DNA of 52,238 nt, taken from assembly GCA_003552125.1 (NCBI GenBank), contig PUON01000009.1:1-52238 (forward strand), in the 5' to 3' direction. This DNA is from Dehalococcoidia bacterium (GTDB taxonomy: Bacteria; Chloroflexota; Dehalococcoidia; GIF9; AB-539-J10). A program made the translations under genes and the position numbers. Below, piece after piece: positions 1 to 52,238 of the stretch; positions within the stretch are counted from its first letter, which is position 1, and the number at the start of each line of letters is the position of its first letter. Below the pieces are notes generated by a model. It did not search any database. It was not told the origin of the DNA and saw only the letters and a program-made list of their open reading frames with translations.

Positions 1-804
1 CACGGGATCCTTCGTCGGTACGATAGGGGGGGATTCCGTGAAGTTCTGCGGCATGTAGGACAGCAATTCGCGTGCTGTGGCGATCGCCTCGTCGTCATCG
101 GCGGCCAGGAAGTGCGCTACCCCGCTGCGCTGATTGTGTATCAACCCGCCGCCCAGTTGTTCGTGTGTTACCTCTTCCGACAGTACATCCTTGACGACTG
201 CGGGGCCGGTTATGTACATCGTGCTCGTCTTGCGCGTCATGATGACGAAATCTGTGATTGCCGGCGAGTAGACAGCACCTCCAGCGGTCGGGCCCAGGAT
301 CAGCGAAATCTGGGGTATGGTTCCGGACGAGCGTGAATTTCGAAAGAATATGCGTGCGTAGCCATCCAGAGAATCGATTCCCTCCTGTATGCGGGCACCA
401 CCCGAGTCGAGCATGGCGATACACGGTATCCGCTCCTGCAGTGCGAAATCCTGAATCTTGACGATCTTCAGTGCGTGGGCCTCCCCCAGTGATCCTCCAA
501 GTATGGTGAAATCCTGTGCGTAGACTGCCACTTTGCGTCCGTTGACGGTGCCGACGCCTGTTACCACTCCATCGGTGGGCAGGTCCATCTTGTCGAGGCC
601 GTAGTACGTGGATCGCGTCTTGACAAAAGCTCCGTACTCAATGAAAGAACCCTTGTCCAGCAGAAGATCGATACGCTCACGCGCTGTCCTCTTGTTCTTG
701 GCGTGCTGAGCCTCGACCTTATCGTCGCCACCATGGCTAAGAATGGTTGCACGCCGATCATGCAACTCCTTCAGTTTCTTCTGGGCTCCGGTGGATTCTT
801 CCAT
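1..804 (-). CDS. Acyl-CoA carboxyltransferase (methylmalonyl-CoA decarboxylase alpha / propionyl-CoA carboxylase beta type), runs off the window edge
   Basis: Not in the ORF track; translated by hand from ATG at 804: MEESTG...RTARERIDLLLDKGSF...DGVVTGVGTVNGRKVAVYAQDFTILGGSLGEAH...DSGGARIQEG...GGAVYSPAITDF. These are hallmark carboxyl_trans motifs. The frame is open to position 1. Confidence 0.93.
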   Translation of the reverse strand, partial: MEESTGAQKKLKELHDRRATILSHGGDDKVEAQHAKNKRTARERIDLLLDKGSFIEYGAFVKTRSTYYGLDKMDLPTDGVVTGVGTVNGRKVAVYAQDFTILGGSLGEAHALKIVKIQDFALQERIPCIAMLDSGGARIQEGIDSLDGYARIFFRNSRSSGTIPQISLILGPTAGGAVYSPAITDFVIMTRKTSTMYITGPAVVKDVLSEEVTHEQLGGGLIHNQRSGVAHFLAADDDEAIATARELLSYMPQNFTESPPIVPTKDPV

Positions 805-864
805 GTCAGTTACCCCCTGTAATTGTGTGTCGGAAACAACCGGACTATCCCGGCTCATGTCTGG

Positions 865-2226
865 TCAAGCCATGATGCCAAGGAAAACACCGCCAGCGAT
901 AGCTGCCCCTATGGCTCCGGCGACGTTTGGCCCCATCGCGTGCATCAAAAGGAAGTTGTTCGGATTTTCCTTCTGCCCAAGTAGCTGGACGACCCGGGCC
1001 GACATCGGGACCGCCGCCACTCCTGCCGCGCCTATCATGGGATTGATCTTCTCCCGGGACACGAGGTTCATAATCTTTGCCAGTAGCACACCTGCGGCTG
1101 CGGCACTTGCGAACGCTACGATACCCAGCAGGAGGATGAGGAGAGTTCGGGGTTGAAGGAAGCTCTCGGCTGGCATGCTGGCCCCGATGGCAAGTGCGAG
1201 AAGGATGGTCAATGTGTCCACGAGGGATGTCTGCGCAGTATGACTCAGTCGCTCGACCACCCCACATTCCCTGAAGAGGTTGCCAACCATGAACGAACCC
1301 ATCAGGGGTGCGGCAGATGGCACGAAGAGAATGACTACTATGGCCGCAATGATGGGGAACAGAGTCTTCTCCGTGCGTCTAACCGGCCGCATCTGCGGCT
1401 TCATATAGATCTTCCGCTCTTCCTTCGTGGTCATCAGGCGGATGACGGGTGGAAGTATCACGGGAACCAGTGCCATATACGAGTAGCAGGCGACGGCCGT
1501 CGCTCCGATTATCTGCGGGGCAAGCACTGCAGTTACATAGATTGTGGTGGGACCCGCTGCCCCTCCTATAGTGCCGATAGATGCTGCTTCAGGCATGCCA
1601 AAACCAACCAGCAGCGCCAGGAAGAACGCGAAGTACACACCGAACTGGGTGGCAGCACCGAGCAGCAGCGTCTTCGGGTTTGAGAGCATCGGTCCGAAGT
1701 CGGTCAGTGCTCCGAGGCACAGAAACATGAGTGGTGGTAGTATCTGCCACATCACTCCATACTTGAATACCCGTGAGAGAAGACCTATTGGCTCGGTGGG
1801 ATACTCGGCCTGGTCGGTCTGCTGTTGCGTGATAAGTCTGGCGATTACATCGCCTTCTTCAACTCTGTCGCCTGCTGCCACCGTGTAGCTGTCCACCCGG
1901 CCGAAAACCGGGCTTGTGATTGGACCGGAGTCGAGTTGCACCAGAACCGAGTCCTCGCTGAAGTGCGCGCCCTTGGCGGTTTCAATGCTGAGGATGGTTC
2001 CGGGCAGTGGGGACTCCAGCTTCATTTCGTAGTCCATCAGTCCACTGAGAGGCAGGTTAACAAGTATGATGCCGAAACCGATGGGCACCAGGAGAAGCGG
2101 TTCCATCTTCTTGCTGATTGCGAGGTAGATGAGTAATCCACCTACAAGGAGCATCAGTGCATGACCCCAGTGGAAGTGCGTGAAACCGCTCTCTAGTAAG
2201 CCGAACAAGACGTGTACTCCATCCAA
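865..2226 (-). CDS. Na+-translocating decarboxylase beta subunit (OadB/MmdB/GcdB family), atypical, with an inserted biotinyl-like domain
   Basis: Motifs EPLLLVPIGFG, GALTDFGP, YSYMALVP, GNLFRECGVVERL, NPMIGAAGV.AVPMSAR and NFLLMHAMGPNVAG; many hydrophobic segments. TTG start is uncertain. Confidence 0.93.
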   Translation of the reverse strand: MDGVHVLFGLLESGFTHFHWGHALMLLVGGLLIYLAISKKMEPLLLVPIGFGIILVNLPLSGLMDYEMKLESPLPGTILSIETAKGAHFSEDSVLVQLDSGPITSPVFGRVDSYTVAAGDRVEEGDVIARLITQQQTDQAEYPTEPIGLLSRVFKYGVMWQILPPLMFLCLGALTDFGPMLSNPKTLLLGAATQFGVYFAFFLALLVGFGMPEAASIGTIGGAAGPTTIYVTAVLAPQIIGATAVACYSYMALVPVILPPVIRLMTTKEERKIYMKPQMRPVRRTEKTLFPIIAAIVVILFVPSAAPLMGSFMVGNLFRECGVVERLSHTAQTSLVDTLTILLALAIGASMPAESFLQPRTLLILLLGIVAFASAAAAGVLLAKIMNLVSREKINPMIGAAGVAAVPMSARVVQLLGQKENPNNFLLMHAMGPNVAGAIGAAIAGGVFLGIMA

Positions 2227-2260
2227 GCTTCAGTGTGCAGCAAGGCTGCCAGACGATATT

Positions 2261-2401
2261 CTAGGAATCGCTCTTTCCCCGGGTGAAGTGAATGATGATG
2301 CGCGGCGTGGCCCAGACGATTATGGCGAGTACGGCAAGGAGTATGAATACGGTTCCGAAGCCGCCACCCGCAATGGACAGGGCGTGTCCCCAGTCGATCA
2401 T
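2261..2401 (-). CDS. Small single-TM decarboxylase anchor subunit (OadG/MmdD-like), 46 aa
   Basis: Below the ORF-track cutoff: MIDWGHALSIAGGGFGTVFILLAVLAIIVWATPRIIIHFTRGKSDS*. AAGGAG RBS upstream; G..VF..L..L pattern typical of OadG; directly upstream of the beta subunit. Confidence 0.8.
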   Translation of the reverse strand: MIDWGHALSIAGGGFGTVFILLAVLAIIVWATPRIIIHFTRGKSDS

Positions 2402-2526
2402 GCTCGTTGCTCCTTCAGGTTCAGTCGTGACCTTCCCTGGAATATGGTGCAGACGTCGGATATCTTCAGAGGAGCCGGCGATTGCGGTGCACTAGTGTAG
2501 CACGTCGGCTCGAGCCGGCTACGAGG

Positions 2527-3003
2527 TCAGGTTTCGCTCTCTTCATCTCCGAACAGGCTTGCGAGCGTTCGCGTGACCGTGGATCGCGAGAACCCCCGTC
2601 CTTGCAGATATGTGGCCAGTCGGCGGGTTCGGGTCTTCCGATCGAGGTTTTCGAGACGTGTGATGCGTCGTCTCGCCAGTGACAGGGCCGTCTGGTCATC
2701 ATCGATATCTTCGGTTGCCTCGGCGATCTCCTCCTGCGACACTCCCTTCTGGCTTAACTCACGCTGGATCAGGCGCTTGCTTCGCGGGTGAAACCGCACG
2801 CGGTTCTGCGTCCAGTTCACGGCGAAGGACCGGTCATCAAGGAGAGCCTGATCTTTGAGACGGCAGACGACTTCCTCGGCGACGCCTTCTTCGAATCCCC
2901 TCCGCTTGAGGGATTGCCGTATCTCCCGTTCACTGCGTGGACGGATGGCGAGCGCTCTATAGGCGTGTGCCAGGGCCTTCTCACGGCCAGCCGCCGATTC
3001 CAT
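2527..3003 (-). CDS. recX: RecA regulator RecX
   Basis: RPRSEREIRQSL, LLDDRSFA, IQRELSQKGV and YLQGRGFS repeats; immediately downstream of recA. Start placed at MESAAG. Confidence 0.92.
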   Translation of the reverse strand: MESAAGREKALAHAYRALAIRPRSEREIRQSLKRRGFEEGVAEEVVCRLKDQALLDDRSFAVNWTQNRVRFHPRSKRLIQRELSQKGVSQEEIAEATEDIDDDQTALSLARRRITRLENLDRKTRTRRLATYLQGRGFSRSTVTRTLASLFGDEESET

Positions 3004-3010
3004 ACGTCGA

Positions 3011-4039
3011 TTAGTCGGCATCCACTACTGCATGATCACTTCTTCGATCATGTGCCGGCTGGTGTGCGGCACGAATGGCATTCTCCAGCTCGGCGGCGAT
3101 CCCGTGGTTCTGCCGGAGGAATTCTCGTGCGTTCTCCCGGCCCTGTCCCAGTTTGTGCTCACCGTAGGTAAGAAACGCTCCGGCCTTCTTGATCAGACCA
3201 GAATTGACACCGATGTCGATAAGGTCACCTTCCTTGCTGATACCCTGGCTGAAGAGGATGTCGAATTCTGCCGTGCGGAAAGGTGGCGCAACCTTGTTTT
3301 TGACGATACGGGCCTTAACCCGTGTGCCGATCACGTCAGAACCGCGCTTGAGGGAGTCTGAACGTCTGAGGTCGATCCGAACCGAGCTGTAGAACTTCAG
3401 CGCGCGGCCGCCGGGCGTGACCTCAGGGTTCCCGAACACGATGCCAACCTTCTCTCGAAGCTGGTTGATGAATACGACCGATGTTCGGGAGCGGTTGATG
3501 GCTGACGTCAGCTTGCGAAGCGCCTGTGACATGAGTCGAGCCTGGAGTCCAACGTGTGAGTCTCCCATGTCGCCTTCGAGTTCCGCCTTGGGGACGAGCG
3601 CCGCGACGCTGTCGACAACAATGATATCGACTCCCATACTCCTGACGAGGCGTTCCGCGATCTCCAGCGCTTGCTCGCCGGTGTCAGGCTGCGAGACATG
3701 GAGCGAATCGATGTCGACACCGCATGATGCGGCGTATGCGGGATCTAATGCGTTCTCGGCATCGATGTAGACGACGGTTCCGCCCAGTTTCTGGGCCTCG
3801 GCTATGATGTGCTGTGCTAACGTGGTCTTGCCTGAGGATTCCGAACCGAAGATCTCGGTGACGCGGCCCCTTGGGATGCCTCCGACACCGAGCGCAAGAT
3901 CAAGCGAGAGCGAGCCGGTCGGTATAACCTCGACTTTCTGTCTGGCCGATTCTCCCAGGCGCATCAGCGATCCCCGGCCAAACTCGCGCTCGATCTGCTC
4001 GATTGCCAGCTCTACGGCTTTCTGCTTGTCTGTTGACAT
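3011..4039 (-). CDS. recA: Recombinase A
   Basis: GSESSGKTT Walker [23 protein letters not shown] and [10 protein letters not shown]...GGRALKFY; start MSTDKQ with GAAGGG RBS. Confidence 0.99.
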
Positions 4040-4096
4040 TATTCCCTTCCTCTCGTGAGTGCCATCCACTGCAATCCGTAACGGTGTGATCGGACT

Positions 4097-5041
4097 CTAA
4101 CGGCGGCGAATCTCCTTGCCGACTCTCCAGACATGCTCCTCTTCGGGTGCGTGTACGTCTCCACGAACGCTGCCGCCCTTGCGACCCTGCCAGACCGGTT
4201 TGCGTTTTTCCAGGAACGCGTTCTGCCCTTCGCTGCCATCGCGCGTAAGAGACTGCATCGTGATGAGGTCTGTACCATAACGAAACGCCTGGCGTTGTTC
4301 CATTTCCTGAATGTGATAGAAGAACTGCTTCGACCACCGTACGACGAGGGGAGCGTTCGACGAGATGACCTTCGCCATCTGCCACGCCTCTCCATCAAGA
4401 TCGGCATCCGGATAGACGTAGTTGACCAGTCCTGATTCCAAAGCCCATTCCGCTGAATGCGGCCTGGCTGTCAACATCAACTCCATCAGTCGCTTGCGGT
4501 GCACCGATTTGTACGCACCGGCGGTTGGAGTGAAGCATCCGAACCCGACGGTTCCCCCAGGGAGAAAGAAGCTGCCTGTTTCAGAGGAAAGCACTATATC
4601 GCATCCGCCTGCGACGGCAACTCCAAGAGCACAACAGTTGCCTCGTACTGCTCCAATCACGGGCACCGTTGAGTTCATCATCACCTGTATCATCTTCGGC
4701 GTCAGTTCGAAATACCACCTCTGTGTGAGCATGTCCTTGTTCGCGAACGAATGGAAGTCGCCGCCGGAGCAGAAGTGTTCGCTTGAAGACCGCAGGATAA
4801 TGCAACTCATACCATCGTTGTCCTCGACCAGTCGCATCGCGTCGATGATCTCCTCCACCATCGTGGGGCTTAGTGCATTCTGGATCTCCGGACGGTGCAT
4901 CGTTATAACTGCGATATGGCTGGCAATGTCCCACTCGAGGTAGATATCGTTATACTCACGAGGAACGTTGAGGCTGGGAATATACGGCGGATACGTGCCG
5001 GACGACTGCTGTTTCACGATAGTTGGCTTGAAGTCAGTCAT
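4097..5041 (-). CDS. Enoyl-CoA hydratase/isomerase (crotonase) family protein, ECHDC3-like
   Basis: ITMHRPEIQNAL, FCSGGD, PVIGAVRG, GCDIV and EGQNAFLEKRKP; GGAGG RBS. Confidence 0.9.
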   Translation of the reverse strand: MTDFKPTIVKQQSSGTYPPYIPSLNVPREYNDIYLEWDIASHIAVITMHRPEIQNALSPTMVEEIIDAMRLVEDNDGMSCIILRSSSEHFCSGGDFHSFANKDMLTQRWYFELTPKMIQVMMNSTVPVIGAVRGNCCALGVAVAGGCDIVLSSETGSFFLPGGTVGFGCFTPTAGAYKSVHRKRLMELMLTARPHSAEWALESGLVNYVYPDADLDGEAWQMAKVISSNAPLVVRWSKQFFYHIQEMEQRQAFRYGTDLITMQSLTRDGSEGQNAFLEKRKPVWQGRKGGSVRGDVHAPEEEHVWRVGKEIRRR

Positions 5042-5082
5042 GCAACCTCCCGGTAGTCAGGGTTCCCAATGGCCATTATACA

Positions 5083-5799
5083 TCACAGGTTCCGGCGGTG
5101 GTCCCTCCGTATAGATGCGTGCGACAGTGTGAAGATCGCCCCTGCCATAACCCCTACTGCGGCACCTGCCAGAATCATCATGTCCTGCCAGAATCCCAGC
5201 GGGAACAGCATCACGAGGTAGTCGGTATAGGGGTTGAGCTGCCAGAAGGGGTTATCGAAGGCCACCAAATGAAAGCCTACGAACATCCAGTCGAAGTCCG
5301 CTAAGAACGCGGTCGATGTCAGCAAAAGTAGAGTTAGTGCTGCGAGGGAGCCGTTCCGCATCGCAGTCAGGATTTCCATCCTGTAGCCGAGGGTGACCCC
5401 CGCGATGGCAAACCCTGCGACAATCAGCAGCGTTAGGGACTGAATTATGGAGTTAATGTCAAACAAGTCCCGGACATCTTCAAGGTGGATTATCTCGTAG
5501 TCATGGTACAGATTGAACTGCCTTCCCGTGTTGTCGACCACGGTCATCTGCGGGCTCGGCTCCAAATGATTGAAGTACCGGATAAGCTGCTCGGCTGCAT
5601 CGTGTAGTTGCGTCTCTGACAGCAGGGTGGTCTCCGCAACCGAATAGGTATCGAATCCCCGGATGTACAGTCCGAGGCTGTTCATCTCGATACGCAGTGC
5701 TGTGGTGAGGAAGAGCAGAGGTAGCGAGAGCACGATAAGCGGTCCGGCTATCCGCAGCAGGAGTCGAGCACTGCGGGGGCGTTCTTGCTCAAGAGACAA
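5083..5799 (-). CDS. Integral membrane protein, TIGR01906/DUF1461-like
   Basis: E..HLEDVRDLF, F..FHLVAFDN..WQLNP.TDYLVMLFP.GFW; four TM segments. Confidence 0.8.
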   Translation of the reverse strand: MSLEQERPRSARLLLRIAGPLIVLSLPLLFLTTALRIEMNSLGLYIRGFDTYSVAETTLLSETQLHDAAEQLIRYFNHLEPSPQMTVVDNTGRQFNLYHDYEIIHLEDVRDLFDINSIIQSLTLLIVAGFAIAGVTLGYRMEILTAMRNGSLAALTLLLLTSTAFLADFDWMFVGFHLVAFDNPFWQLNPYTDYLVMLFPLGFWQDMMILAGAAVGVMAGAIFTLSHASIRRDHRRNL

Positions 5800-5811
5800 G
5801 CAGCCACCTCA

Positions 5812-5820
5812 TGCTATAAT
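5812..5820 (+). promoter_or_regulatory. Extended -10 element (TGCTATAAT) for dnaE, probably leaderless
   Basis: TGnTATAAT 7 nt before the ATG; no SD sequence. Confidence 0.6.
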
Positions 5821-5827
5821 CGTTTCG

Positions 5828-8800
5828 ATGGCTTCGGCCTTCGTTCATCTTCACGTTCACACTGAATACAGCCTCCTCGACGGGATGTGTCGCATTCCGC
5901 AGCTCATTACCCGTGCGAAGGAACTCGGCATGTCCGCTGTTGCCATCACCGACCATGGCAGCATGTATGGTGCCATAGATTTCTACTCTGCAGCGCGGAC
6001 CGCCGGTGTAAAGCCCATACTCGGTTGCGAAGTGTACGTTGCCGAGACACATCGCGCCGCCCGGGATGCCTCAAACCGCAATCCTTATCACCTGACTCTG
6101 TTGGCCAGGAACAGCAAAGGTTACCACAACCTCATGCAACTGGTCACGAAGGCACACACAGAGGGATTCTACTATAAGCCACGCGTAGACCGGGAACTCC
6201 TGGAACGTTTCCACGATGGTCTCATCGCACTGTCGGGGTGTGCGAGCGGAGAACTCGTGAGACTCATACTGGAAGGCCGCACACCAGAGGCAGAGGCGGC
6301 TGCGACATGGTACAGGGATCTGTTCGGAGATTACTATATCGAACTGCAGCGCCATCCGATCCCGGAACTCGAGAGGGCGAATCCGGAATTGGAGGCACTG
6401 GCGCAACGGCTTGATATACCAGTCGTCGCTGCATTTGATGTGCACTATGTTGACCGCAATGATGCAGAGGCGCATGACCTCTTGTTATGCGTACAGACGA
6501 ATGCCGTCGTACAGGATGAGAAGCGTCTACGGATGGCAGGGGATTTCTTCTATCTGCGCAGTCCGGAAGAGGCTGAAGCCTTGTTTAGTGACCTGCCGGA
6601 AGCGATTGCGAACAGTTCGAGGATCGCCGAGCGATGCGAGCTGGAACTTGATTTTCAGCAGTTGCACCTTCCCGAGGTTTCGTTACCCGAAGGACGTACT
6701 GCCGAAGAGCACCTCGCAGCTCTTTGCTGGGATGGGCTTCACAGAAGGTTCCCCGAACCTTCTGCGGATCTTATGGAAGGGCTGACACATGAACTCCAGG
6801 TGATAAACCGCACGCAGTTCGCCGACTATTTTCTCGTCGTCTGGGATATCGTCTCCTATGCAAAACAGAACGGCATTTACTATGGTGTGCGGGGCAGCGC
6901 GGCTGCAAGCCTTGTCCTGTATTGTCTTTACATAACCGATATCAACCCGATCGATTACGGGCTCGTCTTCGAACGCTTTCTCAACATCGAACGGAGCGAG
7001 ATGCCGGATATCGATCTGGATTTCCAGGATGACCGACGCGATGACATGCTGGCCTACGTGAATGCACGCTACGGCACCGATCATGTTGCCCAGATAATCA
7101 CGTTCGGAACGATGGGTGCGCGCGGAGCGATTCGTGATGCTGGTCGTGCGCTCGGGATGCCGTACAACCGCGTGGATGGTGTGGCGCGCCTTATTCCTCA
7201 GGAGCTGACGATCACACTCGATCGAGCCGTTGTGGAAAGCGCGGAGTTACATGAGATGTACGAGGGCGACGATGATGTGCGCCGCCTCATTGACTCCGCC
7301 CGCAAGATCGAGGGGCTGGTGCGACACGCGAGCACGCACGCCGCAGGCGTCGTCATCGCCCGTGACCCTCTTGTGCAGTATGCCCCGCTGCAACCACTTG
7401 GCAAGTCAGGACAGCAGGGCCTGATGACACAGTACCACATGTGGAATATCGCGAAATTAGGTCTGCTCAAGATGGATTTCCTGGGATTGTCAAATCTGAC
7501 AATCCTTGCCAAGACGCAGGAGCTTGTTGCCAGTCGCCATGGCGTCCAGATCGACTTCGCGTCACTTCCTCTCGATGATCGGAAGACTTTCGAGCTGCTG
7601 GCATCGGGTGAGACTCGTGACATCTTCCAGCTGGAGAGCAAGGGAATGCGGCGATATCTTCAGGAACTGAGGCCGTCGGTGTTCGCGGACATTTCTGCGA
7701 TGGTAGCTCTATACAGGCCCGGCCCCATGGAACAAATAGACACGTTCATCCGTGCAAAGCAGGGTGTAGTTCAGGTGAGGTATCCCCATCCTGCGCTGGA
7801 ACGAATACTCCAGGAGACGTACGGAGTTATCGTGTACCAGGAGCAGGTGATGTTTATCGCCCGTACTCTGGCTGGCTATTCCATGGGACAGGCCGACATC
7901 TTTCGTAAGGCGATGGGCAAGAAGATACCGGAGGTCATGAGGCAGCAAGAGGAGACGTTTGTAGCTGGTGCGGTATCGAACGGCATTGATGAGCAGCTTG
8001 CGCGCGAAGTCTTCAGATTGATCGAGCCCTTCGCCGGCTATGCTTTCAACAAAGCACATAGCGTCAGCTATGCACTGGTGGCCTATCGCGGAGCGTATCT
8101 CAAAGCTAATTATCCGGTGGAGTATATCTCCTCGTTTATGAACACGTACCTGGATAACACGGACAAGATCTGCCTGGCCGTAGATGAGTGCAGGAAGATG
8201 AAGATCGGCATCCTGCCTCCTGATATCAATCGGAGCGACGCAGGCTGCACCATCGAGGATACTGGATCAGGCCAGGCAATACGGTTTGGTCTGGGTTCCG
8301 TGAAGAATGTGGGATCTGGACCCATAGACGCAATTCTGTCCGCCCGGCGTAATGGAGGGGAGTTCACATCCATCGGGGAGTTTTGCCGCAGGGTCGGTTC
8401 CAGGGGCATCAACAAGAAGGTCATGGAAAGCCTTGTACGAGTGGGAGCTTTCGACTGTTTGAGTATACGTCCTGCGTTACTGGCGGCGCTTGATCGCATG
8501 TTAGCCATCGTACAGGCCGAACAACGCTCTAGAGATTCAGGCCAGACGTCCCTGTTTGACGTAATGACAGAAGAACCGGAGGGGCTGGACTTGAACCTTG
8601 GATGCGATATTCCTGATGTATCGGCCAGAGACAAGATGGCCTGGGAACGAGAGTTGACCGGAGTGTACTTCTCTCCCCATCCTATGGAGGCAATTCGTGA
8701 TGAGCTTGAGAGCATCGTCACTGCACCCTGCGGACTGTTGGGAAGCGAGCATCTGGAGCATGAAGTCGTAGTAGCGGGCATGGTGGCTGCGGTGCGCCAG

Positions 8801-9277
8801 TCTGCCACCAGGGAGGGACGACCGTTCGTTGTTGCGCAACTCGAGGATACGTCCGGTGGCATCGAGGTTACCGTATGGCCGAAACTGCACCAGAACACGA
8901 AAGGTCTCTGGAGTGAGGGGGCGATGCTGCTCGTGAAGGGGCAGTTACGTGGCCGTGAAGGTCAGTATCAGGTAAGCTGCCAGCACGCCCAGCGCTATAT
9001 GCCGGGACAGAATTCTTCACGTCGACGCATCAGCACGCGCGAACTCACTCTTGTATTTGCGGAGACAGGAGACAATGATGGTGATGCCGAGGTCTTGAGT
9101 AGGGCAGTCGATGTAGTGAGAGCTTATCCGGGAGACGCTCTGGTGTCACTGGTCATAGACACTCTGGCCGGCGAAAGGATTGAGCTTGACCTGCCCGTGT
9201 TGAAGGTCTCCTTGTGTCCTGAATTGGAGCGTGATCTGTCCGGGGTGCTGGTCAACGCCTCATACCGTATCACCTGA
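5828..9277 (+). CDS. dnaE: DNA polymerase III alpha subunit
   Basis: PHP domain HLHVHTEYSLLDG, RGSAA, PDIDLDF, KMDFLGL and YAFNKAHS, plus an OB fold. Start MASAF at 5828; the ORF-track extension overlaps the neighbouring gene. Confidence 0.98.
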   Translation: MASAFVHLHVHTEYSLLDGMCRIPQLITRAKELGMSAVAITDHGSMYGAIDFYSAARTAGVKPILGCEVYVAETHRAARDASNRNPYHLTLLARNSKGYHNLMQLVTKAHTEGFYYKPRVDRELLERFHDGLIALSGCASGELVRLILEGRTPEAEAAATWYRDLFGDYYIELQRHPIPELERANPELEALAQRLDIPVVAAFDVHYVDRNDAEAHDLLLCVQTNAVVQDEKRLRMAGDFFYLRSPEEAEALFSDLPEAIANSSRIAERCELELDFQQLHLPEVSLPEGRTAEEHLAALCWDGLHRRFPEPSADLMEGLTHELQVINRTQFADYFLVVWDIVSYAKQNGIYYGVRGSAAASLVLYCLYITDINPIDYGLVFERFLNIERSEMPDIDLDFQDDRRDDMLAYVNARYGTDHVAQIITFGTMGARGAIRDAGRALGMPYNRVDGVARLIPQELTITLDRAVVESAELHEMYEGDDDVRRLIDSARKIEGLVRHASTHAAGVVIARDPLVQYAPLQPLGKSGQQGLMTQYHMWNIAKLGLLKMDFLGLSNLTILAKTQELVASRHGVQIDFASLPLDDRKTFELLASGETRDIFQLESKGMRRYLQELRPSVFADISAMVALYRPGPMEQIDTFIRAKQGVVQVRYPHPALERILQETYGVIVYQEQVMFIARTLAGYSMGQADIFRKAMGKKIPEVMRQQEETFVAGAVSNGIDEQLAREVFRLIEPFAGYAFNKAHSVSYALVAYRGAYLKANYPVEYISSFMNTYLDNTDKICLAVDECRKMKIGILPPDINRSDAGCTIEDTGSGQAIRFGLGSVKNVGSGPIDAILSARRNGGEFTSIGEFCRRVGSRGINKKVMESLVRVGAFDCLSIRPALLAALDRMLAIVQAEQRSRDSGQTSLFDVMTEEPEGLDLNLGCDIPDVSARDKMAWERELTGVYFSPHPMEAIRDELESIVTAPCGLLGSEHLEHEVVVAGMVAAVRQSATREGRPFVVAQLEDTSGGIEVTVWPKLHQNTKGLWSEGAMLLVKGQLRGREGQYQVSCQHAQRYMPGQNSSRRRISTRELTLVFAETGDNDGDAEVLSRAVDVVRAYPGDALVSLVIDTLAGERIELDLPVLKVSLCPELERDLSGVLVNASYRIT

Positions 9278-9283
9278 CGCATC

Positions 9284-9790
9284 TTACTTCCGCGCCTCCA
9301 GCGCCAGCAGGCGTGATTTCAGTTCAAGTCCGCTTCCAAAGCCCCGCAGGCTGCCGTCCGAGCCGATGACCCGGTGACACGGGACGATTATCGGCACCGG
9401 ATTACAGTGAAGTGCCTGTCCGACTGCCCGGCAGGCGCGTGGCTGCCCCACCGCTGATGCGACCCATGCGTAGCTCCTCGTTTCTCCGTGATTGATCTGT
9501 CTCGTGGCTTCCCATACGCGGCTCTGGAAATCGCTCCAGCCACTTCTGTCTACCGGGTCGCAGAAGACTGTCGAGTGGCCGGACATGTATGCGGTGAGTC
9601 GGCCAGGCAGCGTGCCGAAGAACGAAGGATCCCGGTGCCGGAGATCACGGATTGCACTTCCGGTCTGTAGGGATAACCGCGCCAAAGCACCGCTCTCGTC
9701 TGGTGCAGGCAATATGATTCGTGTGATGCCGCGGTCGGAGCCCGCGACAAGCATCCAACCGAGAGACGTTGGAAATACGGCGTAATCCAT
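9284..9790 (-). CDS. ogt: Methylated-DNA--protein-cysteine methyltransferase
   Basis: FQ.RVW, GETRSY, RAVGQA and NPVPIIVPCHRV active site. Confidence 0.96.
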   Translation of the reverse strand: MDYAVFPTSLGWMLVAGSDRGITRIILPAPDESGALARLSLQTGSAIRDLRHRDPSFFGTLPGRLTAYMSGHSTVFCDPVDRSGWSDFQSRVWEATRQINHGETRSYAWVASAVGQPRACRAVGQALHCNPVPIIVPCHRVIGSDGSLRGFGSGLELKSRLLALEARK

Positions 9791-9802
9791 GACACCGTGA
9801 CC

Positions 9803-10354
9803 TTATATTGATGGTTCTATGAGTCCGTAATTGCCGTCCTTTCTACGATAGAGAACGTTTGCCTGCTCGCTTTCCGCGTTGACGAACAAAAAGAAGTCAT
9901 GTCCCAGTAGCTCCATCTGCTCCGCAGCCTCATCAATGGGCATGGGTTTCACGTGGAACTGTTTGGTCTTGACGATTCGGGGAGTATTGTCAGTCTCCTG
10001 TGATTCAACACTTGAGAGGGCTGGCTCCATCTTGCGGAGCGTCTCTGCGCCCTTATCGACGCGTCTGCCCTTGTACCTTAGAATCCGATTCGTGAGAGCA
10101 TCAGTCACGCGGTCGATTGCTGTCCGCACATCTTCCGCGCGTTCCTGTGCCCTGATCGTAACCGAGTTGGCCACGAGGGTTACCTGGACTACGAAGCGCT
10201 GATCCGCTTGTTTGGTCCCTTCTTCCGAAATCTCTACCGTACCGCTGTCGATATCCGAGAGATAGCGGTTCATCTTGCCTATTCGTTGAGTTGCGTATTC
10301 CTCCATTGTGGGAGATAACGACAAGTCGTTCTTAGGCTGTATTCGCAAATCCAT
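9803..10354 (-). CDS. hpf: Ribosome hibernation promoting factor, long form
   Basis: AIDRV..L..RI.RYKG and KPM..DEAAEQMELLGHDFFLF.N...VLYRRKDGNYGLI; start MDLRIQ with GGAGG RBS. Confidence 0.95.
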   Translation of the reverse strand: MDLRIQPKNDLSLSPTMEEYATQRIGKMNRYLSDIDSGTVEISEEGTKQADQRFVVQVTLVANSVTIRAQERAEDVRTAIDRVTDALTNRILRYKGRRVDKGAETLRKMEPALSSVESQETDNTPRIVKTKQFHVKPMPIDEAAEQMELLGHDFFLFVNAESEQANVLYRRKDGNYGLIEPSI

Positions 10355-10368
10355 CTGAACCTCCCTGA

Positions 10369-11067
10369 CTACACTTCTCGTGCAACTGTAAGCGCGACGA
10401 CTCGAGTCGCACCTGCCTCCCTGATCGCACTGGCACATGCGTCCAGCGTGGCTCCCGTTGTGCATACGTCGTCGATCAGCATGACTGTGGAGCCCAGCAG
10501 CGGACTGTCCGCCCACCGGAACGCCCCCCGTACGTTTCGACGTCGTTCCTCAACATTCTTCGTCCGTACCTGGCTGGTGCTGGTTCCTGCTCTCCGTAGA
10601 GAACGTGGCAACACCCTCATGTTATGAAGCTTACCAACTTCGCGCGCCAGGATCGCGGCCTGATTGTACCCACGAAGCCTTTCGTGCGACGGGTGCAGGG
10701 GTACCGGTACCATAACATCAGCCGTCATGCCGGCCTCAGTCATGCAGGTAGCGATGTAGCTGGCCAGCGTAGGCGCAATCGCTCGAAGATTGTGGTACTT
10801 GAGCTCGTGAACTGCGCGACGTGCGGTGCCTTCGAATCGGAAGACTGAACGAATCGCCTCAATGGAACCTGGATGTACTGCACACGACGCGCAGAGGATG
10901 CCACTGATCTGTGGTTGTCCACATCTGGGGCACAGAGGACCCACGAGAAACGGCAGGTCAGCCTCACAACATGAACACATATAGCTGCCAATTCTTCCAC
11001 ATCCCACGCAGGCGCGGGGGAAGAAGCAGTCCAACGCCAGATCAACTACGTCCCTGACGCGAATCAC
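10369..11067 (-). CDS. comF: ComF family phosphoribosyltransferase-like protein with double Zn ribbon
   Basis: CVGC, CSCC, CPRC and CASC; PVPLH...RGYNQA and LIDDVCTTGATL. Start is uncertain (GTG 11067 chosen). Confidence 0.92.
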   Translation of the reverse strand: MIRVRDVVDLALDCFFPRACVGCGRIGSYMCSCCEADLPFLVGPLCPRCGQPQISGILCASCAVHPGSIEAIRSVFRFEGTARRAVHELKYHNLRAIAPTLASYIATCMTEAGMTADVMVPVPLHPSHERLRGYNQAAILAREVGKLHNMRVLPRSLRRAGTSTSQVRTKNVEERRRNVRGAFRWADSPLLGSTVMLIDDVCTTGATLDACASAIREAGATRVVALTVAREV

Positions 11068-11086
11068 GACCGCGAAAGTCCGCGCC

Positions 11087-11296
11087 CTAGTGGCTGCGGG
11101 CGCGGAGTTCACCGCTCAGAATAGGCTCGTTAAGGTATATCTCTCCGTTCCTGATCTTCAGGTTGAACCCGCAGTCAGGACTCGTACACACCCATGCCTT
11201 GTAGCGAATCGTAGCACCTTGGCTTCCAAAATCAGACAGGGGAACCAGGTCACCCTTGTCGCACTGCAGACATTTTGGAAAAGGAGTGTTCTCCAA
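11087..11296 (-). CDS. Small zinc-ribbon hypothetical protein (~69 aa)
   Basis: FPKCLQCDKGDLVPLSDFGSQGATIRYKAWVCTSPDCGFNLKIRNG; GGAGGT RBS before TTG at 11296; fills the operon gap. Confidence 0.75.
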   Translation of the reverse strand: MENTPFPKCLQCDKGDLVPLSDFGSQGATIRYKAWVCTSPDCGFNLKIRNGEIYLNEPILSGELRARSH

Positions 11297-11371
11297 GGTA
11301 ATCCACCTCCCAAACCGATACTGCGCACAGTATATATCAGCCCCTTCCTGCCCGCAAACCAAAGGCAAAGC

Positions 11372-11977
11372 TCAGCCTGCTCGCAAAGACCGGGTCAATG
11401 GCAGATGGGCTATGCGGGTGTATACTGCGCCCCCTGGTCTCAGTTCGCTTCGCATCAGGCTTACCGCATCCGCGGCGAATGCGATGCGCGTCACCGCTGC
11501 GCACTCGCGTATGGCATTCCCTAGAGCGCTGCGTGTGTCATTCGAAGCTTCCTGTCGTACTCGAGCAAGGGTAAGGTGTGGCGTGAACGGCCGTGTCTCC
11601 AGCGCGAAGCCTAACTCGCCCAGGTTTTCGTCGATGCGGTTCGCCAGTGACGCGAGGGGTGAGGTGTCACCTGATAAGCCGACCCACGCGACACGGGGGG
11701 ATCGCAGCGAGGGGAATCCTCCCAGCGTGTGAGCTTCCAGTTGCATCGGCGGCGTGGCTTCGCAGACGTGCATAAGACGCCTCCGCACCTCATCGGTTTG
11801 TTCCATTCGCACCCGACCGAGGAACTTGAGCGTGAGGTGGATGTTCGCCGAGGGGACCCACTTGATATCAGCGCTTGCGATGGAGCCCCTTAAATGCTCG
11901 ATGGTGGATTCAAGTGTGTTCCTGACATCTTCAGGAAGCTCTATAGCGACAAATGCGCGGATGGTGTGGTCAGTCAC
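11372..11977 (-). CDS. thpR: RNA 2',3'-cyclic phosphodiesterase (2H phosphoesterase)
   Basis: RAFVAI and two HxT motifs (HLTLKFLG, PHLTLAR); GGAGG before GTG at 11977. Confidence 0.93.
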   Translation of the reverse strand: MTDHTIRAFVAIELPEDVRNTLESTIEHLRGSIASADIKWVPSANIHLTLKFLGRVRMEQTDEVRRRLMHVCEATPPMQLEAHTLGGFPSLRSPRVAWVGLSGDTSPLASLANRIDENLGELGFALETRPFTPHLTLARVRQEASNDTRSALGNAIRECAAVTRIAFAADAVSLMRSELRPGGAVYTRIAHLPLTRSLRAG

Positions 11978-12830
11978 GCCGGGTCCTCCCTCGCACATCT
12001 AGCACGGACACGGCGTTTCGCCACAGCACGGCCTGTTGTGCATCATGGCCCAGGTGTGCCTCCTCCACTTTCTCGAGCGCCAGCCGTTGTCTGATGAGTG
12101 GATAGTCTGAACCAAAGAGGATGCGATCGGTTCCGACAAGGTGAGACACAATCTCGAACACCCCTAGACGATAGAGGTAGTGTGTTGCCGCAGTGTCGAA
12201 ATAGACGTTCGGCATAGCCGCCGCGACCTCCGGCATGAGCGCGTAGAATGGCAACCCCCCTCCCCAGTGCGCACACACGAGAGTCAGTTCGGGAAACGCA
12301 CATGCGAATGCGTAAGGTTGCTCCGGCGTGATCGTTCCCTTACCCGGATAGACGTGTCCCACCGGTTCGGACACGTGGGTAAGCAGAATCAGTTGGTGAT
12401 GGGCCGCAGCAGCCGCGAGAGGCTCCAGCAGCACGGTGTCGGCGAGGGAGTACCCCTGTAAGTCGGGGCGCAGTTCACCAATGCCCACGGCCCCACCTGC
12501 AGCGCATCTCTCCAGTTCACGTAGTGCCAGTTCCGGCAAGGCCGGCTGAAGCATGCAGAATGGGACGATACGGTCCGGCCATTTCGCTGCTGACTCCAGA
12601 ATGTAGTCGTTCGTACGCACGCACAGATCGTGGCTCCGCCATCCAATATTGAGGATGACTGACCGCGCAATCCCGGCTCTGTCCATGCTCACGATCAGGT
12701 CGTCAGCGGTGGTGATCTTCGCGGCTTTCTCTCCGTAGAGCCTTCCAAAGCAGGGATCCTCGTGTGCGAGGGTTTCCCGCTCGTTGATTGCCCACGAGGG
12801 CATAACATGGGTATGGAAGTCGACTATCAT
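11970..12830 (-). CDS. Amidohydrolase family protein (Amidohydro_2)
   Basis: DFHTH, GIGE, AHWGGG, VYFDTAA and RILFGSDYP. Confidence 0.9.
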   Translation of the reverse strand: MIVDFHTHVMPSWAINERETLAHEDPCFGRLYGEKAAKITTADDLIVSMDRAGIARSVILNIGWRSHDLCVRTNDYILESAAKWPDRIVPFCMLQPALPELALRELERCAAGGAVGIGELRPDLQGYSLADTVLLEPLAAAAAHHQLILLTHVSEPVGHVYPGKGTITPEQPYAFACAFPELTLVCAHWGGGLPFYALMPEVAAAMPNVYFDTAATHYLYRLGVFEIVSHLVGTDRILFGSDYPLIRQRLALEKVEEAHLGHDAQQAVLWRNAVSVLDVRGRTRRD

Positions 12831-12857
12831 ATGCGCAATCGCCACCCGGGTTCTGTG

Positions 12858-13343
12858 TCAGCCAGTGTGCAACCTGTCTCTGAGCACCTTCAGATTCAGT
12901 ACGTCTTCTGCATTGTACTGCAGCAGTCTCTTCAGGGCCGCATTGTCCTGATTACGCACGTAACGCCACCAGAGTGCCACTGCTTCCCGTCCGGATATGT
13001 CCAGTATTTCTCGCTTGATGCCGAGACATCGTTCAACCGCCTTGAGCCCGCCGTAAAGTCCGCGGTTCCAGCACGTGTACATGAGATCCTCATGCCTTGT
13101 TGAGACATCGAGTTCTATATTGAGCTGTGAGCGGAGGAAAACCAGGTCGAACCTGGCTCCATTGTAAGTGTAAAGGCACCGCACTCCTCTCAGCAGCTCT
13201 GTTACATCCAGGCGGGTAATCTGCGAACCCACCAATTGGCGAACGGTTGGCGTATTGCCTTCGTCACGGTATATGCCTACAACGGTAATAGCGTCCAATG
13301 ATGGGCTCAGGCCAGTGGTCTCAATGTCCAGATAGGCGTTCAT
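12858..13343 (-). CDS. RNase H-like (YprB/RNase_H_2) 3'-5' exonuclease domain protein
   Basis: YLDIETTGL, TYNGARFD, GGLKAVERCLGI and LLQYNAEDV. Start at MNAYLD; the upstream ORF extension is not protein-like. Confidence 0.88.
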   Translation of the reverse strand: MNAYLDIETTGLSPSLDAITVVGIYRDEGNTPTVRQLVGSQITRLDVTELLRGVRCLYTYNGARFDLVFLRSQLNIELDVSTRHEDLMYTCWNRGLYGGLKAVERCLGIKREILDISGREAVALWWRYVRNQDNAALKRLLQYNAEDVLNLKVLRDRLHTG

Positions 13344-13590
13344 TTCGGTATCCGCCGCAGGTGCTGCCGAGCCATCCTCAGGGATTACTGCTGTGAGGCA
13401 GTATCGACACCTGGAGACAAAGTACAAGGCTACGGCATGCCCATGCAAAGGATACCATGAGCTTTGATTGTGTCCACAGCGCCAACGGGCAGCGCAATTC
13501 TGTCTGAACATGAACGGGTATGCTATTGCCACACAGTGCAGGCTGCCCAGGTTTGTAGGATGCGAATCAACCACCCGTGATGTCATAGTC

Positions 13591-16168
<2,578 letters not shown>

Positions 16169-16213
16169 CTACCGTGATGTGGCACTGTGCTTCTGGTAGA
16201 ATCGAATACGGAG

Positions 16214-17151
16214 ATGGAACGGCGCTTCTATCTGTTGGACGTCTTCGCTGAGGGGCCATACTCCGGCAATCAGCTTGCAGTCTTTCGTAATGCATCTTCC
16301 CTGATGGAAGACGACATGCTTCGACTCGCGCGGGAGGTCCACTTCTCGGAAACTGCGTTCATCCTGTCCGATGTGCCGCGCGAGGGAGGATACGATGTAA
16401 GGGTGTTCACGCCAGTTCACGAAATCCCGTTCTCCGGACACGCGGTTCTTGGAGCTGCGTGGGTACTGCAGCGCGAGCTTCTGGATGAGTCGCCGGGCTT
16501 CATGAGAGTGAATCTCGGCGTAGGAACTGTGTATATCAGCTTCGACTATCACCACGGTGACCTCGATGCCATATGGATGGCTCACAGATCTGCTGAGTAC
16601 GGACCGTTGATCGACGTTGAGTCAGCAGCGCTTGCGGTCGGGCTGGAGGCTTCGGAAGTGGATAGTCGCTGGCCCATTCAGGAGGTCTCTACCGGGCTGC
16701 CATTCATCATGATTCCCGTGCCCTCGATGGATATCATCCAGCGTGCACGGATCGAGCCTGGTGCCTATGACTGCCTCTCAGCTGCCAGCACTGCGAAAGC
16801 GATTCTCCTCTTTACCCCTGAGACGTACAATCCCGAGAACGACTTCAACATCCGTATGTTTGCCCCAGAGTATGGTGTACGGGAGGACCCTGCCAGTGGT
16901 GCGGGAGCCTGCAGTCTGGCTGCGTACGTCATCAAACATGTCCGCCCCCTGACGCTTGCGACCTTGACCTGCGTATTGAACAGGGTTACGAGATCAGAAG
17001 GCCGTCACTGCTGTTTGCTCGCGTCAGGCGCGAGAAGGACGAGAGACATGTACTGGTGGGTGGGCGAGTGGTGATGGTAGCGCAGGGGCACTTTCATAAC
17101 GTTTACCCTGATCCTCGGGGCTGCGAGGTGTTCAGACTGCCGGCAGTCTGA
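16214..17151 (+). pseudogene. PhzF family isomerase with a frameshift near the C-terminus (pseudogene or homopolymer error)
   Basis: DVF...SGNQLAVF, FSETAF, RVFTP..EIPFSGH and EDPASG. The conserved tail LRIEQGYEIRRPSLL...VGGRVVMVAQGHF lies in another frame after the C5 run at 16945-16949. Confidence 0.8.
17132..17151. repeat. Perfect 20-bp palindrome TCAGACTGCCGGCAGTCTGA
   Basis: Read directly; lies just upstream of the tgt -10 element. Confidence 0.85.
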
Positions 17152-17157
17152 CCGTAT

Positions 17158-18357
17158 TTGGGCGGATGGTATACTTGCTGCGGGGGTATCCTCGAGATCG
17201 GAACTAACTGCCTTGAGATCCAACACCGCTGCCCGGCGTCCGAGGCGAGGGCAGGACTGCTGGAAACAGTCCGTGGAATCATCAGGACTCCAGTATTCAT
17301 GCCGGTTGGCAGCCAGGCGACTGTGAAGTCCCTAACCCCCGATGACCTCTATGGGATCGGGTTCCAGATGCTTCTGGCCAACGCGTACCATCTCTATCTC
17401 CGACCGGGAATCGACGTGATTCATGAGTCAGGTGGCTTGCACCGGTTCATGGCCTGGGATGGCTCCCTCCTCACTGATAGTGGTGGCTTTCAGGTGTTCA
17501 GCCTCGCGGCATTGAGGAGCATTGATAATGACGGTGTCATGTTTCGCTCCCACATCGATGGGAGTGAACACCGCCTCACTCCTGAGAGATCGATTGAGAT
17601 CCAGGAGACACTTGGCGCAGACATAATCATGGTGCTGGACGATGTGCCTGCGGGAGGATCAGACAGTGTCCGTGTACGCCAGTCACTTGACCGCACCCAT
17701 CGCTGGGCGGAGCGCTGTCTGCGCGCGAAGCAGCGACGCGACCAGTCGCTGTTCGCCATCGTACAGGGAGGTGGTGACGTCGGGCTGCGCAAGCGATCGG
17801 CTGCGACGCTCGCATCGCTGGGATTCCCGGGATATGCCATTGGTGGCCTCAGCGTCGGTGAACCTAAGGAGGTCATGTACCGTGTGCTCGAGGCAACTGT
17901 GCCACTACTGCCATCAGACAAGCCACGTTACCTCATGGGCGTTGGTGCCCCCGAGGATATCGTTGAGGCCGTGTGGTACGGGGTCGACATGTTCGATTGT
18001 GTCCTGCCGACACGGGTTGCACGTAACGGCGCACTGTATACCAGGGACGGCAGGCGGAGCGTGAGGCATGCTTCGTTCAAGTCATCGTGGGAGCCAGTGG
18101 ATCCGGACTGCACCTGCTACACCTGTCGCACGTTCTCGGTGGCATACCTGCACCACCTTTTCAAATGCGAAGAGCTGCTTGCCTATCGATTGGCGACAAT
18201 CCACAACCTCAGCTTCTTTCACCGATTGTTGCTGGAGATCCGCGCGGCGATAGAGGAGCAGAGGTTCACCTCTTTTCGAGATGAGTTCCATCAGCGTTAT
18301 CGTCGCACGAATGAAAAAGTGCGCCTTGAACAGAGACGCACGCGTTGCGAAATGTGA
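17158..18357 (+). CDS. tgt: tRNA-guanine(34) transglycosylase
   Basis: TPVFMPVGS, LTDSGGFQVFSL, IVQGG, KPRYLMGVG, DMFDCVLPTR and CxCxxC...H Zn site. Start is uncertain. Confidence 0.97.
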   Translation: MGGWYTCCGGILEIGTNCLEIQHRCPASEARAGLLETVRGIIRTPVFMPVGSQATVKSLTPDDLYGIGFQMLLANAYHLYLRPGIDVIHESGGLHRFMAWDGSLLTDSGGFQVFSLAALRSIDNDGVMFRSHIDGSEHRLTPERSIEIQETLGADIIMVLDDVPAGGSDSVRVRQSLDRTHRWAERCLRAKQRRDQSLFAIVQGGGDVGLRKRSAATLASLGFPGYAIGGLSVGEPKEVMYRVLEATVPLLPSDKPRYLMGVGAPEDIVEAVWYGVDMFDCVLPTRVARNGALYTRDGRRSVRHASFKSSWEPVDPDCTCYTCRTFSVAYLHHLFKCEELLAYRLATIHNLSFFHRLLLEIRAAIEEQRFTSFRDEFHQRYRRTNEKVRLEQRRTRCEM

Positions 18358-18399
18358 CCCCCGGGATTGCGGTGCAATACCTGATATCCGGATGCTCAT

Positions 18400-19125
18400 A
18401 TGTGGGACGTGCTACTTAGCTTCAATAATCTCTTATGGCTCGTGTTCGCACTGGTGACCTTGAGCCTGTCAGTTGCGCTATTTCGTGTTTTCGGTCGAAT
18501 AGGGCTTTACGGTCTGGTAGTGGCCGCAGTGATTGTGGCAAACATACAGGTGACCAAGACCGTTCTGCTGTTCGGGCTTACCGCGACCCTCGGGAATGTG
18601 CTCTACGGTACTGTGTTTCTCTCCACCGATGTGCTGAGCGAGTTATACGGCAAGAAAGAGGCTCGTCGCTGTGTCTGGGTGGGCTTCGCCGCTATGGCGC
18701 TCTCGGTGGTGTGGATGCAATTCGCGCTATGGTTTGTGCCCGGCCCTGAAGACTTTGCTCATGATGCTCTGGCCACCATTTTTGGCATCATGCCTCGAAT
18801 TGCCGCGGGGAGTCTGGTTGCGTATCTCGTGTCACAACACCATGACATTGCGGCGTTTCATTTCCTGCGGCGACGAACCGGTGCACGTTACCTGTGGATT
18901 CGCAACTGCGTGTCCACGATGGTATCTCAGGCGATAGACTCGGTGCTGTTCTGCTTCATCGCTTTGTGGGGGGTGTTCGATGCAAGTACCTGGCTGCAGA
19001 TACTGGGTACCACCTACGTGCTTAAATGGCTCCTAGCGTTCCTTGATACGCCATTCATGTACCTCGCTGTGAAGATTGGGTACAGGAGTCCGCTGGTGCA
19101 GGGAGGCGATGATGTGGCAATGTAG
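18400..19125 (+). CDS. Queuosine precursor transporter (VUT/YhhQ family)
   Basis: ANIQV.K, TDVLSELYGKKEA, RIAAGSLVAYLVSQ..D, RN..STMVSQ.ID and DTPF; follows tgt. Confidence 0.92.
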   Translation: MWDVLLSFNNLLWLVFALVTLSLSVALFRVFGRIGLYGLVVAAVIVANIQVTKTVLLFGLTATLGNVLYGTVFLSTDVLSELYGKKEARRCVWVGFAAMALSVVWMQFALWFVPGPEDFAHDALATIFGIMPRIAAGSLVAYLVSQHHDIAAFHFLRRRTGARYLWIRNCVSTMVSQAIDSVLFCFIALWGVFDASTWLQILGTTYVLKWLLAFLDTPFMYLAVKIGYRSPLVQGGDDVAM

Positions 19126-19268
19126 CCTGGGGTTTGTCTCAGTCTCCTGGTCGAACAGAACACTATGCTGTACTCAAGTAGATTGCGCGATAGGATATCG
19201 CGGGCTATAGTGGCGGCAACAGACTGCACGGAGCGGTGTAACTCGACGTGAGTACGGAGGTTGTGGGA

Positions 19269-20840
19269 ATGAGAATCTCCACGGTAAATGAGATGCGCGA
19301 ATGCGACCGCCGGGCGGTGGAGGAATACGGCCTGTCTGAAGTGGTGCTCATGGAACACGCTGGGCATTCGGTCTACGAGGTACTGAAAACTGAATTCGAT
19401 GTGATGCACCGTCGCTTTCTCGTCCTGTGTGGCAGGGGGAACAATGGTGGTGATGGTATGGTGGTGGCACGCAAGCTGCATTCTCGTGGAGCGGTGGTCC
19501 GGGTGTGTCTTCTTGCAGATGAGTCAGAAGTGCGGGGAACCTCACGTGCCAATTACGATGCGGCAATCGCGGCTGGCATGGAGGTGATCCGTGTTCGCTC
19601 TGCGCACGACTTGCCGGAAGTGAAATCCGGGGATGTCATGGTCGATGCCCTTCTTGGTACAGGACTATCCCGGAGTCCTGAAGGCATCTACGGGGAGGCA
19701 ATTGAATGGATTAATGGCTCCGGATTGCCCGTTGTCGCGGTTGATATACCTTCCGGTGTGAATGGCGACAATGGGCTGGTTCCTGGGGAGGCGGTCACTG
19801 CCTCATGTACGGTTACGTTTGGACTGCCCAAGAGGGGCAACCTGTTACCACCGGGAAGGGAACACTGTGGCAAGCTCATTGTGACACACATATCCTTTCC
19901 GCCGGAGCTGATCAAGGATGTCGGCGGAGTCGAGGTCAGTCGGCCGCTGCCGCTTCCCCCTCGACGGCTGGAGTCGCACAAAGGTGACTACGGCGACGTG
20001 TTATTCGTTGCCGGTGCGAGGTCGTATCTGGGCGCCCCAATGCTTGTAGTGATGTCTTTTCTCAGGGCAGGTGGGGGGTATGGTCGGCTGGCTACCCCCG
20101 CGTCACTCGCTCCACTGGTGGGGAGCCGTGCCAGTGAGGCTGTCATGGTACCTCTGGCGGAAACGTCCGATGGCACGCTGTCGCTGTCCAATCTGGACGT
20201 ACTGTGCCAGATGGGTGATCGAGCGGACATGATGGTGATCGGTCCGGGGGTGTCACTTCACGAGGAGACGCAGGAACTCGTGCGGAGGCTGGCAACTTTG
20301 GTGAAATCTCCTGTCATACTCGATGGAGACGGGTTGAGCGCACTAGCCTCAGATCCATCCTGTATTCGTGGGCGTGAATCAGCTTCCACTGTACTGACGC
20401 CTCATGTCGGGGAGATGGCGAGACTGCTGGGCTGCACGATCGAGCAGATCGAGGCGGACCGGGTGACAGCCGTGATCGAGGCAGTACATAGGTTTGGAGC
20501 TGTCGTGGTGCTGAAGGGGTCGAGCACCCTCATTGGTGGTCCGACAGGGCTGGTGTCGCTTAACCTCACCGGCAACCCGGGAATGGCGACGGCCGGTTCT
20601 GGTGATGTACTTGCCGGCACCATCGCCGCAGTATATGGCATGGGCCTCGAATTGAGGCCCGCTGCTGAAACGGGTGTATTCATACACGGTTTGGCGGGAG
20701 ATCTGGCTGCGGAGGAGATAGGAGAGGACGGACTTGTTGCCAGTGAGATCATGACGCATCTCCCTGTCGCGGTTAGACTCTACCGACAGTCTTTTTCGCA
20801 GTTGACCGACAACTGTTGCGGGCGATTGAACGTTATATAA
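19269..20840 (+). CDS. nnr: Bifunctional NAD(P)H-hydrate epimerase/dehydratase
   Basis: LMEHAG, GRGNNGGDG, DALLGTG, VDIPSG, HKGDYG, TPHVGE, VLKG and MATAGSGDVLAG. Confidence 0.96.
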   Translation: MRISTVNEMRECDRRAVEEYGLSEVVLMEHAGHSVYEVLKTEFDVMHRRFLVLCGRGNNGGDGMVVARKLHSRGAVVRVCLLADESEVRGTSRANYDAAIAAGMEVIRVRSAHDLPEVKSGDVMVDALLGTGLSRSPEGIYGEAIEWINGSGLPVVAVDIPSGVNGDNGLVPGEAVTASCTVTFGLPKRGNLLPPGREHCGKLIVTHISFPPELIKDVGGVEVSRPLPLPPRRLESHKGDYGDVLFVAGARSYLGAPMLVVMSFLRAGGGYGRLATPASLAPLVGSRASEAVMVPLAETSDGTLSLSNLDVLCQMGDRADMMVIGPGVSLHEETQELVRRLATLVKSPVILDGDGLSALASDPSCIRGRESASTVLTPHVGEMARLLGCTIEQIEADRVTAVIEAVHRFGAVVVLKGSSTLIGGPTGLVSLNLTGNPGMATAGSGDVLAGTIAAVYGMGLELRPAAETGVFIHGLAGDLAAEEIGEDGLVASEIMTHLPVAVRLYRQSFSQLTDNCCGRLNVI

Positions 20841-20990
20841 CAAAGACCTGGCTATGACCGTAACCGATACTGCTCTGGAGGTGCTGGTGTACCGGGTGGA
20901 AGATGGGGGTCCGGCATCAGTTGAGCCTGCGGGGAACTGGTTGGTGGACGAGCAGGGCAATGATGCACCAGTCCTATTTGGTTACGTGCG

Positions 20991-21019
20991 TTGACATTAG
21001 TGAAGGAGGGCATTAGAAT
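20991..21019 (+). promoter_or_regulatory. Near-consensus sigma70 promoter of the CetZ-like gene
   Basis: TTGACA-N17-TAGAAT, ending 6 nt before the ATG at 21026. Confidence 0.75.
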
Positions 21020-21025
21020 AGCGAC

Positions 21026-22198
21026 ATGAAGCTGCTGGTTATCGGACTGGGACAATGCGGCGGACGTATCGCTGATAGGTTCGCCCGTCTGAATAAGAGA
21101 GGTCATGCACTTCGCGGGATGGATACGCTCGCCGGAGTGTTCGCGGTCAATACCGATGTTACGGACTTGAGTGGTTTGCGGACCATTAAGCCGGACTACA
21201 AGCATAGAATATTGATCGGCGCGCAGCGAACGAATGGACACGGAGTCGGCAAGATCAGCGAGCTCGGTGCTGAGATCGCGAACGAGGATGTCGACAAGAT
21301 CATCGATGCGATTCGTACGGCGTCAGGCTTCTACGAGACTGACGCGTTCCTGTTGTGCGCTGGCGCTGCCGGGGGCACTGGCTCAGGTGCCATCGCCGTG
21401 CTTACCAAGCATTTGAAGGAGCGGTACATAGGCAAGCCTGTCTACAATGTGGTGGTATTGCCGTTCCGGCAGGAGGAGAATACCGAAACCAGGACCATCT
21501 ACAACACCGCTACGTGTCTGAAGTCAACGTACCTGGTGGCGGACGCGGTCTTCCTGATCGACAATCAACGGTATGTGAAGAAGGATGCGCCAGCTGAGAA
21601 CAACCTGAACTCCATCAACGCCCGGGTGGTAGAGCCATTCTATAACGTACTGTGTGCGGGCGAGGAAACCAACAGGCGCTACGTCGGTTCCAAGACGCTT
21701 GATGCGGGTGACATCATTCAGACGCTTACGGGTTGGACGGTCATCGGTGGTGGCAGTGCGAAGCTTGATCGGCGTTTCTCATTGTTTGGCGCCAAGCGGG
21801 ACTTCCGCGAGAAGATGACCGATACCAGTCGGAGCACCCATGCTATGGACCAGGCCATCAGCGAGCTGTCAATGACGATTGATCCCAGTGATGTGGGTCG
21901 GGCGCTCTATCTGCTCACTGCTCCTTCAAAGGAGATGAGCATGGATGTGATGAAGCAATTGGGTGATAATCTGAGAAATCTCGCGCCGAACGCATTAATA
22001 CGAAGTGGCGACTACCCGCGCGATAGCAAGCAGATTGACGTCAGCGTGGTGATGTCCGAGATTCAGAACGTGCGTAAGATCACAGAGTACTTCACGAAAG
22101 CCATCGACCTCATATCGGTGATGAAAGCGAAGAAGGGTCTTGGGTATCAGACGAGACGGCTTGAAGAGTCATTCGACGATATCCCGGTACTGCTCTAG
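21026..22198 (+). CDS. Tubulin/FtsZ-superfamily GTPase, archaeal CetZ-like
   Basis: IGLGQCGGRI, AVNT...DL.GL, RILIG...GHGVG...ELGAEIA.ED, DAFL..AGAAGGTGSG, KHLKERY..PVY, IDN and TLDAGDIIQTL. These resemble CetZ proteins more than bacterial FtsZ. Confidence 0.88.
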   Translation: MKLLVIGLGQCGGRIADRFARLNKRGHALRGMDTLAGVFAVNTDVTDLSGLRTIKPDYKHRILIGAQRTNGHGVGKISELGAEIANEDVDKIIDAIRTASGFYETDAFLLCAGAAGGTGSGAIAVLTKHLKERYIGKPVYNVVVLPFRQEENTETRTIYNTATCLKSTYLVADAVFLIDNQRYVKKDAPAENNLNSINARVVEPFYNVLCAGEETNRRYVGSKTLDAGDIIQTLTGWTVIGGGSAKLDRRFSLFGAKRDFREKMTDTSRSTHAMDQAISELSMTIDPSDVGRALYLLTAPSKEMSMDVMKQLGDNLRNLAPNALIRSGDYPRDSKQIDVSVVMSEIQNVRKITEYFTKAIDLISVMKAKKGLGYQTRRLEESFDDIPVLL

Positions 22199-22232
22199 CG
22201 AAACGCACACAACGATCGTATACGGGTAACAG

Positions 22233-22264
22233 AAAGGCCCTCCGGCAACAGCCGGAGGGCCTTT
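22233..22264. terminator. Bidirectional intrinsic terminator
   Basis: AAAGGCCCTCCGGC-AACA-GCCGGAGGGCCTTT between convergent genes. Confidence 0.85.
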
Positions 22265-22307
22265 GCTTGTCATGAGCTATTCTCGATCACTCAGATGGCT
22301 CCTAATC

Positions 22308-22835
22308 CTAGCGGCGAGCCTTGGCGAACACGTTCCACGTCCGTTCCATCGCCTCGGCGCGTTCCTGCCGAGCCTTGGTCTCTACCTCATCACGTTTCTT
22401 CATCGCGTCAGTAACGACATCCTCATACTGTTTCTTGGATTGCGCCACCATATCTTCGTACGACTTTCGAGCCTGCGCGGAATTCTCTTCAAACGCATGC
22501 CTGGCCTTCGCAAGGCTGTCCTCCATTGTCTTCGTGGCCTGCGTAAGAGAGGCATCATGCGACTTCTTAGCGCTGCCAATAGCGTCAAGACTCTCCTTAC
22601 GGGCCTGTTCCAGTGCAGCGGCATAGTTCTTCTCCGCCTTCGCCTCCTGCTCCTTGTAGGCTCGCTCAAGTTGGCGTTGCGCCTCGATGTAGGCGACATA
22701 CGCCGCTGCCGCTCTTTGCTGAGTTTCGTCGAGCAGGTCTATAGTGGGCTCCGCAGCCTTTGCAGGCTTCTGCTCCTCCTCTACCGGCGTTTCGGGGGCT
22801 GCACTCTTCTGTTTGGTTTCCTCTTCGTTTGGCAT
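22308..22835 (-). CDS. Hypothetical helical protein with eleven tandem 11-residue repeats
   Basis: AYIEAQRQLER/AYKEQEAKAEK/NYAAALEQARK/.../SYEDMVAQSKK/QYEDVVTDAMK; AAGGAG RBS. Confidence 0.85.
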   Translation of the reverse strand: MPNEEETKQKSAAPETPVEEEQKPAKAAEPTIDLLDETQQRAAAAYVAYIEAQRQLERAYKEQEAKAEKNYAAALEQARKESLDAIGSAKKSHDASLTQATKTMEDSLAKARHAFEENSAQARKSYEDMVAQSKKQYEDVVTDAMKKRDEVETKARQERAEAMERTWNVFAKARR

Positions 22836-22919
22836 CCGTGTTCTCCTTCCGCTTCAAATCCTGACGTTGCTTGCACTGCCTATGGATAGGATGGTCTGTT
22901 CTCTCCAGAGATCTCTCCG

Positions 22920-24503
22920 TTATTCTTCTTTGTCTAGTTCATCCGGCTTGCTGAAAGGCTGCTCTTTGTCGGTTGCGTACATCTTAGCGAGGAATTGCAG
23001 TCTTGAATGAATGTCGGGACGGCTGTCACGCGGCTGCGGCTTGGAGGGCTTCGATTCTTCTGTGTCGAGGCGACTCATCGCCTCGATAAGCTGCTTTCTT
23101 GGAGGTTCAGGTTCATCCTCTCCGTGGGTTCGACGGGTCTGCTCTGCGCTGGCAGCAGTATCTTCGAACAATTTCACAGTTGCCCTTGCTACTTTGCGGG
23201 CTGCCTTTGTCGTCTCCTCGGCTTTGTCGATAGCTTCCTCCAGGATTCTGGATGACGACATCACGTTGTCACGCGCTGCCTTCACTGAGGCCTCGGTGGC
23301 TTCCCGGACAACTCGTTTGGATTCTTCAGCTGCATGTAGCGCTTCCGCGCTTGTCTCCTCGGCGCGCCTGGTGGCATCCGCGGCGAGTCGTCTCGCTTCC
23401 TCTGCTGCCTCTGCCGAGAGCCTTCCAAGCTCTTCAGCTCGATCGGACGCCTGTCCTGCCACCTTCAAGGCTTCATCCGCCAGCCTCGTTGCGGCTGCCG
23501 TCACCTCCTCGGTTCGTCTCACTGCCTCGCGTGCAGCGCGCTCAGCTTCCTCAGCGCGGCCCATTGCCTCCTGCGAGGCTCGTGTGGCGGATTCAACTGC
23601 CTCCCTGCTGGCACGTACCGATGCTTCGATTCTCGTCACTGCCTCCTGCGAGGCCTTGATCTGGCGCTCGGCTTCTCGCTGACTCAATTTGCCCGCTTCT
23701 TCGGCACGGCGGATCGCTGCCTCGAATGCGTGGCTCGACTGCTCAGTTGACGTGTTTGCAGCTGCAACTGCTTCTTCGGCGCGAGTTCTTGCTTCCTCGA
23801 ACGCCGATGATGAGAGAGCCGCGGAGTCGCTTGCGGCCTTGAAGACCTTTTCTGCCCTGGTGATAGCTCTTTCGGATGCCTTTTCGGCATCCTTGGAGGC
23901 CTTCTCCGACATCTTCGCGACGCGTTCGGCAGTGCTCTGAGCCTCGCGTGATACGCGAACTGATTCCTCAGACGCCTTGGCGGCCTGCCGCTCCTGTTCC
24001 TCGGCTGCAGCCATAGCTTCGTGCGCGGCACGGCGTGCTTCATCCGCTCGCTGTTGCGTCGAAACGGACATCTTCTCAACGCCGCTGAGAGTATTCTGAG
24101 ATGAGGCAAGAGTCTCTTGAACCGATGCAATGGCCTCATTCACAAGCCGCTCAAGGCGTTTCACGGCCTCGTCAAATGCGCGCGCACTTGATTCTGCGAC
24201 ATCGGTAGATGAGGCGAACACGCTTTCCGCCGTAGTAATTGCCTGATGCGCGCGTTCGATGGCCTCCCGGGATGCCCTGGAAGCCGCCTCACTGATGGAC
24301 TCGGCCTTCTTCGCAGCCTCCTCGGCATTACGACTCGCCTCTTCAGCCTCCTTGTGCGCTTCTCTCCCGATCTTCTCAACCCGGGAGTACGCTTGCTCGG
24401 ATGCCTTGCGCGACTGGTCGGCGGCCTGACGCGCGGCAAGATTCATCTGTTCGGCCCGCGCGACGGCCTCTTCAAAAGACGGATAGTCTTGTTCCATAGT
24501 CAT
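22920..24503 (-). CDS. Long Ala/Glu/Arg/Ser-rich coiled-coil protein with 25-residue repeats
   Basis: 527 aa with a proline-free rod of ~450 aa and a recurring xxEEAxxRAE unit every 25 residues. Start may be 24497. Confidence 0.88.
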   Translation of the reverse strand: MTMEQDYPSFEEAVARAEQMNLAARQAADQSRKASEQAYSRVEKIGREAHKEAEEASRNAEEAAKKAESISEAASRASREAIERAHQAITTAESVFASSTDVAESSARAFDEAVKRLERLVNEAIASVQETLASSQNTLSGVEKMSVSTQQRADEARRAAHEAMAAAEEQERQAAKASEESVRVSREAQSTAERVAKMSEKASKDAEKASERAITRAEKVFKAASDSAALSSSAFEEARTRAEEAVAAANTSTEQSSHAFEAAIRRAEEAGKLSQREAERQIKASQEAVTRIEASVRASREAVESATRASQEAMGRAEEAERAAREAVRRTEEVTAAATRLADEALKVAGQASDRAEELGRLSAEAAEEARRLAADATRRAEETSAEALHAAEESKRVVREATEASVKAARDNVMSSSRILEEAIDKAEETTKAARKVARATVKLFEDTAASAEQTRRTHGEDEPEPPRKQLIEAMSRLDTEESKPSKPQPRDSRPDIHSRLQFLAKMYATDKEQPFSKPDELDKEE

Positions 24504-24583
24504 CCTTCGACGTTGGGCTATGCAGCGCCCGATTGCCGTTAGGCACCCAACTCTCCAAATTGTAGTGACCGTTTCACTCTATT

Positions 24584-25411
24584 TCAACGAATCAGCGGGA
24601 GCTTTCGATTATGCAAAGCCGGCAAATGCTGCCGTATCTTCGCCATTTCCCCGAAATCAAGCGTTGCCGATATAACCTCTTCCCCGTCGCCGGAAGCCCG
24701 TGCCAGCACCCGCCCCCACGGATCGATAATAATGCTGTTTCCGTATGTGGGTATTTCACCCGCACCTATGCCGGCCTGGCCGGGAGCCACGATAAAGCAC
24801 TGGTTCTCGATGGCTCGGGCGCGAAGCAGAACCTCCCAGTGCGCCTCGCCTGTTGGAGCCGTGAAGGATGAAGGCACAAACACGAGATCGGCTCCCGCAT
24901 CTGCAAGAGCCCTGTAGAGCTCAGGGAATCTCATGTCATAGCATATCGTCAGTCCTGCCGTGAGCCCGTCCACGCATGCGGCAACAATGTCCTTCCCTGC
25001 CTGGAATTTCGCAGATTCGGTGACTGACCTGTCTCCTATGGCGATGTCGAACAGGTGAATCTTCCGGTAGCGGGCAACTAACTTGCCGTCCGGGCTGATG
25101 AGCGTGGACGTGTTGTAGGGCATCCCGCCGTCAGGATCGGCTTCATGAACACTGCCAGCCAGTATCCACACACCTCGATCAGCGGCAAGAGACATCAGTG
25201 AAACCAATGCGCTGCCGGGTAGGGGCTGTGCGATCCTGCTGAGGTCGGTTTCGCTTCCCCGGTAGTCAAATGTCTCGGGTAGTGCGATCAGCCTGGCTCC
25301 GGTATCTACAGCCTGGGTGGCCAGGGTCAGTGCCCGTTCGATATTGACGGTTTGGTTCGGCCCGCTTGCGGTCTGTGCTATTGCAACTGTAATTGGGCTG
25401 GAGTGTGTCAT
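24584..25411 (-). CDS. Carbon-nitrogen hydrolase (Nit1/deaminated glutathione amidase-like)
   Basis: LPE, YRKIHLFD and TICYDMRFPE (E-K-C triad); HWEVLLRARAIENQ. Confidence 0.93.
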   Translation of the reverse strand: MTHSSPITVAIAQTASGPNQTVNIERALTLATQAVDTGARLIALPETFDYRGSETDLSRIAQPLPGSALVSLMSLAADRGVWILAGSVHEADPDGGMPYNTSTLISPDGKLVARYRKIHLFDIAIGDRSVTESAKFQAGKDIVAACVDGLTAGLTICYDMRFPELYRALADAGADLVFVPSSFTAPTGEAHWEVLLRARAIENQCFIVAPGQAGIGAGEIPTYGNSIIIDPWGRVLARASGDGEEVISATLDFGEMAKIRQHLPALHNRKLPLIR

Positions 25412-25746
25412 ATCGAATAGTCTCCTCAGAGAATACCGCCGGGGCCCCGAACAGGCACACGCAAGCCTCAGGGAGCGTCCCCCGATTCGACAATCATATC
25501 ACGGGTGGGTTGCGGTAGACCCGGATTCAGGGAGAGTGCAGGGTGACGACCTGTCAGGCCTTATTGCATACAACTGCAGATTCTATTCGGGGAACTATGC
25601 GGCCGCGAGATGGGGGCAATAGCGCGAGTCCCCACGGATCAGGGGGACTTAGAACAGGCTAACCAGAGGCATCAGGACTGGAACGCTGCCCCGGATCGAC
25701 GTCAGATAACAAAATGCTGCGCTCGCCACTGGTTGGATTGTCTTTC

Positions 25747-26664
25747 TCATCCAGGCTGGTGTGCCGTGCGTATCCTGTTCACGAGCTGTCCCCATTCACG
25801 TCGTTCCCAGGTGACCAGCAATGGGCCGGCTATGAACAATGAACTGTAAGTGCCGATCAGCAGTCCCACGAACAGAACGAGGATGAAGTAGTGTATTGTC
25901 GCTCCACCGAAGAGCAGCAGCGCAAGGATGACGCATAGCGTTGTCAATGAGGTATTCACTGAACGTACGAGAGTCTCGACCAGACTGCAATTCACGGTGA
26001 TGCCGAGATCGGGGCTCACGCCCTTTGCCCTGTTCTCGCGGATACGATCGAAGACCACCACTGTATTGTTGATGGTGTATCCAACGATGGTGAGAAGTCC
26101 GGTGATGAACAGTGCGTCGATTTCCACTCCGCGGAATTGGCCAAGAAGGGCGAACAGGCCAGCCACGATAAGAATATTGTGCCCGAGTCCGACGATGGCG
26201 CACGTGCCCCACTTGAATGGGCTGGGCATTCTCCGGAATGACCAGGCAATATACAGCAGCATTGCGACCGAGGCGAATAGCAGAGCAAGACCGGCCTGGC
26301 GTGCGGTCTCGGTTGCGATGGCGGGAGACACCGTACTGTAGTCGAGCACAGTCAATTCCGAGCCAAGCTCTGCCTCAAGCGAAGCCATTAGAGCTTCTCG
26401 CTCCTCGACGGAAAGTGACTGCATGCGGACTATGTAGTCATCACCACTGCTCTGTATTATCGTGTCGGCGGCTCCATACTGCATTACCACGTCGCGGAGC
26501 GCAGACTGCTCGACCTGCGGCTGGAAGCGGAGCGTCATGGCCGTGCCACCCGTGAAGTCGATTCCGGGACGCAGTCCGAATGCGACTAGGGCGAACACAG
26601 CAACGACCAGTGCGATAAGCGAACCAAGGAAGAACCAGTGTCGTTGCCCTACGAAATCTATCAT
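25747..26664 (-). CDS. secF: Protein translocase subunit SecF
   Basis: GIDFTGG, LTIVGYTINNTVVVFDRIREN, RSVNTSLTT and GTYSSLFIA; start overlaps the secD stop. Confidence 0.96.
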   Translation of the reverse strand: MIDFVGQRHWFFLGSLIALVVAVFALVAFGLRPGIDFTGGTAMTLRFQPQVEQSALRDVVMQYGAADTIIQSSGDDYIVRMQSLSVEEREALMASLEAELGSELTVLDYSTVSPAIATETARQAGLALLFASVAMLLYIAWSFRRMPSPFKWGTCAIVGLGHNILIVAGLFALLGQFRGVEIDALFITGLLTIVGYTINNTVVVFDRIRENRAKGVSPDLGITVNCSLVETLVRSVNTSLTTLCVILALLLFGGATIHYFILVLFVGLLIGTYSSLFIAGPLLVTWERREWGQLVNRIRTAHQPG

Positions 26665-27995
26665 GACCTCACTCCATATGCGCGTAGGCTCGTAACCACT
26701 CTCGATGCAACGGCAATGCGCAGGAACGTTCTGGTCGCCACTATTGCCGTGAACATGCTGACTCCCACGCCGATAGCCAGTGTCAGCGCGAAGCCGCGAA
26801 CCATGAAAGCACCAAAGGTGCCGCCAAGCCAGAACAGTATCAGGCAGGCGATTAGCGTAGTGATATTGCTGTCCCTGATGGCGGACCACGCCCGAGTGAA
26901 ACCGATCTCCACCGCGGCCTGCAGCGCTCTGCCCGCTCGCAACTCCTCTTTCACGCGCTCAAATATCAGTACATTGGCATCGACAGCCATTCCCAAAGAC
27001 AGGATGAACGCTGCAATGCCCGGGAGTGTCAGCGTGAGATACGATGAAAACGTATTGAATATGGCGAGCAGTATCGCGCCGTAAATACCAAGGCTGAGAC
27101 AGGCGATTGCGCCCGGAAATCGGTAGTAGACCAGCATGAACGTCAGTAGGAGGAACAACCCCACGCCCGCGGCGATGAGGCTCTGGCGAATCGAATCCGC
27201 CCCAAGCGTCGCGTCCACATCTCTCTCGTCTATCAGTTCGAGTGGGACATCCAGTGCGCCTGAGTTCAATTGGGTAGACAGATCCCGCACTTCTTCGATG
27301 CTGAAGTTGCCCTGTATCTGTCCTCGGGTTGAGATGACCGCTTCAACGACAGGTGTGGAGATTATCTGTTCGTCGATTGCGATGGCGAGCGGTCTCTGCA
27401 GATTCCGCCTCGTTATCTGTTCGAAGAGATGTGCGCCCTCGCTGTTCCACTCGAACGCCACTACCGGTCTTCCAAACTGATCGAAGTCCGGCGATGCCCG
27501 ATTAAGGTATTGGCCTGTCAGTTCGCGCTCCCGTTCGTCCGTACCTGTTGCGGCTGCCGGCTCCTCCTTGAAGATGTAGTTGCCCTGATCATCGAAGACC
27601 GGGTTGCCGGCGGCGTCCAACTCTATCTCGCGGAAGTAGAGCAGGCCGGTATCTCCAATAAGACTGATCGCTCGTGTGATGTCGTCTACGCCGGGCAACT
27701 GGACCAGAATGCGGTCCGTTCCCTGCTTCTGGATGGTGGGCTCGGCAGCACCGAACTCATCTATCCGGCGCCGGATCTTCTCGATCGCTGACGCCATCGC
27801 CTGATCGTCAGTAACCTCGGGATCCTTCCTGGTCAAGTCGGCCCGATACAGGAGCTGGCTTCCTCCCCTTAGATCCAGTCCCAGCGTCAATCCATCAGGG
27901 CCGAGCAGGTTGCTTCCGATCGGGAATACCGCTGCAAGCGACAGCCCCAGAAGCACAATGACCAGTATGAGGAGCACGGAATCTCTTCTTTTCAC
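26661..27995 (-). CDS. secD: Protein translocase subunit SecD
   Basis: LGLDLRGG, RILVQLPG and LTLPGIAAFILSLGMAVDANVLIFERVKEE. Confidence 0.97.
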   Translation of the reverse strand: MKRRDSVLLILVIVLLGLSLAAVFPIGSNLLGPDGLTLGLDLRGGSQLLYRADLTRKDPEVTDDQAMASAIEKIRRRIDEFGAAEPTIQKQGTDRILVQLPGVDDITRAISLIGDTGLLYFREIELDAAGNPVFDDQGNYIFKEEPAAATGTDERERELTGQYLNRASPDFDQFGRPVVAFEWNSEGAHLFEQITRRNLQRPLAIAIDEQIISTPVVEAVISTRGQIQGNFSIEEVRDLSTQLNSGALDVPLELIDERDVDATLGADSIRQSLIAAGVGLFLLLTFMLVYYRFPGAIACLSLGIYGAILLAIFNTFSSYLTLTLPGIAAFILSLGMAVDANVLIFERVKEELRAGRALQAAVEIGFTRAWSAIRDSNITTLIACLILFWLGGTFGAFMVRGFALTLAIGVGVSMFTAIVATRTFLRIAVASRVVTSLRAYGVRS

Positions 27996-29554
27996 GTTGA
28001 CGTCCTTGTAGATAAGTGTTCGCCGCGGATCACATCGCGGGCGAGCCGCAAAGCTTCATCCTTCGTCGTGACCTGGCCCGCGGCTTGAGCCTCTATGATC
28101 ATCTCGAGCAGTCTGCCCACAGTAGGGCTGGACTCGAGATTGAGCTCATGCATGAGTTCACGCCCGTCGAGGAGCCTGCGGGGAGTAATGGCAGCACGCT
28201 GTCTCTGGTGCTCCTGCAGGATGAACGTCACAAGATCACACACACTGCACCACTCACTCATGGTAAACAGAGGTCCCCTGCAGGCAAGGTAGTCTGCCAT
28301 GGCGACGTAGAGAACTCCGGCCCCGGCGTTCCCGGTGTCGCGGAAGAATCGATAGACGGCCCGCGCGGTGGGAGGTCCCTCCGTGGACATCTGTGCAGGG
28401 CGCAGGTGATTGTAGATCAGGGTCTCCACGTAGGCTGTCTCATTCGTGCTGAATCTCAGACGCTGCAGGATATCTTTGGCGGTGGCAGCCCCGTCTTTGG
28501 CGTGTCCGAGAAAACGGGCACGGCCTGTATCGTCCAGTTCCCTTGTCTGTGGCTTCGCGATATCGTGCAGCAGACAGCCGAGCTTGATGAGGGCTGCCCG
28601 TGTGGCTCCTGCTGATACCTCCTCAGCCAGATATGCGTGGAACGCCGTCTCTGCAGGCATGTAATCCAGCATCTCATCGTTACCAAATCGCCAGTCAGCC
28701 TGTCCGCTGATGAACTCAAAGGTACTCATGGTTTGTATGGAGTGTTCGAGCACATCCCAGAAGTGGGAGGTCGGCTGCGCCACGTCCCGACAATGCTCGA
28801 GCTCCGGAATCACGTGTGTGAGGAGTCCAACGCGGTCAAGATAGCGCACGCTGTCTCCCGAACACGGCAAATCCATCAGCTTGAGGAGTTCCTCGCGAGT
28901 GCGCTCGGCTGCCACGGTCGCTACCAGAGGTGCATCCCGAGCTATTAGTGACTCGGTGTCAGGTGCGATCGTTAGCGCAAACTCCTGTGCCAGTCGGACC
29001 GCTCGCAGGAGACGGCCGGGATCCTCGCGGAATGCCTCCGAGCCACAGTGCCTGAGAATGCGGTCCGACAGGTCTCGAAGTCCACCGTGCGGGTCGATTG
29101 CATTATTGAGAATCGTTGCTGGAGGACACCGACCATCATTGCTGATGTGCGCCGCGATGACGCTGACGGGTACCGCAATCGCGTCCAGTGTGAAATCTCT
29201 CCGTGCGAGATCGTCCTCGATAGGCCCCTGACAATGAGCCACGTCTATGACGGATCTTTCGGCGTCGGATTGCTGCGCATTGTGTGCGCTGTCTGTCATC
29301 TGAGGCAGCACGATGCGTGCAATGCCGTGTTCGTCGTCGAGCGACACAAAGGAGCCGTTCAACGTAGTGGCCAGACGCTGCGCAATCTGGAAAGGGTCTT
29401 CGAACACCACGATGTCGATATCCCGCGAAGGCCTGTCAATCAGGCAATCTCGAACAAATCCTCCTACCACGTAGCTGGAAGGAGCCAGTGACTCGATTGC
29501 GGGGAAGACCCGGTTTATGGACGCACAAGCGCGGGTGCATTCAGATAGGGGCAT
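27992..29554 (-). CDS. Class II tRNA nucleotidyltransferase with HD domain (probably CC-adding)
   Basis: VGGFVRD...DIDI, DLARRDFT, EDPGRLLR, ERTREEL and LLHDIAKP. Confidence 0.9.
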   Translation of the reverse strand: MPLSECTRACASINRVFPAIESLAPSSYVVGGFVRDCLIDRPSRDIDIVVFEDPFQIAQRLATTLNGSFVSLDDEHGIARIVLPQMTDSAHNAQQSDAERSVIDVAHCQGPIEDDLARRDFTLDAIAVPVSVIAAHISNDGRCPPATILNNAIDPHGGLRDLSDRILRHCGSEAFREDPGRLLRAVRLAQEFALTIAPDTESLIARDAPLVATVAAERTREELLKLMDLPCSGDSVRYLDRVGLLTHVIPELEHCRDVAQPTSHFWDVLEHSIQTMSTFEFISGQADWRFGNDEMLDYMPAETAFHAYLAEEVSAGATRAALIKLGCLLHDIAKPQTRELDDTGRARFLGHAKDGAATAKDILQRLRFSTNETAYVETLIYNHLRPAQMSTEGPPTARAVYRFFRDTGNAGAGVLYVAMADYLACRGPLFTMSEWCSVCDLVTFILQEHQRQRAAITPRRLLDGRELMHELNLESSPTVGRLLEMIIEAQAAGQVTTKDEALRLARDVIRGEHLSTRTST

Positions 29555-29607
29555 ACGTTCGAATTATAGCCTCGCAAACCGGGGGTTGTAAAGAAATCAT
29601 CGCCTGG

Positions 29608-31032
29608 TCAGGATCGGCGTTGTGTCACAAGCGCGATCGCCCGTGCCGCTCGCGCCATCGTCGGGAAGACCGGGATACCAGCATCCAGCAGCTGTTCTTC
29701 GGCCTCCACGCGGTGATGTTCCGTCGAACCTCCCGGTAGTACGATTACGAGAGGCTTCCCGATATGCCGTGGCAGCTCCCTCAGAAACGCGTTCACGTCA
29801 CGTGTTTCGGGCACGCCCAGGAAAGAATGCATAATATCCACGTCTTCCTGAATAATCAGAAGATCGGAAGAGGGGTCTGACGCCACGATGCGGATGGCTT
29901 CGTACAGGGTTTCCAGACCTCTGAACTGTGCGGGGCTGACATCTACGGGATTCCGCAGGATGCTGCCGACCTCTCCTATGAGTTCGACGAGCTTCTGCCT
30001 TGTCTCGGGATGGAGTAGCGGCACAGGAATTCCGTTGTCAGCGCAGGCGTCGCTCCCGGACACCGATATTCCGCCGCCCCCATCGGCAAGTCCGCCAACT
30101 ATACTGACTCCCCGGCTTCGAATCGGCCCGAGCTGCTGTAGCAACAGTAGACAATCGCTGAGTTCCTCCAGGTTTGATGCCTCGATGGCGCCAGCCTGGC
30201 GTAGCATGGCCGACCATATGGGGGCGGAGCTTGCCAGAGAGCCCGTATGAGAGCGGGCCGCCTCGGCTCCTGCCTCGGTGCGTCCTCCCTTCCATATCAC
30301 GGTTGGCTTGACAGCAGTTGCCTCACATAGCGCCGTGAATAACCTGCTGCCATTTCTCGTGCCCTCCAGGTAGGCTCCAATCACGTGTGTATCGTCGTCA
30401 TTGGCGTAGTACCTCAGGAAGTCGCTCGCATCCAGATCGATACTGTTGCCAACACTCACTCCCTTGGCGAATCGCATATTGCGGGCGATACCGTATTCGA
30501 CCAGTTTCGCCGCGATGCCACCGCTTTGGGAAACGAAGCTGACATGGCCCGGACTACCGGTCTTGCCGAGGGGGGAGGGTCCGAGCGAAATGCCGGACTT
30601 GGGGCAGAAACTGCCGATGCAGTTTGGGCCGATTATGCGCAACCCTGCGCTGCGAGCCCGTTCAATCATAGCTCGTTCAAGTGCGTCACCATCCGCTGAA
30701 CGTGTCTCACTGAATCCGGCCGTGAAGAACTGCACCACCCGGACTCCCTTGGCAATGCACTCGTCGACGAGTTTGAGTGCGGAGCGGGCCGGAATAGAGG
30801 CTATCACGCATTCGACATCACCTGGGATGGCCGAGAGGCTGGTGAAAACTTCCATTCCCCCAATGCTGCCCCCGCCGGAACTCACCGGGTACAGTATCCC
30901 TCTGTAGCCTGCAGCCTTCAATCCGAGCACCCACTTGGCTCCGGACTTCCGCTTATCCGAAGAGGCGCCTACGACCGCGATTGACCGGGGGTGGAAGACC
31001 CCATCCAGCTCATGTCTTGCGTCGCTCAGCAT
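29608..31032 (-). CDS. NDP-forming acyl-CoA synthetase alpha subunit (CoA-binding)
   Basis: PRSIAVVGAS, TAGFSE, RIIGPNCIG, SQSGG and ARSHTGSLA (phospho-His); no ATP-grasp domain. Confidence 0.9.
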   Translation of the reverse strand: MLSDARHELDGVFHPRSIAVVGASSDKRKSGAKWVLGLKAAGYRGILYPVSSGGGSIGGMEVFTSLSAIPGDVECVIASIPARSALKLVDECIAKGVRVVQFFTAGFSETRSADGDALERAMIERARSAGLRIIGPNCIGSFCPKSGISLGPSPLGKTGSPGHVSFVSQSGGIAAKLVEYGIARNMRFAKGVSVGNSIDLDASDFLRYYANDDDTHVIGAYLEGTRNGSRLFTALCEATAVKPTVIWKGGRTEAGAEAARSHTGSLASSAPIWSAMLRQAGAIEASNLEELSDCLLLLQQLGPIRSRGVSIVGGLADGGGGISVSGSDACADNGIPVPLLHPETRQKLVELIGEVGSILRNPVDVSPAQFRGLETLYEAIRIVASDPSSDLLIIQEDVDIMHSFLGVPETRDVNAFLRELPRHIGKPLVIVLPGGSTEHHRVEAEEQLLDAGIPVFPTMARAARAIALVTQRRS

Positions 31033-31175
31033 GTGTCCTTTTTCCTATGGGCCGTATCCGGACGTGCGCAAGTCTACCAGAACTGTGTCGGCCGATGCCT
31101 TGTTCTCCTCGAATTGACACAAACCCTCTTGTCAGAGAATATGTTCGTGCGCATCAGGTGCGACAGGAGGAATGA

Positions 31176-32591
31176 ATGGCGACGATCGCTCAGCAGATGA
31201 AACTCTTCATGGAGCCACAATCCATAACCGCAATAGGAATCTCACGTCAGACGGGTGCCAATGCCTACAACCTGCTGGAGAACCTTCTGGCGTACGGGTA
31301 TCCCGGCCGGTTGTATCCCGTGAATCCGAACGCGACCGATATACTTGGCGTGAGGACTTACGCGAGTGTAGCCGATGTTCCTGAGGTTTCAGATCTCGGA
31401 GTTATCAGCCTGCCTCGTCATCTGGTGCTTCCTGTGGTGGCTGATTGTATAAGCAAGGGCATCCAAGCGCTTGTGATCGTGACACAGGGATTTGCCGATG
31501 CCGATGATGTTGAGGGTCACCGGCTTCAGCGCGAGCTTGTCGAAATGGCACAGGGGACGGGTACGCGCATACTGGGACCGAATACGTTTGGCGTGGCCAA
31601 TGCCGGTCTGCACATGAGCACGTCCTACATTCGCATACCGATGGAGGCCAATGGCGTCGGCACTATATCTCAGACCGGTGGGACGTTTGTTGGCCTGACC
31701 GATGTCAGGCTCGCAGGGAAGGTCATCGACATCGGCGACGCATGTGACGTGGATGTCGTGGACTGCCTGCACTACTTTGAACAGGACGACGACACACGGG
31801 TAGTTGTGCTGCACATCGAGGGTATGCCTCATGCGAGGGAGTTTCTGAAGGTAGCGCACCGTGTGGTGATGAACAAGCCCGTTCTCGCCCTGAAGGTTGG
31901 CCGCACCGAGCAGACAGCGCGAGCCGTCCAGTCACACACGGGGGCGATGGCAGGCAGCGATCTGTTGTGGGACGTCGCGCTTCGGGACGCGGGAGTAATC
32001 CGGGTTGATGACGTGGAGGAGCTTTCCGATGCAATCCGGGCGTTTCTGACGCTACCGCCGCCCAAAGGTCCAGGCATAGGCATCACCACGTATACTGGCG
32101 GCTTCGGCATTATCGCTGCGGATGCGTGTGCTCGAAATGGGATGGACCTGGTGCAGTTCATGGGGCCCACGATGGAGGGACTGAGGGCACTCTCTCCCAA
32201 ATGGCTTGGTGTTGGCAACCCGGTAGACATATGGCCTGGCGTATCGATAATGGGGCACCCACGGCGTGAGATGGAGACCGCGGCGTTGCGGCTGGTTCTC
32301 TCTGACCCGGGTGTGCACGCTGCTATGGCGGTCATAAGCGCATATCAGCCTCACCTTGGCGAGGAGCACTTACCGATGATTCAGGAAGTGGCTCGCGATT
32401 TCCCGGACAAGCCCTTTGTGTATTTCATGTACGGACTGCACTTCGATGAAGTGCGCCGCTCACTTGAGAGTAGCGGTACAACGCTCGCCTTTCCCAGCCC
32501 TGAGCGGGCGGCACGTGCGTTGATGCACCTGAAACGCCGCGCACACTACCTGGCGCGCCAGTTAGAAATCAAGCGATCAGGATCCGCGTGA
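31176..32591 (+). CDS. NDP-forming acyl-CoA synthetase alpha subunit (second paralogue)
   Basis: YPVNP, TQGFAD, RILGPNTFG, SQTGG, QSHTGAMAG and NPVD; AGGAGG RBS. Confidence 0.9.
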   Translation: MATIAQQMKLFMEPQSITAIGISRQTGANAYNLLENLLAYGYPGRLYPVNPNATDILGVRTYASVADVPEVSDLGVISLPRHLVLPVVADCISKGIQALVIVTQGFADADDVEGHRLQRELVEMAQGTGTRILGPNTFGVANAGLHMSTSYIRIPMEANGVGTISQTGGTFVGLTDVRLAGKVIDIGDACDVDVVDCLHYFEQDDDTRVVVLHIEGMPHAREFLKVAHRVVMNKPVLALKVGRTEQTARAVQSHTGAMAGSDLLWDVALRDAGVIRVDDVEELSDAIRAFLTLPPPKGPGIGITTYTGGFGIIAADACARNGMDLVQFMGPTMEGLRALSPKWLGVGNPVDIWPGVSIMGHPRREMETAALRLVLSDPGVHAAMAVISAYQPHLGEEHLPMIQEVARDFPDKPFVYFMYGLHFDEVRRSLESSGTTLAFPSPERAARALMHLKRRAHYLARQLEIKRSGSA

Positions 32592-33593
32592 CTGTCGCAC
32601 GGTACGAGCCATCGTCGCCGCAAGCTTGATGGCTTCTATCATGCTTGTCGGGTCGGCTGTGCCCTTGCCGGCCTTCCCGAAAACTGTACCGTGGTCGACG
32701 GACGTCCTGATGATGGGCAGTCCCAGCGAGACGTTGACGCCTTTCTCGAAGCCGACCATCTTAATCGGGATGTGTCCCTGGTCATGGTACATCGCGATTG
32801 CAAGATCGAACTCGCCGCGGAAGGCCCTCAGGAATGCCGTATCAGGAGGCAGTGGACCTCTCACGTTGTAGCCCTGTGCCTGTGCCTCTTCGATTGCGGG
32901 GATGATGTGGGTGACTTCCTCATCCCCGAACAATCCGCCCTCGCCCGAATGTGGATTCAGACCGGGGATAACGACACGGGGGTGCTCAACCCCCATTGAC
33001 TTCGTTGCATCCACACCAAGCCGCAAAACCTCGAGAATACGTTCCTTGTTCACCAGGTCGCATGACTCGCGCAGAGAAACATGTGTGGACACGTGGGCGA
33101 TGCGCAGGTTATCCGCAGCCAGCATCATTACCGCGTCGCTGACACCACAGAGATGGGCGAGTATCTGCGTGTGACCCGGAAAGTGGTATCCGGCCTGGTT
33201 GAGTGCGTCCTTGTTGAGTGGTGCGGTCACAATCGCATCGGTCTTTCCCTCAATAGTCAGGGCTGTACCACGCTCAACAGCATCGTAGGCGGCTTTGCCT
33301 GCAGTAGCCGCGACCTGACCACGAACCAGCGTTGAAAGGTCAACATCTTTCAGGTCGATGACGTTCATTACGTTTACGTCTTCGCGCATATCGTCAGGGT
33401 TGGAGATGGCGTTGATCTCCATGGGTATTCCGACGATCTCTACCGCAGCGCGCATGACGCCGGCGTCGCCGATGACGAGGCCGCGGCAGATAGGACGTAC
33501 CTCGGAGTCGTTCAGGGCCTTAACGACTATCTCCGGTCCAGCTCCGGCGGGATCTCCCATCGTGAGTGCAAGCAGGGGTACGTAGTTGTCCAT
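32577..33593 (-). CDS. pdxA: PdxA-family dehydrogenase (PdxA2, 4-phospho-threonate type)
   Basis: TMGDPAGAGPE, TAPLNK, PGHT, NPHSGE, MYHDQGHIP and RTSVDHGT. Confidence 0.95.
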   Translation of the reverse strand: MDNYVPLLALTMGDPAGAGPEIVVKALNDSEVRPICRGLVIGDAGVMRAAVEIVGIPMEINAISNPDDMREDVNVMNVIDLKDVDLSTLVRGQVAATAGKAAYDAVERGTALTIEGKTDAIVTAPLNKDALNQAGYHFPGHTQILAHLCGVSDAVMMLAADNLRIAHVSTHVSLRESCDLVNKERILEVLRLGVDATKSMGVEHPRVVIPGLNPHSGEGGLFGDEEVTHIIPAIEEAQAQGYNVRGPLPPDTAFLRAFRGEFDLAIAMYHDQGHIPIKMVGFEKGVNVSLGLPIIRTSVDHGTVFGKAGKGTADPTSMIEAIKLAATMARTVRQSRGS

Positions 33594-34837
33594 TAGTGAT
33601 CTCCTTGACTTAGGTGATGGAGTGCCTGAACCATGGCATCCTCATTTCCGAATCCTCCGGCCTTCGTGACGACGCGCAGTCCCTGGTGATTCGCTCCGAT
33701 GACTTCGCCGACGATGACTCCCGGCTGAAGGTCACCCAGTATTCGCAGTCCCTGCAGGCCATCGTCTCCACAGACCGCGCGTGCGACGTCTCCTCCGGTA
33801 AGAAACAAACCAGCAAGCCTCCCCTTGTTCAGTACTCGCAGTACGATCGCACCGAGGATGGGGGCCATCGTACGGCGCAATTGGATTGCGTAATCGCTCA
33901 GGCTTGAAGTCACCACTGCGGCGGAATGCGTCTCAAGGAGACGGAGTAGCTCGCCCGAGATCTGGTTTATTCGGGGTTCTCTGCCCGCTCTTGTCCTGAA
34001 TTCACGCGGCTCAATCCTAACCAGTGGGGGGCCGACATGGTCGATCACTCTTTGCAATTGTCTGACACTTACGTCGTTGCGGCTGCCTACCGCGAGCAAC
34101 GAGGGCCCAACCGGAGCCGATGGTATTTTGCGGCCCTGGTACGAGTAACCGAATGCAAGCGGTATTTGTGCTCCGAGCCCTCCAGATCCACAGGGCAGGC
34201 AGCTGCTGCCCAGGAGTGCGAGAGCATCTGCAATGCAGCGCAGATGGCTATCTTCTGTGGCATCCACGACGACTGCGCGACTCTCACACCCGCGTATGCG
34301 GGAGGCAAGATACGCCGGTCCACGCTGCACCTCGTCCAGCCTTAGCTTCTGCGAAGTTATTCCGGATCCAGCACGTAGCAGATCGGCGATATCGGAGTGT
34401 TTGACGGGGCTGACCGGGTCTTGCGACAGGCCTGTCTGATGCACCGGTACGCCGTCCACCAGCAGTTGGCCGTCAACAATCGTTCGCTTGCTGGCCGGAA
34501 ATGCCGGACAGACTACGGCATGATCCGCGTGCGTTACGTCGAGCAGTGCCTGCAGTTCGGCTGCTACGTTGCCACGTAGTGTGGAGTCGATCTTCTTGTA
34601 GATGTAGTAAGAGCGGAAGCGCTCGGCGACCAGCTTAACCCGCCGGTAGGCGACCCGCGACGATTCCGCGCGGCTATCGGTCGTGGCAACCATTGCGTCC
34701 GAGGAGACCTTCGCCTGGCTTGAGAACGTGATTATCGCAGATAACCCGGCCTGTGTGAGTCCAACGCCAGTGTCCATGGCACCGGTCAGGTCGTCGGCGA
34801 TTACACAAAATTGCATTCGTCGACTTGCGTTATCCAT
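33593..34837 (-). CDS. Four-carbon acid sugar kinase (DUF1537/DtnK family)
   Basis: ADDLTGAMD, YKKIDSTLRGN, PAFP...R, LTGGD.A and TKAGGFG; coupled to pdxA2. Confidence 0.93.
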   Translation of the reverse strand: MDNASRRMQFCVIADDLTGAMDTGVGLTQAGLSAIITFSSQAKVSSDAMVATTDSRAESSRVAYRRVKLVAERFRSYYIYKKIDSTLRGNVAAELQALLDVTHADHAVVCPAFPASKRTIVDGQLLVDGVPVHQTGLSQDPVSPVKHSDIADLLRAGSGITSQKLRLDEVQRGPAYLASRIRGCESRAVVVDATEDSHLRCIADALALLGSSCLPCGSGGLGAQIPLAFGYSYQGRKIPSAPVGPSLLAVGSRNDVSVRQLQRVIDHVGPPLVRIEPREFRTRAGREPRINQISGELLRLLETHSAAVVTSSLSDYAIQLRRTMAPILGAIVLRVLNKGRLAGLFLTGGDVARAVCGDDGLQGLRILGDLQPGVIVGEVIGANHQGLRVVTKAGGFGNEDAMVQALHHLSQGDH

Positions 34838-34848
34838 TTGTGCCCACT

Positions 34849-34877
34849 ACTGTAGACGGCGCTAGCCACGCTGTCAA
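34849..34877 (-). promoter_or_regulatory. sigma70-type promoter for the kinase-pdxA2 operon
   Basis: TTGACA-N17-TACAGT on the minus strand, 11 nt before the ATG. Confidence 0.55.
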
Positions 34878-34961
34878 TGTCACAATTGTATGGCGTATAC
34901 TCAATAGTGAGGGCCTTGAGGTCCTCTCATCCGATTACTTTCGATCAAGGAGGACGCACGT

Positions 34962-36104
34962 ATGATGGATGTACTGCTTACTGAGCAGGAGAAGATGTTT
35001 CAGCGCCAGATGAGGGATTTCGTCGAGAATGAGATCACCCCGTGCGCAGACGAATGGGATCGACGCAATGAACTGGCGTACGAAGCATTCCTGAAGATGA
35101 AAGATGTGGGGCTTACCGGACTGACCATCCCGGAGAAATATGATGGGCAGGGTGGGTCCTTCATGGACGCATTTCTGGCCTCTGTTGAACTGGCACGGGC
35201 AAGCATCTCGGTCGCCTCCATATTCGGGACCCACGTTGGTTTGGCGCTGAGCGGTCTCTATCACTTTGGAAATGAGGAACAGCGGCAGCGGTTCGTGGTG
35301 CCGGCGGCAAGAGGTGAGAAGCTTTGCGCCTATGGGCTCACCGAGCGTGAGGCGAGCAGCGATATCTCGCGCATGAGCACGGTGGCCCGCCGCGAAGGGG
35401 ATGAGTGGGTCATAAATGGTGCGAAGTGTTTCATCTCCAACGGCGACAAGGCGGATATCGTGCTGACGTTTGCGACCGTAGACAGAGACCTTGGCAGCAA
35501 GGGAATCACTGCGTTCGTCATCGAGAAGGGGATGCCCGGCTTCTCAATTGGCAAAGTTGAGGACAAACTCGGCATCAGGGCTGAGAGCGTGGCTGAACTC
35601 ATATTCGACGAAGTGCGCATACCGGTGGCAAACCAGATTGGTGAGGTGGGCAAAGGTATGCGAATCGCACTCTCCATTCTGGATGAAGGCAGGCTTGATG
35701 TATCCGGTCAGGGGGTTGGCGTTGCCTCCGCGGCACTGGATGCCGCTATCGAGTACTCGAAACAGCGGCAGCAGTTCGGTCAGCCCATCAGCCAGTTCCA
35801 GGGAATACAGTGGATGCTTGTCGACATGGCCAATGAGGTCGACGCCGCGTGGCTGATGGCCTATCGGGCGGCACGCCTCGCGGACAGCGGGGAGCGTTTC
35901 ACCAAAGAAGTCGCTCAGGCGAAGTTGTTTGCTGCGAACGCAGCCATGGATGTGACGCGCAAGTCGCTGCAGATCCACGGGGGCTACGGCTTCATGAAGG
36001 ATCTCCCCATCGAGAGGTACTACCGCGACGCTAAGATTCTCGAGATTTACGAGGGTACCAGTGAGGTTCAGCGCCTGGTCATCTCCCGGGCACTTCTCTC
36101 TTAA
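34962..36104 (+). CDS. Acyl-CoA dehydrogenase
   Basis: LTE..ASSD, NGAKCFISNG, EDKLGIRA, RQQFGQPI and QIHGGYG...ERYYRDAKILEIYEGTSEVQR. Confidence 0.96.
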   Translation: MMDVLLTEQEKMFQRQMRDFVENEITPCADEWDRRNELAYEAFLKMKDVGLTGLTIPEKYDGQGGSFMDAFLASVELARASISVASIFGTHVGLALSGLYHFGNEEQRQRFVVPAARGEKLCAYGLTEREASSDISRMSTVARREGDEWVINGAKCFISNGDKADIVLTFATVDRDLGSKGITAFVIEKGMPGFSIGKVEDKLGIRAESVAELIFDEVRIPVANQIGEVGKGMRIALSILDEGRLDVSGQGVGVASAALDAAIEYSKQRQQFGQPISQFQGIQWMLVDMANEVDAAWLMAYRAARLADSGERFTKEVAQAKLFAANAAMDVTRKSLQIHGGYGFMKDLPIERYYRDAKILEIYEGTSEVQRLVISRALLS

Positions 36105-36120
36105 ACGGAGTATCCAGAGG

Positions 36121-37821
36121 CTACGCGACTACCCGGAACTGGTTGACGTCGACGACGCCCAGATCGGTGACGCGTAGCTCCGGAATCACCGGAAGAGCGA
36201 GGAACGAGAGCAACGAAAAGGGTGCTGGAGGCAGCGTGCCGAGGTTGCGCGCTGCTTCCTCCACCCGCCTCTGATTTTCGAGAACCGTTACCAGCGGATC
36301 GGGAGACAGCAGGCCTGCGATTGGCAGCGACAGTGCAGCCTTGACCTCACCGTCCGCAAACACTATTAGCCCTCCCCGGCCGTGGATCAGCGCTTCTATC
36401 GCACCAATGATGTCATCATCCGTCACGCCAACACAGACGATGTTGTGGGAGTCGTGCGCTACCGAACTGGCAAGCGCACCACGCTGAAGCCCGAAGCCAG
36501 TCACGAACCCCTTTCCCACATTACCCGTGGCGTGATGACGCTCGATCACCACAAGCTTCACGATATCGCGTGTGGTGTCTGAGACGAATGAGTTGCCGGA
36601 GATTTCCGGGGTGTCCATACGCGCGCGCGTCACTATCTGGCCGGGCACCAGCTCGATCACCGGGAATCGGTCCGCTGTTCGGGGGATATCCAGCGTTCCA
36701 GCCGTGAGGGGCGCCGCACGCATGGTATCCGTCAATTCAGGCGCCACGGTGGAGAACGAGAACTGCGGTCTTCCGCCCTGTGCAACAAGCCGACCTGCGT
36801 GCATTACGAGGTCGACGTCGAAACGATGCAGGTCATGTACTGTAATGAGATGCGCCGTCATGCCGGGGGCTATGGCTCCCCTGTCGTAGAGGCGGAAGTA
36901 TCGCGCGGGGTTGATCGTGGCCATCTGCAGTGCCCGCACCGGCTCCATTCCCAGTGAGATCGCCTTTCGTACCACGTGGTCCAGGTCCCCCTCGTACGCC
37001 AGGTCTGCCGCGCTTCTGTCGTCGACCACCAGCATGCATCGGTCGAATACATCCTGAGTGACCGCAGGGAGGAGGGCCTCCAGATTCTTCTCCGAGGAGC
37101 CCTCACGGATCATGAGGTACATTCCCTTTTGCAGTTTCTCCTGCGCTTCTTCCAGTGTGGTGCACTCGTGATCCGACATAATGCCCGCAGCAAGGTATGC
37201 CGTAAGGTCCGGTCCGCGCAAACCCGGAGCATGTCCGTCTATCGGCCGACCACTGGCAGCATCCAGCTTGTCGATGACATCGGGCATGCCGCCGAGCACA
37301 CCAGGGTAGTTCATGACCTCTCCGAGACCAATGACGCCGGGTTTTTCCAGCAGCATCCGGATAGCAGCAGCATCCAGCACTGCACCGGAAGATTCCAGTG
37401 GAGAGGAGGGGACGCAGGATGGCGCCATGAATCGCATATCCAGGGGAAGCCTCTGGCTCCAGCGCATGCAGAACTCGATACCGTCGGTTCCGCATACATT
37501 GGCGATTTCGTGCAGATCGGTGATCAAGGTCAGGGTTCCGCGCGGTACCACGGCTTCGGCATAGCGGGCCGGATGCAGCATGGAGCTCTCGATGTGTGTA
37601 TGCCCATCTATAAGTGCCGGCAGGAGAAAGACTCCATCAAGGTCGATGTGCTCGACTGCGTCCCTGTAGCGGCCTATTCCGGCGATGGCGCCGCCATATA
37701 TGGCTACATCACCATGGCGGATCATGCCAGCGAGCGTGTCTACGATCTGGGCGTTGTGCAGGATGAGGTCTGCCGGCCGTGCTCCCCTTGCGACTTGTAT
37801 GCGTTCAGCAGTTGTCGTCAT
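36121..37821 (-). CDS. ade: Adenine deaminase (AdeC type)
   Basis: IDGHTHIESS, HEIANV, GEVMNYP, DGHAP, SDHEC, IREGS and AHDSHN; start MTTTAE with GGAGG RBS. Confidence 0.96.
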   Translation of the reverse strand: MTTTAERIQVARGARPADLILHNAQIVDTLAGMIRHGDVAIYGGAIAGIGRYRDAVEHIDLDGVFLLPALIDGHTHIESSMLHPARYAEAVVPRGTLTLITDLHEIANVCGTDGIEFCMRWSQRLPLDMRFMAPSCVPSSPLESSGAVLDAAAIRMLLEKPGVIGLGEVMNYPGVLGGMPDVIDKLDAASGRPIDGHAPGLRGPDLTAYLAAGIMSDHECTTLEEAQEKLQKGMYLMIREGSSEKNLEALLPAVTQDVFDRCMLVVDDRSAADLAYEGDLDHVVRKAISLGMEPVRALQMATINPARYFRLYDRGAIAPGMTAHLITVHDLHRFDVDLVMHAGRLVAQGGRPQFSFSTVAPELTDTMRAAPLTAGTLDIPRTADRFPVIELVPGQIVTRARMDTPEISGNSFVSDTTRDIVKLVVIERHHATGNVGKGFVTGFGLQRGALASSVAHDSHNIVCVGVTDDDIIGAIEALIHGRGGLIVFADGEVKAALSLPIAGLLSPDPLVTVLENQRRVEEAARNLGTLPPAPFSLLSFLALPVIPELRVTDLGVVDVNQFRVVA

Positions 37822-38356
37822 ATTCCTCCAGCGCGTACATGTCGGGCAGGTAGCGGAATCGGTTGTCGTAATCCAATCCGTAACCGACGATGAACCTATC
37901 GGGGACGGTGAACCCGAGGTAGTCGATGGCCACGTTGTGCGTACGTCGCGATGGCTTGTCGGCAAGGGCGCAAAGCCTCACGTTCCGTGCTCCTCTCACC
38001 TTGAGGTGTTCGAGCAGGAAACACAACGTATAACCGGTGTCGACGATATCCTCGATCACAAGTACGTCCTTCCCCTTAAGATCAGTAGTGATGTCCTGAT
38101 GCACTGTTATGGTTCCTGAGCTTTCGGTGCCGTCGTTATAGCTGGAGACGGTGATGAAATTGATCTCAAGGGGCATATTGATCTGTCGCACCAGGTCCGC
38201 CATGAAAATGAATGCGCCCTTCAGCACGCCTACGGCGACGAGGTTCTTGCCCTGGTAGTCATTAGCTATCTCAGCCGCAAGCCGGGAGACTGTTTCTTCA
38301 ATGACCCTTCGGGACACGAGGATCGTCTGAGGCATAGTCTCATGCGTGTACCTCAA
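37805..38356 (-). CDS. hpt: Hypoxanthine phosphoribosyltransferase
   Basis: VLKGAFIFMADL, VSSY, IEDIVDTGYTL and FIVGYGLDY...RYLP. Confidence 0.96.
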   Translation of the reverse strand: MRYTHETMPQTILVSRRVIEETVSRLAAEIANDYQGKNLVAVGVLKGAFIFMADLVRQINMPLEINFITVSSYNDGTESSGTITVHQDITTDLKGKDVLVIEDIVDTGYTLCFLLEHLKVRGARNVRLCALADKPSRRTHNVAIDYLGFTVPDRFIVGYGLDYDNRFRYLPDMYALEEYDDNC

Positions 38357-38361
38357 CCGGA

Positions 38362-39783
38362 TTACTCCTGACGCAACACTCCGATGAAGGGCAGGTTGCG
38401 GTACTCTCCCTGGTAGTCAAGGCCATAGCCAACAACGAACTCATCAGGAATCTCGAAGCCGACGTAATCCAGTTGTACATTGGCCAGTCGCCGCTCCTTC
38501 CTGTCGAGAAGTGAGCACACGTGTAGACTCGCCGGTCGGTGCGAGGCAAGGTGAGCCAGCACATAATTGAGGGTCATTCCTGTGTCTACAATATCTTCGA
38601 CCATCAGAACATGCTCATCCGTAATCGAGCAGTCGAGATCCCGGGTTATCTTCACAATATCGCCATGGCCGCCATAGTGCGAAATGTCCATGTAGTCCAC
38701 CTTGACGGGGATGGAAATGTGCTGCATGAGATCAGACAAGAAGCACATCACACCTTTAAGCACTCCGATCATCACAATGCGTTGACCTGCATAATCCTTT
38801 GATACTCGCCTTGCCAAAGAGCGAACCCTGCGCTTAATCTGTGTCTGGCTGTACAGGATACGTCCGACGCCCTCTACCTTGGCATCGCCCAGGGGTCCGT
38901 AGCCGTACTTGGCAAGGAGGCGGGCGAAGTCCTTGCGGGTTACAAGGCGAACGTTGATGTCGGGATACAACTCTCTCAACTTGCGGACCTTTCGATTCTT
39001 TGAAGTGATGAGATCCTGCTTCATTGTGGTGAGCTCGACGTACATGTCCAACTCCGGGAGGTAGAAGTCAGGTGTGAACATCTGGGAAACGCCCTCGCCG
39101 TTCCATGCGAGGGGGAACGAACGTGGTTCGTAAAGCCACTCTATCTGGTAGAAGTCGAGCAGGTTCGCGAATTCCGCTTCGCTCTCGTGCGCGAACTCGA
39201 CGGGCTTGAGAGATGCTGCGGGCATCTCGGTGGGCAATATCTGCTTCGGCGCCGTCGCGCACGTACGTTTCACACGCTCCTTGAACTGCGAGAGTTCAGC
39301 CCGTTCGAGCACAACTGAGCAGACATGCCCGATGGTCCGAAGAAATTCCTCGTCAAGGTCAGAAAGCGAGCGTTCCTGTCTCGAGTACACGCGGACCTGT
39401 CCGATCACATCCTGGCCGCGCATTATAGGGGAGGCTATTATGGTGACAACATGTTGGGACTCGGCGATCTGCGGGTGTTGAACCCGCTCGTCGGAAGGTG
39501 CGTGCGAGACTATGGCAATCTGACCTTCAAGAACCTCCGGAAGGCTCTTGGTCGCCGCGAGTGGGCCCTTACGCAGGTAGAGGTCGCTCAAACCGAATGA
39601 GCCGATCGTCGTGAGGAAGTCGTTCTTGGGGTTAAGAAGGAGCACGCGGCACCCGGTCATGCCCATCGACTTCGCAATCACTTTGGCGATGGCATTGCAA
39701 GTGCGGCGAAGGCTGAGGCTGTCATTGGCGATGGCCGTCGCCTGCTGCAGTCCTGAGTAGTAACGCCCTTTGGACGTTGTCAC
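38362..39783 (-). CDS. GAF + PD-(D/E)xK nuclease-like + HPRT fusion protein
   Basis: aa ~20-165 GAF (FGLS..YL.KGP, SPI....VIG.VRVY); aa ~197-300 FAHESE.EFA.LLDFY.I.W.YEP..F...FTPDFYLP..D.YVELTT; aa ~308-473 HPRT (VLKG, VEDIVDTGMTL, FVVGYGLDY..EYRNLP). One continuous ORF. Confidence 0.85.
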   Translation of the reverse strand: MTTSKGRYYSGLQQATAIANDSLSLRRTCNAIAKVIAKSMGMTGCRVLLLNPKNDFLTTIGSFGLSDLYLRKGPLAATKSLPEVLEGQIAIVSHAPSDERVQHPQIAESQHVVTIIASPIMRGQDVIGQVRVYSRQERSLSDLDEEFLRTIGHVCSVVLERAELSQFKERVKRTCATAPKQILPTEMPAASLKPVEFAHESEAEFANLLDFYQIEWLYEPRSFPLAWNGEGVSQMFTPDFYLPELDMYVELTTMKQDLITSKNRKVRKLRELYPDINVRLVTRKDFARLLAKYGYGPLGDAKVEGVGRILYSQTQIKRRVRSLARRVSKDYAGQRIVMIGVLKGVMCFLSDLMQHISIPVKVDYMDISHYGGHGDIVKITRDLDCSITDEHVLMVEDIVDTGMTLNYVLAHLASHRPASLHVCSLLDRKERRLANVQLDYVGFEIPDEFVVGYGLDYQGEYRNLPFIGVLRQE

Positions 39784-39808
39784 TCCCTTTTTCTCCTTCT
39801 CCTGTCAA

Positions 39809-42298
39809 TCAGGAACACTTGGTGTACCCGCAGGTGATACAGATGCTGCATCCCTCCTGGTGGATAAGTCCTCCGCTGCATTCAGGGCACTGGCTCACGG
39901 GACCAACGTGTTGCATCTCGTGAGTTGAGTCCTCTTCATCGGCAACGTATTTTTCAAGCACTCCTGCTATGGCATCGGCGCACGACATAACAGACTTGCC
40001 CTGCTCCCATGCTATGGAGGGGCATCGAATACCCCGCAGGTTCCTGGCGATGGATCCGAGGTCAAGGCCGCACCTCAGGGCGTTGGAGATTAATCGACTT
40101 GTTGCCTCAAGCTGCGCAGCTGCACAGCCGCCGGCCTTGCCCAGTGTGGCGAATGCTTCACACACTCCCTTATCGTCGAAGTTGATGGTCACATACATGT
40201 TGCCGCAGCCGGTGGGCACCCGCTCGGTGACGCCACGCGTCACTTTCGGTCGAGTGCGGGGTACCAGTGATGGCTTCTCCTCAGGTTTCGTCTTTCCTCC
40301 GGTGCTGAGGACCTGGTCGGTGCGGCTGCCGTCACGGTAGATGGTTATACCCTTCAGCTTCTGTTCAAAGGCCTGCAGATAGACATTTGCCACGTCCTCT
40401 CTCGTCGCACTGCTCGGGAAGTTCACTGTCTTTGAGACCGCGCTGTCCGTGTGTCTTTGGAACGCGGCCTGCATTCTTACGTGCCACTCCGGCGAGATGT
40501 CATATGCGCAGACGAACGTCTGCTTGACGTCATCCGGGATGTCCTCAATTTCGCTGAGAGGCGAACCCTGTGCCAGCGAACGCATCAATTGCTCCGAATA
40601 GAATCCGCGTGCGCGTGCTTCTTCCTCGAAATAGGGGTTGACCTCGAGGAAGTCCTCTCTGTCGAGAATCCTCCTCACATACGTGAGGGCAAATATGGGC
40701 TCGATGCCGCTCGAGCAGTTCGCGAGGATGCTCAGACTGCCTGTCGGCGCAATCGTGGTGCGTGAGGCGTTCCGGTAGGCAGTTCTGCCGTTTGTGTCAT
40801 AGATACTTCCCTCAAATGAAGGAAACGCGCCACGCTTTAGAGCCAGCTCCAGTGATGCTCTGTCGGCTTCGTCTGATATGAACTCCATGACGGCTTCAGC
40901 GGTGCTGATGGCCTCTTCGCTGTTGTAGGGTATGCGCATTTGCAGGAGCATGTCGGCGAAACCCATGACGCCCAGTCCGATCTTCCTGGTTGCCAGCGTC
41001 CTGTCGCGTATCTCCGGAAGGGGGAACTCGTTGACCTCGATTACATCATCCAGAAACCGTACCGCCAGCTGGACGATGTGTCCCAGCCGTTCGTAGTCGA
41101 TGGCGGCTGGTGTGGCGGAACTGTCCACCATGCGGGCAAGGTTGATGGATCCGAGGTTGCATGACTCATAGGGGAGCAGCGGCTGTTCACCGCATGGATT
41201 GGTACTCTCGATCCGTCCCAGTTGCGGAGTGGGGTTGTGCCGGTTGATCTCGTCGAGGAACACAATGCCCGGATCTCCGGTCATCCATGCCATGTCGACT
41301 ATCTGGTCGAACACATCCTTGGCACGTGCGTGATCGACGACCTCGCCGGTTCTTGGGTTCAGCAGACTGTAGTCCGTATCGCCCCGCACCGCCTGCATGA
41401 ATTCATCTGTAACGCCGACCGACAGGTTGAAGTTCGTCAAGACGCCCGGCTCATTCTTGGCGGAGATGAATCTCCTTATGTCGGGATGAGTGACGCTGAG
41501 GATGGCCATGTTGGCACCCCTCCTCATGCCTCCCTGCTTGATGACGTCGGTCGTTTTGTCAAATACCTGCATGAAGGAGAGGGGTCCGCTCGCCACCCCC
41601 CCGGTGCTTCCCACGCGATCCTGCTGTGGACGCAAGCGCGAGAACGAGAAGCCGGTCCCTCCTCCACTCTTATGGATGAGAGCCGTGTGCTTCACCGCGT
41701 CGAATATGGACTCCATAGAGTCCTCGACCGGGATTACAAAGCATGCGGACAGCTGTCCCAGTTCCCTGCCGGCATTCATCAGAGTAGGGGAATTGGGGAG
41801 AAACTCGAGTCGGGCCATCGATTGGTAGAACTGTTCGGCCCATGATTCGGCGTCTGCCGAGGAGTCGAAGATAACCTCTGCGTGAGCCACGGCACGGGCG
41901 ACACGCCGGAGCAGATCTTCCGGAGTCTCCGCGGGCGTTCCGTCGTTACTCTTGGCGAGGTACCTGCGCTCAAGGACAGTCATCGCGTTTCGTGTGAAGG
42001 TAAGGCCCGGAACTGCCGCCGCCGTTGCCTCTGCCGGTACAACGCGCAGTGGTTTTGCCGGCTTGGACTCAACTGGTGTGGCGGGCGAATGCCGCAGCCT
42101 TTGTTCCCGTGCAGGGACCAGTTCCTCCATGCCTGGCAGTGGACGGGCGACACCCAGTCTCTCGCTCACCTTCTCGGTAAGTTGCTCCAGCAGTTTGCGG
42201 TCGGTCATACCGATTGTCTCTGCAGCTGAGAAGACTGCCTGTGCCACGCTGTCGGTTGTGACGTGGGTCCTCTCTTTGCGTGTATTGCGACGTGCCAT
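39809..42298 (-). CDS. nrdJ: Vitamin B12-dependent (class II) ribonucleotide reductase with C-terminal TSCPD/Zn-ribbon region
   Basis: PNSPTLMNAG, QLSACF, GGGTG, TNPCGEQPL, CNLGSIN, TIAPTG, VSKTVN, TIYRDGSR and C-terminal CPEC...CITCGYTKC. Confidence 0.96.
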   Translation of the reverse strand: MARRNTRKERTHVTTDSVAQAVFSAAETIGMTDRKLLEQLTEKVSERLGVARPLPGMEELVPAREQRLRHSPATPVESKPAKPLRVVPAEATAAAVPGLTFTRNAMTVLERRYLAKSNDGTPAETPEDLLRRVARAVAHAEVIFDSSADAESWAEQFYQSMARLEFLPNSPTLMNAGRELGQLSACFVIPVEDSMESIFDAVKHTALIHKSGGGTGFSFSRLRPQQDRVGSTGGVASGPLSFMQVFDKTTDVIKQGGMRRGANMAILSVTHPDIRRFISAKNEPGVLTNFNLSVGVTDEFMQAVRGDTDYSLLNPRTGEVVDHARAKDVFDQIVDMAWMTGDPGIVFLDEINRHNPTPQLGRIESTNPCGEQPLLPYESCNLGSINLARMVDSSATPAAIDYERLGHIVQLAVRFLDDVIEVNEFPLPEIRDRTLATRKIGLGVMGFADMLLQMRIPYNSEEAISTAEAVMEFISDEADRASLELALKRGAFPSFEGSIYDTNGRTAYRNASRTTIAPTGSLSILANCSSGIEPIFALTYVRRILDREDFLEVNPYFEEEARARGFYSEQLMRSLAQGSPLSEIEDIPDDVKQTFVCAYDISPEWHVRMQAAFQRHTDSAVSKTVNFPSSATREDVANVYLQAFEQKLKGITIYRDGSRTDQVLSTGGKTKPEEKPSLVPRTRPKVTRGVTERVPTGCGNMYVTINFDDKGVCEAFATLGKAGGCAAAQLEATSRLISNALRCGLDLGSIARNLRGIRCPSIAWEQGKSVMSCADAIAGVLEKYVADEEDSTHEMQHVGPVSQCPECSGGLIHQEGCSICITCGYTKCS

Positions 42299-42313
42299 AT
42301 GGATCTACCTCGA

Positions 42314-42808
42314 TTACTGCGGGATGTCCTTCAACTCGCTGCGCCGCTGCTTTGTGGTAGTCAATCCAGCTGAGAGACTTTCGAGCGCGTCTCGGAGAGC
42401 ACCGATGTCGGTGAAATCTCTGTAGACGCTTGCAAACCTGATGTAGGCGATATGATCAAGTCTCTCAAGTCCTTCCATCACCAGATCGCCCACAATGGTA
42501 CTGGCAATCTCAGCCTTGCCGAGTTCGTGGACCTGTTCCTCGATAGTGGTGATGAGCTTCTCGATCGATCCAATCGGTAGGGGACGTTTCTCGCATGCCT
42601 TGCGGATTCCGGCTGCCAGTTTCTCCCGGTCGTATGCTTCCCGCCTCCCATCCTTCTTCACGATGAACAGGGCGTAATTCTGTACGCGCTCTGACGTGGT
42701 GAAGCGGGCTTCGCACTCTGAGCAGACCCGCCTTCTTCGCACCTCTTCTTCGAGGCCACGAGAATCGATTACACGGGACTCAAGTGCGCCGCAGAATGGA
42801 CATTTCAC
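42314..42808 (-). CDS. nrdR: Transcriptional repressor NrdR
   Basis: MKCPFC...SRVIDSR...RRRRVC..C..RFTT.E, ATP cone and AYIRFASVYR. Confidence 0.98.
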   Translation of the reverse strand: MKCPFCGALESRVIDSRGLEEEVRRRRVCSECEARFTTSERVQNYALFIVKKDGRREAYDREKLAAGIRKACEKRPLPIGSIEKLITTIEEQVHELGKAEIASTIVGDLVMEGLERLDHIAYIRFASVYRDFTDIGALRDALESLSAGLTTTKQRRSELKDIPQ

Positions 42809-42817
42809 ACGACATCA

Positions 42818-42864
42818 TCCCCACTTCTTGTGGTGCAATACCATTCTAGCACCATATATAGTAT
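42818..42864. promoter_or_regulatory. Tandem NrdR boxes overlapping the nrdR promoter
   Basis: tccCcActTcTtGtgg (42818-42833) and gcaCcAtATaTaGtat (42849-42864), 31 bp apart, match acaCwAtATaTwGtgt. A minus-strand TAGAAT -10 hexamer lies between them (42843-42848). Confidence 0.8.
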
Positions 42865-42898
42865 GTCACAACTGCTGTATGCGTGGGTTCAATTGAAG

Positions 42899-42930
42899 AA
42901 CGGGGGGATGGCGTACGCCATCCCCCCGTT
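42899..42930 (-). terminator. Intrinsic terminator after ftsZ
   Basis: Perfect 32-bp inverted repeat AACGGGGGGATGGCGTACGCCATCCCCCCGTT, 10 nt after the ftsZ stop. Confidence 0.8.
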
Positions 42931-42940
42931 ACTTCGAGTT

Positions 42941-44071
42941 CTACTGCCAGGAGAGTCGATTGGCCTGAGGCGCCACCTCGGAGTGGCCGCGGAGAGCGTG
43001 ACTGAGCTGCCCTCCGGAGTGCTTCTGGCTGCGTCGCAGGAACGACGGTACGTCGAGAGAGTCGCCGCCGCCCTTCATCAGCCGCCTGAGCTCCTCGGTA
43101 TCCGGCGAGCCCTTCCCATACTGGCTTGTAAATCCGGTTGCAATAACAGTGATCTTCACCTCGCTGTCGAGCTTAGGATCGAAGACCACGCCAAAGATGA
43201 TATTGGCCCGTGGATCCACCGCTTCGCTGATGACGCTTGCAGCCTCATTGCACTCGAAGAGAGTGAGGCTCGGTCCCCCGGTGATGTTGAAGAGCACACC
43301 CTTGGCGCCGGTTACCTGTGCGTCCAGCAACGGGCTGGCGAGCGCAGCCTTGGCGGCGTCGACAGCGCGATTCTGTCCGGTGCCCCTGCCTACTGACATC
43401 CATGCGGGGCCGGCATCCTTCATGACCGACTTGATGTCCGCGAAGTCAAGGTTGATGAGCCCGGGCACGGTGACGACCTCCGAGATTGCCTGGACGCCAA
43501 GCAGGAGCGCGTCGTCAGCAAGCCGGAAGGCCGCGTCCACCGTCGTTTTGTTATCACAGAGCTGCAGAAGCCTGTCGTTCGGGATGATTATGAGCGTGTC
43601 CACCTTCTCTGTCAGGTGCAGAATTCCCTCTTCGGCAACCTCTGATCGGTGGCCCCCCTCGAACTTGAAGGGCTTGGTGACGACGCCGATGGTGAGCGCG
43701 CCCGATTCCTTGGCGGTCTGTGCTACCACGGGTATTCCGCCGGTGCCGGTGCCTCCGCCCATTCCAGCGGAGACGAAGACCATGTCAGCGCCCTCCACTA
43801 CTTCCTGGATCGTCTGTCTGCTTTCCTCGGCTGCCTTGTGGCCGGTGCGGTGATCTCCTCCGGCACCGAGGCCGCGCGTGAGTTTCTCGCCCAGCTGTAT
43901 CCTGGTCTGGGCTTCCGCCAGCGCGAGGGCCTGTGCATCCGTGTTCATTGCGACGAACTCGACGCCACGGATGCCCTCCCTGATCATGCGATTGATCGCG
44001 TTGGTGCCACCGCCCCCAATGCCGATCGCCTTGATCCTGGCCGGGGCTGGTGTGTAAGTTGTCTTAGCCAT
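42941..44071 (-). CDS. ftsZ: Cell division protein FtsZ (canonical)
   Basis: GGGGTNA, MNTDAQAL, TRGLGAG, GMGGGTGTG, INLDFAD and C-terminal peptide LDVPSFLRR. Confidence 0.99.
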   Translation of the reverse strand: MAKTTYTPAPARIKAIGIGGGGTNAINRMIREGIRGVEFVAMNTDAQALALAEAQTRIQLGEKLTRGLGAGGDHRTGHKAAEESRQTIQEVVEGADMVFVSAGMGGGTGTGGIPVVAQTAKESGALTIGVVTKPFKFEGGHRSEVAEEGILHLTEKVDTLIIIPNDRLLQLCDNKTTVDAAFRLADDALLLGVQAISEVVTVPGLINLDFADIKSVMKDAGPAWMSVGRGTGQNRAVDAAKAALASPLLDAQVTGAKGVLFNITGGPSLTLFECNEAASVISEAVDPRANIIFGVVFDPKLDSEVKITVIATGFTSQYGKGSPDTEELRRLMKGGGDSLDVPSFLRRSQKHSGGQLSHALRGHSEVAPQANRLSWQ

Positions 44072-44110
44072 TCTTGCCTCCTCGTTCTCGCAACTTGTTT
44101 TCTGTGAATC

Positions 44111-45331
44111 CTAACCCCGGAAGAGCTTCCGCAGCAGTTTGCCGATGCCTCCAAACATGCCACCTCGCGTAGCCTGCCACGCGGAAGGTTCGCGGCTTCG
44201 TGCCTGCCAGAGCACGAGTCCCAGAGTGGTCGCATAGGCTGAATCCCGAAGAATATCGGTAATTCCGTACACGCCGCTACCGAGCGGAGCACCCCTCCGT
44301 AGTGGCATCTTGAGTTGATCTCTGCCCAGCTCGACCATTCCATTGAGGTTCGCGGTCCCGCCGGTGAGTACGAGGCCGCACGGGGCCAGTCGCTGATAGT
44401 CGGTTGTGGGAAGCTCAAGGAGAATGAGCTCGAACATCTCCTCGAGTCTTGAGCGGACGATCTCGCACAGCTCGCGGTACGATGCCGTATGCCCGTTCTC
44501 AATCCCGGTGAGCTCATGCTCCTTGCCGGCATCGAGGCCGGGGGTCACGTTGCCGTAGGTCTTCTTCATGCGCTCCGCCACGTGGAACGGGAGACCGAGC
44601 CCGATAGCGATGTCGCTTGTTATCTGGTAGCCGGCCACGGGGATGATCGCGGTGTGATAGATGTCGCCATCCTTGAACACGGCGATGTCAGTCGTGCCGC
44701 CGCCGAGATCTGCCATGATGATTCCGCTCTCGCGCTCCTGCGGAGTCAGTACCGCTTCGCCGCTTGCCAGTGGTTCGAGTACGAGATCGTGTACCTGCAC
44801 GCCGATGCTCCTGATAACCTTCACCAGGTTTTGCACGGAGGATACCGATGCGGTGATGATATGCGTCTCGACGTCAAGACGGGTGCCATGCATGCCGACG
44901 GGCTGCTTGACGCGTTCTTCTCCGTCGAGTGTGTAGTACCTGGGGATGGCGTGCAGCAGCTTCTTTCCCTCCGGCACAGCCACGTTCCTCGATGCAGCCA
45001 GAACTCTGTGCAGGTCGTCAGCGCGTACGAGACGGTCGGCTCTGGGGATAGCCACCACTCCCTTGTTGTTGATACTGCTGATATGCCGGCCGGTGACGCC
45101 GACGAGCACAGAGTCGACCCTCATGCCGCTGATCTTCTGTGCCTCCTGGATCGAGGCGGAGATTGCCTCTTTTGCCTCGTCCATATTGACTACGATCCCC
45201 TTGTGCATGCCATGGCTAGGCACGACGCCCACACCGAGGACTTCGATGTCGTCCTGGCTGCGAACGTTCGCCACGATGGTGGCTATCTTCGTGGTGCCTA
45301 TGTCAATTGCGGATACAATCCCTTTGGCCAT
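44111..45331 (-). CDS. ftsA: Cell division protein FtsA
   Basis: AIDIGTTKI, DLGGGTTD, AERMK..YG and VLTGGTA; C-terminal amphipathic helix. Confidence 0.97.
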   Translation of the reverse strand: MAKGIVSAIDIGTTKIATIVANVRSQDDIEVLGVGVVPSHGMHKGIVVNMDEAKEAISASIQEAQKISGMRVDSVLVGVTGRHISSINNKGVVAIPRADRLVRADDLHRVLAASRNVAVPEGKKLLHAIPRYYTLDGEERVKQPVGMHGTRLDVETHIITASVSSVQNLVKVIRSIGVQVHDLVLEPLASGEAVLTPQERESGIIMADLGGGTTDIAVFKDGDIYHTAIIPVAGYQITSDIAIGLGLPFHVAERMKKTYGNVTPGLDAGKEHELTGIENGHTASYRELCEIVRSRLEEMFELILLELPTTDYQRLAPCGLVLTGGTANLNGMVELGRDQLKMPLRRGAPLGSGVYGITDILRDSAYATTLGLVLWQARSREPSAWQATRGGMFGGIGKLLRKLFRG

Positions 45332-45376
45332 TCTTACCTCCTTAGATTGCGCCAGACGCTGAGGCGCAGGCCATGC

Positions 45377-46258
45377 CTACGCAAGACGCTCAGCGACCCT
45401 GAGCCGCGCACTGCGGCTGCGGGGATTGGAGCTACACTCCAATGCGGTAGGTCGTATGACCTTTCGTGTTGTGAGCAGAAAGGCATGTTCGGCTGCCTGC
45501 GCCCGCATGAACTGCTTCACGATGCGATCTTCCAGGGAGTGATAGCTGATCACCACCAGCCTTCCTCCTGCTTTGAGGAGGCTCACCGCCTGGTCCAGTG
45601 CCAGCTTCAGATTGTCGAGCTCCCTGTTGACCGCGATCCGAAGAGCCATGAATGTGCGGGTGGCGGGATGAATCCTGCCACGCCTGCTGCCCAGGACCTG
45701 CTGCACTATGTGCGCAAGTCGTAATGTGGACAGGATCGGCCTCTGTTGCACGATCCTGTGCGCGATTTGGCGGGAGTAACGTTCTTCTCCGAACTCCCAC
45801 AAGATGCGAGCCAACTCCTGCTCGCTGTAGCTGTTTACGATTTCCGCTGCACTCGGCCCTGTGCTGCTGTCGAATCGCATATCGAGCGGGGCCTCCCTCT
45901 GGAAGCTGAATCCCCGCTCGGCGGTGTCCAACTGCATGGAAGATATTCCAAGATCGAACAGCATCCCGTCCGTCTGTTCGAAACCCTGATCCCGGCAGAT
46001 ACGGCCAAGTTCTCCAAAATTGCCTTGTGCGAGCACCACAGATTCGCAGTATGCGGCGAGCGACTGGCGGGCGTTTTCAATTGCTTCGGGATCCGCATCT
46101 ATTGCGAGCAACCGGCCGTTGGGTTGTATCCTCTCCAGCAAAGCCCGAGCATGTCCACCTGCACCAAGCGTGCAGTCAACGTACCAGCCTCCAGGATGAG
46201 CGTTCAGTGCCTCCATAGCCTCAGTCACCATTACCGGGACGTGTGCTGTCGATGGCAT
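45377..46258 (-). CDS. rsmH: 16S rRNA m4C1402 methyltransferase
   Basis: HVPVM, DCTLGAGGH, DLGISSMQLD..ERGFSF, HPATRTF.ALRI.VN and NPRSRSARLR. Confidence 0.97.
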   Translation of the reverse strand: MPSTAHVPVMVTEAMEALNAHPGGWYVDCTLGAGGHARALLERIQPNGRLLAIDADPEAIENARQSLAAYCESVVLAQGNFGELGRICRDQGFEQTDGMLFDLGISSMQLDTAERGFSFQREAPLDMRFDSSTGPSAAEIVNSYSEQELARILWEFGEERYSRQIAHRIVQQRPILSTLRLAHIVQQVLGSRRGRIHPATRTFMALRIAVNRELDNLKLALDQAVSLLKAGGRLVVISYHSLEDRIVKQFMRAQAAEHAFLLTTRKVIRPTALECSSNPRSRSARLRVAERLA

Positions 46259-46269
46259 TGAGTCTTTGC

Positions 46270-46695
46270 TCAACCGCCTCCCATGCTTTCCAGGATTTGT
46301 TCGGCCTGTTCCTCGGATGATGCCTTTTCCGACTTCCACAGATCCTCGTTCCAGAGCTCGATTGACTGGTTGACGCCCACGACCACGACCGACTCTCCGA
46401 TCTCTGCGTGGAGACGGAGAGGATGCGGAATGGCCATACGCCCCTGCTTGTCGAATGTGGCCGAGTAGGCAGCCCCGAATATTGCTCTATTCAGCTTCCG
46501 CTGGCTTGCAGACGTCACCGCTTTCGATGCCAGCTCGTCCGCGAGCCTCTTCCACTCACCCACAGGATAGGCCCGGACACATTTCTCGGATCCCTTCGTG
46601 AGCACGACGGAGTCGCGCAGATCCCTGCGAAACTTGGGGGGTATCGGAACTCTTCCCTTATCGTCTAACTTGTAGACATACTCGCCAAAAAACAT
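46270..46695 (-). CDS. mraZ: Division/cell wall cluster transcriptional repressor MraZ
   Basis: MFFGEY...LDDKGRV.IP..FR and FDKQGRM.IP (two DxxGR motifs). Confidence 0.97.
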   Translation of the reverse strand: MFFGEYVYKLDDKGRVPIPPKFRRDLRDSVVLTKGSEKCVRAYPVGEWKRLADELASKAVTSASQRKLNRAIFGAAYSATFDKQGRMAIPHPLRLHAEIGESVVVVGVNQSIELWNEDLWKSEKASSEEQAEQILESMGGG

Positions 46696-46702
46696 CCTCT
46701 TC

Positions 46703-46783
46703 CCCCCTTGTGGGGCACTATGCCCCCTTGTTCCCCATTTCTCCCCACACCCCTATTTAAAGCCCTTGAGTCAGGTTTGTCAA
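46703..46783 (-). promoter_or_regulatory. mraZ promoter with 10-bp-phased MraZ-binding repeats
   Basis: Minus strand TTGACA-N17-TTAAAT, then GTGGGGagaa ATGGGGaaca AGGGGGcata GTGCCCcaca AGGGGG. Confidence 0.75.
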
Positions 46784-46896
46784 GTGTCTGAGGCCAAAAA
46801 CGATAGTCATGGGTCGCGATTTCATTGAGGAGTTCCTTTCCGGTCGTTCCTGTGCTACAATCTTCAACTCAGTGGCAACTGTGTCTCGAGGTCGTG

Positions 46897-47637
46897 ATGC
46901 GTATCGATATCCTGTGTCTTTTCCCCGCGATGTTCGTCTCGCCCTTCAGTCACAGTATTGTGCGGAGGGCTGAGGAACGTGGCCTCGTTGAGGTTGTCAC
47001 TCATGACATCCGCGACTTCGCTCACGATCGTCACGCCACGGTGGATGACTACCCCTATGGTGGTGGCGCAGGAATGGTGCTCAAGCCGGAACCGGTTGTG
47101 GAGGGGGTGGAGCATGTGCGGCAGCTTGTGGGCACAGCGGATTCACCGGTCATCCTGCTGACGCCCGCTGGGCGTCTGTTCACACAGCGCATAGCTGCGG
47201 ATTTGTCCGTACTTTCGCACTTCACTCTGGTCTGTGGCCACTATGAAGGCGTTGATGAGCGTGTGGCGGAGCATGTGGCGACTGATGAGCTGAGTATCGG
47301 TGATTATGTGCTGACCGGTGGCGAGCTGGCGGCGATGGTGATGGTCGATGCTGTGGTGCGTCTCGTCCCGGGCGTACTGGGCTCAGATCAATCGACGGTT
47401 GATGAATCGCACTCGGCAGGGTTGCTGGAGTATCCCCAGTACACCAGACCTGAGGAGTATCGAGGCTGGAGGGTTCCGTCCGTCCTGTTAACGGGAAACC
47501 ATGCCGGGATTGCAGCCTGGAGGCGGAATCAGTCTATTCTAAAGACCGCCTGCAGACGTCCCGAGCTGCTGGATGACATAGCATTGAGTGACAAGGAGCG
47601 AGCATGGATATCAGAGAGCTTGTCGAACCGAAAGTAA
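46897..47637 (+). CDS. trmD: tRNA (guanine-N1)-methyltransferase
   Basis: VDDYPYGGGAGM, CGHYEGVDER, SIGDYVLTGGE and LEYPQYTRP. Confidence 0.98.
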   Translation: MRIDILCLFPAMFVSPFSHSIVRRAEERGLVEVVTHDIRDFAHDRHATVDDYPYGGGAGMVLKPEPVVEGVEHVRQLVGTADSPVILLTPAGRLFTQRIAADLSVLSHFTLVCGHYEGVDERVAEHVATDELSIGDYVLTGGELAAMVMVDAVVRLVPGVLGSDQSTVDESHSAGLLEYPQYTRPEEYRGWRVPSVLLTGNHAGIAAWRRNQSILKTACRRPELLDDIALSDKERAWISESLSNRK

Positions 47638-47990
47638 ATGAGAGTATTCCACAGTTTTCGCCAGGCGATACTGTGCGCGTTTCGCTGCGCGTGCGTGAGG
47701 GTGAGCGTGAGAGGCTCCAGCGCTTTCAAGGAATGGTGATTCGTATTCGCCGTGGAGTTGATGGAGGCCGGTTCACCGTGCGGCGCGTCACGTCCGGAGT
47801 AGGTGTTGAGTACACGCTGCCCTTCCAGTCGCCCCTCATCGAAAATGTTGAGGTGCTTCGCAAGGGCAAGGCGAGACGAGCGCGGCTATACTATATGAGA
47901 GGTCTCAGCGCCAAGCGTGCCAGGCTGAAGGAGAAGCGCGGGCCTGCAGCGTCGGCCGGGACCGAATCCACAGAGAAGTCCTCCGAGTAG
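47604..47990 (+). CDS. rplS: 50S ribosomal protein L19
   Basis: F.PGDTVRV, ERLQ.F.G, FTVR...GVGVE and RRARLYY.R. Confidence 0.98.
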   Translation: MDIRELVEPKVNESIPQFSPGDTVRVSLRVREGERERLQRFQGMVIRIRRGVDGGRFTVRRVTSGVGVEYTLPFQSPLIENVEVLRKGKARRARLYYMRGLSAKRARLKEKRGPAASAGTESTEKSSE

Positions 47991-48011
47991 CCAGGTTCTC
48001 GTTCGGGAAAG

Positions 48012-50417
48012 ATGTCATACGCCGAGGTGGCGGTCGACGCACCTGCGGGTCGTCATACCTATTCGTATTCTGTCCCGCACGGGATTGATATCCGCGCGGG
48101 GCAGCTCGTCTGGGTGCCGTTTGGTGCTCGAACCGCCCGAGGCGTCGTCGTCTCGGTTCAGGATTACTCCCCGCACGATAATCCCAAACCGGTCATCTCC
48201 GTATCTACCGAATATGCGCTCTCTCCAGGCCAGCTGGAAGTTGGCAGCTTCATCAGTACCAGGTATCTCAGTCCGCTGTACGCAGCGCTCGCACTTTTTC
48301 TTCCCCCGGGGATTGAGCGAACACCGGCCGTCTTCTACGAGCCTGGCACTGACCCTGAAGGGGCGGATGCCGGTATGGATCGCATGCAGTTCGAGCTGCT
48401 GAGTGCGGCACGCCAGCGAGGCCGTCTGGATGCGCGCACACTGCGTTCGTTTGGGCGAGAGGCGCGGGTGCGTCGTGCGCTCGATGAGCTTGTGGGTGTC
48501 GGATTGCTGGTCCGTCGCGAGATGCCTCGCGAGCGTCGTGTTCCCCCCCGGACAGAATTAGTCGCAACGTTGCGCATGGCGATTGGTGAATCCTCGAGCT
48601 CTGAAAGAGCGCCACGGCGGAGGAAATCCCCTGTGCAGGATCGCATTATCGCGCATCTCGCGTCCGTCGGTGGCGCTGCGTCAGCATCCGAATTGCGGCA
48701 GGCGGTGGGTGCGACGGCAGTTGCCTTACGCGCGCTGGAGACTCGCGGGATGGTCGACCTGCACGAGAGACGGATCTGGCGGGAGACGATTGCGGCACGT
48801 GAATTCGGCCCGTACCCCGTTCCGTTGCTGACCCCTGCACAGTCCGACGCACTTGGGCCTCTGTTGCAGGATATTGCAGGTGGAACGTTCTCTGAGAATC
48901 TGCTCTTTGGCGTGACGGGCAGTGGCAAGACAGAGCTCTATCTGCGTGCGACGCAGATGGCACTTGACCGTGGCCGTCAGGTGGTCTGCCTCGTGCCCGA
49001 GATATCGCTGGCAGCCCAGACCGTTGAAAGGTTTGTCGCACGCTTTGCAGGTCGGGTATCGCTGCTGCATAGCGGCCTGACACCCGGACAGCAACGCGAT
49101 GAATGGGATCGCGTGTTGCGCGGCGATTCTGACGTGGTCATCGGGCCCCGCAGCGCACTGTTCGCACCGGTTGCGCATCTGGGACTGGTGATATTGGATG
49201 AGGAGCATGAGTGGACGTACAAACAGGACGATGTTGTGCCCCGCTATCACGCGCGTGATGTGGCAAGAGAGCTTGCCCGTGTCAATGGTGCGGTGATGGT
49301 CCTGGGAAGTGCCACCCCGGATGTGGACACGTTTCACCGGGCAGAGACCGGTGACGTACGCTTGCTGGAGCTGCCGACACGCATCTCAGGGCGCGCGTGC
49401 CTGCCTTCGGTTGAAGTGGTCAACATGCGGAATGAGTTGCTTCACGGGAACACCAGCCTGTTCAGTCGCGCACTCTCGACGGCTATTGGTGAGACGCTCA
49501 CCTGCGGAGGGCAGGTGCTTCTCTTTTTGAATCGCCGGGGAACAGCGACCCTCGTACAATGCCGCCGGTGTGCCTACGTGTTCCTCTGTCCTCGATGCTC
49601 CGTTGCACTGGCGTACCATGCGGGGAGGTGCAGCCTGCTGTGTCACCGATGTGGCTACTCACTGCGCATTCCTGAACGCTGTCCCCAGTGTCGCAGGTCT
49701 CGACTCCGCTATGTTGGTGTAGGAACCCAGCGCATAGTGGATGAGGTGCATATGCTGCATCCCGATGCCCGGGTGATTCGCTGGGACAGCGATATTTCCG
49801 CGAAGACCAGAGGTGAGTCGGGACTGCAGGATGCGGTGCGCTCCGGACAGGCCGACATCATCGTCGGCACGCAGATGGTCGCCAAGGGTCACGACTTCCC
49901 CGGTGTGACGCTTGTGGGAGTAGTGAGTGCCGATGTCGGGCTCGATGTGCCGGACTATAGGGCCTCCGAGAGAGTCTTCCAGTTGCTTTCTCAGTCAGCC
50001 GGGCGTGCCGGACGCGGCATTGATCCGGGGCACGTAGTCATGCAGACCTACGTGCCGGATAACTACGTAGTCAGAGCGGCTGCCGCCCATGACTACCGTG
50101 TATTCTATGACGCGGAGATACAGTATCGCCGTGATGCGTACTACCCTCCATACTGTACAATAGTGAGGCTACTGTACGCACACGTGCGCGAGGATCAGGC
50201 ACGCAGGGAAGCTGAGAGAGTTCGGCGGGATCTGGACAACAGGATTGCCTCTCCTGACCTGCGCATCACCGGACCTGCTCCCGCGTATGTGTATCGGTTG
50301 CGTGGGCGTTACCGGTGGCAACTGACGGTGCGTGGCTTGCGACCGGTCGAGCTCGTCGAACGTCTCGACCTTCCGCGTGGATGGATCGTGGATGTCGCCC
50401 CTGCAAGCGTTGCGTAG
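48012..50417 (+). CDS. priA: Primosomal protein N'
   Basis: GVTGSGKTE, LVPEISL, DEEHE..YKQ, FLNRRG, eight-Cys Zn region and GTQMVAKG. Confidence 0.97.
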   Translation: MSYAEVAVDAPAGRHTYSYSVPHGIDIRAGQLVWVPFGARTARGVVVSVQDYSPHDNPKPVISVSTEYALSPGQLEVGSFISTRYLSPLYAALALFLPPGIERTPAVFYEPGTDPEGADAGMDRMQFELLSAARQRGRLDARTLRSFGREARVRRALDELVGVGLLVRREMPRERRVPPRTELVATLRMAIGESSSSERAPRRRKSPVQDRIIAHLASVGGAASASELRQAVGATAVALRALETRGMVDLHERRIWRETIAAREFGPYPVPLLTPAQSDALGPLLQDIAGGTFSENLLFGVTGSGKTELYLRATQMALDRGRQVVCLVPEISLAAQTVERFVARFAGRVSLLHSGLTPGQQRDEWDRVLRGDSDVVIGPRSALFAPVAHLGLVILDEEHEWTYKQDDVVPRYHARDVARELARVNGAVMVLGSATPDVDTFHRAETGDVRLLELPTRISGRACLPSVEVVNMRNELLHGNTSLFSRALSTAIGETLTCGGQVLLFLNRRGTATLVQCRRCAYVFLCPRCSVALAYHAGRCSLLCHRCGYSLRIPERCPQCRRSRLRYVGVGTQRIVDEVHMLHPDARVIRWDSDISAKTRGESGLQDAVRSGQADIIVGTQMVAKGHDFPGVTLVGVVSADVGLDVPDYRASERVFQLLSQSAGRAGRGIDPGHVVMQTYVPDNYVVRAAAAHDYRVFYDAEIQYRRDAYYPPYCTIVRLLYAHVREDQARREAERVRRDLDNRIASPDLRITGPAPAYVYRLRGRYRWQLTVRGLRPVELVERLDLPRGWIVDVAPASVA

Positions 50418-50456
50418 CAGCAACCCGGGTGCGCCGTTTCCTGAGAGGAGGGACAG

Positions 50457-51020
50457 ATGCATGTAGTAGGCATTATGGGCAGTCCCCGCAGAGACAGCAA
50501 CACCGAATTGCTGCTCAACGCTGTACTGCGCGGCGCCGCCGAGCGTGGAGCGACCATTCAGAAGGCTGTGGTGTGCGAACTCAGAATTGATCCATGCACC
50601 GAATGCTATGCCTGTGCTATCGATGGCAACTGTTATATTCTCGACGACATGACTTCCCTTTACAATGATCTGGTGTCTGCGGACTGCGTTATTCTGGCTT
50701 CGCCGATCTTCTTCTACGGTCTTCCGGCCCAGGCTAAGGCGCTGGTTGACCGCTGTCAGGCACTGTGGGTGCGGCGCTACAAATTGAAATCGTGGCAGCC
50801 CGACGTGCCATCACGACGCGGGGCATTTGTCGGCGTCGGTGCCACAAAGGGGCCCAAGCTCTTCGACGGCGTGCTTCTGACTGCGAAGTACTTCTTTGAC
50901 GGGATTGGCGTGTCGTTCTCCGATCAATTGTTGGTAAGAGGTATGGAAGAAAGGTCTGAGGTGGCGAATCATCCTGAATACCTCTCGAGTGCCGTCGAAT
51001 TGGGAAGACGGCTCATATAG
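50457..51020 (+). CDS. Flavodoxin-like iron-sulfur flavoprotein (FMN reductase family)
   Basis: GSPRRDSNT, CTECYAC...GNC...DDM and ASPIFF. Confidence 0.88.
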   Translation: MHVVGIMGSPRRDSNTELLLNAVLRGAAERGATIQKAVVCELRIDPCTECYACAIDGNCYILDDMTSLYNDLVSADCVILASPIFFYGLPAQAKALVDRCQALWVRRYKLKSWQPDVPSRRGAFVGVGATKGPKLFDGVLLTAKYFFDGIGVSFSDQLLVRGMEERSEVANHPEYLSSAVELGRRLI

Positions 51021-51096
51021 AGACATTAGAGCTGGGTAGCCCGTCAGGGGGGCGGCTACACCCTTTGGAACCGGCCTGGCAGGTACAGGGCTGTGT

Positions 51097-51125
51097 TTGA
51101 CAGCATCCGAGCACCCAACTAGAAT
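51097..51125 (+). promoter_or_regulatory. Near-consensus sigma70 promoter in the intergenic region
   Basis: TTGACA-N17-TAGAAT. Confidence 0.7.
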
Positions 51126-51131
51126 CCGCGG

Positions 51132-51285
51132 GTACGAAGTGTGGGTTCTCACCTTCGGTACGCAGAGAGGTGAAGGATGGAGGCTCATGTCTCCTCAACG
51201 TGTTCCTCGGAGGACGATTGGTGGCGTGTGATGTGCCAGGGGGTGTTGAAATCCAGGTCGTTCGCGCCTCTCTGCGCCCCACTGC
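51132..51285 (+). ncRNA. Candidate structured small RNA or 5' leader
   Basis: Follows the 51097 promoter. CGCAGAGAGG pairs with CCTCTCTGCG, GTGGG with CCCAC and TCAAC with GTTGA. Family not recognised. Confidence 0.35.
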
Positions 51286-51296
51286 GAAACGGGTAT

Positions 51297-51345
51297 TTGA
51301 CAATGACACCCCGGCACAGACATACTAATAACGGTTACCATTATT
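51297..51345 (+). promoter_or_regulatory. Promoter plus Fur/PerR-type operator
   Basis: TTGACA-N18-CATACT followed by the 9-1-9 inverted repeat AATAACGGT-T-ACCATTATT (51327-51345). Confidence 0.75.
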
Positions 51346-51353
51346 GATGTATT

Positions 51354-51770
51354 ATGAGAAGATCCAGACAGCGCGATGCAATACTGAGTGTGGTTAAGAG
51401 CACGGACTGTCACCCTACGGCAGATTGGGTGTACCATGAGGCAAGGAGACGGATTCCAGGTCTGAGTCTTGGAACCGTCTACAGAAACCTTAAGGTGCTG
51501 TGCGAACTCGGATGGGTTCGGTGTTATGAGGGGCCCGGGGGTGTGAGCAGATTTGATGGAGCAGTGGCGACTCACCATCATTTCCGGTGTGACCGCTGTG
51601 GAGAGATGCAGGATGTAGACGCGCCGGTGGATGCGTCGCTGGATCGACAGGTTGCCGATCGCACCGGTCTTGACGTTAGATACCACGTGTTGGAGTTCAG
51701 AGGTCTTTGTGAAGGCTGTCGACTGGAACGCCGTCGCTCAAGCGGAAGTGAAGTCGAAGACCAACACTAG
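51354..51770 (+). CDS. Fur-family regulator, PerR-like
   Basis: HPTADWVY, SLGTVYRNL, SRFD...HHHFRCDRCG..QD and C-terminal CEGC. Confidence 0.92.
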   Translation: MRRSRQRDAILSVVKSTDCHPTADWVYHEARRRIPGLSLGTVYRNLKVLCELGWVRCYEGPGGVSRFDGAVATHHHFRCDRCGEMQDVDAPVDASLDRQVADRTGLDVRYHVLEFRGLCEGCRLERRRSSGSEVEDQH

Positions 51771-51796
51771 CATGGGAATCGAGGGGGTGTGTGTTC

Positions 51797-52238
51797 ATGG
51801 CAGTCTTAACAGCTGGCGAGTTGTATGACATTGCATTGGGCATTGAGAAGAACGGTGTCGCGTACTACGAATCCTTGTCTCAGGCTACTGGCGATGAAAC
51901 ATTAAAGGGCATCTACAGCGGGCTGGCCAGCATGGAGCGCCACCATATCGAGGTATTTCAGGCGTTGCGTGCCGAAGCGGGAAGCGGTCCGGTTGTGCCG
52001 CCCGTAGATGAGGAAGAGTACGGCGCGTATCTCAAGGCGCTCATCGATTCATCGGTGTTCACGGATGATGAGGTGGCCAAGGAAATGGCAAGAAATGCAT
52101 CGGGTCCAGGAGAGGCCTTACAGTTGGCGCTAGGTGCAGAGAAGGATTCGATTCTGTTCTACTCCGGAATGCGTGACCTGGTGCCACAGAAGGAACGAAA
52201 CGCCGTAGAACGGATTATCAACGAGGAGAGGAAGCATA
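51797..52238 (+). CDS. Ferritin-like/rubrerythrin family protein, runs off the window edge
   Basis: Hand translation: MAVLTAGELYDIALGIEKNGVAYY...LASMERHH...ALGAEKDSILFY...IINEERKH; two E..ExxH di-iron repeats. Confidence 0.9.
   Translation, partial: MAVLTAGELYDIALGIEKNGVAYYESLSQATGDETLKGIYSGLASMERHHIEVFQALRAEAGSGPVVPPVDEEEYGAYLKALIDSSVFTDDEVAKEMARNASGPGEALQLALGAEKDSILFYSGMRDLVPQKERNAVERIINEERKH

What the first reader, a model, noticed from the sequence alone, without database searches (positions are those of the whole stretch)
21026..24503. Candidate cell-shape cytoskeleton locus: CetZ-like tubulin homologue facing two periodic filament-like proteins
Seen: a second tubulin-family GTPase, very different from the canonical ftsZ at 42941, converges on two tandem genes of unknown function made of 25- and 11-residue helical repeats. 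The dcw cluster in the same window has no peptidoglycan genes. Known: CetZ proteins control cell shape in wall-less haloarchaea, and long coiled coils (crescentin, FilP, Scy) act as bacterial shape scaffolds. Inference: a bacterium with little or no peptidoglycan may use an archaeal-type tubulin plus filament proteins as a shape or membrane skeleton. The genes are convergent, not co-transcribed, so the link rests on adjacency only.
Basis: partly seen in the sequence, partly recalled or inferred. Interest (0 to 1): 0.85.

Follow-up and report, generated by a model that had tools for sequence, protein, structure and literature searches.

The report
Bacterial CetZ-like tubulin with coiled-coil partners
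A wall-less Dehalococcoidia bacterium carries an archaeal-type (CetZ-like) tubulin gene that, across many related genomes, always faces one or two genes for long repetitive coiled-coil proteins, which suggests an undescribed internal skeleton whose function is still untested.

Summary
T (21026-22198 +, 390 aa) passes Pfam Tubulin and CetZ_C, and its best solved relative is 4b46. It converges on S (22308-22835 -, 175 aa, 11-residue period) and L (22920-24503 -, 527 aa, eighteen in-phase 25-residue repeats).

A scan of 185,579 species genomes with an S profile gave 45 loci, all Dehalococcoidia or Chloroflexota MAGs. T lies convergent beside S in 45 of 45, and L precedes S in 43 of 45; the other two stop at a contig end. 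Outside the genus the flanking genes differ, and only T, S and L are shared by all 13 compared loci.

In five further families an L-like protein faces a CetZ-like gene: 25-residue period, proline/acid-rich linker, conserved C-terminal motif, acidic tail. These 22 coiled-coil-adjacent tubulins form one clade (UFBoot 96, SH-aLRT 100).

In a class sample of 201 genomes, CetZ_C occurs in 38 and PBP transpeptidase in 88, never together.

CetZ-like genes in Dehalococcoidia were already published (PMC9871819). I found no report of the partner families. Physical binding and any role in cell shape remain untested.

The parts
20991..21019 (+). Promoter-like site (TTGACA, 17 nt, TAGAAT; 11 of 12 matches) ending 7 nt before the T start codon. 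If used, the T mRNA would have little or no leader.
   Evidence: This is a consensus match only: 3 sites found against 1.4 expected in shuffles.
21026..22198 (+). T: CetZ-like tubulin-family GTPase, 390 aa.
   Evidence: Pfam Tubulin plus CetZ_C, both above cut-off. PDB 4b46 at E 3.7e-42 over residues 1-361, then 4b45 and 3zid. The GGTGSG box and D229 are invariant in 32 of 32 aligned CetZ-like proteins. D229 aligns with E218 of chain 4b46.
22154..22195 (+). Conserved C-terminal tail of T (last 14 residues, ending DIPVLL).
   Evidence: Conserved in 13 of 13 orthologues and in coiled-coil-paired relatives of other families, which end IPSLL or IPLLL. It resembles the genome's own FtsZ tail, which holds DVPSFL.
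22199..22307 (.). 109-bp gap between the convergent stop codons of T and S.
   Evidence: No terminator-like hairpin was found in the gap. The same gap is 22-121 bp in 12 other loci (coordinates).
22308..22835 (-). S: 175-aa protein with a disordered head (residues 1-30) and one long helix with an 11-residue (hendecad) period.
   Evidence: AlphaFold2 model: helix 31-174, mean pLDDT 84.6. No Pfam or NCBIfam family above cut-off. Both ends are conserved and the number of repeats varies.
22920..24503 (-). L: 527-aa acidic coiled-coil protein (net charge -20).
   Evidence: No family above cut-off.
23130..24476 (-). Rod of L: residues 10-458, eighteen in-phase 25-residue repeats with 7 hydrophobic sites per repeat.
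   Evidence: repeat position 8 is Glu in 15 of 18 repeats and position 3 is Ala in 15 of 18; lag 25 z 13.9, hydrophobic period 3.57.
22977..23003 (-). Conserved C-terminal motif of L (residues 501-509, RLQFLAKMY). It follows a proline-rich disordered linker and precedes an acidic tail.
   Evidence: R501, L502, L505 and Y509 are invariant in 17 of 17. The same motif type, R-[LM]-x-x-L-x-[KQ]-M-[YFH], stands at the end of L-like proteins in 7 loci from five further families. Predicted short helix 498-513.
24559..24587 (-). Promoter-like site (TTGAAA, 17 nt, TACAAT; 10 of 12 matches) upstream of L. It fits a two-gene L-S transcript.
   Evidence: consensus match only.
42941..45331 (-). Context: canonical ftsZ (42941-44071) and ftsA (44111-45331). 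FtsA is the only FtsZ membrane anchor found in the genome.
   Evidence: Pfam FtsZ_C, FtsA, SHS2_FTSA. SepF was not found in the genome.

Best explanation
T, S and L are one conserved functional unit: a nucleotide-driven CetZ-like filament protein (T) with two dedicated coiled-coil partners.

Shown:
- T has the full tubulin/CetZ domain set, with intact nucleotide-binding and T7-loop acidic residues.
- L is a roughly 65-nm rod of 25-residue repeats (about 450 helical residues). It ends in a flexible linker, a short invariant motif and an acidic tail.
- S is a roughly 20-nm single helix with a hendecad period.
- The genes are inherited together, in the same convergent order, across at least six families of peptidoglycan-less Dehalococcoidia (f1, f4, f16, f42, f56, f61).

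Inferred:
- T polymerises with GTP under the membrane.
- Its C-terminal tail, which resembles that of FtsZ, docks it to an anchor such as FtsA.
- L and S form coiled-coil oligomers that bundle, space or stabilise T filaments, with the invariant C-terminal motif of L acting as a docking peptide.
- The assembly helps set cell form or envelope organisation in cells that have neither MreB nor a murein wall.

S is an accessory part. It was found only in families f1 and f61.
For: Domain content and closest solved relatives of T. Catalytic and nucleotide-binding residues are invariant.

Linkage of the trio:
- T is convergent beside S in 45 of 45 loci found with the S profile. L lies before S in 43 of 45; the other 2 are cut by a contig end.
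- In the 61-genome panel, S lies beside T in all 29 relatives that have T at 60% identity or more. L lies beside it in 28 of 29.
- Control for general synteny: within the genus the whole neighbourhood is syntenic. In 12 loci from 11 other genera the flanks differ, and only the T, S and L families are present in all 13 compared loci; the next most widespread gene family is in 4.

The pairing of T with L recurs in families f4, f16, f42, f56 and f61. The L-like proteins there share the 25-residue period, the linker, the C-terminal motif and the acidic tail.

The 22 coiled-coil-adjacent tubulins form one clade against 28 others: UFBoot 96, SH-aLRT 100, one change in 200 of 200 bootstrap trees.

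The class survey found CetZ_C only in genomes without a PBP transpeptidase (38 against 0 of 88). The own genome lacks PBP, SEDS, MraY and MreB matches.

From the literature (passages read): in Dehalococcoides mccartyi BTF08 a second 'FtsZ/Tubulin GTPase' and a nearby hypothetical protein are more abundant in disc-shaped pure-culture cells than in barrel-shaped co-culture cells (PMC8163811). I could not check whether that protein belongs to the T clade.
Against: - The genes converge, so they cannot share a transcript. Conserved adjacency is indirect evidence only.
- No experimental or expression data exist for this organism.
- Families f2, f3 and f5 of the same order keep CetZ-like genes but showed no L or S with these queries, apart from one weak L hit of E 2.3e-4 in G060. 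CetZ-like proteins can therefore work without these partners.
- Other Ala/Glu-rich coiled coils with a 25-residue period exist away from T. Tail-anchored ones occur in G003, G026, G028 and the own genome (C28). This protein type is therefore not exclusive to the T locus.
- The monomer model of L is of low confidence (mean pLDDT 58).
- The C-terminal motif of L has a low helical hydrophobic moment (0.29), so it gives no clear hint about what it binds.
- The genomes in the peptidoglycan survey are related to each other. The exclusion may reflect few evolutionary events.
Confidence: 0.5

Rival explanations
1. The module is an accessory of cell division rather than a shape skeleton. T filaments join or regulate the FtsZ ring through the shared FtsA anchor. 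L and S act like the coiled-coil Z-ring proteins of other bacteria and stabilise constriction in a cell that has no septal wall synthesis.
For: The T tail (DIPVLL) resembles the genome's own FtsZ C-terminal peptide (DVPSFL). FtsA is present and SepF was not found. In D. mccartyi, FtsZ and the tubulin-like protein fall together in cells with an abnormal ring-shaped septum (PMC8163811, passages read).
Against: T is not in the ftsA-ftsZ cluster; it lies about 21 kb away in the window. S and L match no Pfam or NCBIfam family above cut-off; the best is DivIVA_Wag31 at 16 bits against a cut-off of 260. [quoted passage not shown] 2015, not read here.
Confidence: 0.2
2. The adjacency is inherited but carries no direct interaction. 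L and S are general structural or protective helical proteins, for example membrane- or droplet-coating, stress or surface-layer-supporting proteins, that merely stayed next to T.
For: Convergent orientation. Repeats of 11 residues are typical of surface-coating amphipathic helices (general knowledge). S has a weak sub-threshold similarity to a phasin family (PhaP_Bmeg, E 0.058). Similar 25-residue-period coiled coils with a membrane anchor occur elsewhere in these genomes.
Against: The neighbourhood around the trio is reshuffled between genera while the trio keeps its order and orientation. L-adjacent tubulins are one clade across at least six families. S was never found without T (45 of 45). 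Both L and T end in short invariant peptides after flexible linkers, the usual form of protein-docking motifs (the reading is inference).
Confidence: 0.17
3. The module is a TubZ-like DNA-partition system of a mobile element that settled in the chromosome, with the coiled-coil proteins as filament modulators.
For: Tubulin-family partition systems with helical modulator proteins exist on plasmids and phages (general knowledge). TubZ-type chains do appear among distant PDB hits (2xka and 3m8k, E 2e-5).
Against: CetZ chains match about 37 orders of magnitude better, and T carries the CetZ_C domain. S and L matched no Pfam or NCBIfam family above cut-off, DNA-binding ones included; the flanks of the other loci were compared only by clustering among themselves, not searched for adaptor or centromere features. 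In the window the locus lies among housekeeping genes (tgt, nnr, secDF) with even G+C content. It is inherited vertically across families.
Confidence: 0.04

Closest known systems
Archaeal CetZ proteins (Haloferax volcanii CetZ1 and CetZ2; I recall PDB 4b46 and 4b45 as these; the PDB file names both 'cell division protein FtsZ')
   Same: Same two-domain architecture (Pfam Tubulin plus CetZ_C). Alignment runs over the full length at E 3.7e-42. Nucleotide-binding motifs and the T7 acidic residue are conserved. Both occur in cells without a murein wall.
   Different: The host is a bacterium (Dehalococcoidia). Sequence identity is moderate. The protein ends in a tail like that of FtsZ. It has dedicated coiled-coil neighbours that I found no report of for CetZ. 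Its function has not been tested.
CetZ-like groups of Chloroflexota-Dehalococcoidia reported by Santana-Molina et al. 2023 (PMC9871819)
   Same: Most likely the same protein groups. That paper reports that its CetZ C-terminal HMM matches the bacterial Chloroflexota sequences (passages read).
   Different: In the passages and legends I could read, the paper gives no partner genes for the Dehalococcoidia groups, no link to peptidoglycan loss and no split into paired and unpaired paralogues. Its Figure 6 and supplements were not visible to me.
Coiled-coil genes next to archaeal tubulin-like genes (Halo.Tub, Asg.Tub, OdinTubulin), as noted in PMC9871819
   Same: The theme is the same: a divergent tubulin-family gene flanked by genes of unknown function that contain coiled coils.
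   Different: The paper describes those neighbours as unrelated to each other and, for OdinTubulin, specific to one genome. Here L is a conserved orthologous family with a defined repeat and end motif.
Bacterial coiled-coil scaffolds (crescentin, FilP, Scy, DivIVA)
   Same: Long alpha-helical rod proteins with short end domains, proposed to act as a sub-membrane scaffold.
   Different: There is no detectable sequence relation. The periodicity is 25/7 in L and 11/3 in S, not heptads. That Scy has a 51-residue period is recalled, not tested. These known scaffolds act with wall synthesis, which is missing here.
FtsZ with its tail-binding partners (FtsA, SepF, ZipA) and coiled-coil ring proteins (ZapA, ZapB, EzrA)
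   Same: A tubulin-family polymer whose short conserved C-terminal peptide recruits partners, assisted by helical bundling proteins.
   Different: T is not FtsZ (65 bits against a cut-off of 295). L and S belong to none of those families.

Membership tests
Tubulin/FtsZ superfamily | GTPase domain with the tubulin signature (GGTGSG-type box) and a T7-loop acidic residue | tested here: met
   PF00091 at E 9.2e-34, 117.8 bits, cut-off 33. G116, G119, S120 and D229 are invariant in 32 of 32. D229 aligns with E218 of 4b46. That E218 is the catalytic residue of CetZ1 is recalled, not tested.
CetZ family | CetZ-type C-terminal domain (Pfam CetZ_C, PF21011) | tested here: met
   E 7.4e-16, 58.5 bits against a cut-off of 21.6, residues 193-360. 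In 14 named control genomes the family was found only in Haloferax volcanii.
CetZ family | Closest solved relatives are CetZ proteins rather than FtsZ, tubulin or TubZ | tested here: met
   4b46 E 3.7e-42, 4b45 2.8e-24, 3zid 3.6e-14. The best FtsZ is 1.4e-12, gamma-tubulin 8.5e-10 and TubZ-type 2e-5. That these three entries are CetZ structures is recalled; the PDB file names them FtsZ or tubulin/FtsZ GTPase.
CetZ family | Placement inside the canonical (euryarchaeal) CetZ clade | not tested
   No archaeal sequences were in my tree. PMC9871819 lists the Dehalococcoidia sequences among 'other CetZ-like proteins'. I therefore file T as CetZ-like, not as canonical CetZ.
CetZ family | Role in rod-shape formation and motility | not testable with these tools
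   No culture or expression data exist for this organism. No RNA run was listed.
FtsZ (cell-division equivalog) | Score above the NCBIfam ftsZ cut-off and an FtsZ_C domain | tested here: not met
   65.3 bits against a cut-off of 295.2. No FtsZ_C hit. The true FtsZ at 42941-44071 has FtsZ_C.
Intermediate-filament-like bacterial scaffolds (crescentin, FilP, Scy) | Heptad-based rod (Scy: 51-residue period, recalled) and nucleotide-free self-assembly | tested here: not met
   Periodicity is 25/7 for L and 11/3 for S. No family hit. Self-assembly cannot be tested here.
DivIVA/Wag31 | Score above the family cut-off | tested here: not met
   S scores 16.4 bits against a cut-off of 260.
TubZRC-type partition system | TubZ-type GTPase with a DNA-binding adaptor gene and a centromere next to it | tested here: not met
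   T matches CetZ far better than TubZ-type chains. No gene family other than T, S and L is conserved at the locus. S and L have no DNA-binding domain hit.

The most novel reading that the evidence does not exclude
Wall-less Dehalococcoidia, probably including cultured relatives with complete 1.4-1.9 Mb genomes, replaced the MreB and murein shape system with a tubulin-based cortical skeleton of archaeal type. In this reading a CetZ-like polymer is cross-braced by a dedicated ruler-like coiled coil. L has 18 or more exact 25-residue repeats, its copy number varies between lineages (441-964 aa), and it docks through an invariant C-terminal peptide. The length of L would set filament spacing or cell thickness. 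It would be the first tubulin-plus-partner cytoskeleton of a bacterium that works without any cell wall, and a case of a filament and its accessory protein evolving together over class-level divergence.
Probability: 0.3. Interest if true: 0.85.

Novelty: new variant of a known kind. Interest (0 to 1): 0.64.

Why it matters
How bacteria without peptidoglycan and without MreB keep a defined form, such as the discs of Dehalococcoides, is unexplained. CetZ is so far a shape system studied only in archaea.

This locus turns the question into a concrete, testable three-protein module. It has clear handles: the T tail, the L end motif and the L repeat number. It has a paralogue contrast, because paired and unpaired CetZ-like genes sit in the same genomes. 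It may have cultivated relatives in which to test it.

It also gives the partner-less CetZ field a candidate class of accessory proteins. And it shows that the CetZ-like domain and PBPs exclude each other across the 201 sampled genomes of one bacterial class.

Tried and rejected
Complex prediction. I sent T (alignment A1), S (A2) and L residues 400-527 (A3), with T as the partner. The scores were 0.07 and 0.16 against a mark of 0.32, and the verdict was 'no answer'. The controls were not run. I use this neither for nor against binding.

Expression. No RNA holder was listed. Seven rows hold the stretch or part of it, none on record as RNA.

The search for homologous proteins with L residues 440-527. 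It found 52 word-sharing candidates and none at E <= 0.01. This is uninformative, because only proteins of 289-923 residues were searched.

Protein atlas for S. It returned only unnamed Chloroflexota clusters (scores 0.93-0.94, recognition 1480, below the level that counts). This is consistent with a lineage-restricted family and adds nothing more.

Monomer model of L. Mean pLDDT was 58, so I used it only for helix and disorder boundaries. No fold search was run on S or L, because a single helix gives meaningless matches.

Is S a split-off piece of L? An HMM of S found only the S-like protein of L107 (E 7.2e-33). It found nothing significant inside seven L-like proteins. Rejected.

Is the L end motif a membrane-targeting amphipathic helix? 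Its hydrophobic moment is 0.29 and an acidic tail follows it. No support.

Terminator between T and S: none found.

Literature. Six searches were run: CetZ with Chloroflexi, CetZ with Chloroflexota, Dehalococcoidia with tubulin, CetZ with coiled-coil, Dehalococcoides with tubulin, and CetZ with bacteria, horizontal gene transfer and peptidoglycan. I read passages of PMC9871819, PMC11459167, PMC8163811 and PMC7203096; for the last, only the first 300,000 characters are held and its CetZ passages lie beyond them. None describes coiled-coil partners of Dehalococcoidia CetZ-like genes. Supplements and figures were not visible and might bear on this.

A possible assembly break in family f4 was not followed up. 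There, L-like genes end about 170 bp before a contig end, and T-like genes begin about 170 bp after a contig start.

Full report
WHAT IS THERE. The region holds three genes. T runs 21026-22198 on the plus strand (390 aa). S (22308-22835, 175 aa) and L (22920-24503, 527 aa) lie on the minus strand. T and S end 109 bp apart, tail to tail. L lies 84 bp upstream of S. Consensus promoter-like sites stand just before T (20991-21019; it ends 7 nt before the ATG) and before L (24587-24559). There is none before S, which fits one T transcript and one L-S transcript (pattern matches only).

T. T passes the Pfam cut-offs for Tubulin (E 9.2e-34) and for CetZ_C (E 7.4e-16, 58.5 bits against 21.6). It fails the NCBIfam FtsZ equivalog (65 bits against 295). 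Among solved structures the best matches are 4b46 (E 3.7e-42, residues 1-361), 4b45 and 3zid. FtsZ, gamma-tubulin and TubZ-type chains follow far behind. I recall these three entries as the CetZ structures of Duggin et al. 2015; the PDB file calls them FtsZ or tubulin/FtsZ GTPase. The glycine-rich nucleotide box and D229 are invariant in 32 of 32 aligned CetZ-like proteins. D229 aligns with E218 of 4b46, which I recall as the T7-loop residue needed for GTP hydrolysis in CetZ1. T ends in a tail conserved in 13 of 13 orthologues, closing with DIPVLL. This tail resembles the C-terminal peptide of the genome's own FtsZ, which holds DVPSFL. The genome has three tubulin-family genes: FtsZ, T, and a paralogue T2 on contig C129 that is 51% identical to T.

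S AND L. Neither matches any Pfam or NCBIfam family above cut-off.

L is 22% Ala, 16% Glu, 11% Ser and 11% Arg, with a net charge of -20. Its self-similarity peaks at lags 25 and 50 (z 13.9 and 10.9), and its hydrophobic period is 3.57, which is 25/7. Residues 10-458 can be written as 18 repeats of 25 residues in a single register; for example, repeat position 8 is Glu in 15 of 18. After the rod come a proline-rich segment predicted as disordered (459-497), a short helix (498-513) and an acidic end (low-confidence model, mean pLDDT 58). In 17 orthologues the invariant residues cluster in that short helix: R501, L502, L505 and Y509. The number of repeats varies, giving lengths of 505-761 aa.

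S has a disordered head and one continuous helix, 31-174 (mean pLDDT 84.6). Its period is 11 residues (z 8.3) and its hydrophobic period is 3.66, which is 11/3. Both ends of S are conserved and the middle varies in repeat number.

IS THE LINK REAL? In 61 genomes of the same order, a T-like gene occurs in 60. S occurs in 31 and L in 33. The 29 relatives with a T orthologue of at least 60% identity all have S directly beside it in the same convergent order. L lies beside S in 28 of them; in G018 the contig ends there, and in G016 only the last 120 residues of L are on the contig. The one S hit elsewhere (G025, E 7.1e-4) is weak.

As a control for plain synteny I compared 15-kb stretches. Within the genus, the whole neighbourhood is kept (tgt, nnr, T, S, L, a carbon-nitrogen hydrolase, secDF). 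In 12 loci from 11 other genera the flanks differ. Of all gene families, only T, S and L are present in all 13 compared loci. One further 'family', in 11 loci, consists of shadow reading frames on the opposite strand of L. The next real one is in 4.

A profile of S scanned over one genome for each of 185,579 species found 45 loci, all titled Dehalococcoidia, Dehalococcoidales, Chloroflexota, Chloroflexi, Chloroflexia or, in one case, just 'bacterium' MAGs. T is convergent beside S in 45 of 45, and L precedes S in 43 of 45. In the other two, S starts within 250 bp of the contig start.

BEYOND THE FAMILY. I fetched 20 stretches around CetZ_C matches in 14 genomes of other families of the class. 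In six of these genomes, from four families, a long Ala/Glu/Lys-rich protein (441-900 aa) lies convergent to one CetZ-like paralogue (54-59% identical to T): G104, G142 and G246 in f42, G071 in f16, G190 in f56 and G233 in f61. Earlier I had found the same in G039 (f4). In G233 a recognisable S-like gene lies between them (S-profile E 7.2e-33).

All seven L-like proteins have strong 25-residue self-similarity; lag 25 is the top lag in five and second or third in two. All have a proline- or acid-rich linker and the same kind of end motif (Arg, Leu or Met, two residues, Leu, one residue, Lys or Gln, Met, then Tyr, Phe or His). An acidic tail follows in six of the seven; the G039 protein ends in a basic stretch instead.

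The tree had 51 rows: 22 coiled-coil-adjacent, 28 not, and the own FtsZ as outgroup. No rows were dropped. The 22 form one side of a branch with ultrafast bootstrap 96 and SH-aLRT 100, and 200 of 200 bootstrap trees need a single change (the quick tree agrees). I assigned the labels myself from gene context, using composition and similarity to L. One 'not adjacent' row (L107, 8033) lies 1.1 kb from the 5' end of the L-like gene and is sister to the clade. This hints at a local duplication.

By contrast, families f2, f3 and f5 of the window's own order have CetZ-like genes of other clades and no L or S detected, apart from one weak L hit of E 2.3e-4 in G060. Their T2-like gene is instead convergent to a conserved pair of unknown genes.

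THE CELL-WALL CONTEXT. The division cluster in the window is rsmH, ftsA and ftsZ, with no mur genes. The 94%-complete genome gave no match to PBP transpeptidase, FtsW/RodA or MraY-type transferases. It has no true MreB (only FtsA and a 636-residue frame cross-hit) and one weak Mur-ligase-type match. SepF was not found either.

Across 201 genomes drawn evenly from the class, CetZ_C occurs in 38 (in at least 14 families) and PBP transpeptidase in 88. No genome has both, and 75 have neither (handles compared by hand). Related genomes are not independent. This shows a clean exclusion, not a tested correlation.

HOW IT MOST LIKELY WORKS. What is shown is this: an intact CetZ-type GTPase, two helical rod proteins with non-heptad periods, short invariant peptides at the ends of T and L, and joint inheritance over class-level divergence. 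L identity falls to 23-34% while the arrangement stays the same.

What is inferred is the following. T polymerises with GTP. Its FtsZ-like tail docks to a membrane anchor, FtsA being the only candidate found. L and S oligomerise into rods of roughly 65 and 20 nm that bind T filaments. The end motif of L would be the docking site, because it is the most conserved part and sits on a flexible linker. The assembly would then shape or brace the envelope of a cell that lacks both wall and MreB. I put this at about 0.5.

The main rivals are a role in division (0.2), inherited adjacency without interaction (0.17) and a partition system (0.04).

WHAT IS KNOWN AND WHAT IS NEW. CetZ-like sequences in Chloroflexota-Dehalococcoidia, matched by a CetZ C-terminal HMM, were reported by Santana-Molina et al. 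2023 (PMC9871819; abstract, section 7 and passages read). That paper also remarks that unknown coiled-coil genes surround archaeal tubulin-like genes. In what I could read, it does not describe partners for the Dehalococcoidia groups.

Proteomics of D. mccartyi BTF08 detected a second 'FtsZ/Tubulin GTPase' and a nearby hypothetical protein. Both are more abundant in disc-shaped than in barrel-shaped cells (PMC8163811, passages read). I could not establish which paralogue that is.

Six literature searches found nothing on the L or S families, on a paired and an unpaired paralogue, or on the exclusion with PBPs. I rate the finding a new variant of a known kind: a tubulin-family cytoskeleton with accessory helical proteins. 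T itself is already known.

LIMITS.
- No experiment, no expression data and no interaction evidence exist.
- Most genomes are MAGs.

Noticed in passing
G000:C129 (L003) 72-1247 - and 1293-2741 -: The second CetZ-like paralogue T2 (391 aa, 51% identical to T) sits directly downstream of a large protein with TIG and Ig-like domains and a C-terminal membrane helix. The same pairing, a large secreted Ig-like or TIG protein followed by a CetZ-like gene on the same strand, is seen in L025 and L031 (f2), L104 and L101. This is possibly a second, envelope-linked CetZ module.
   Followed up: partly
L024, L025, L026, L028, L029, L030, L031 (families f2-f4): In families f2-f4 a T2-like gene is convergent with, or close to, a conserved pair of unknown genes: one of about 455 aa (only a weak, sub-threshold Terminase_6C hit, E 0.0049) and one of about 110 aa. 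In several f2 and f3 genomes two CetZ-like paralogues face each other 5-6 kb apart around this pair.
   Followed up: partly
G000:C28:20496-22697 + (L123, L124); also L119, L120, L122: The own genome and its relatives G003, G026 and G028 encode further Ala/Glu-rich coiled-coil proteins (514-975 aa) that end in a C-terminal membrane helix (tail-anchored). They lie away from any CetZ-like gene. In G026 and G028 the 25/50-residue period is clear; the two G003 proteins peak at lags 50 and 40. They might belong to the same skeleton, or they might show that this rod type is a general building block in these genomes.
   Followed up: partly
window 20991-21026: The promoter-like -10 element ends 7 nt before the T start codon, so T may be translated from a leaderless or nearly leaderless mRNA.
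   Followed up: no
L104 (G068:C24) 2702-6336: Three CetZ-like genes stand in tandem on one strand. Two of them (358 and 371 aa, 32-34% identical to T) are of a type that scores much higher on CetZ_C (about 1e-30), which places them closer to archaeal CetZ than T is. Similar high-scoring single genes occur in G024, G070, G086, G130, G156, G173 and G226.
   Followed up: no
L117 (G039:C8) and L118 (G043:C78); G039:C15:173-1324 and G043:C92:160-1308: In family f4 a 925-964 aa L-like gene, with an L-like N-terminus and end motif, stops about 170 bp before a contig end. A T-like gene (48-51% identical to T) starts about 170 bp after a contig start, on the strand expected for a convergent pair. This may be a recurrent assembly break inside the module.
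   Followed up: no
L044 (G003:C4) 116076-118262: In one genome of the same genus both S and L are matched in two overlapping pieces (S 1-118 and 116-175; L 2-488 and 486-526). This suggests frameshifts or sequencing errors in that assembly.
   Followed up: no
window 39809-46339: The remnant division cluster is rsmH, ftsA and ftsZ, followed directly by nrdR and a ribonucleotide reductase gene with a TSCPD domain. No ftsQ-like gene was seen between rsmH and ftsA.
   Followed up: partly
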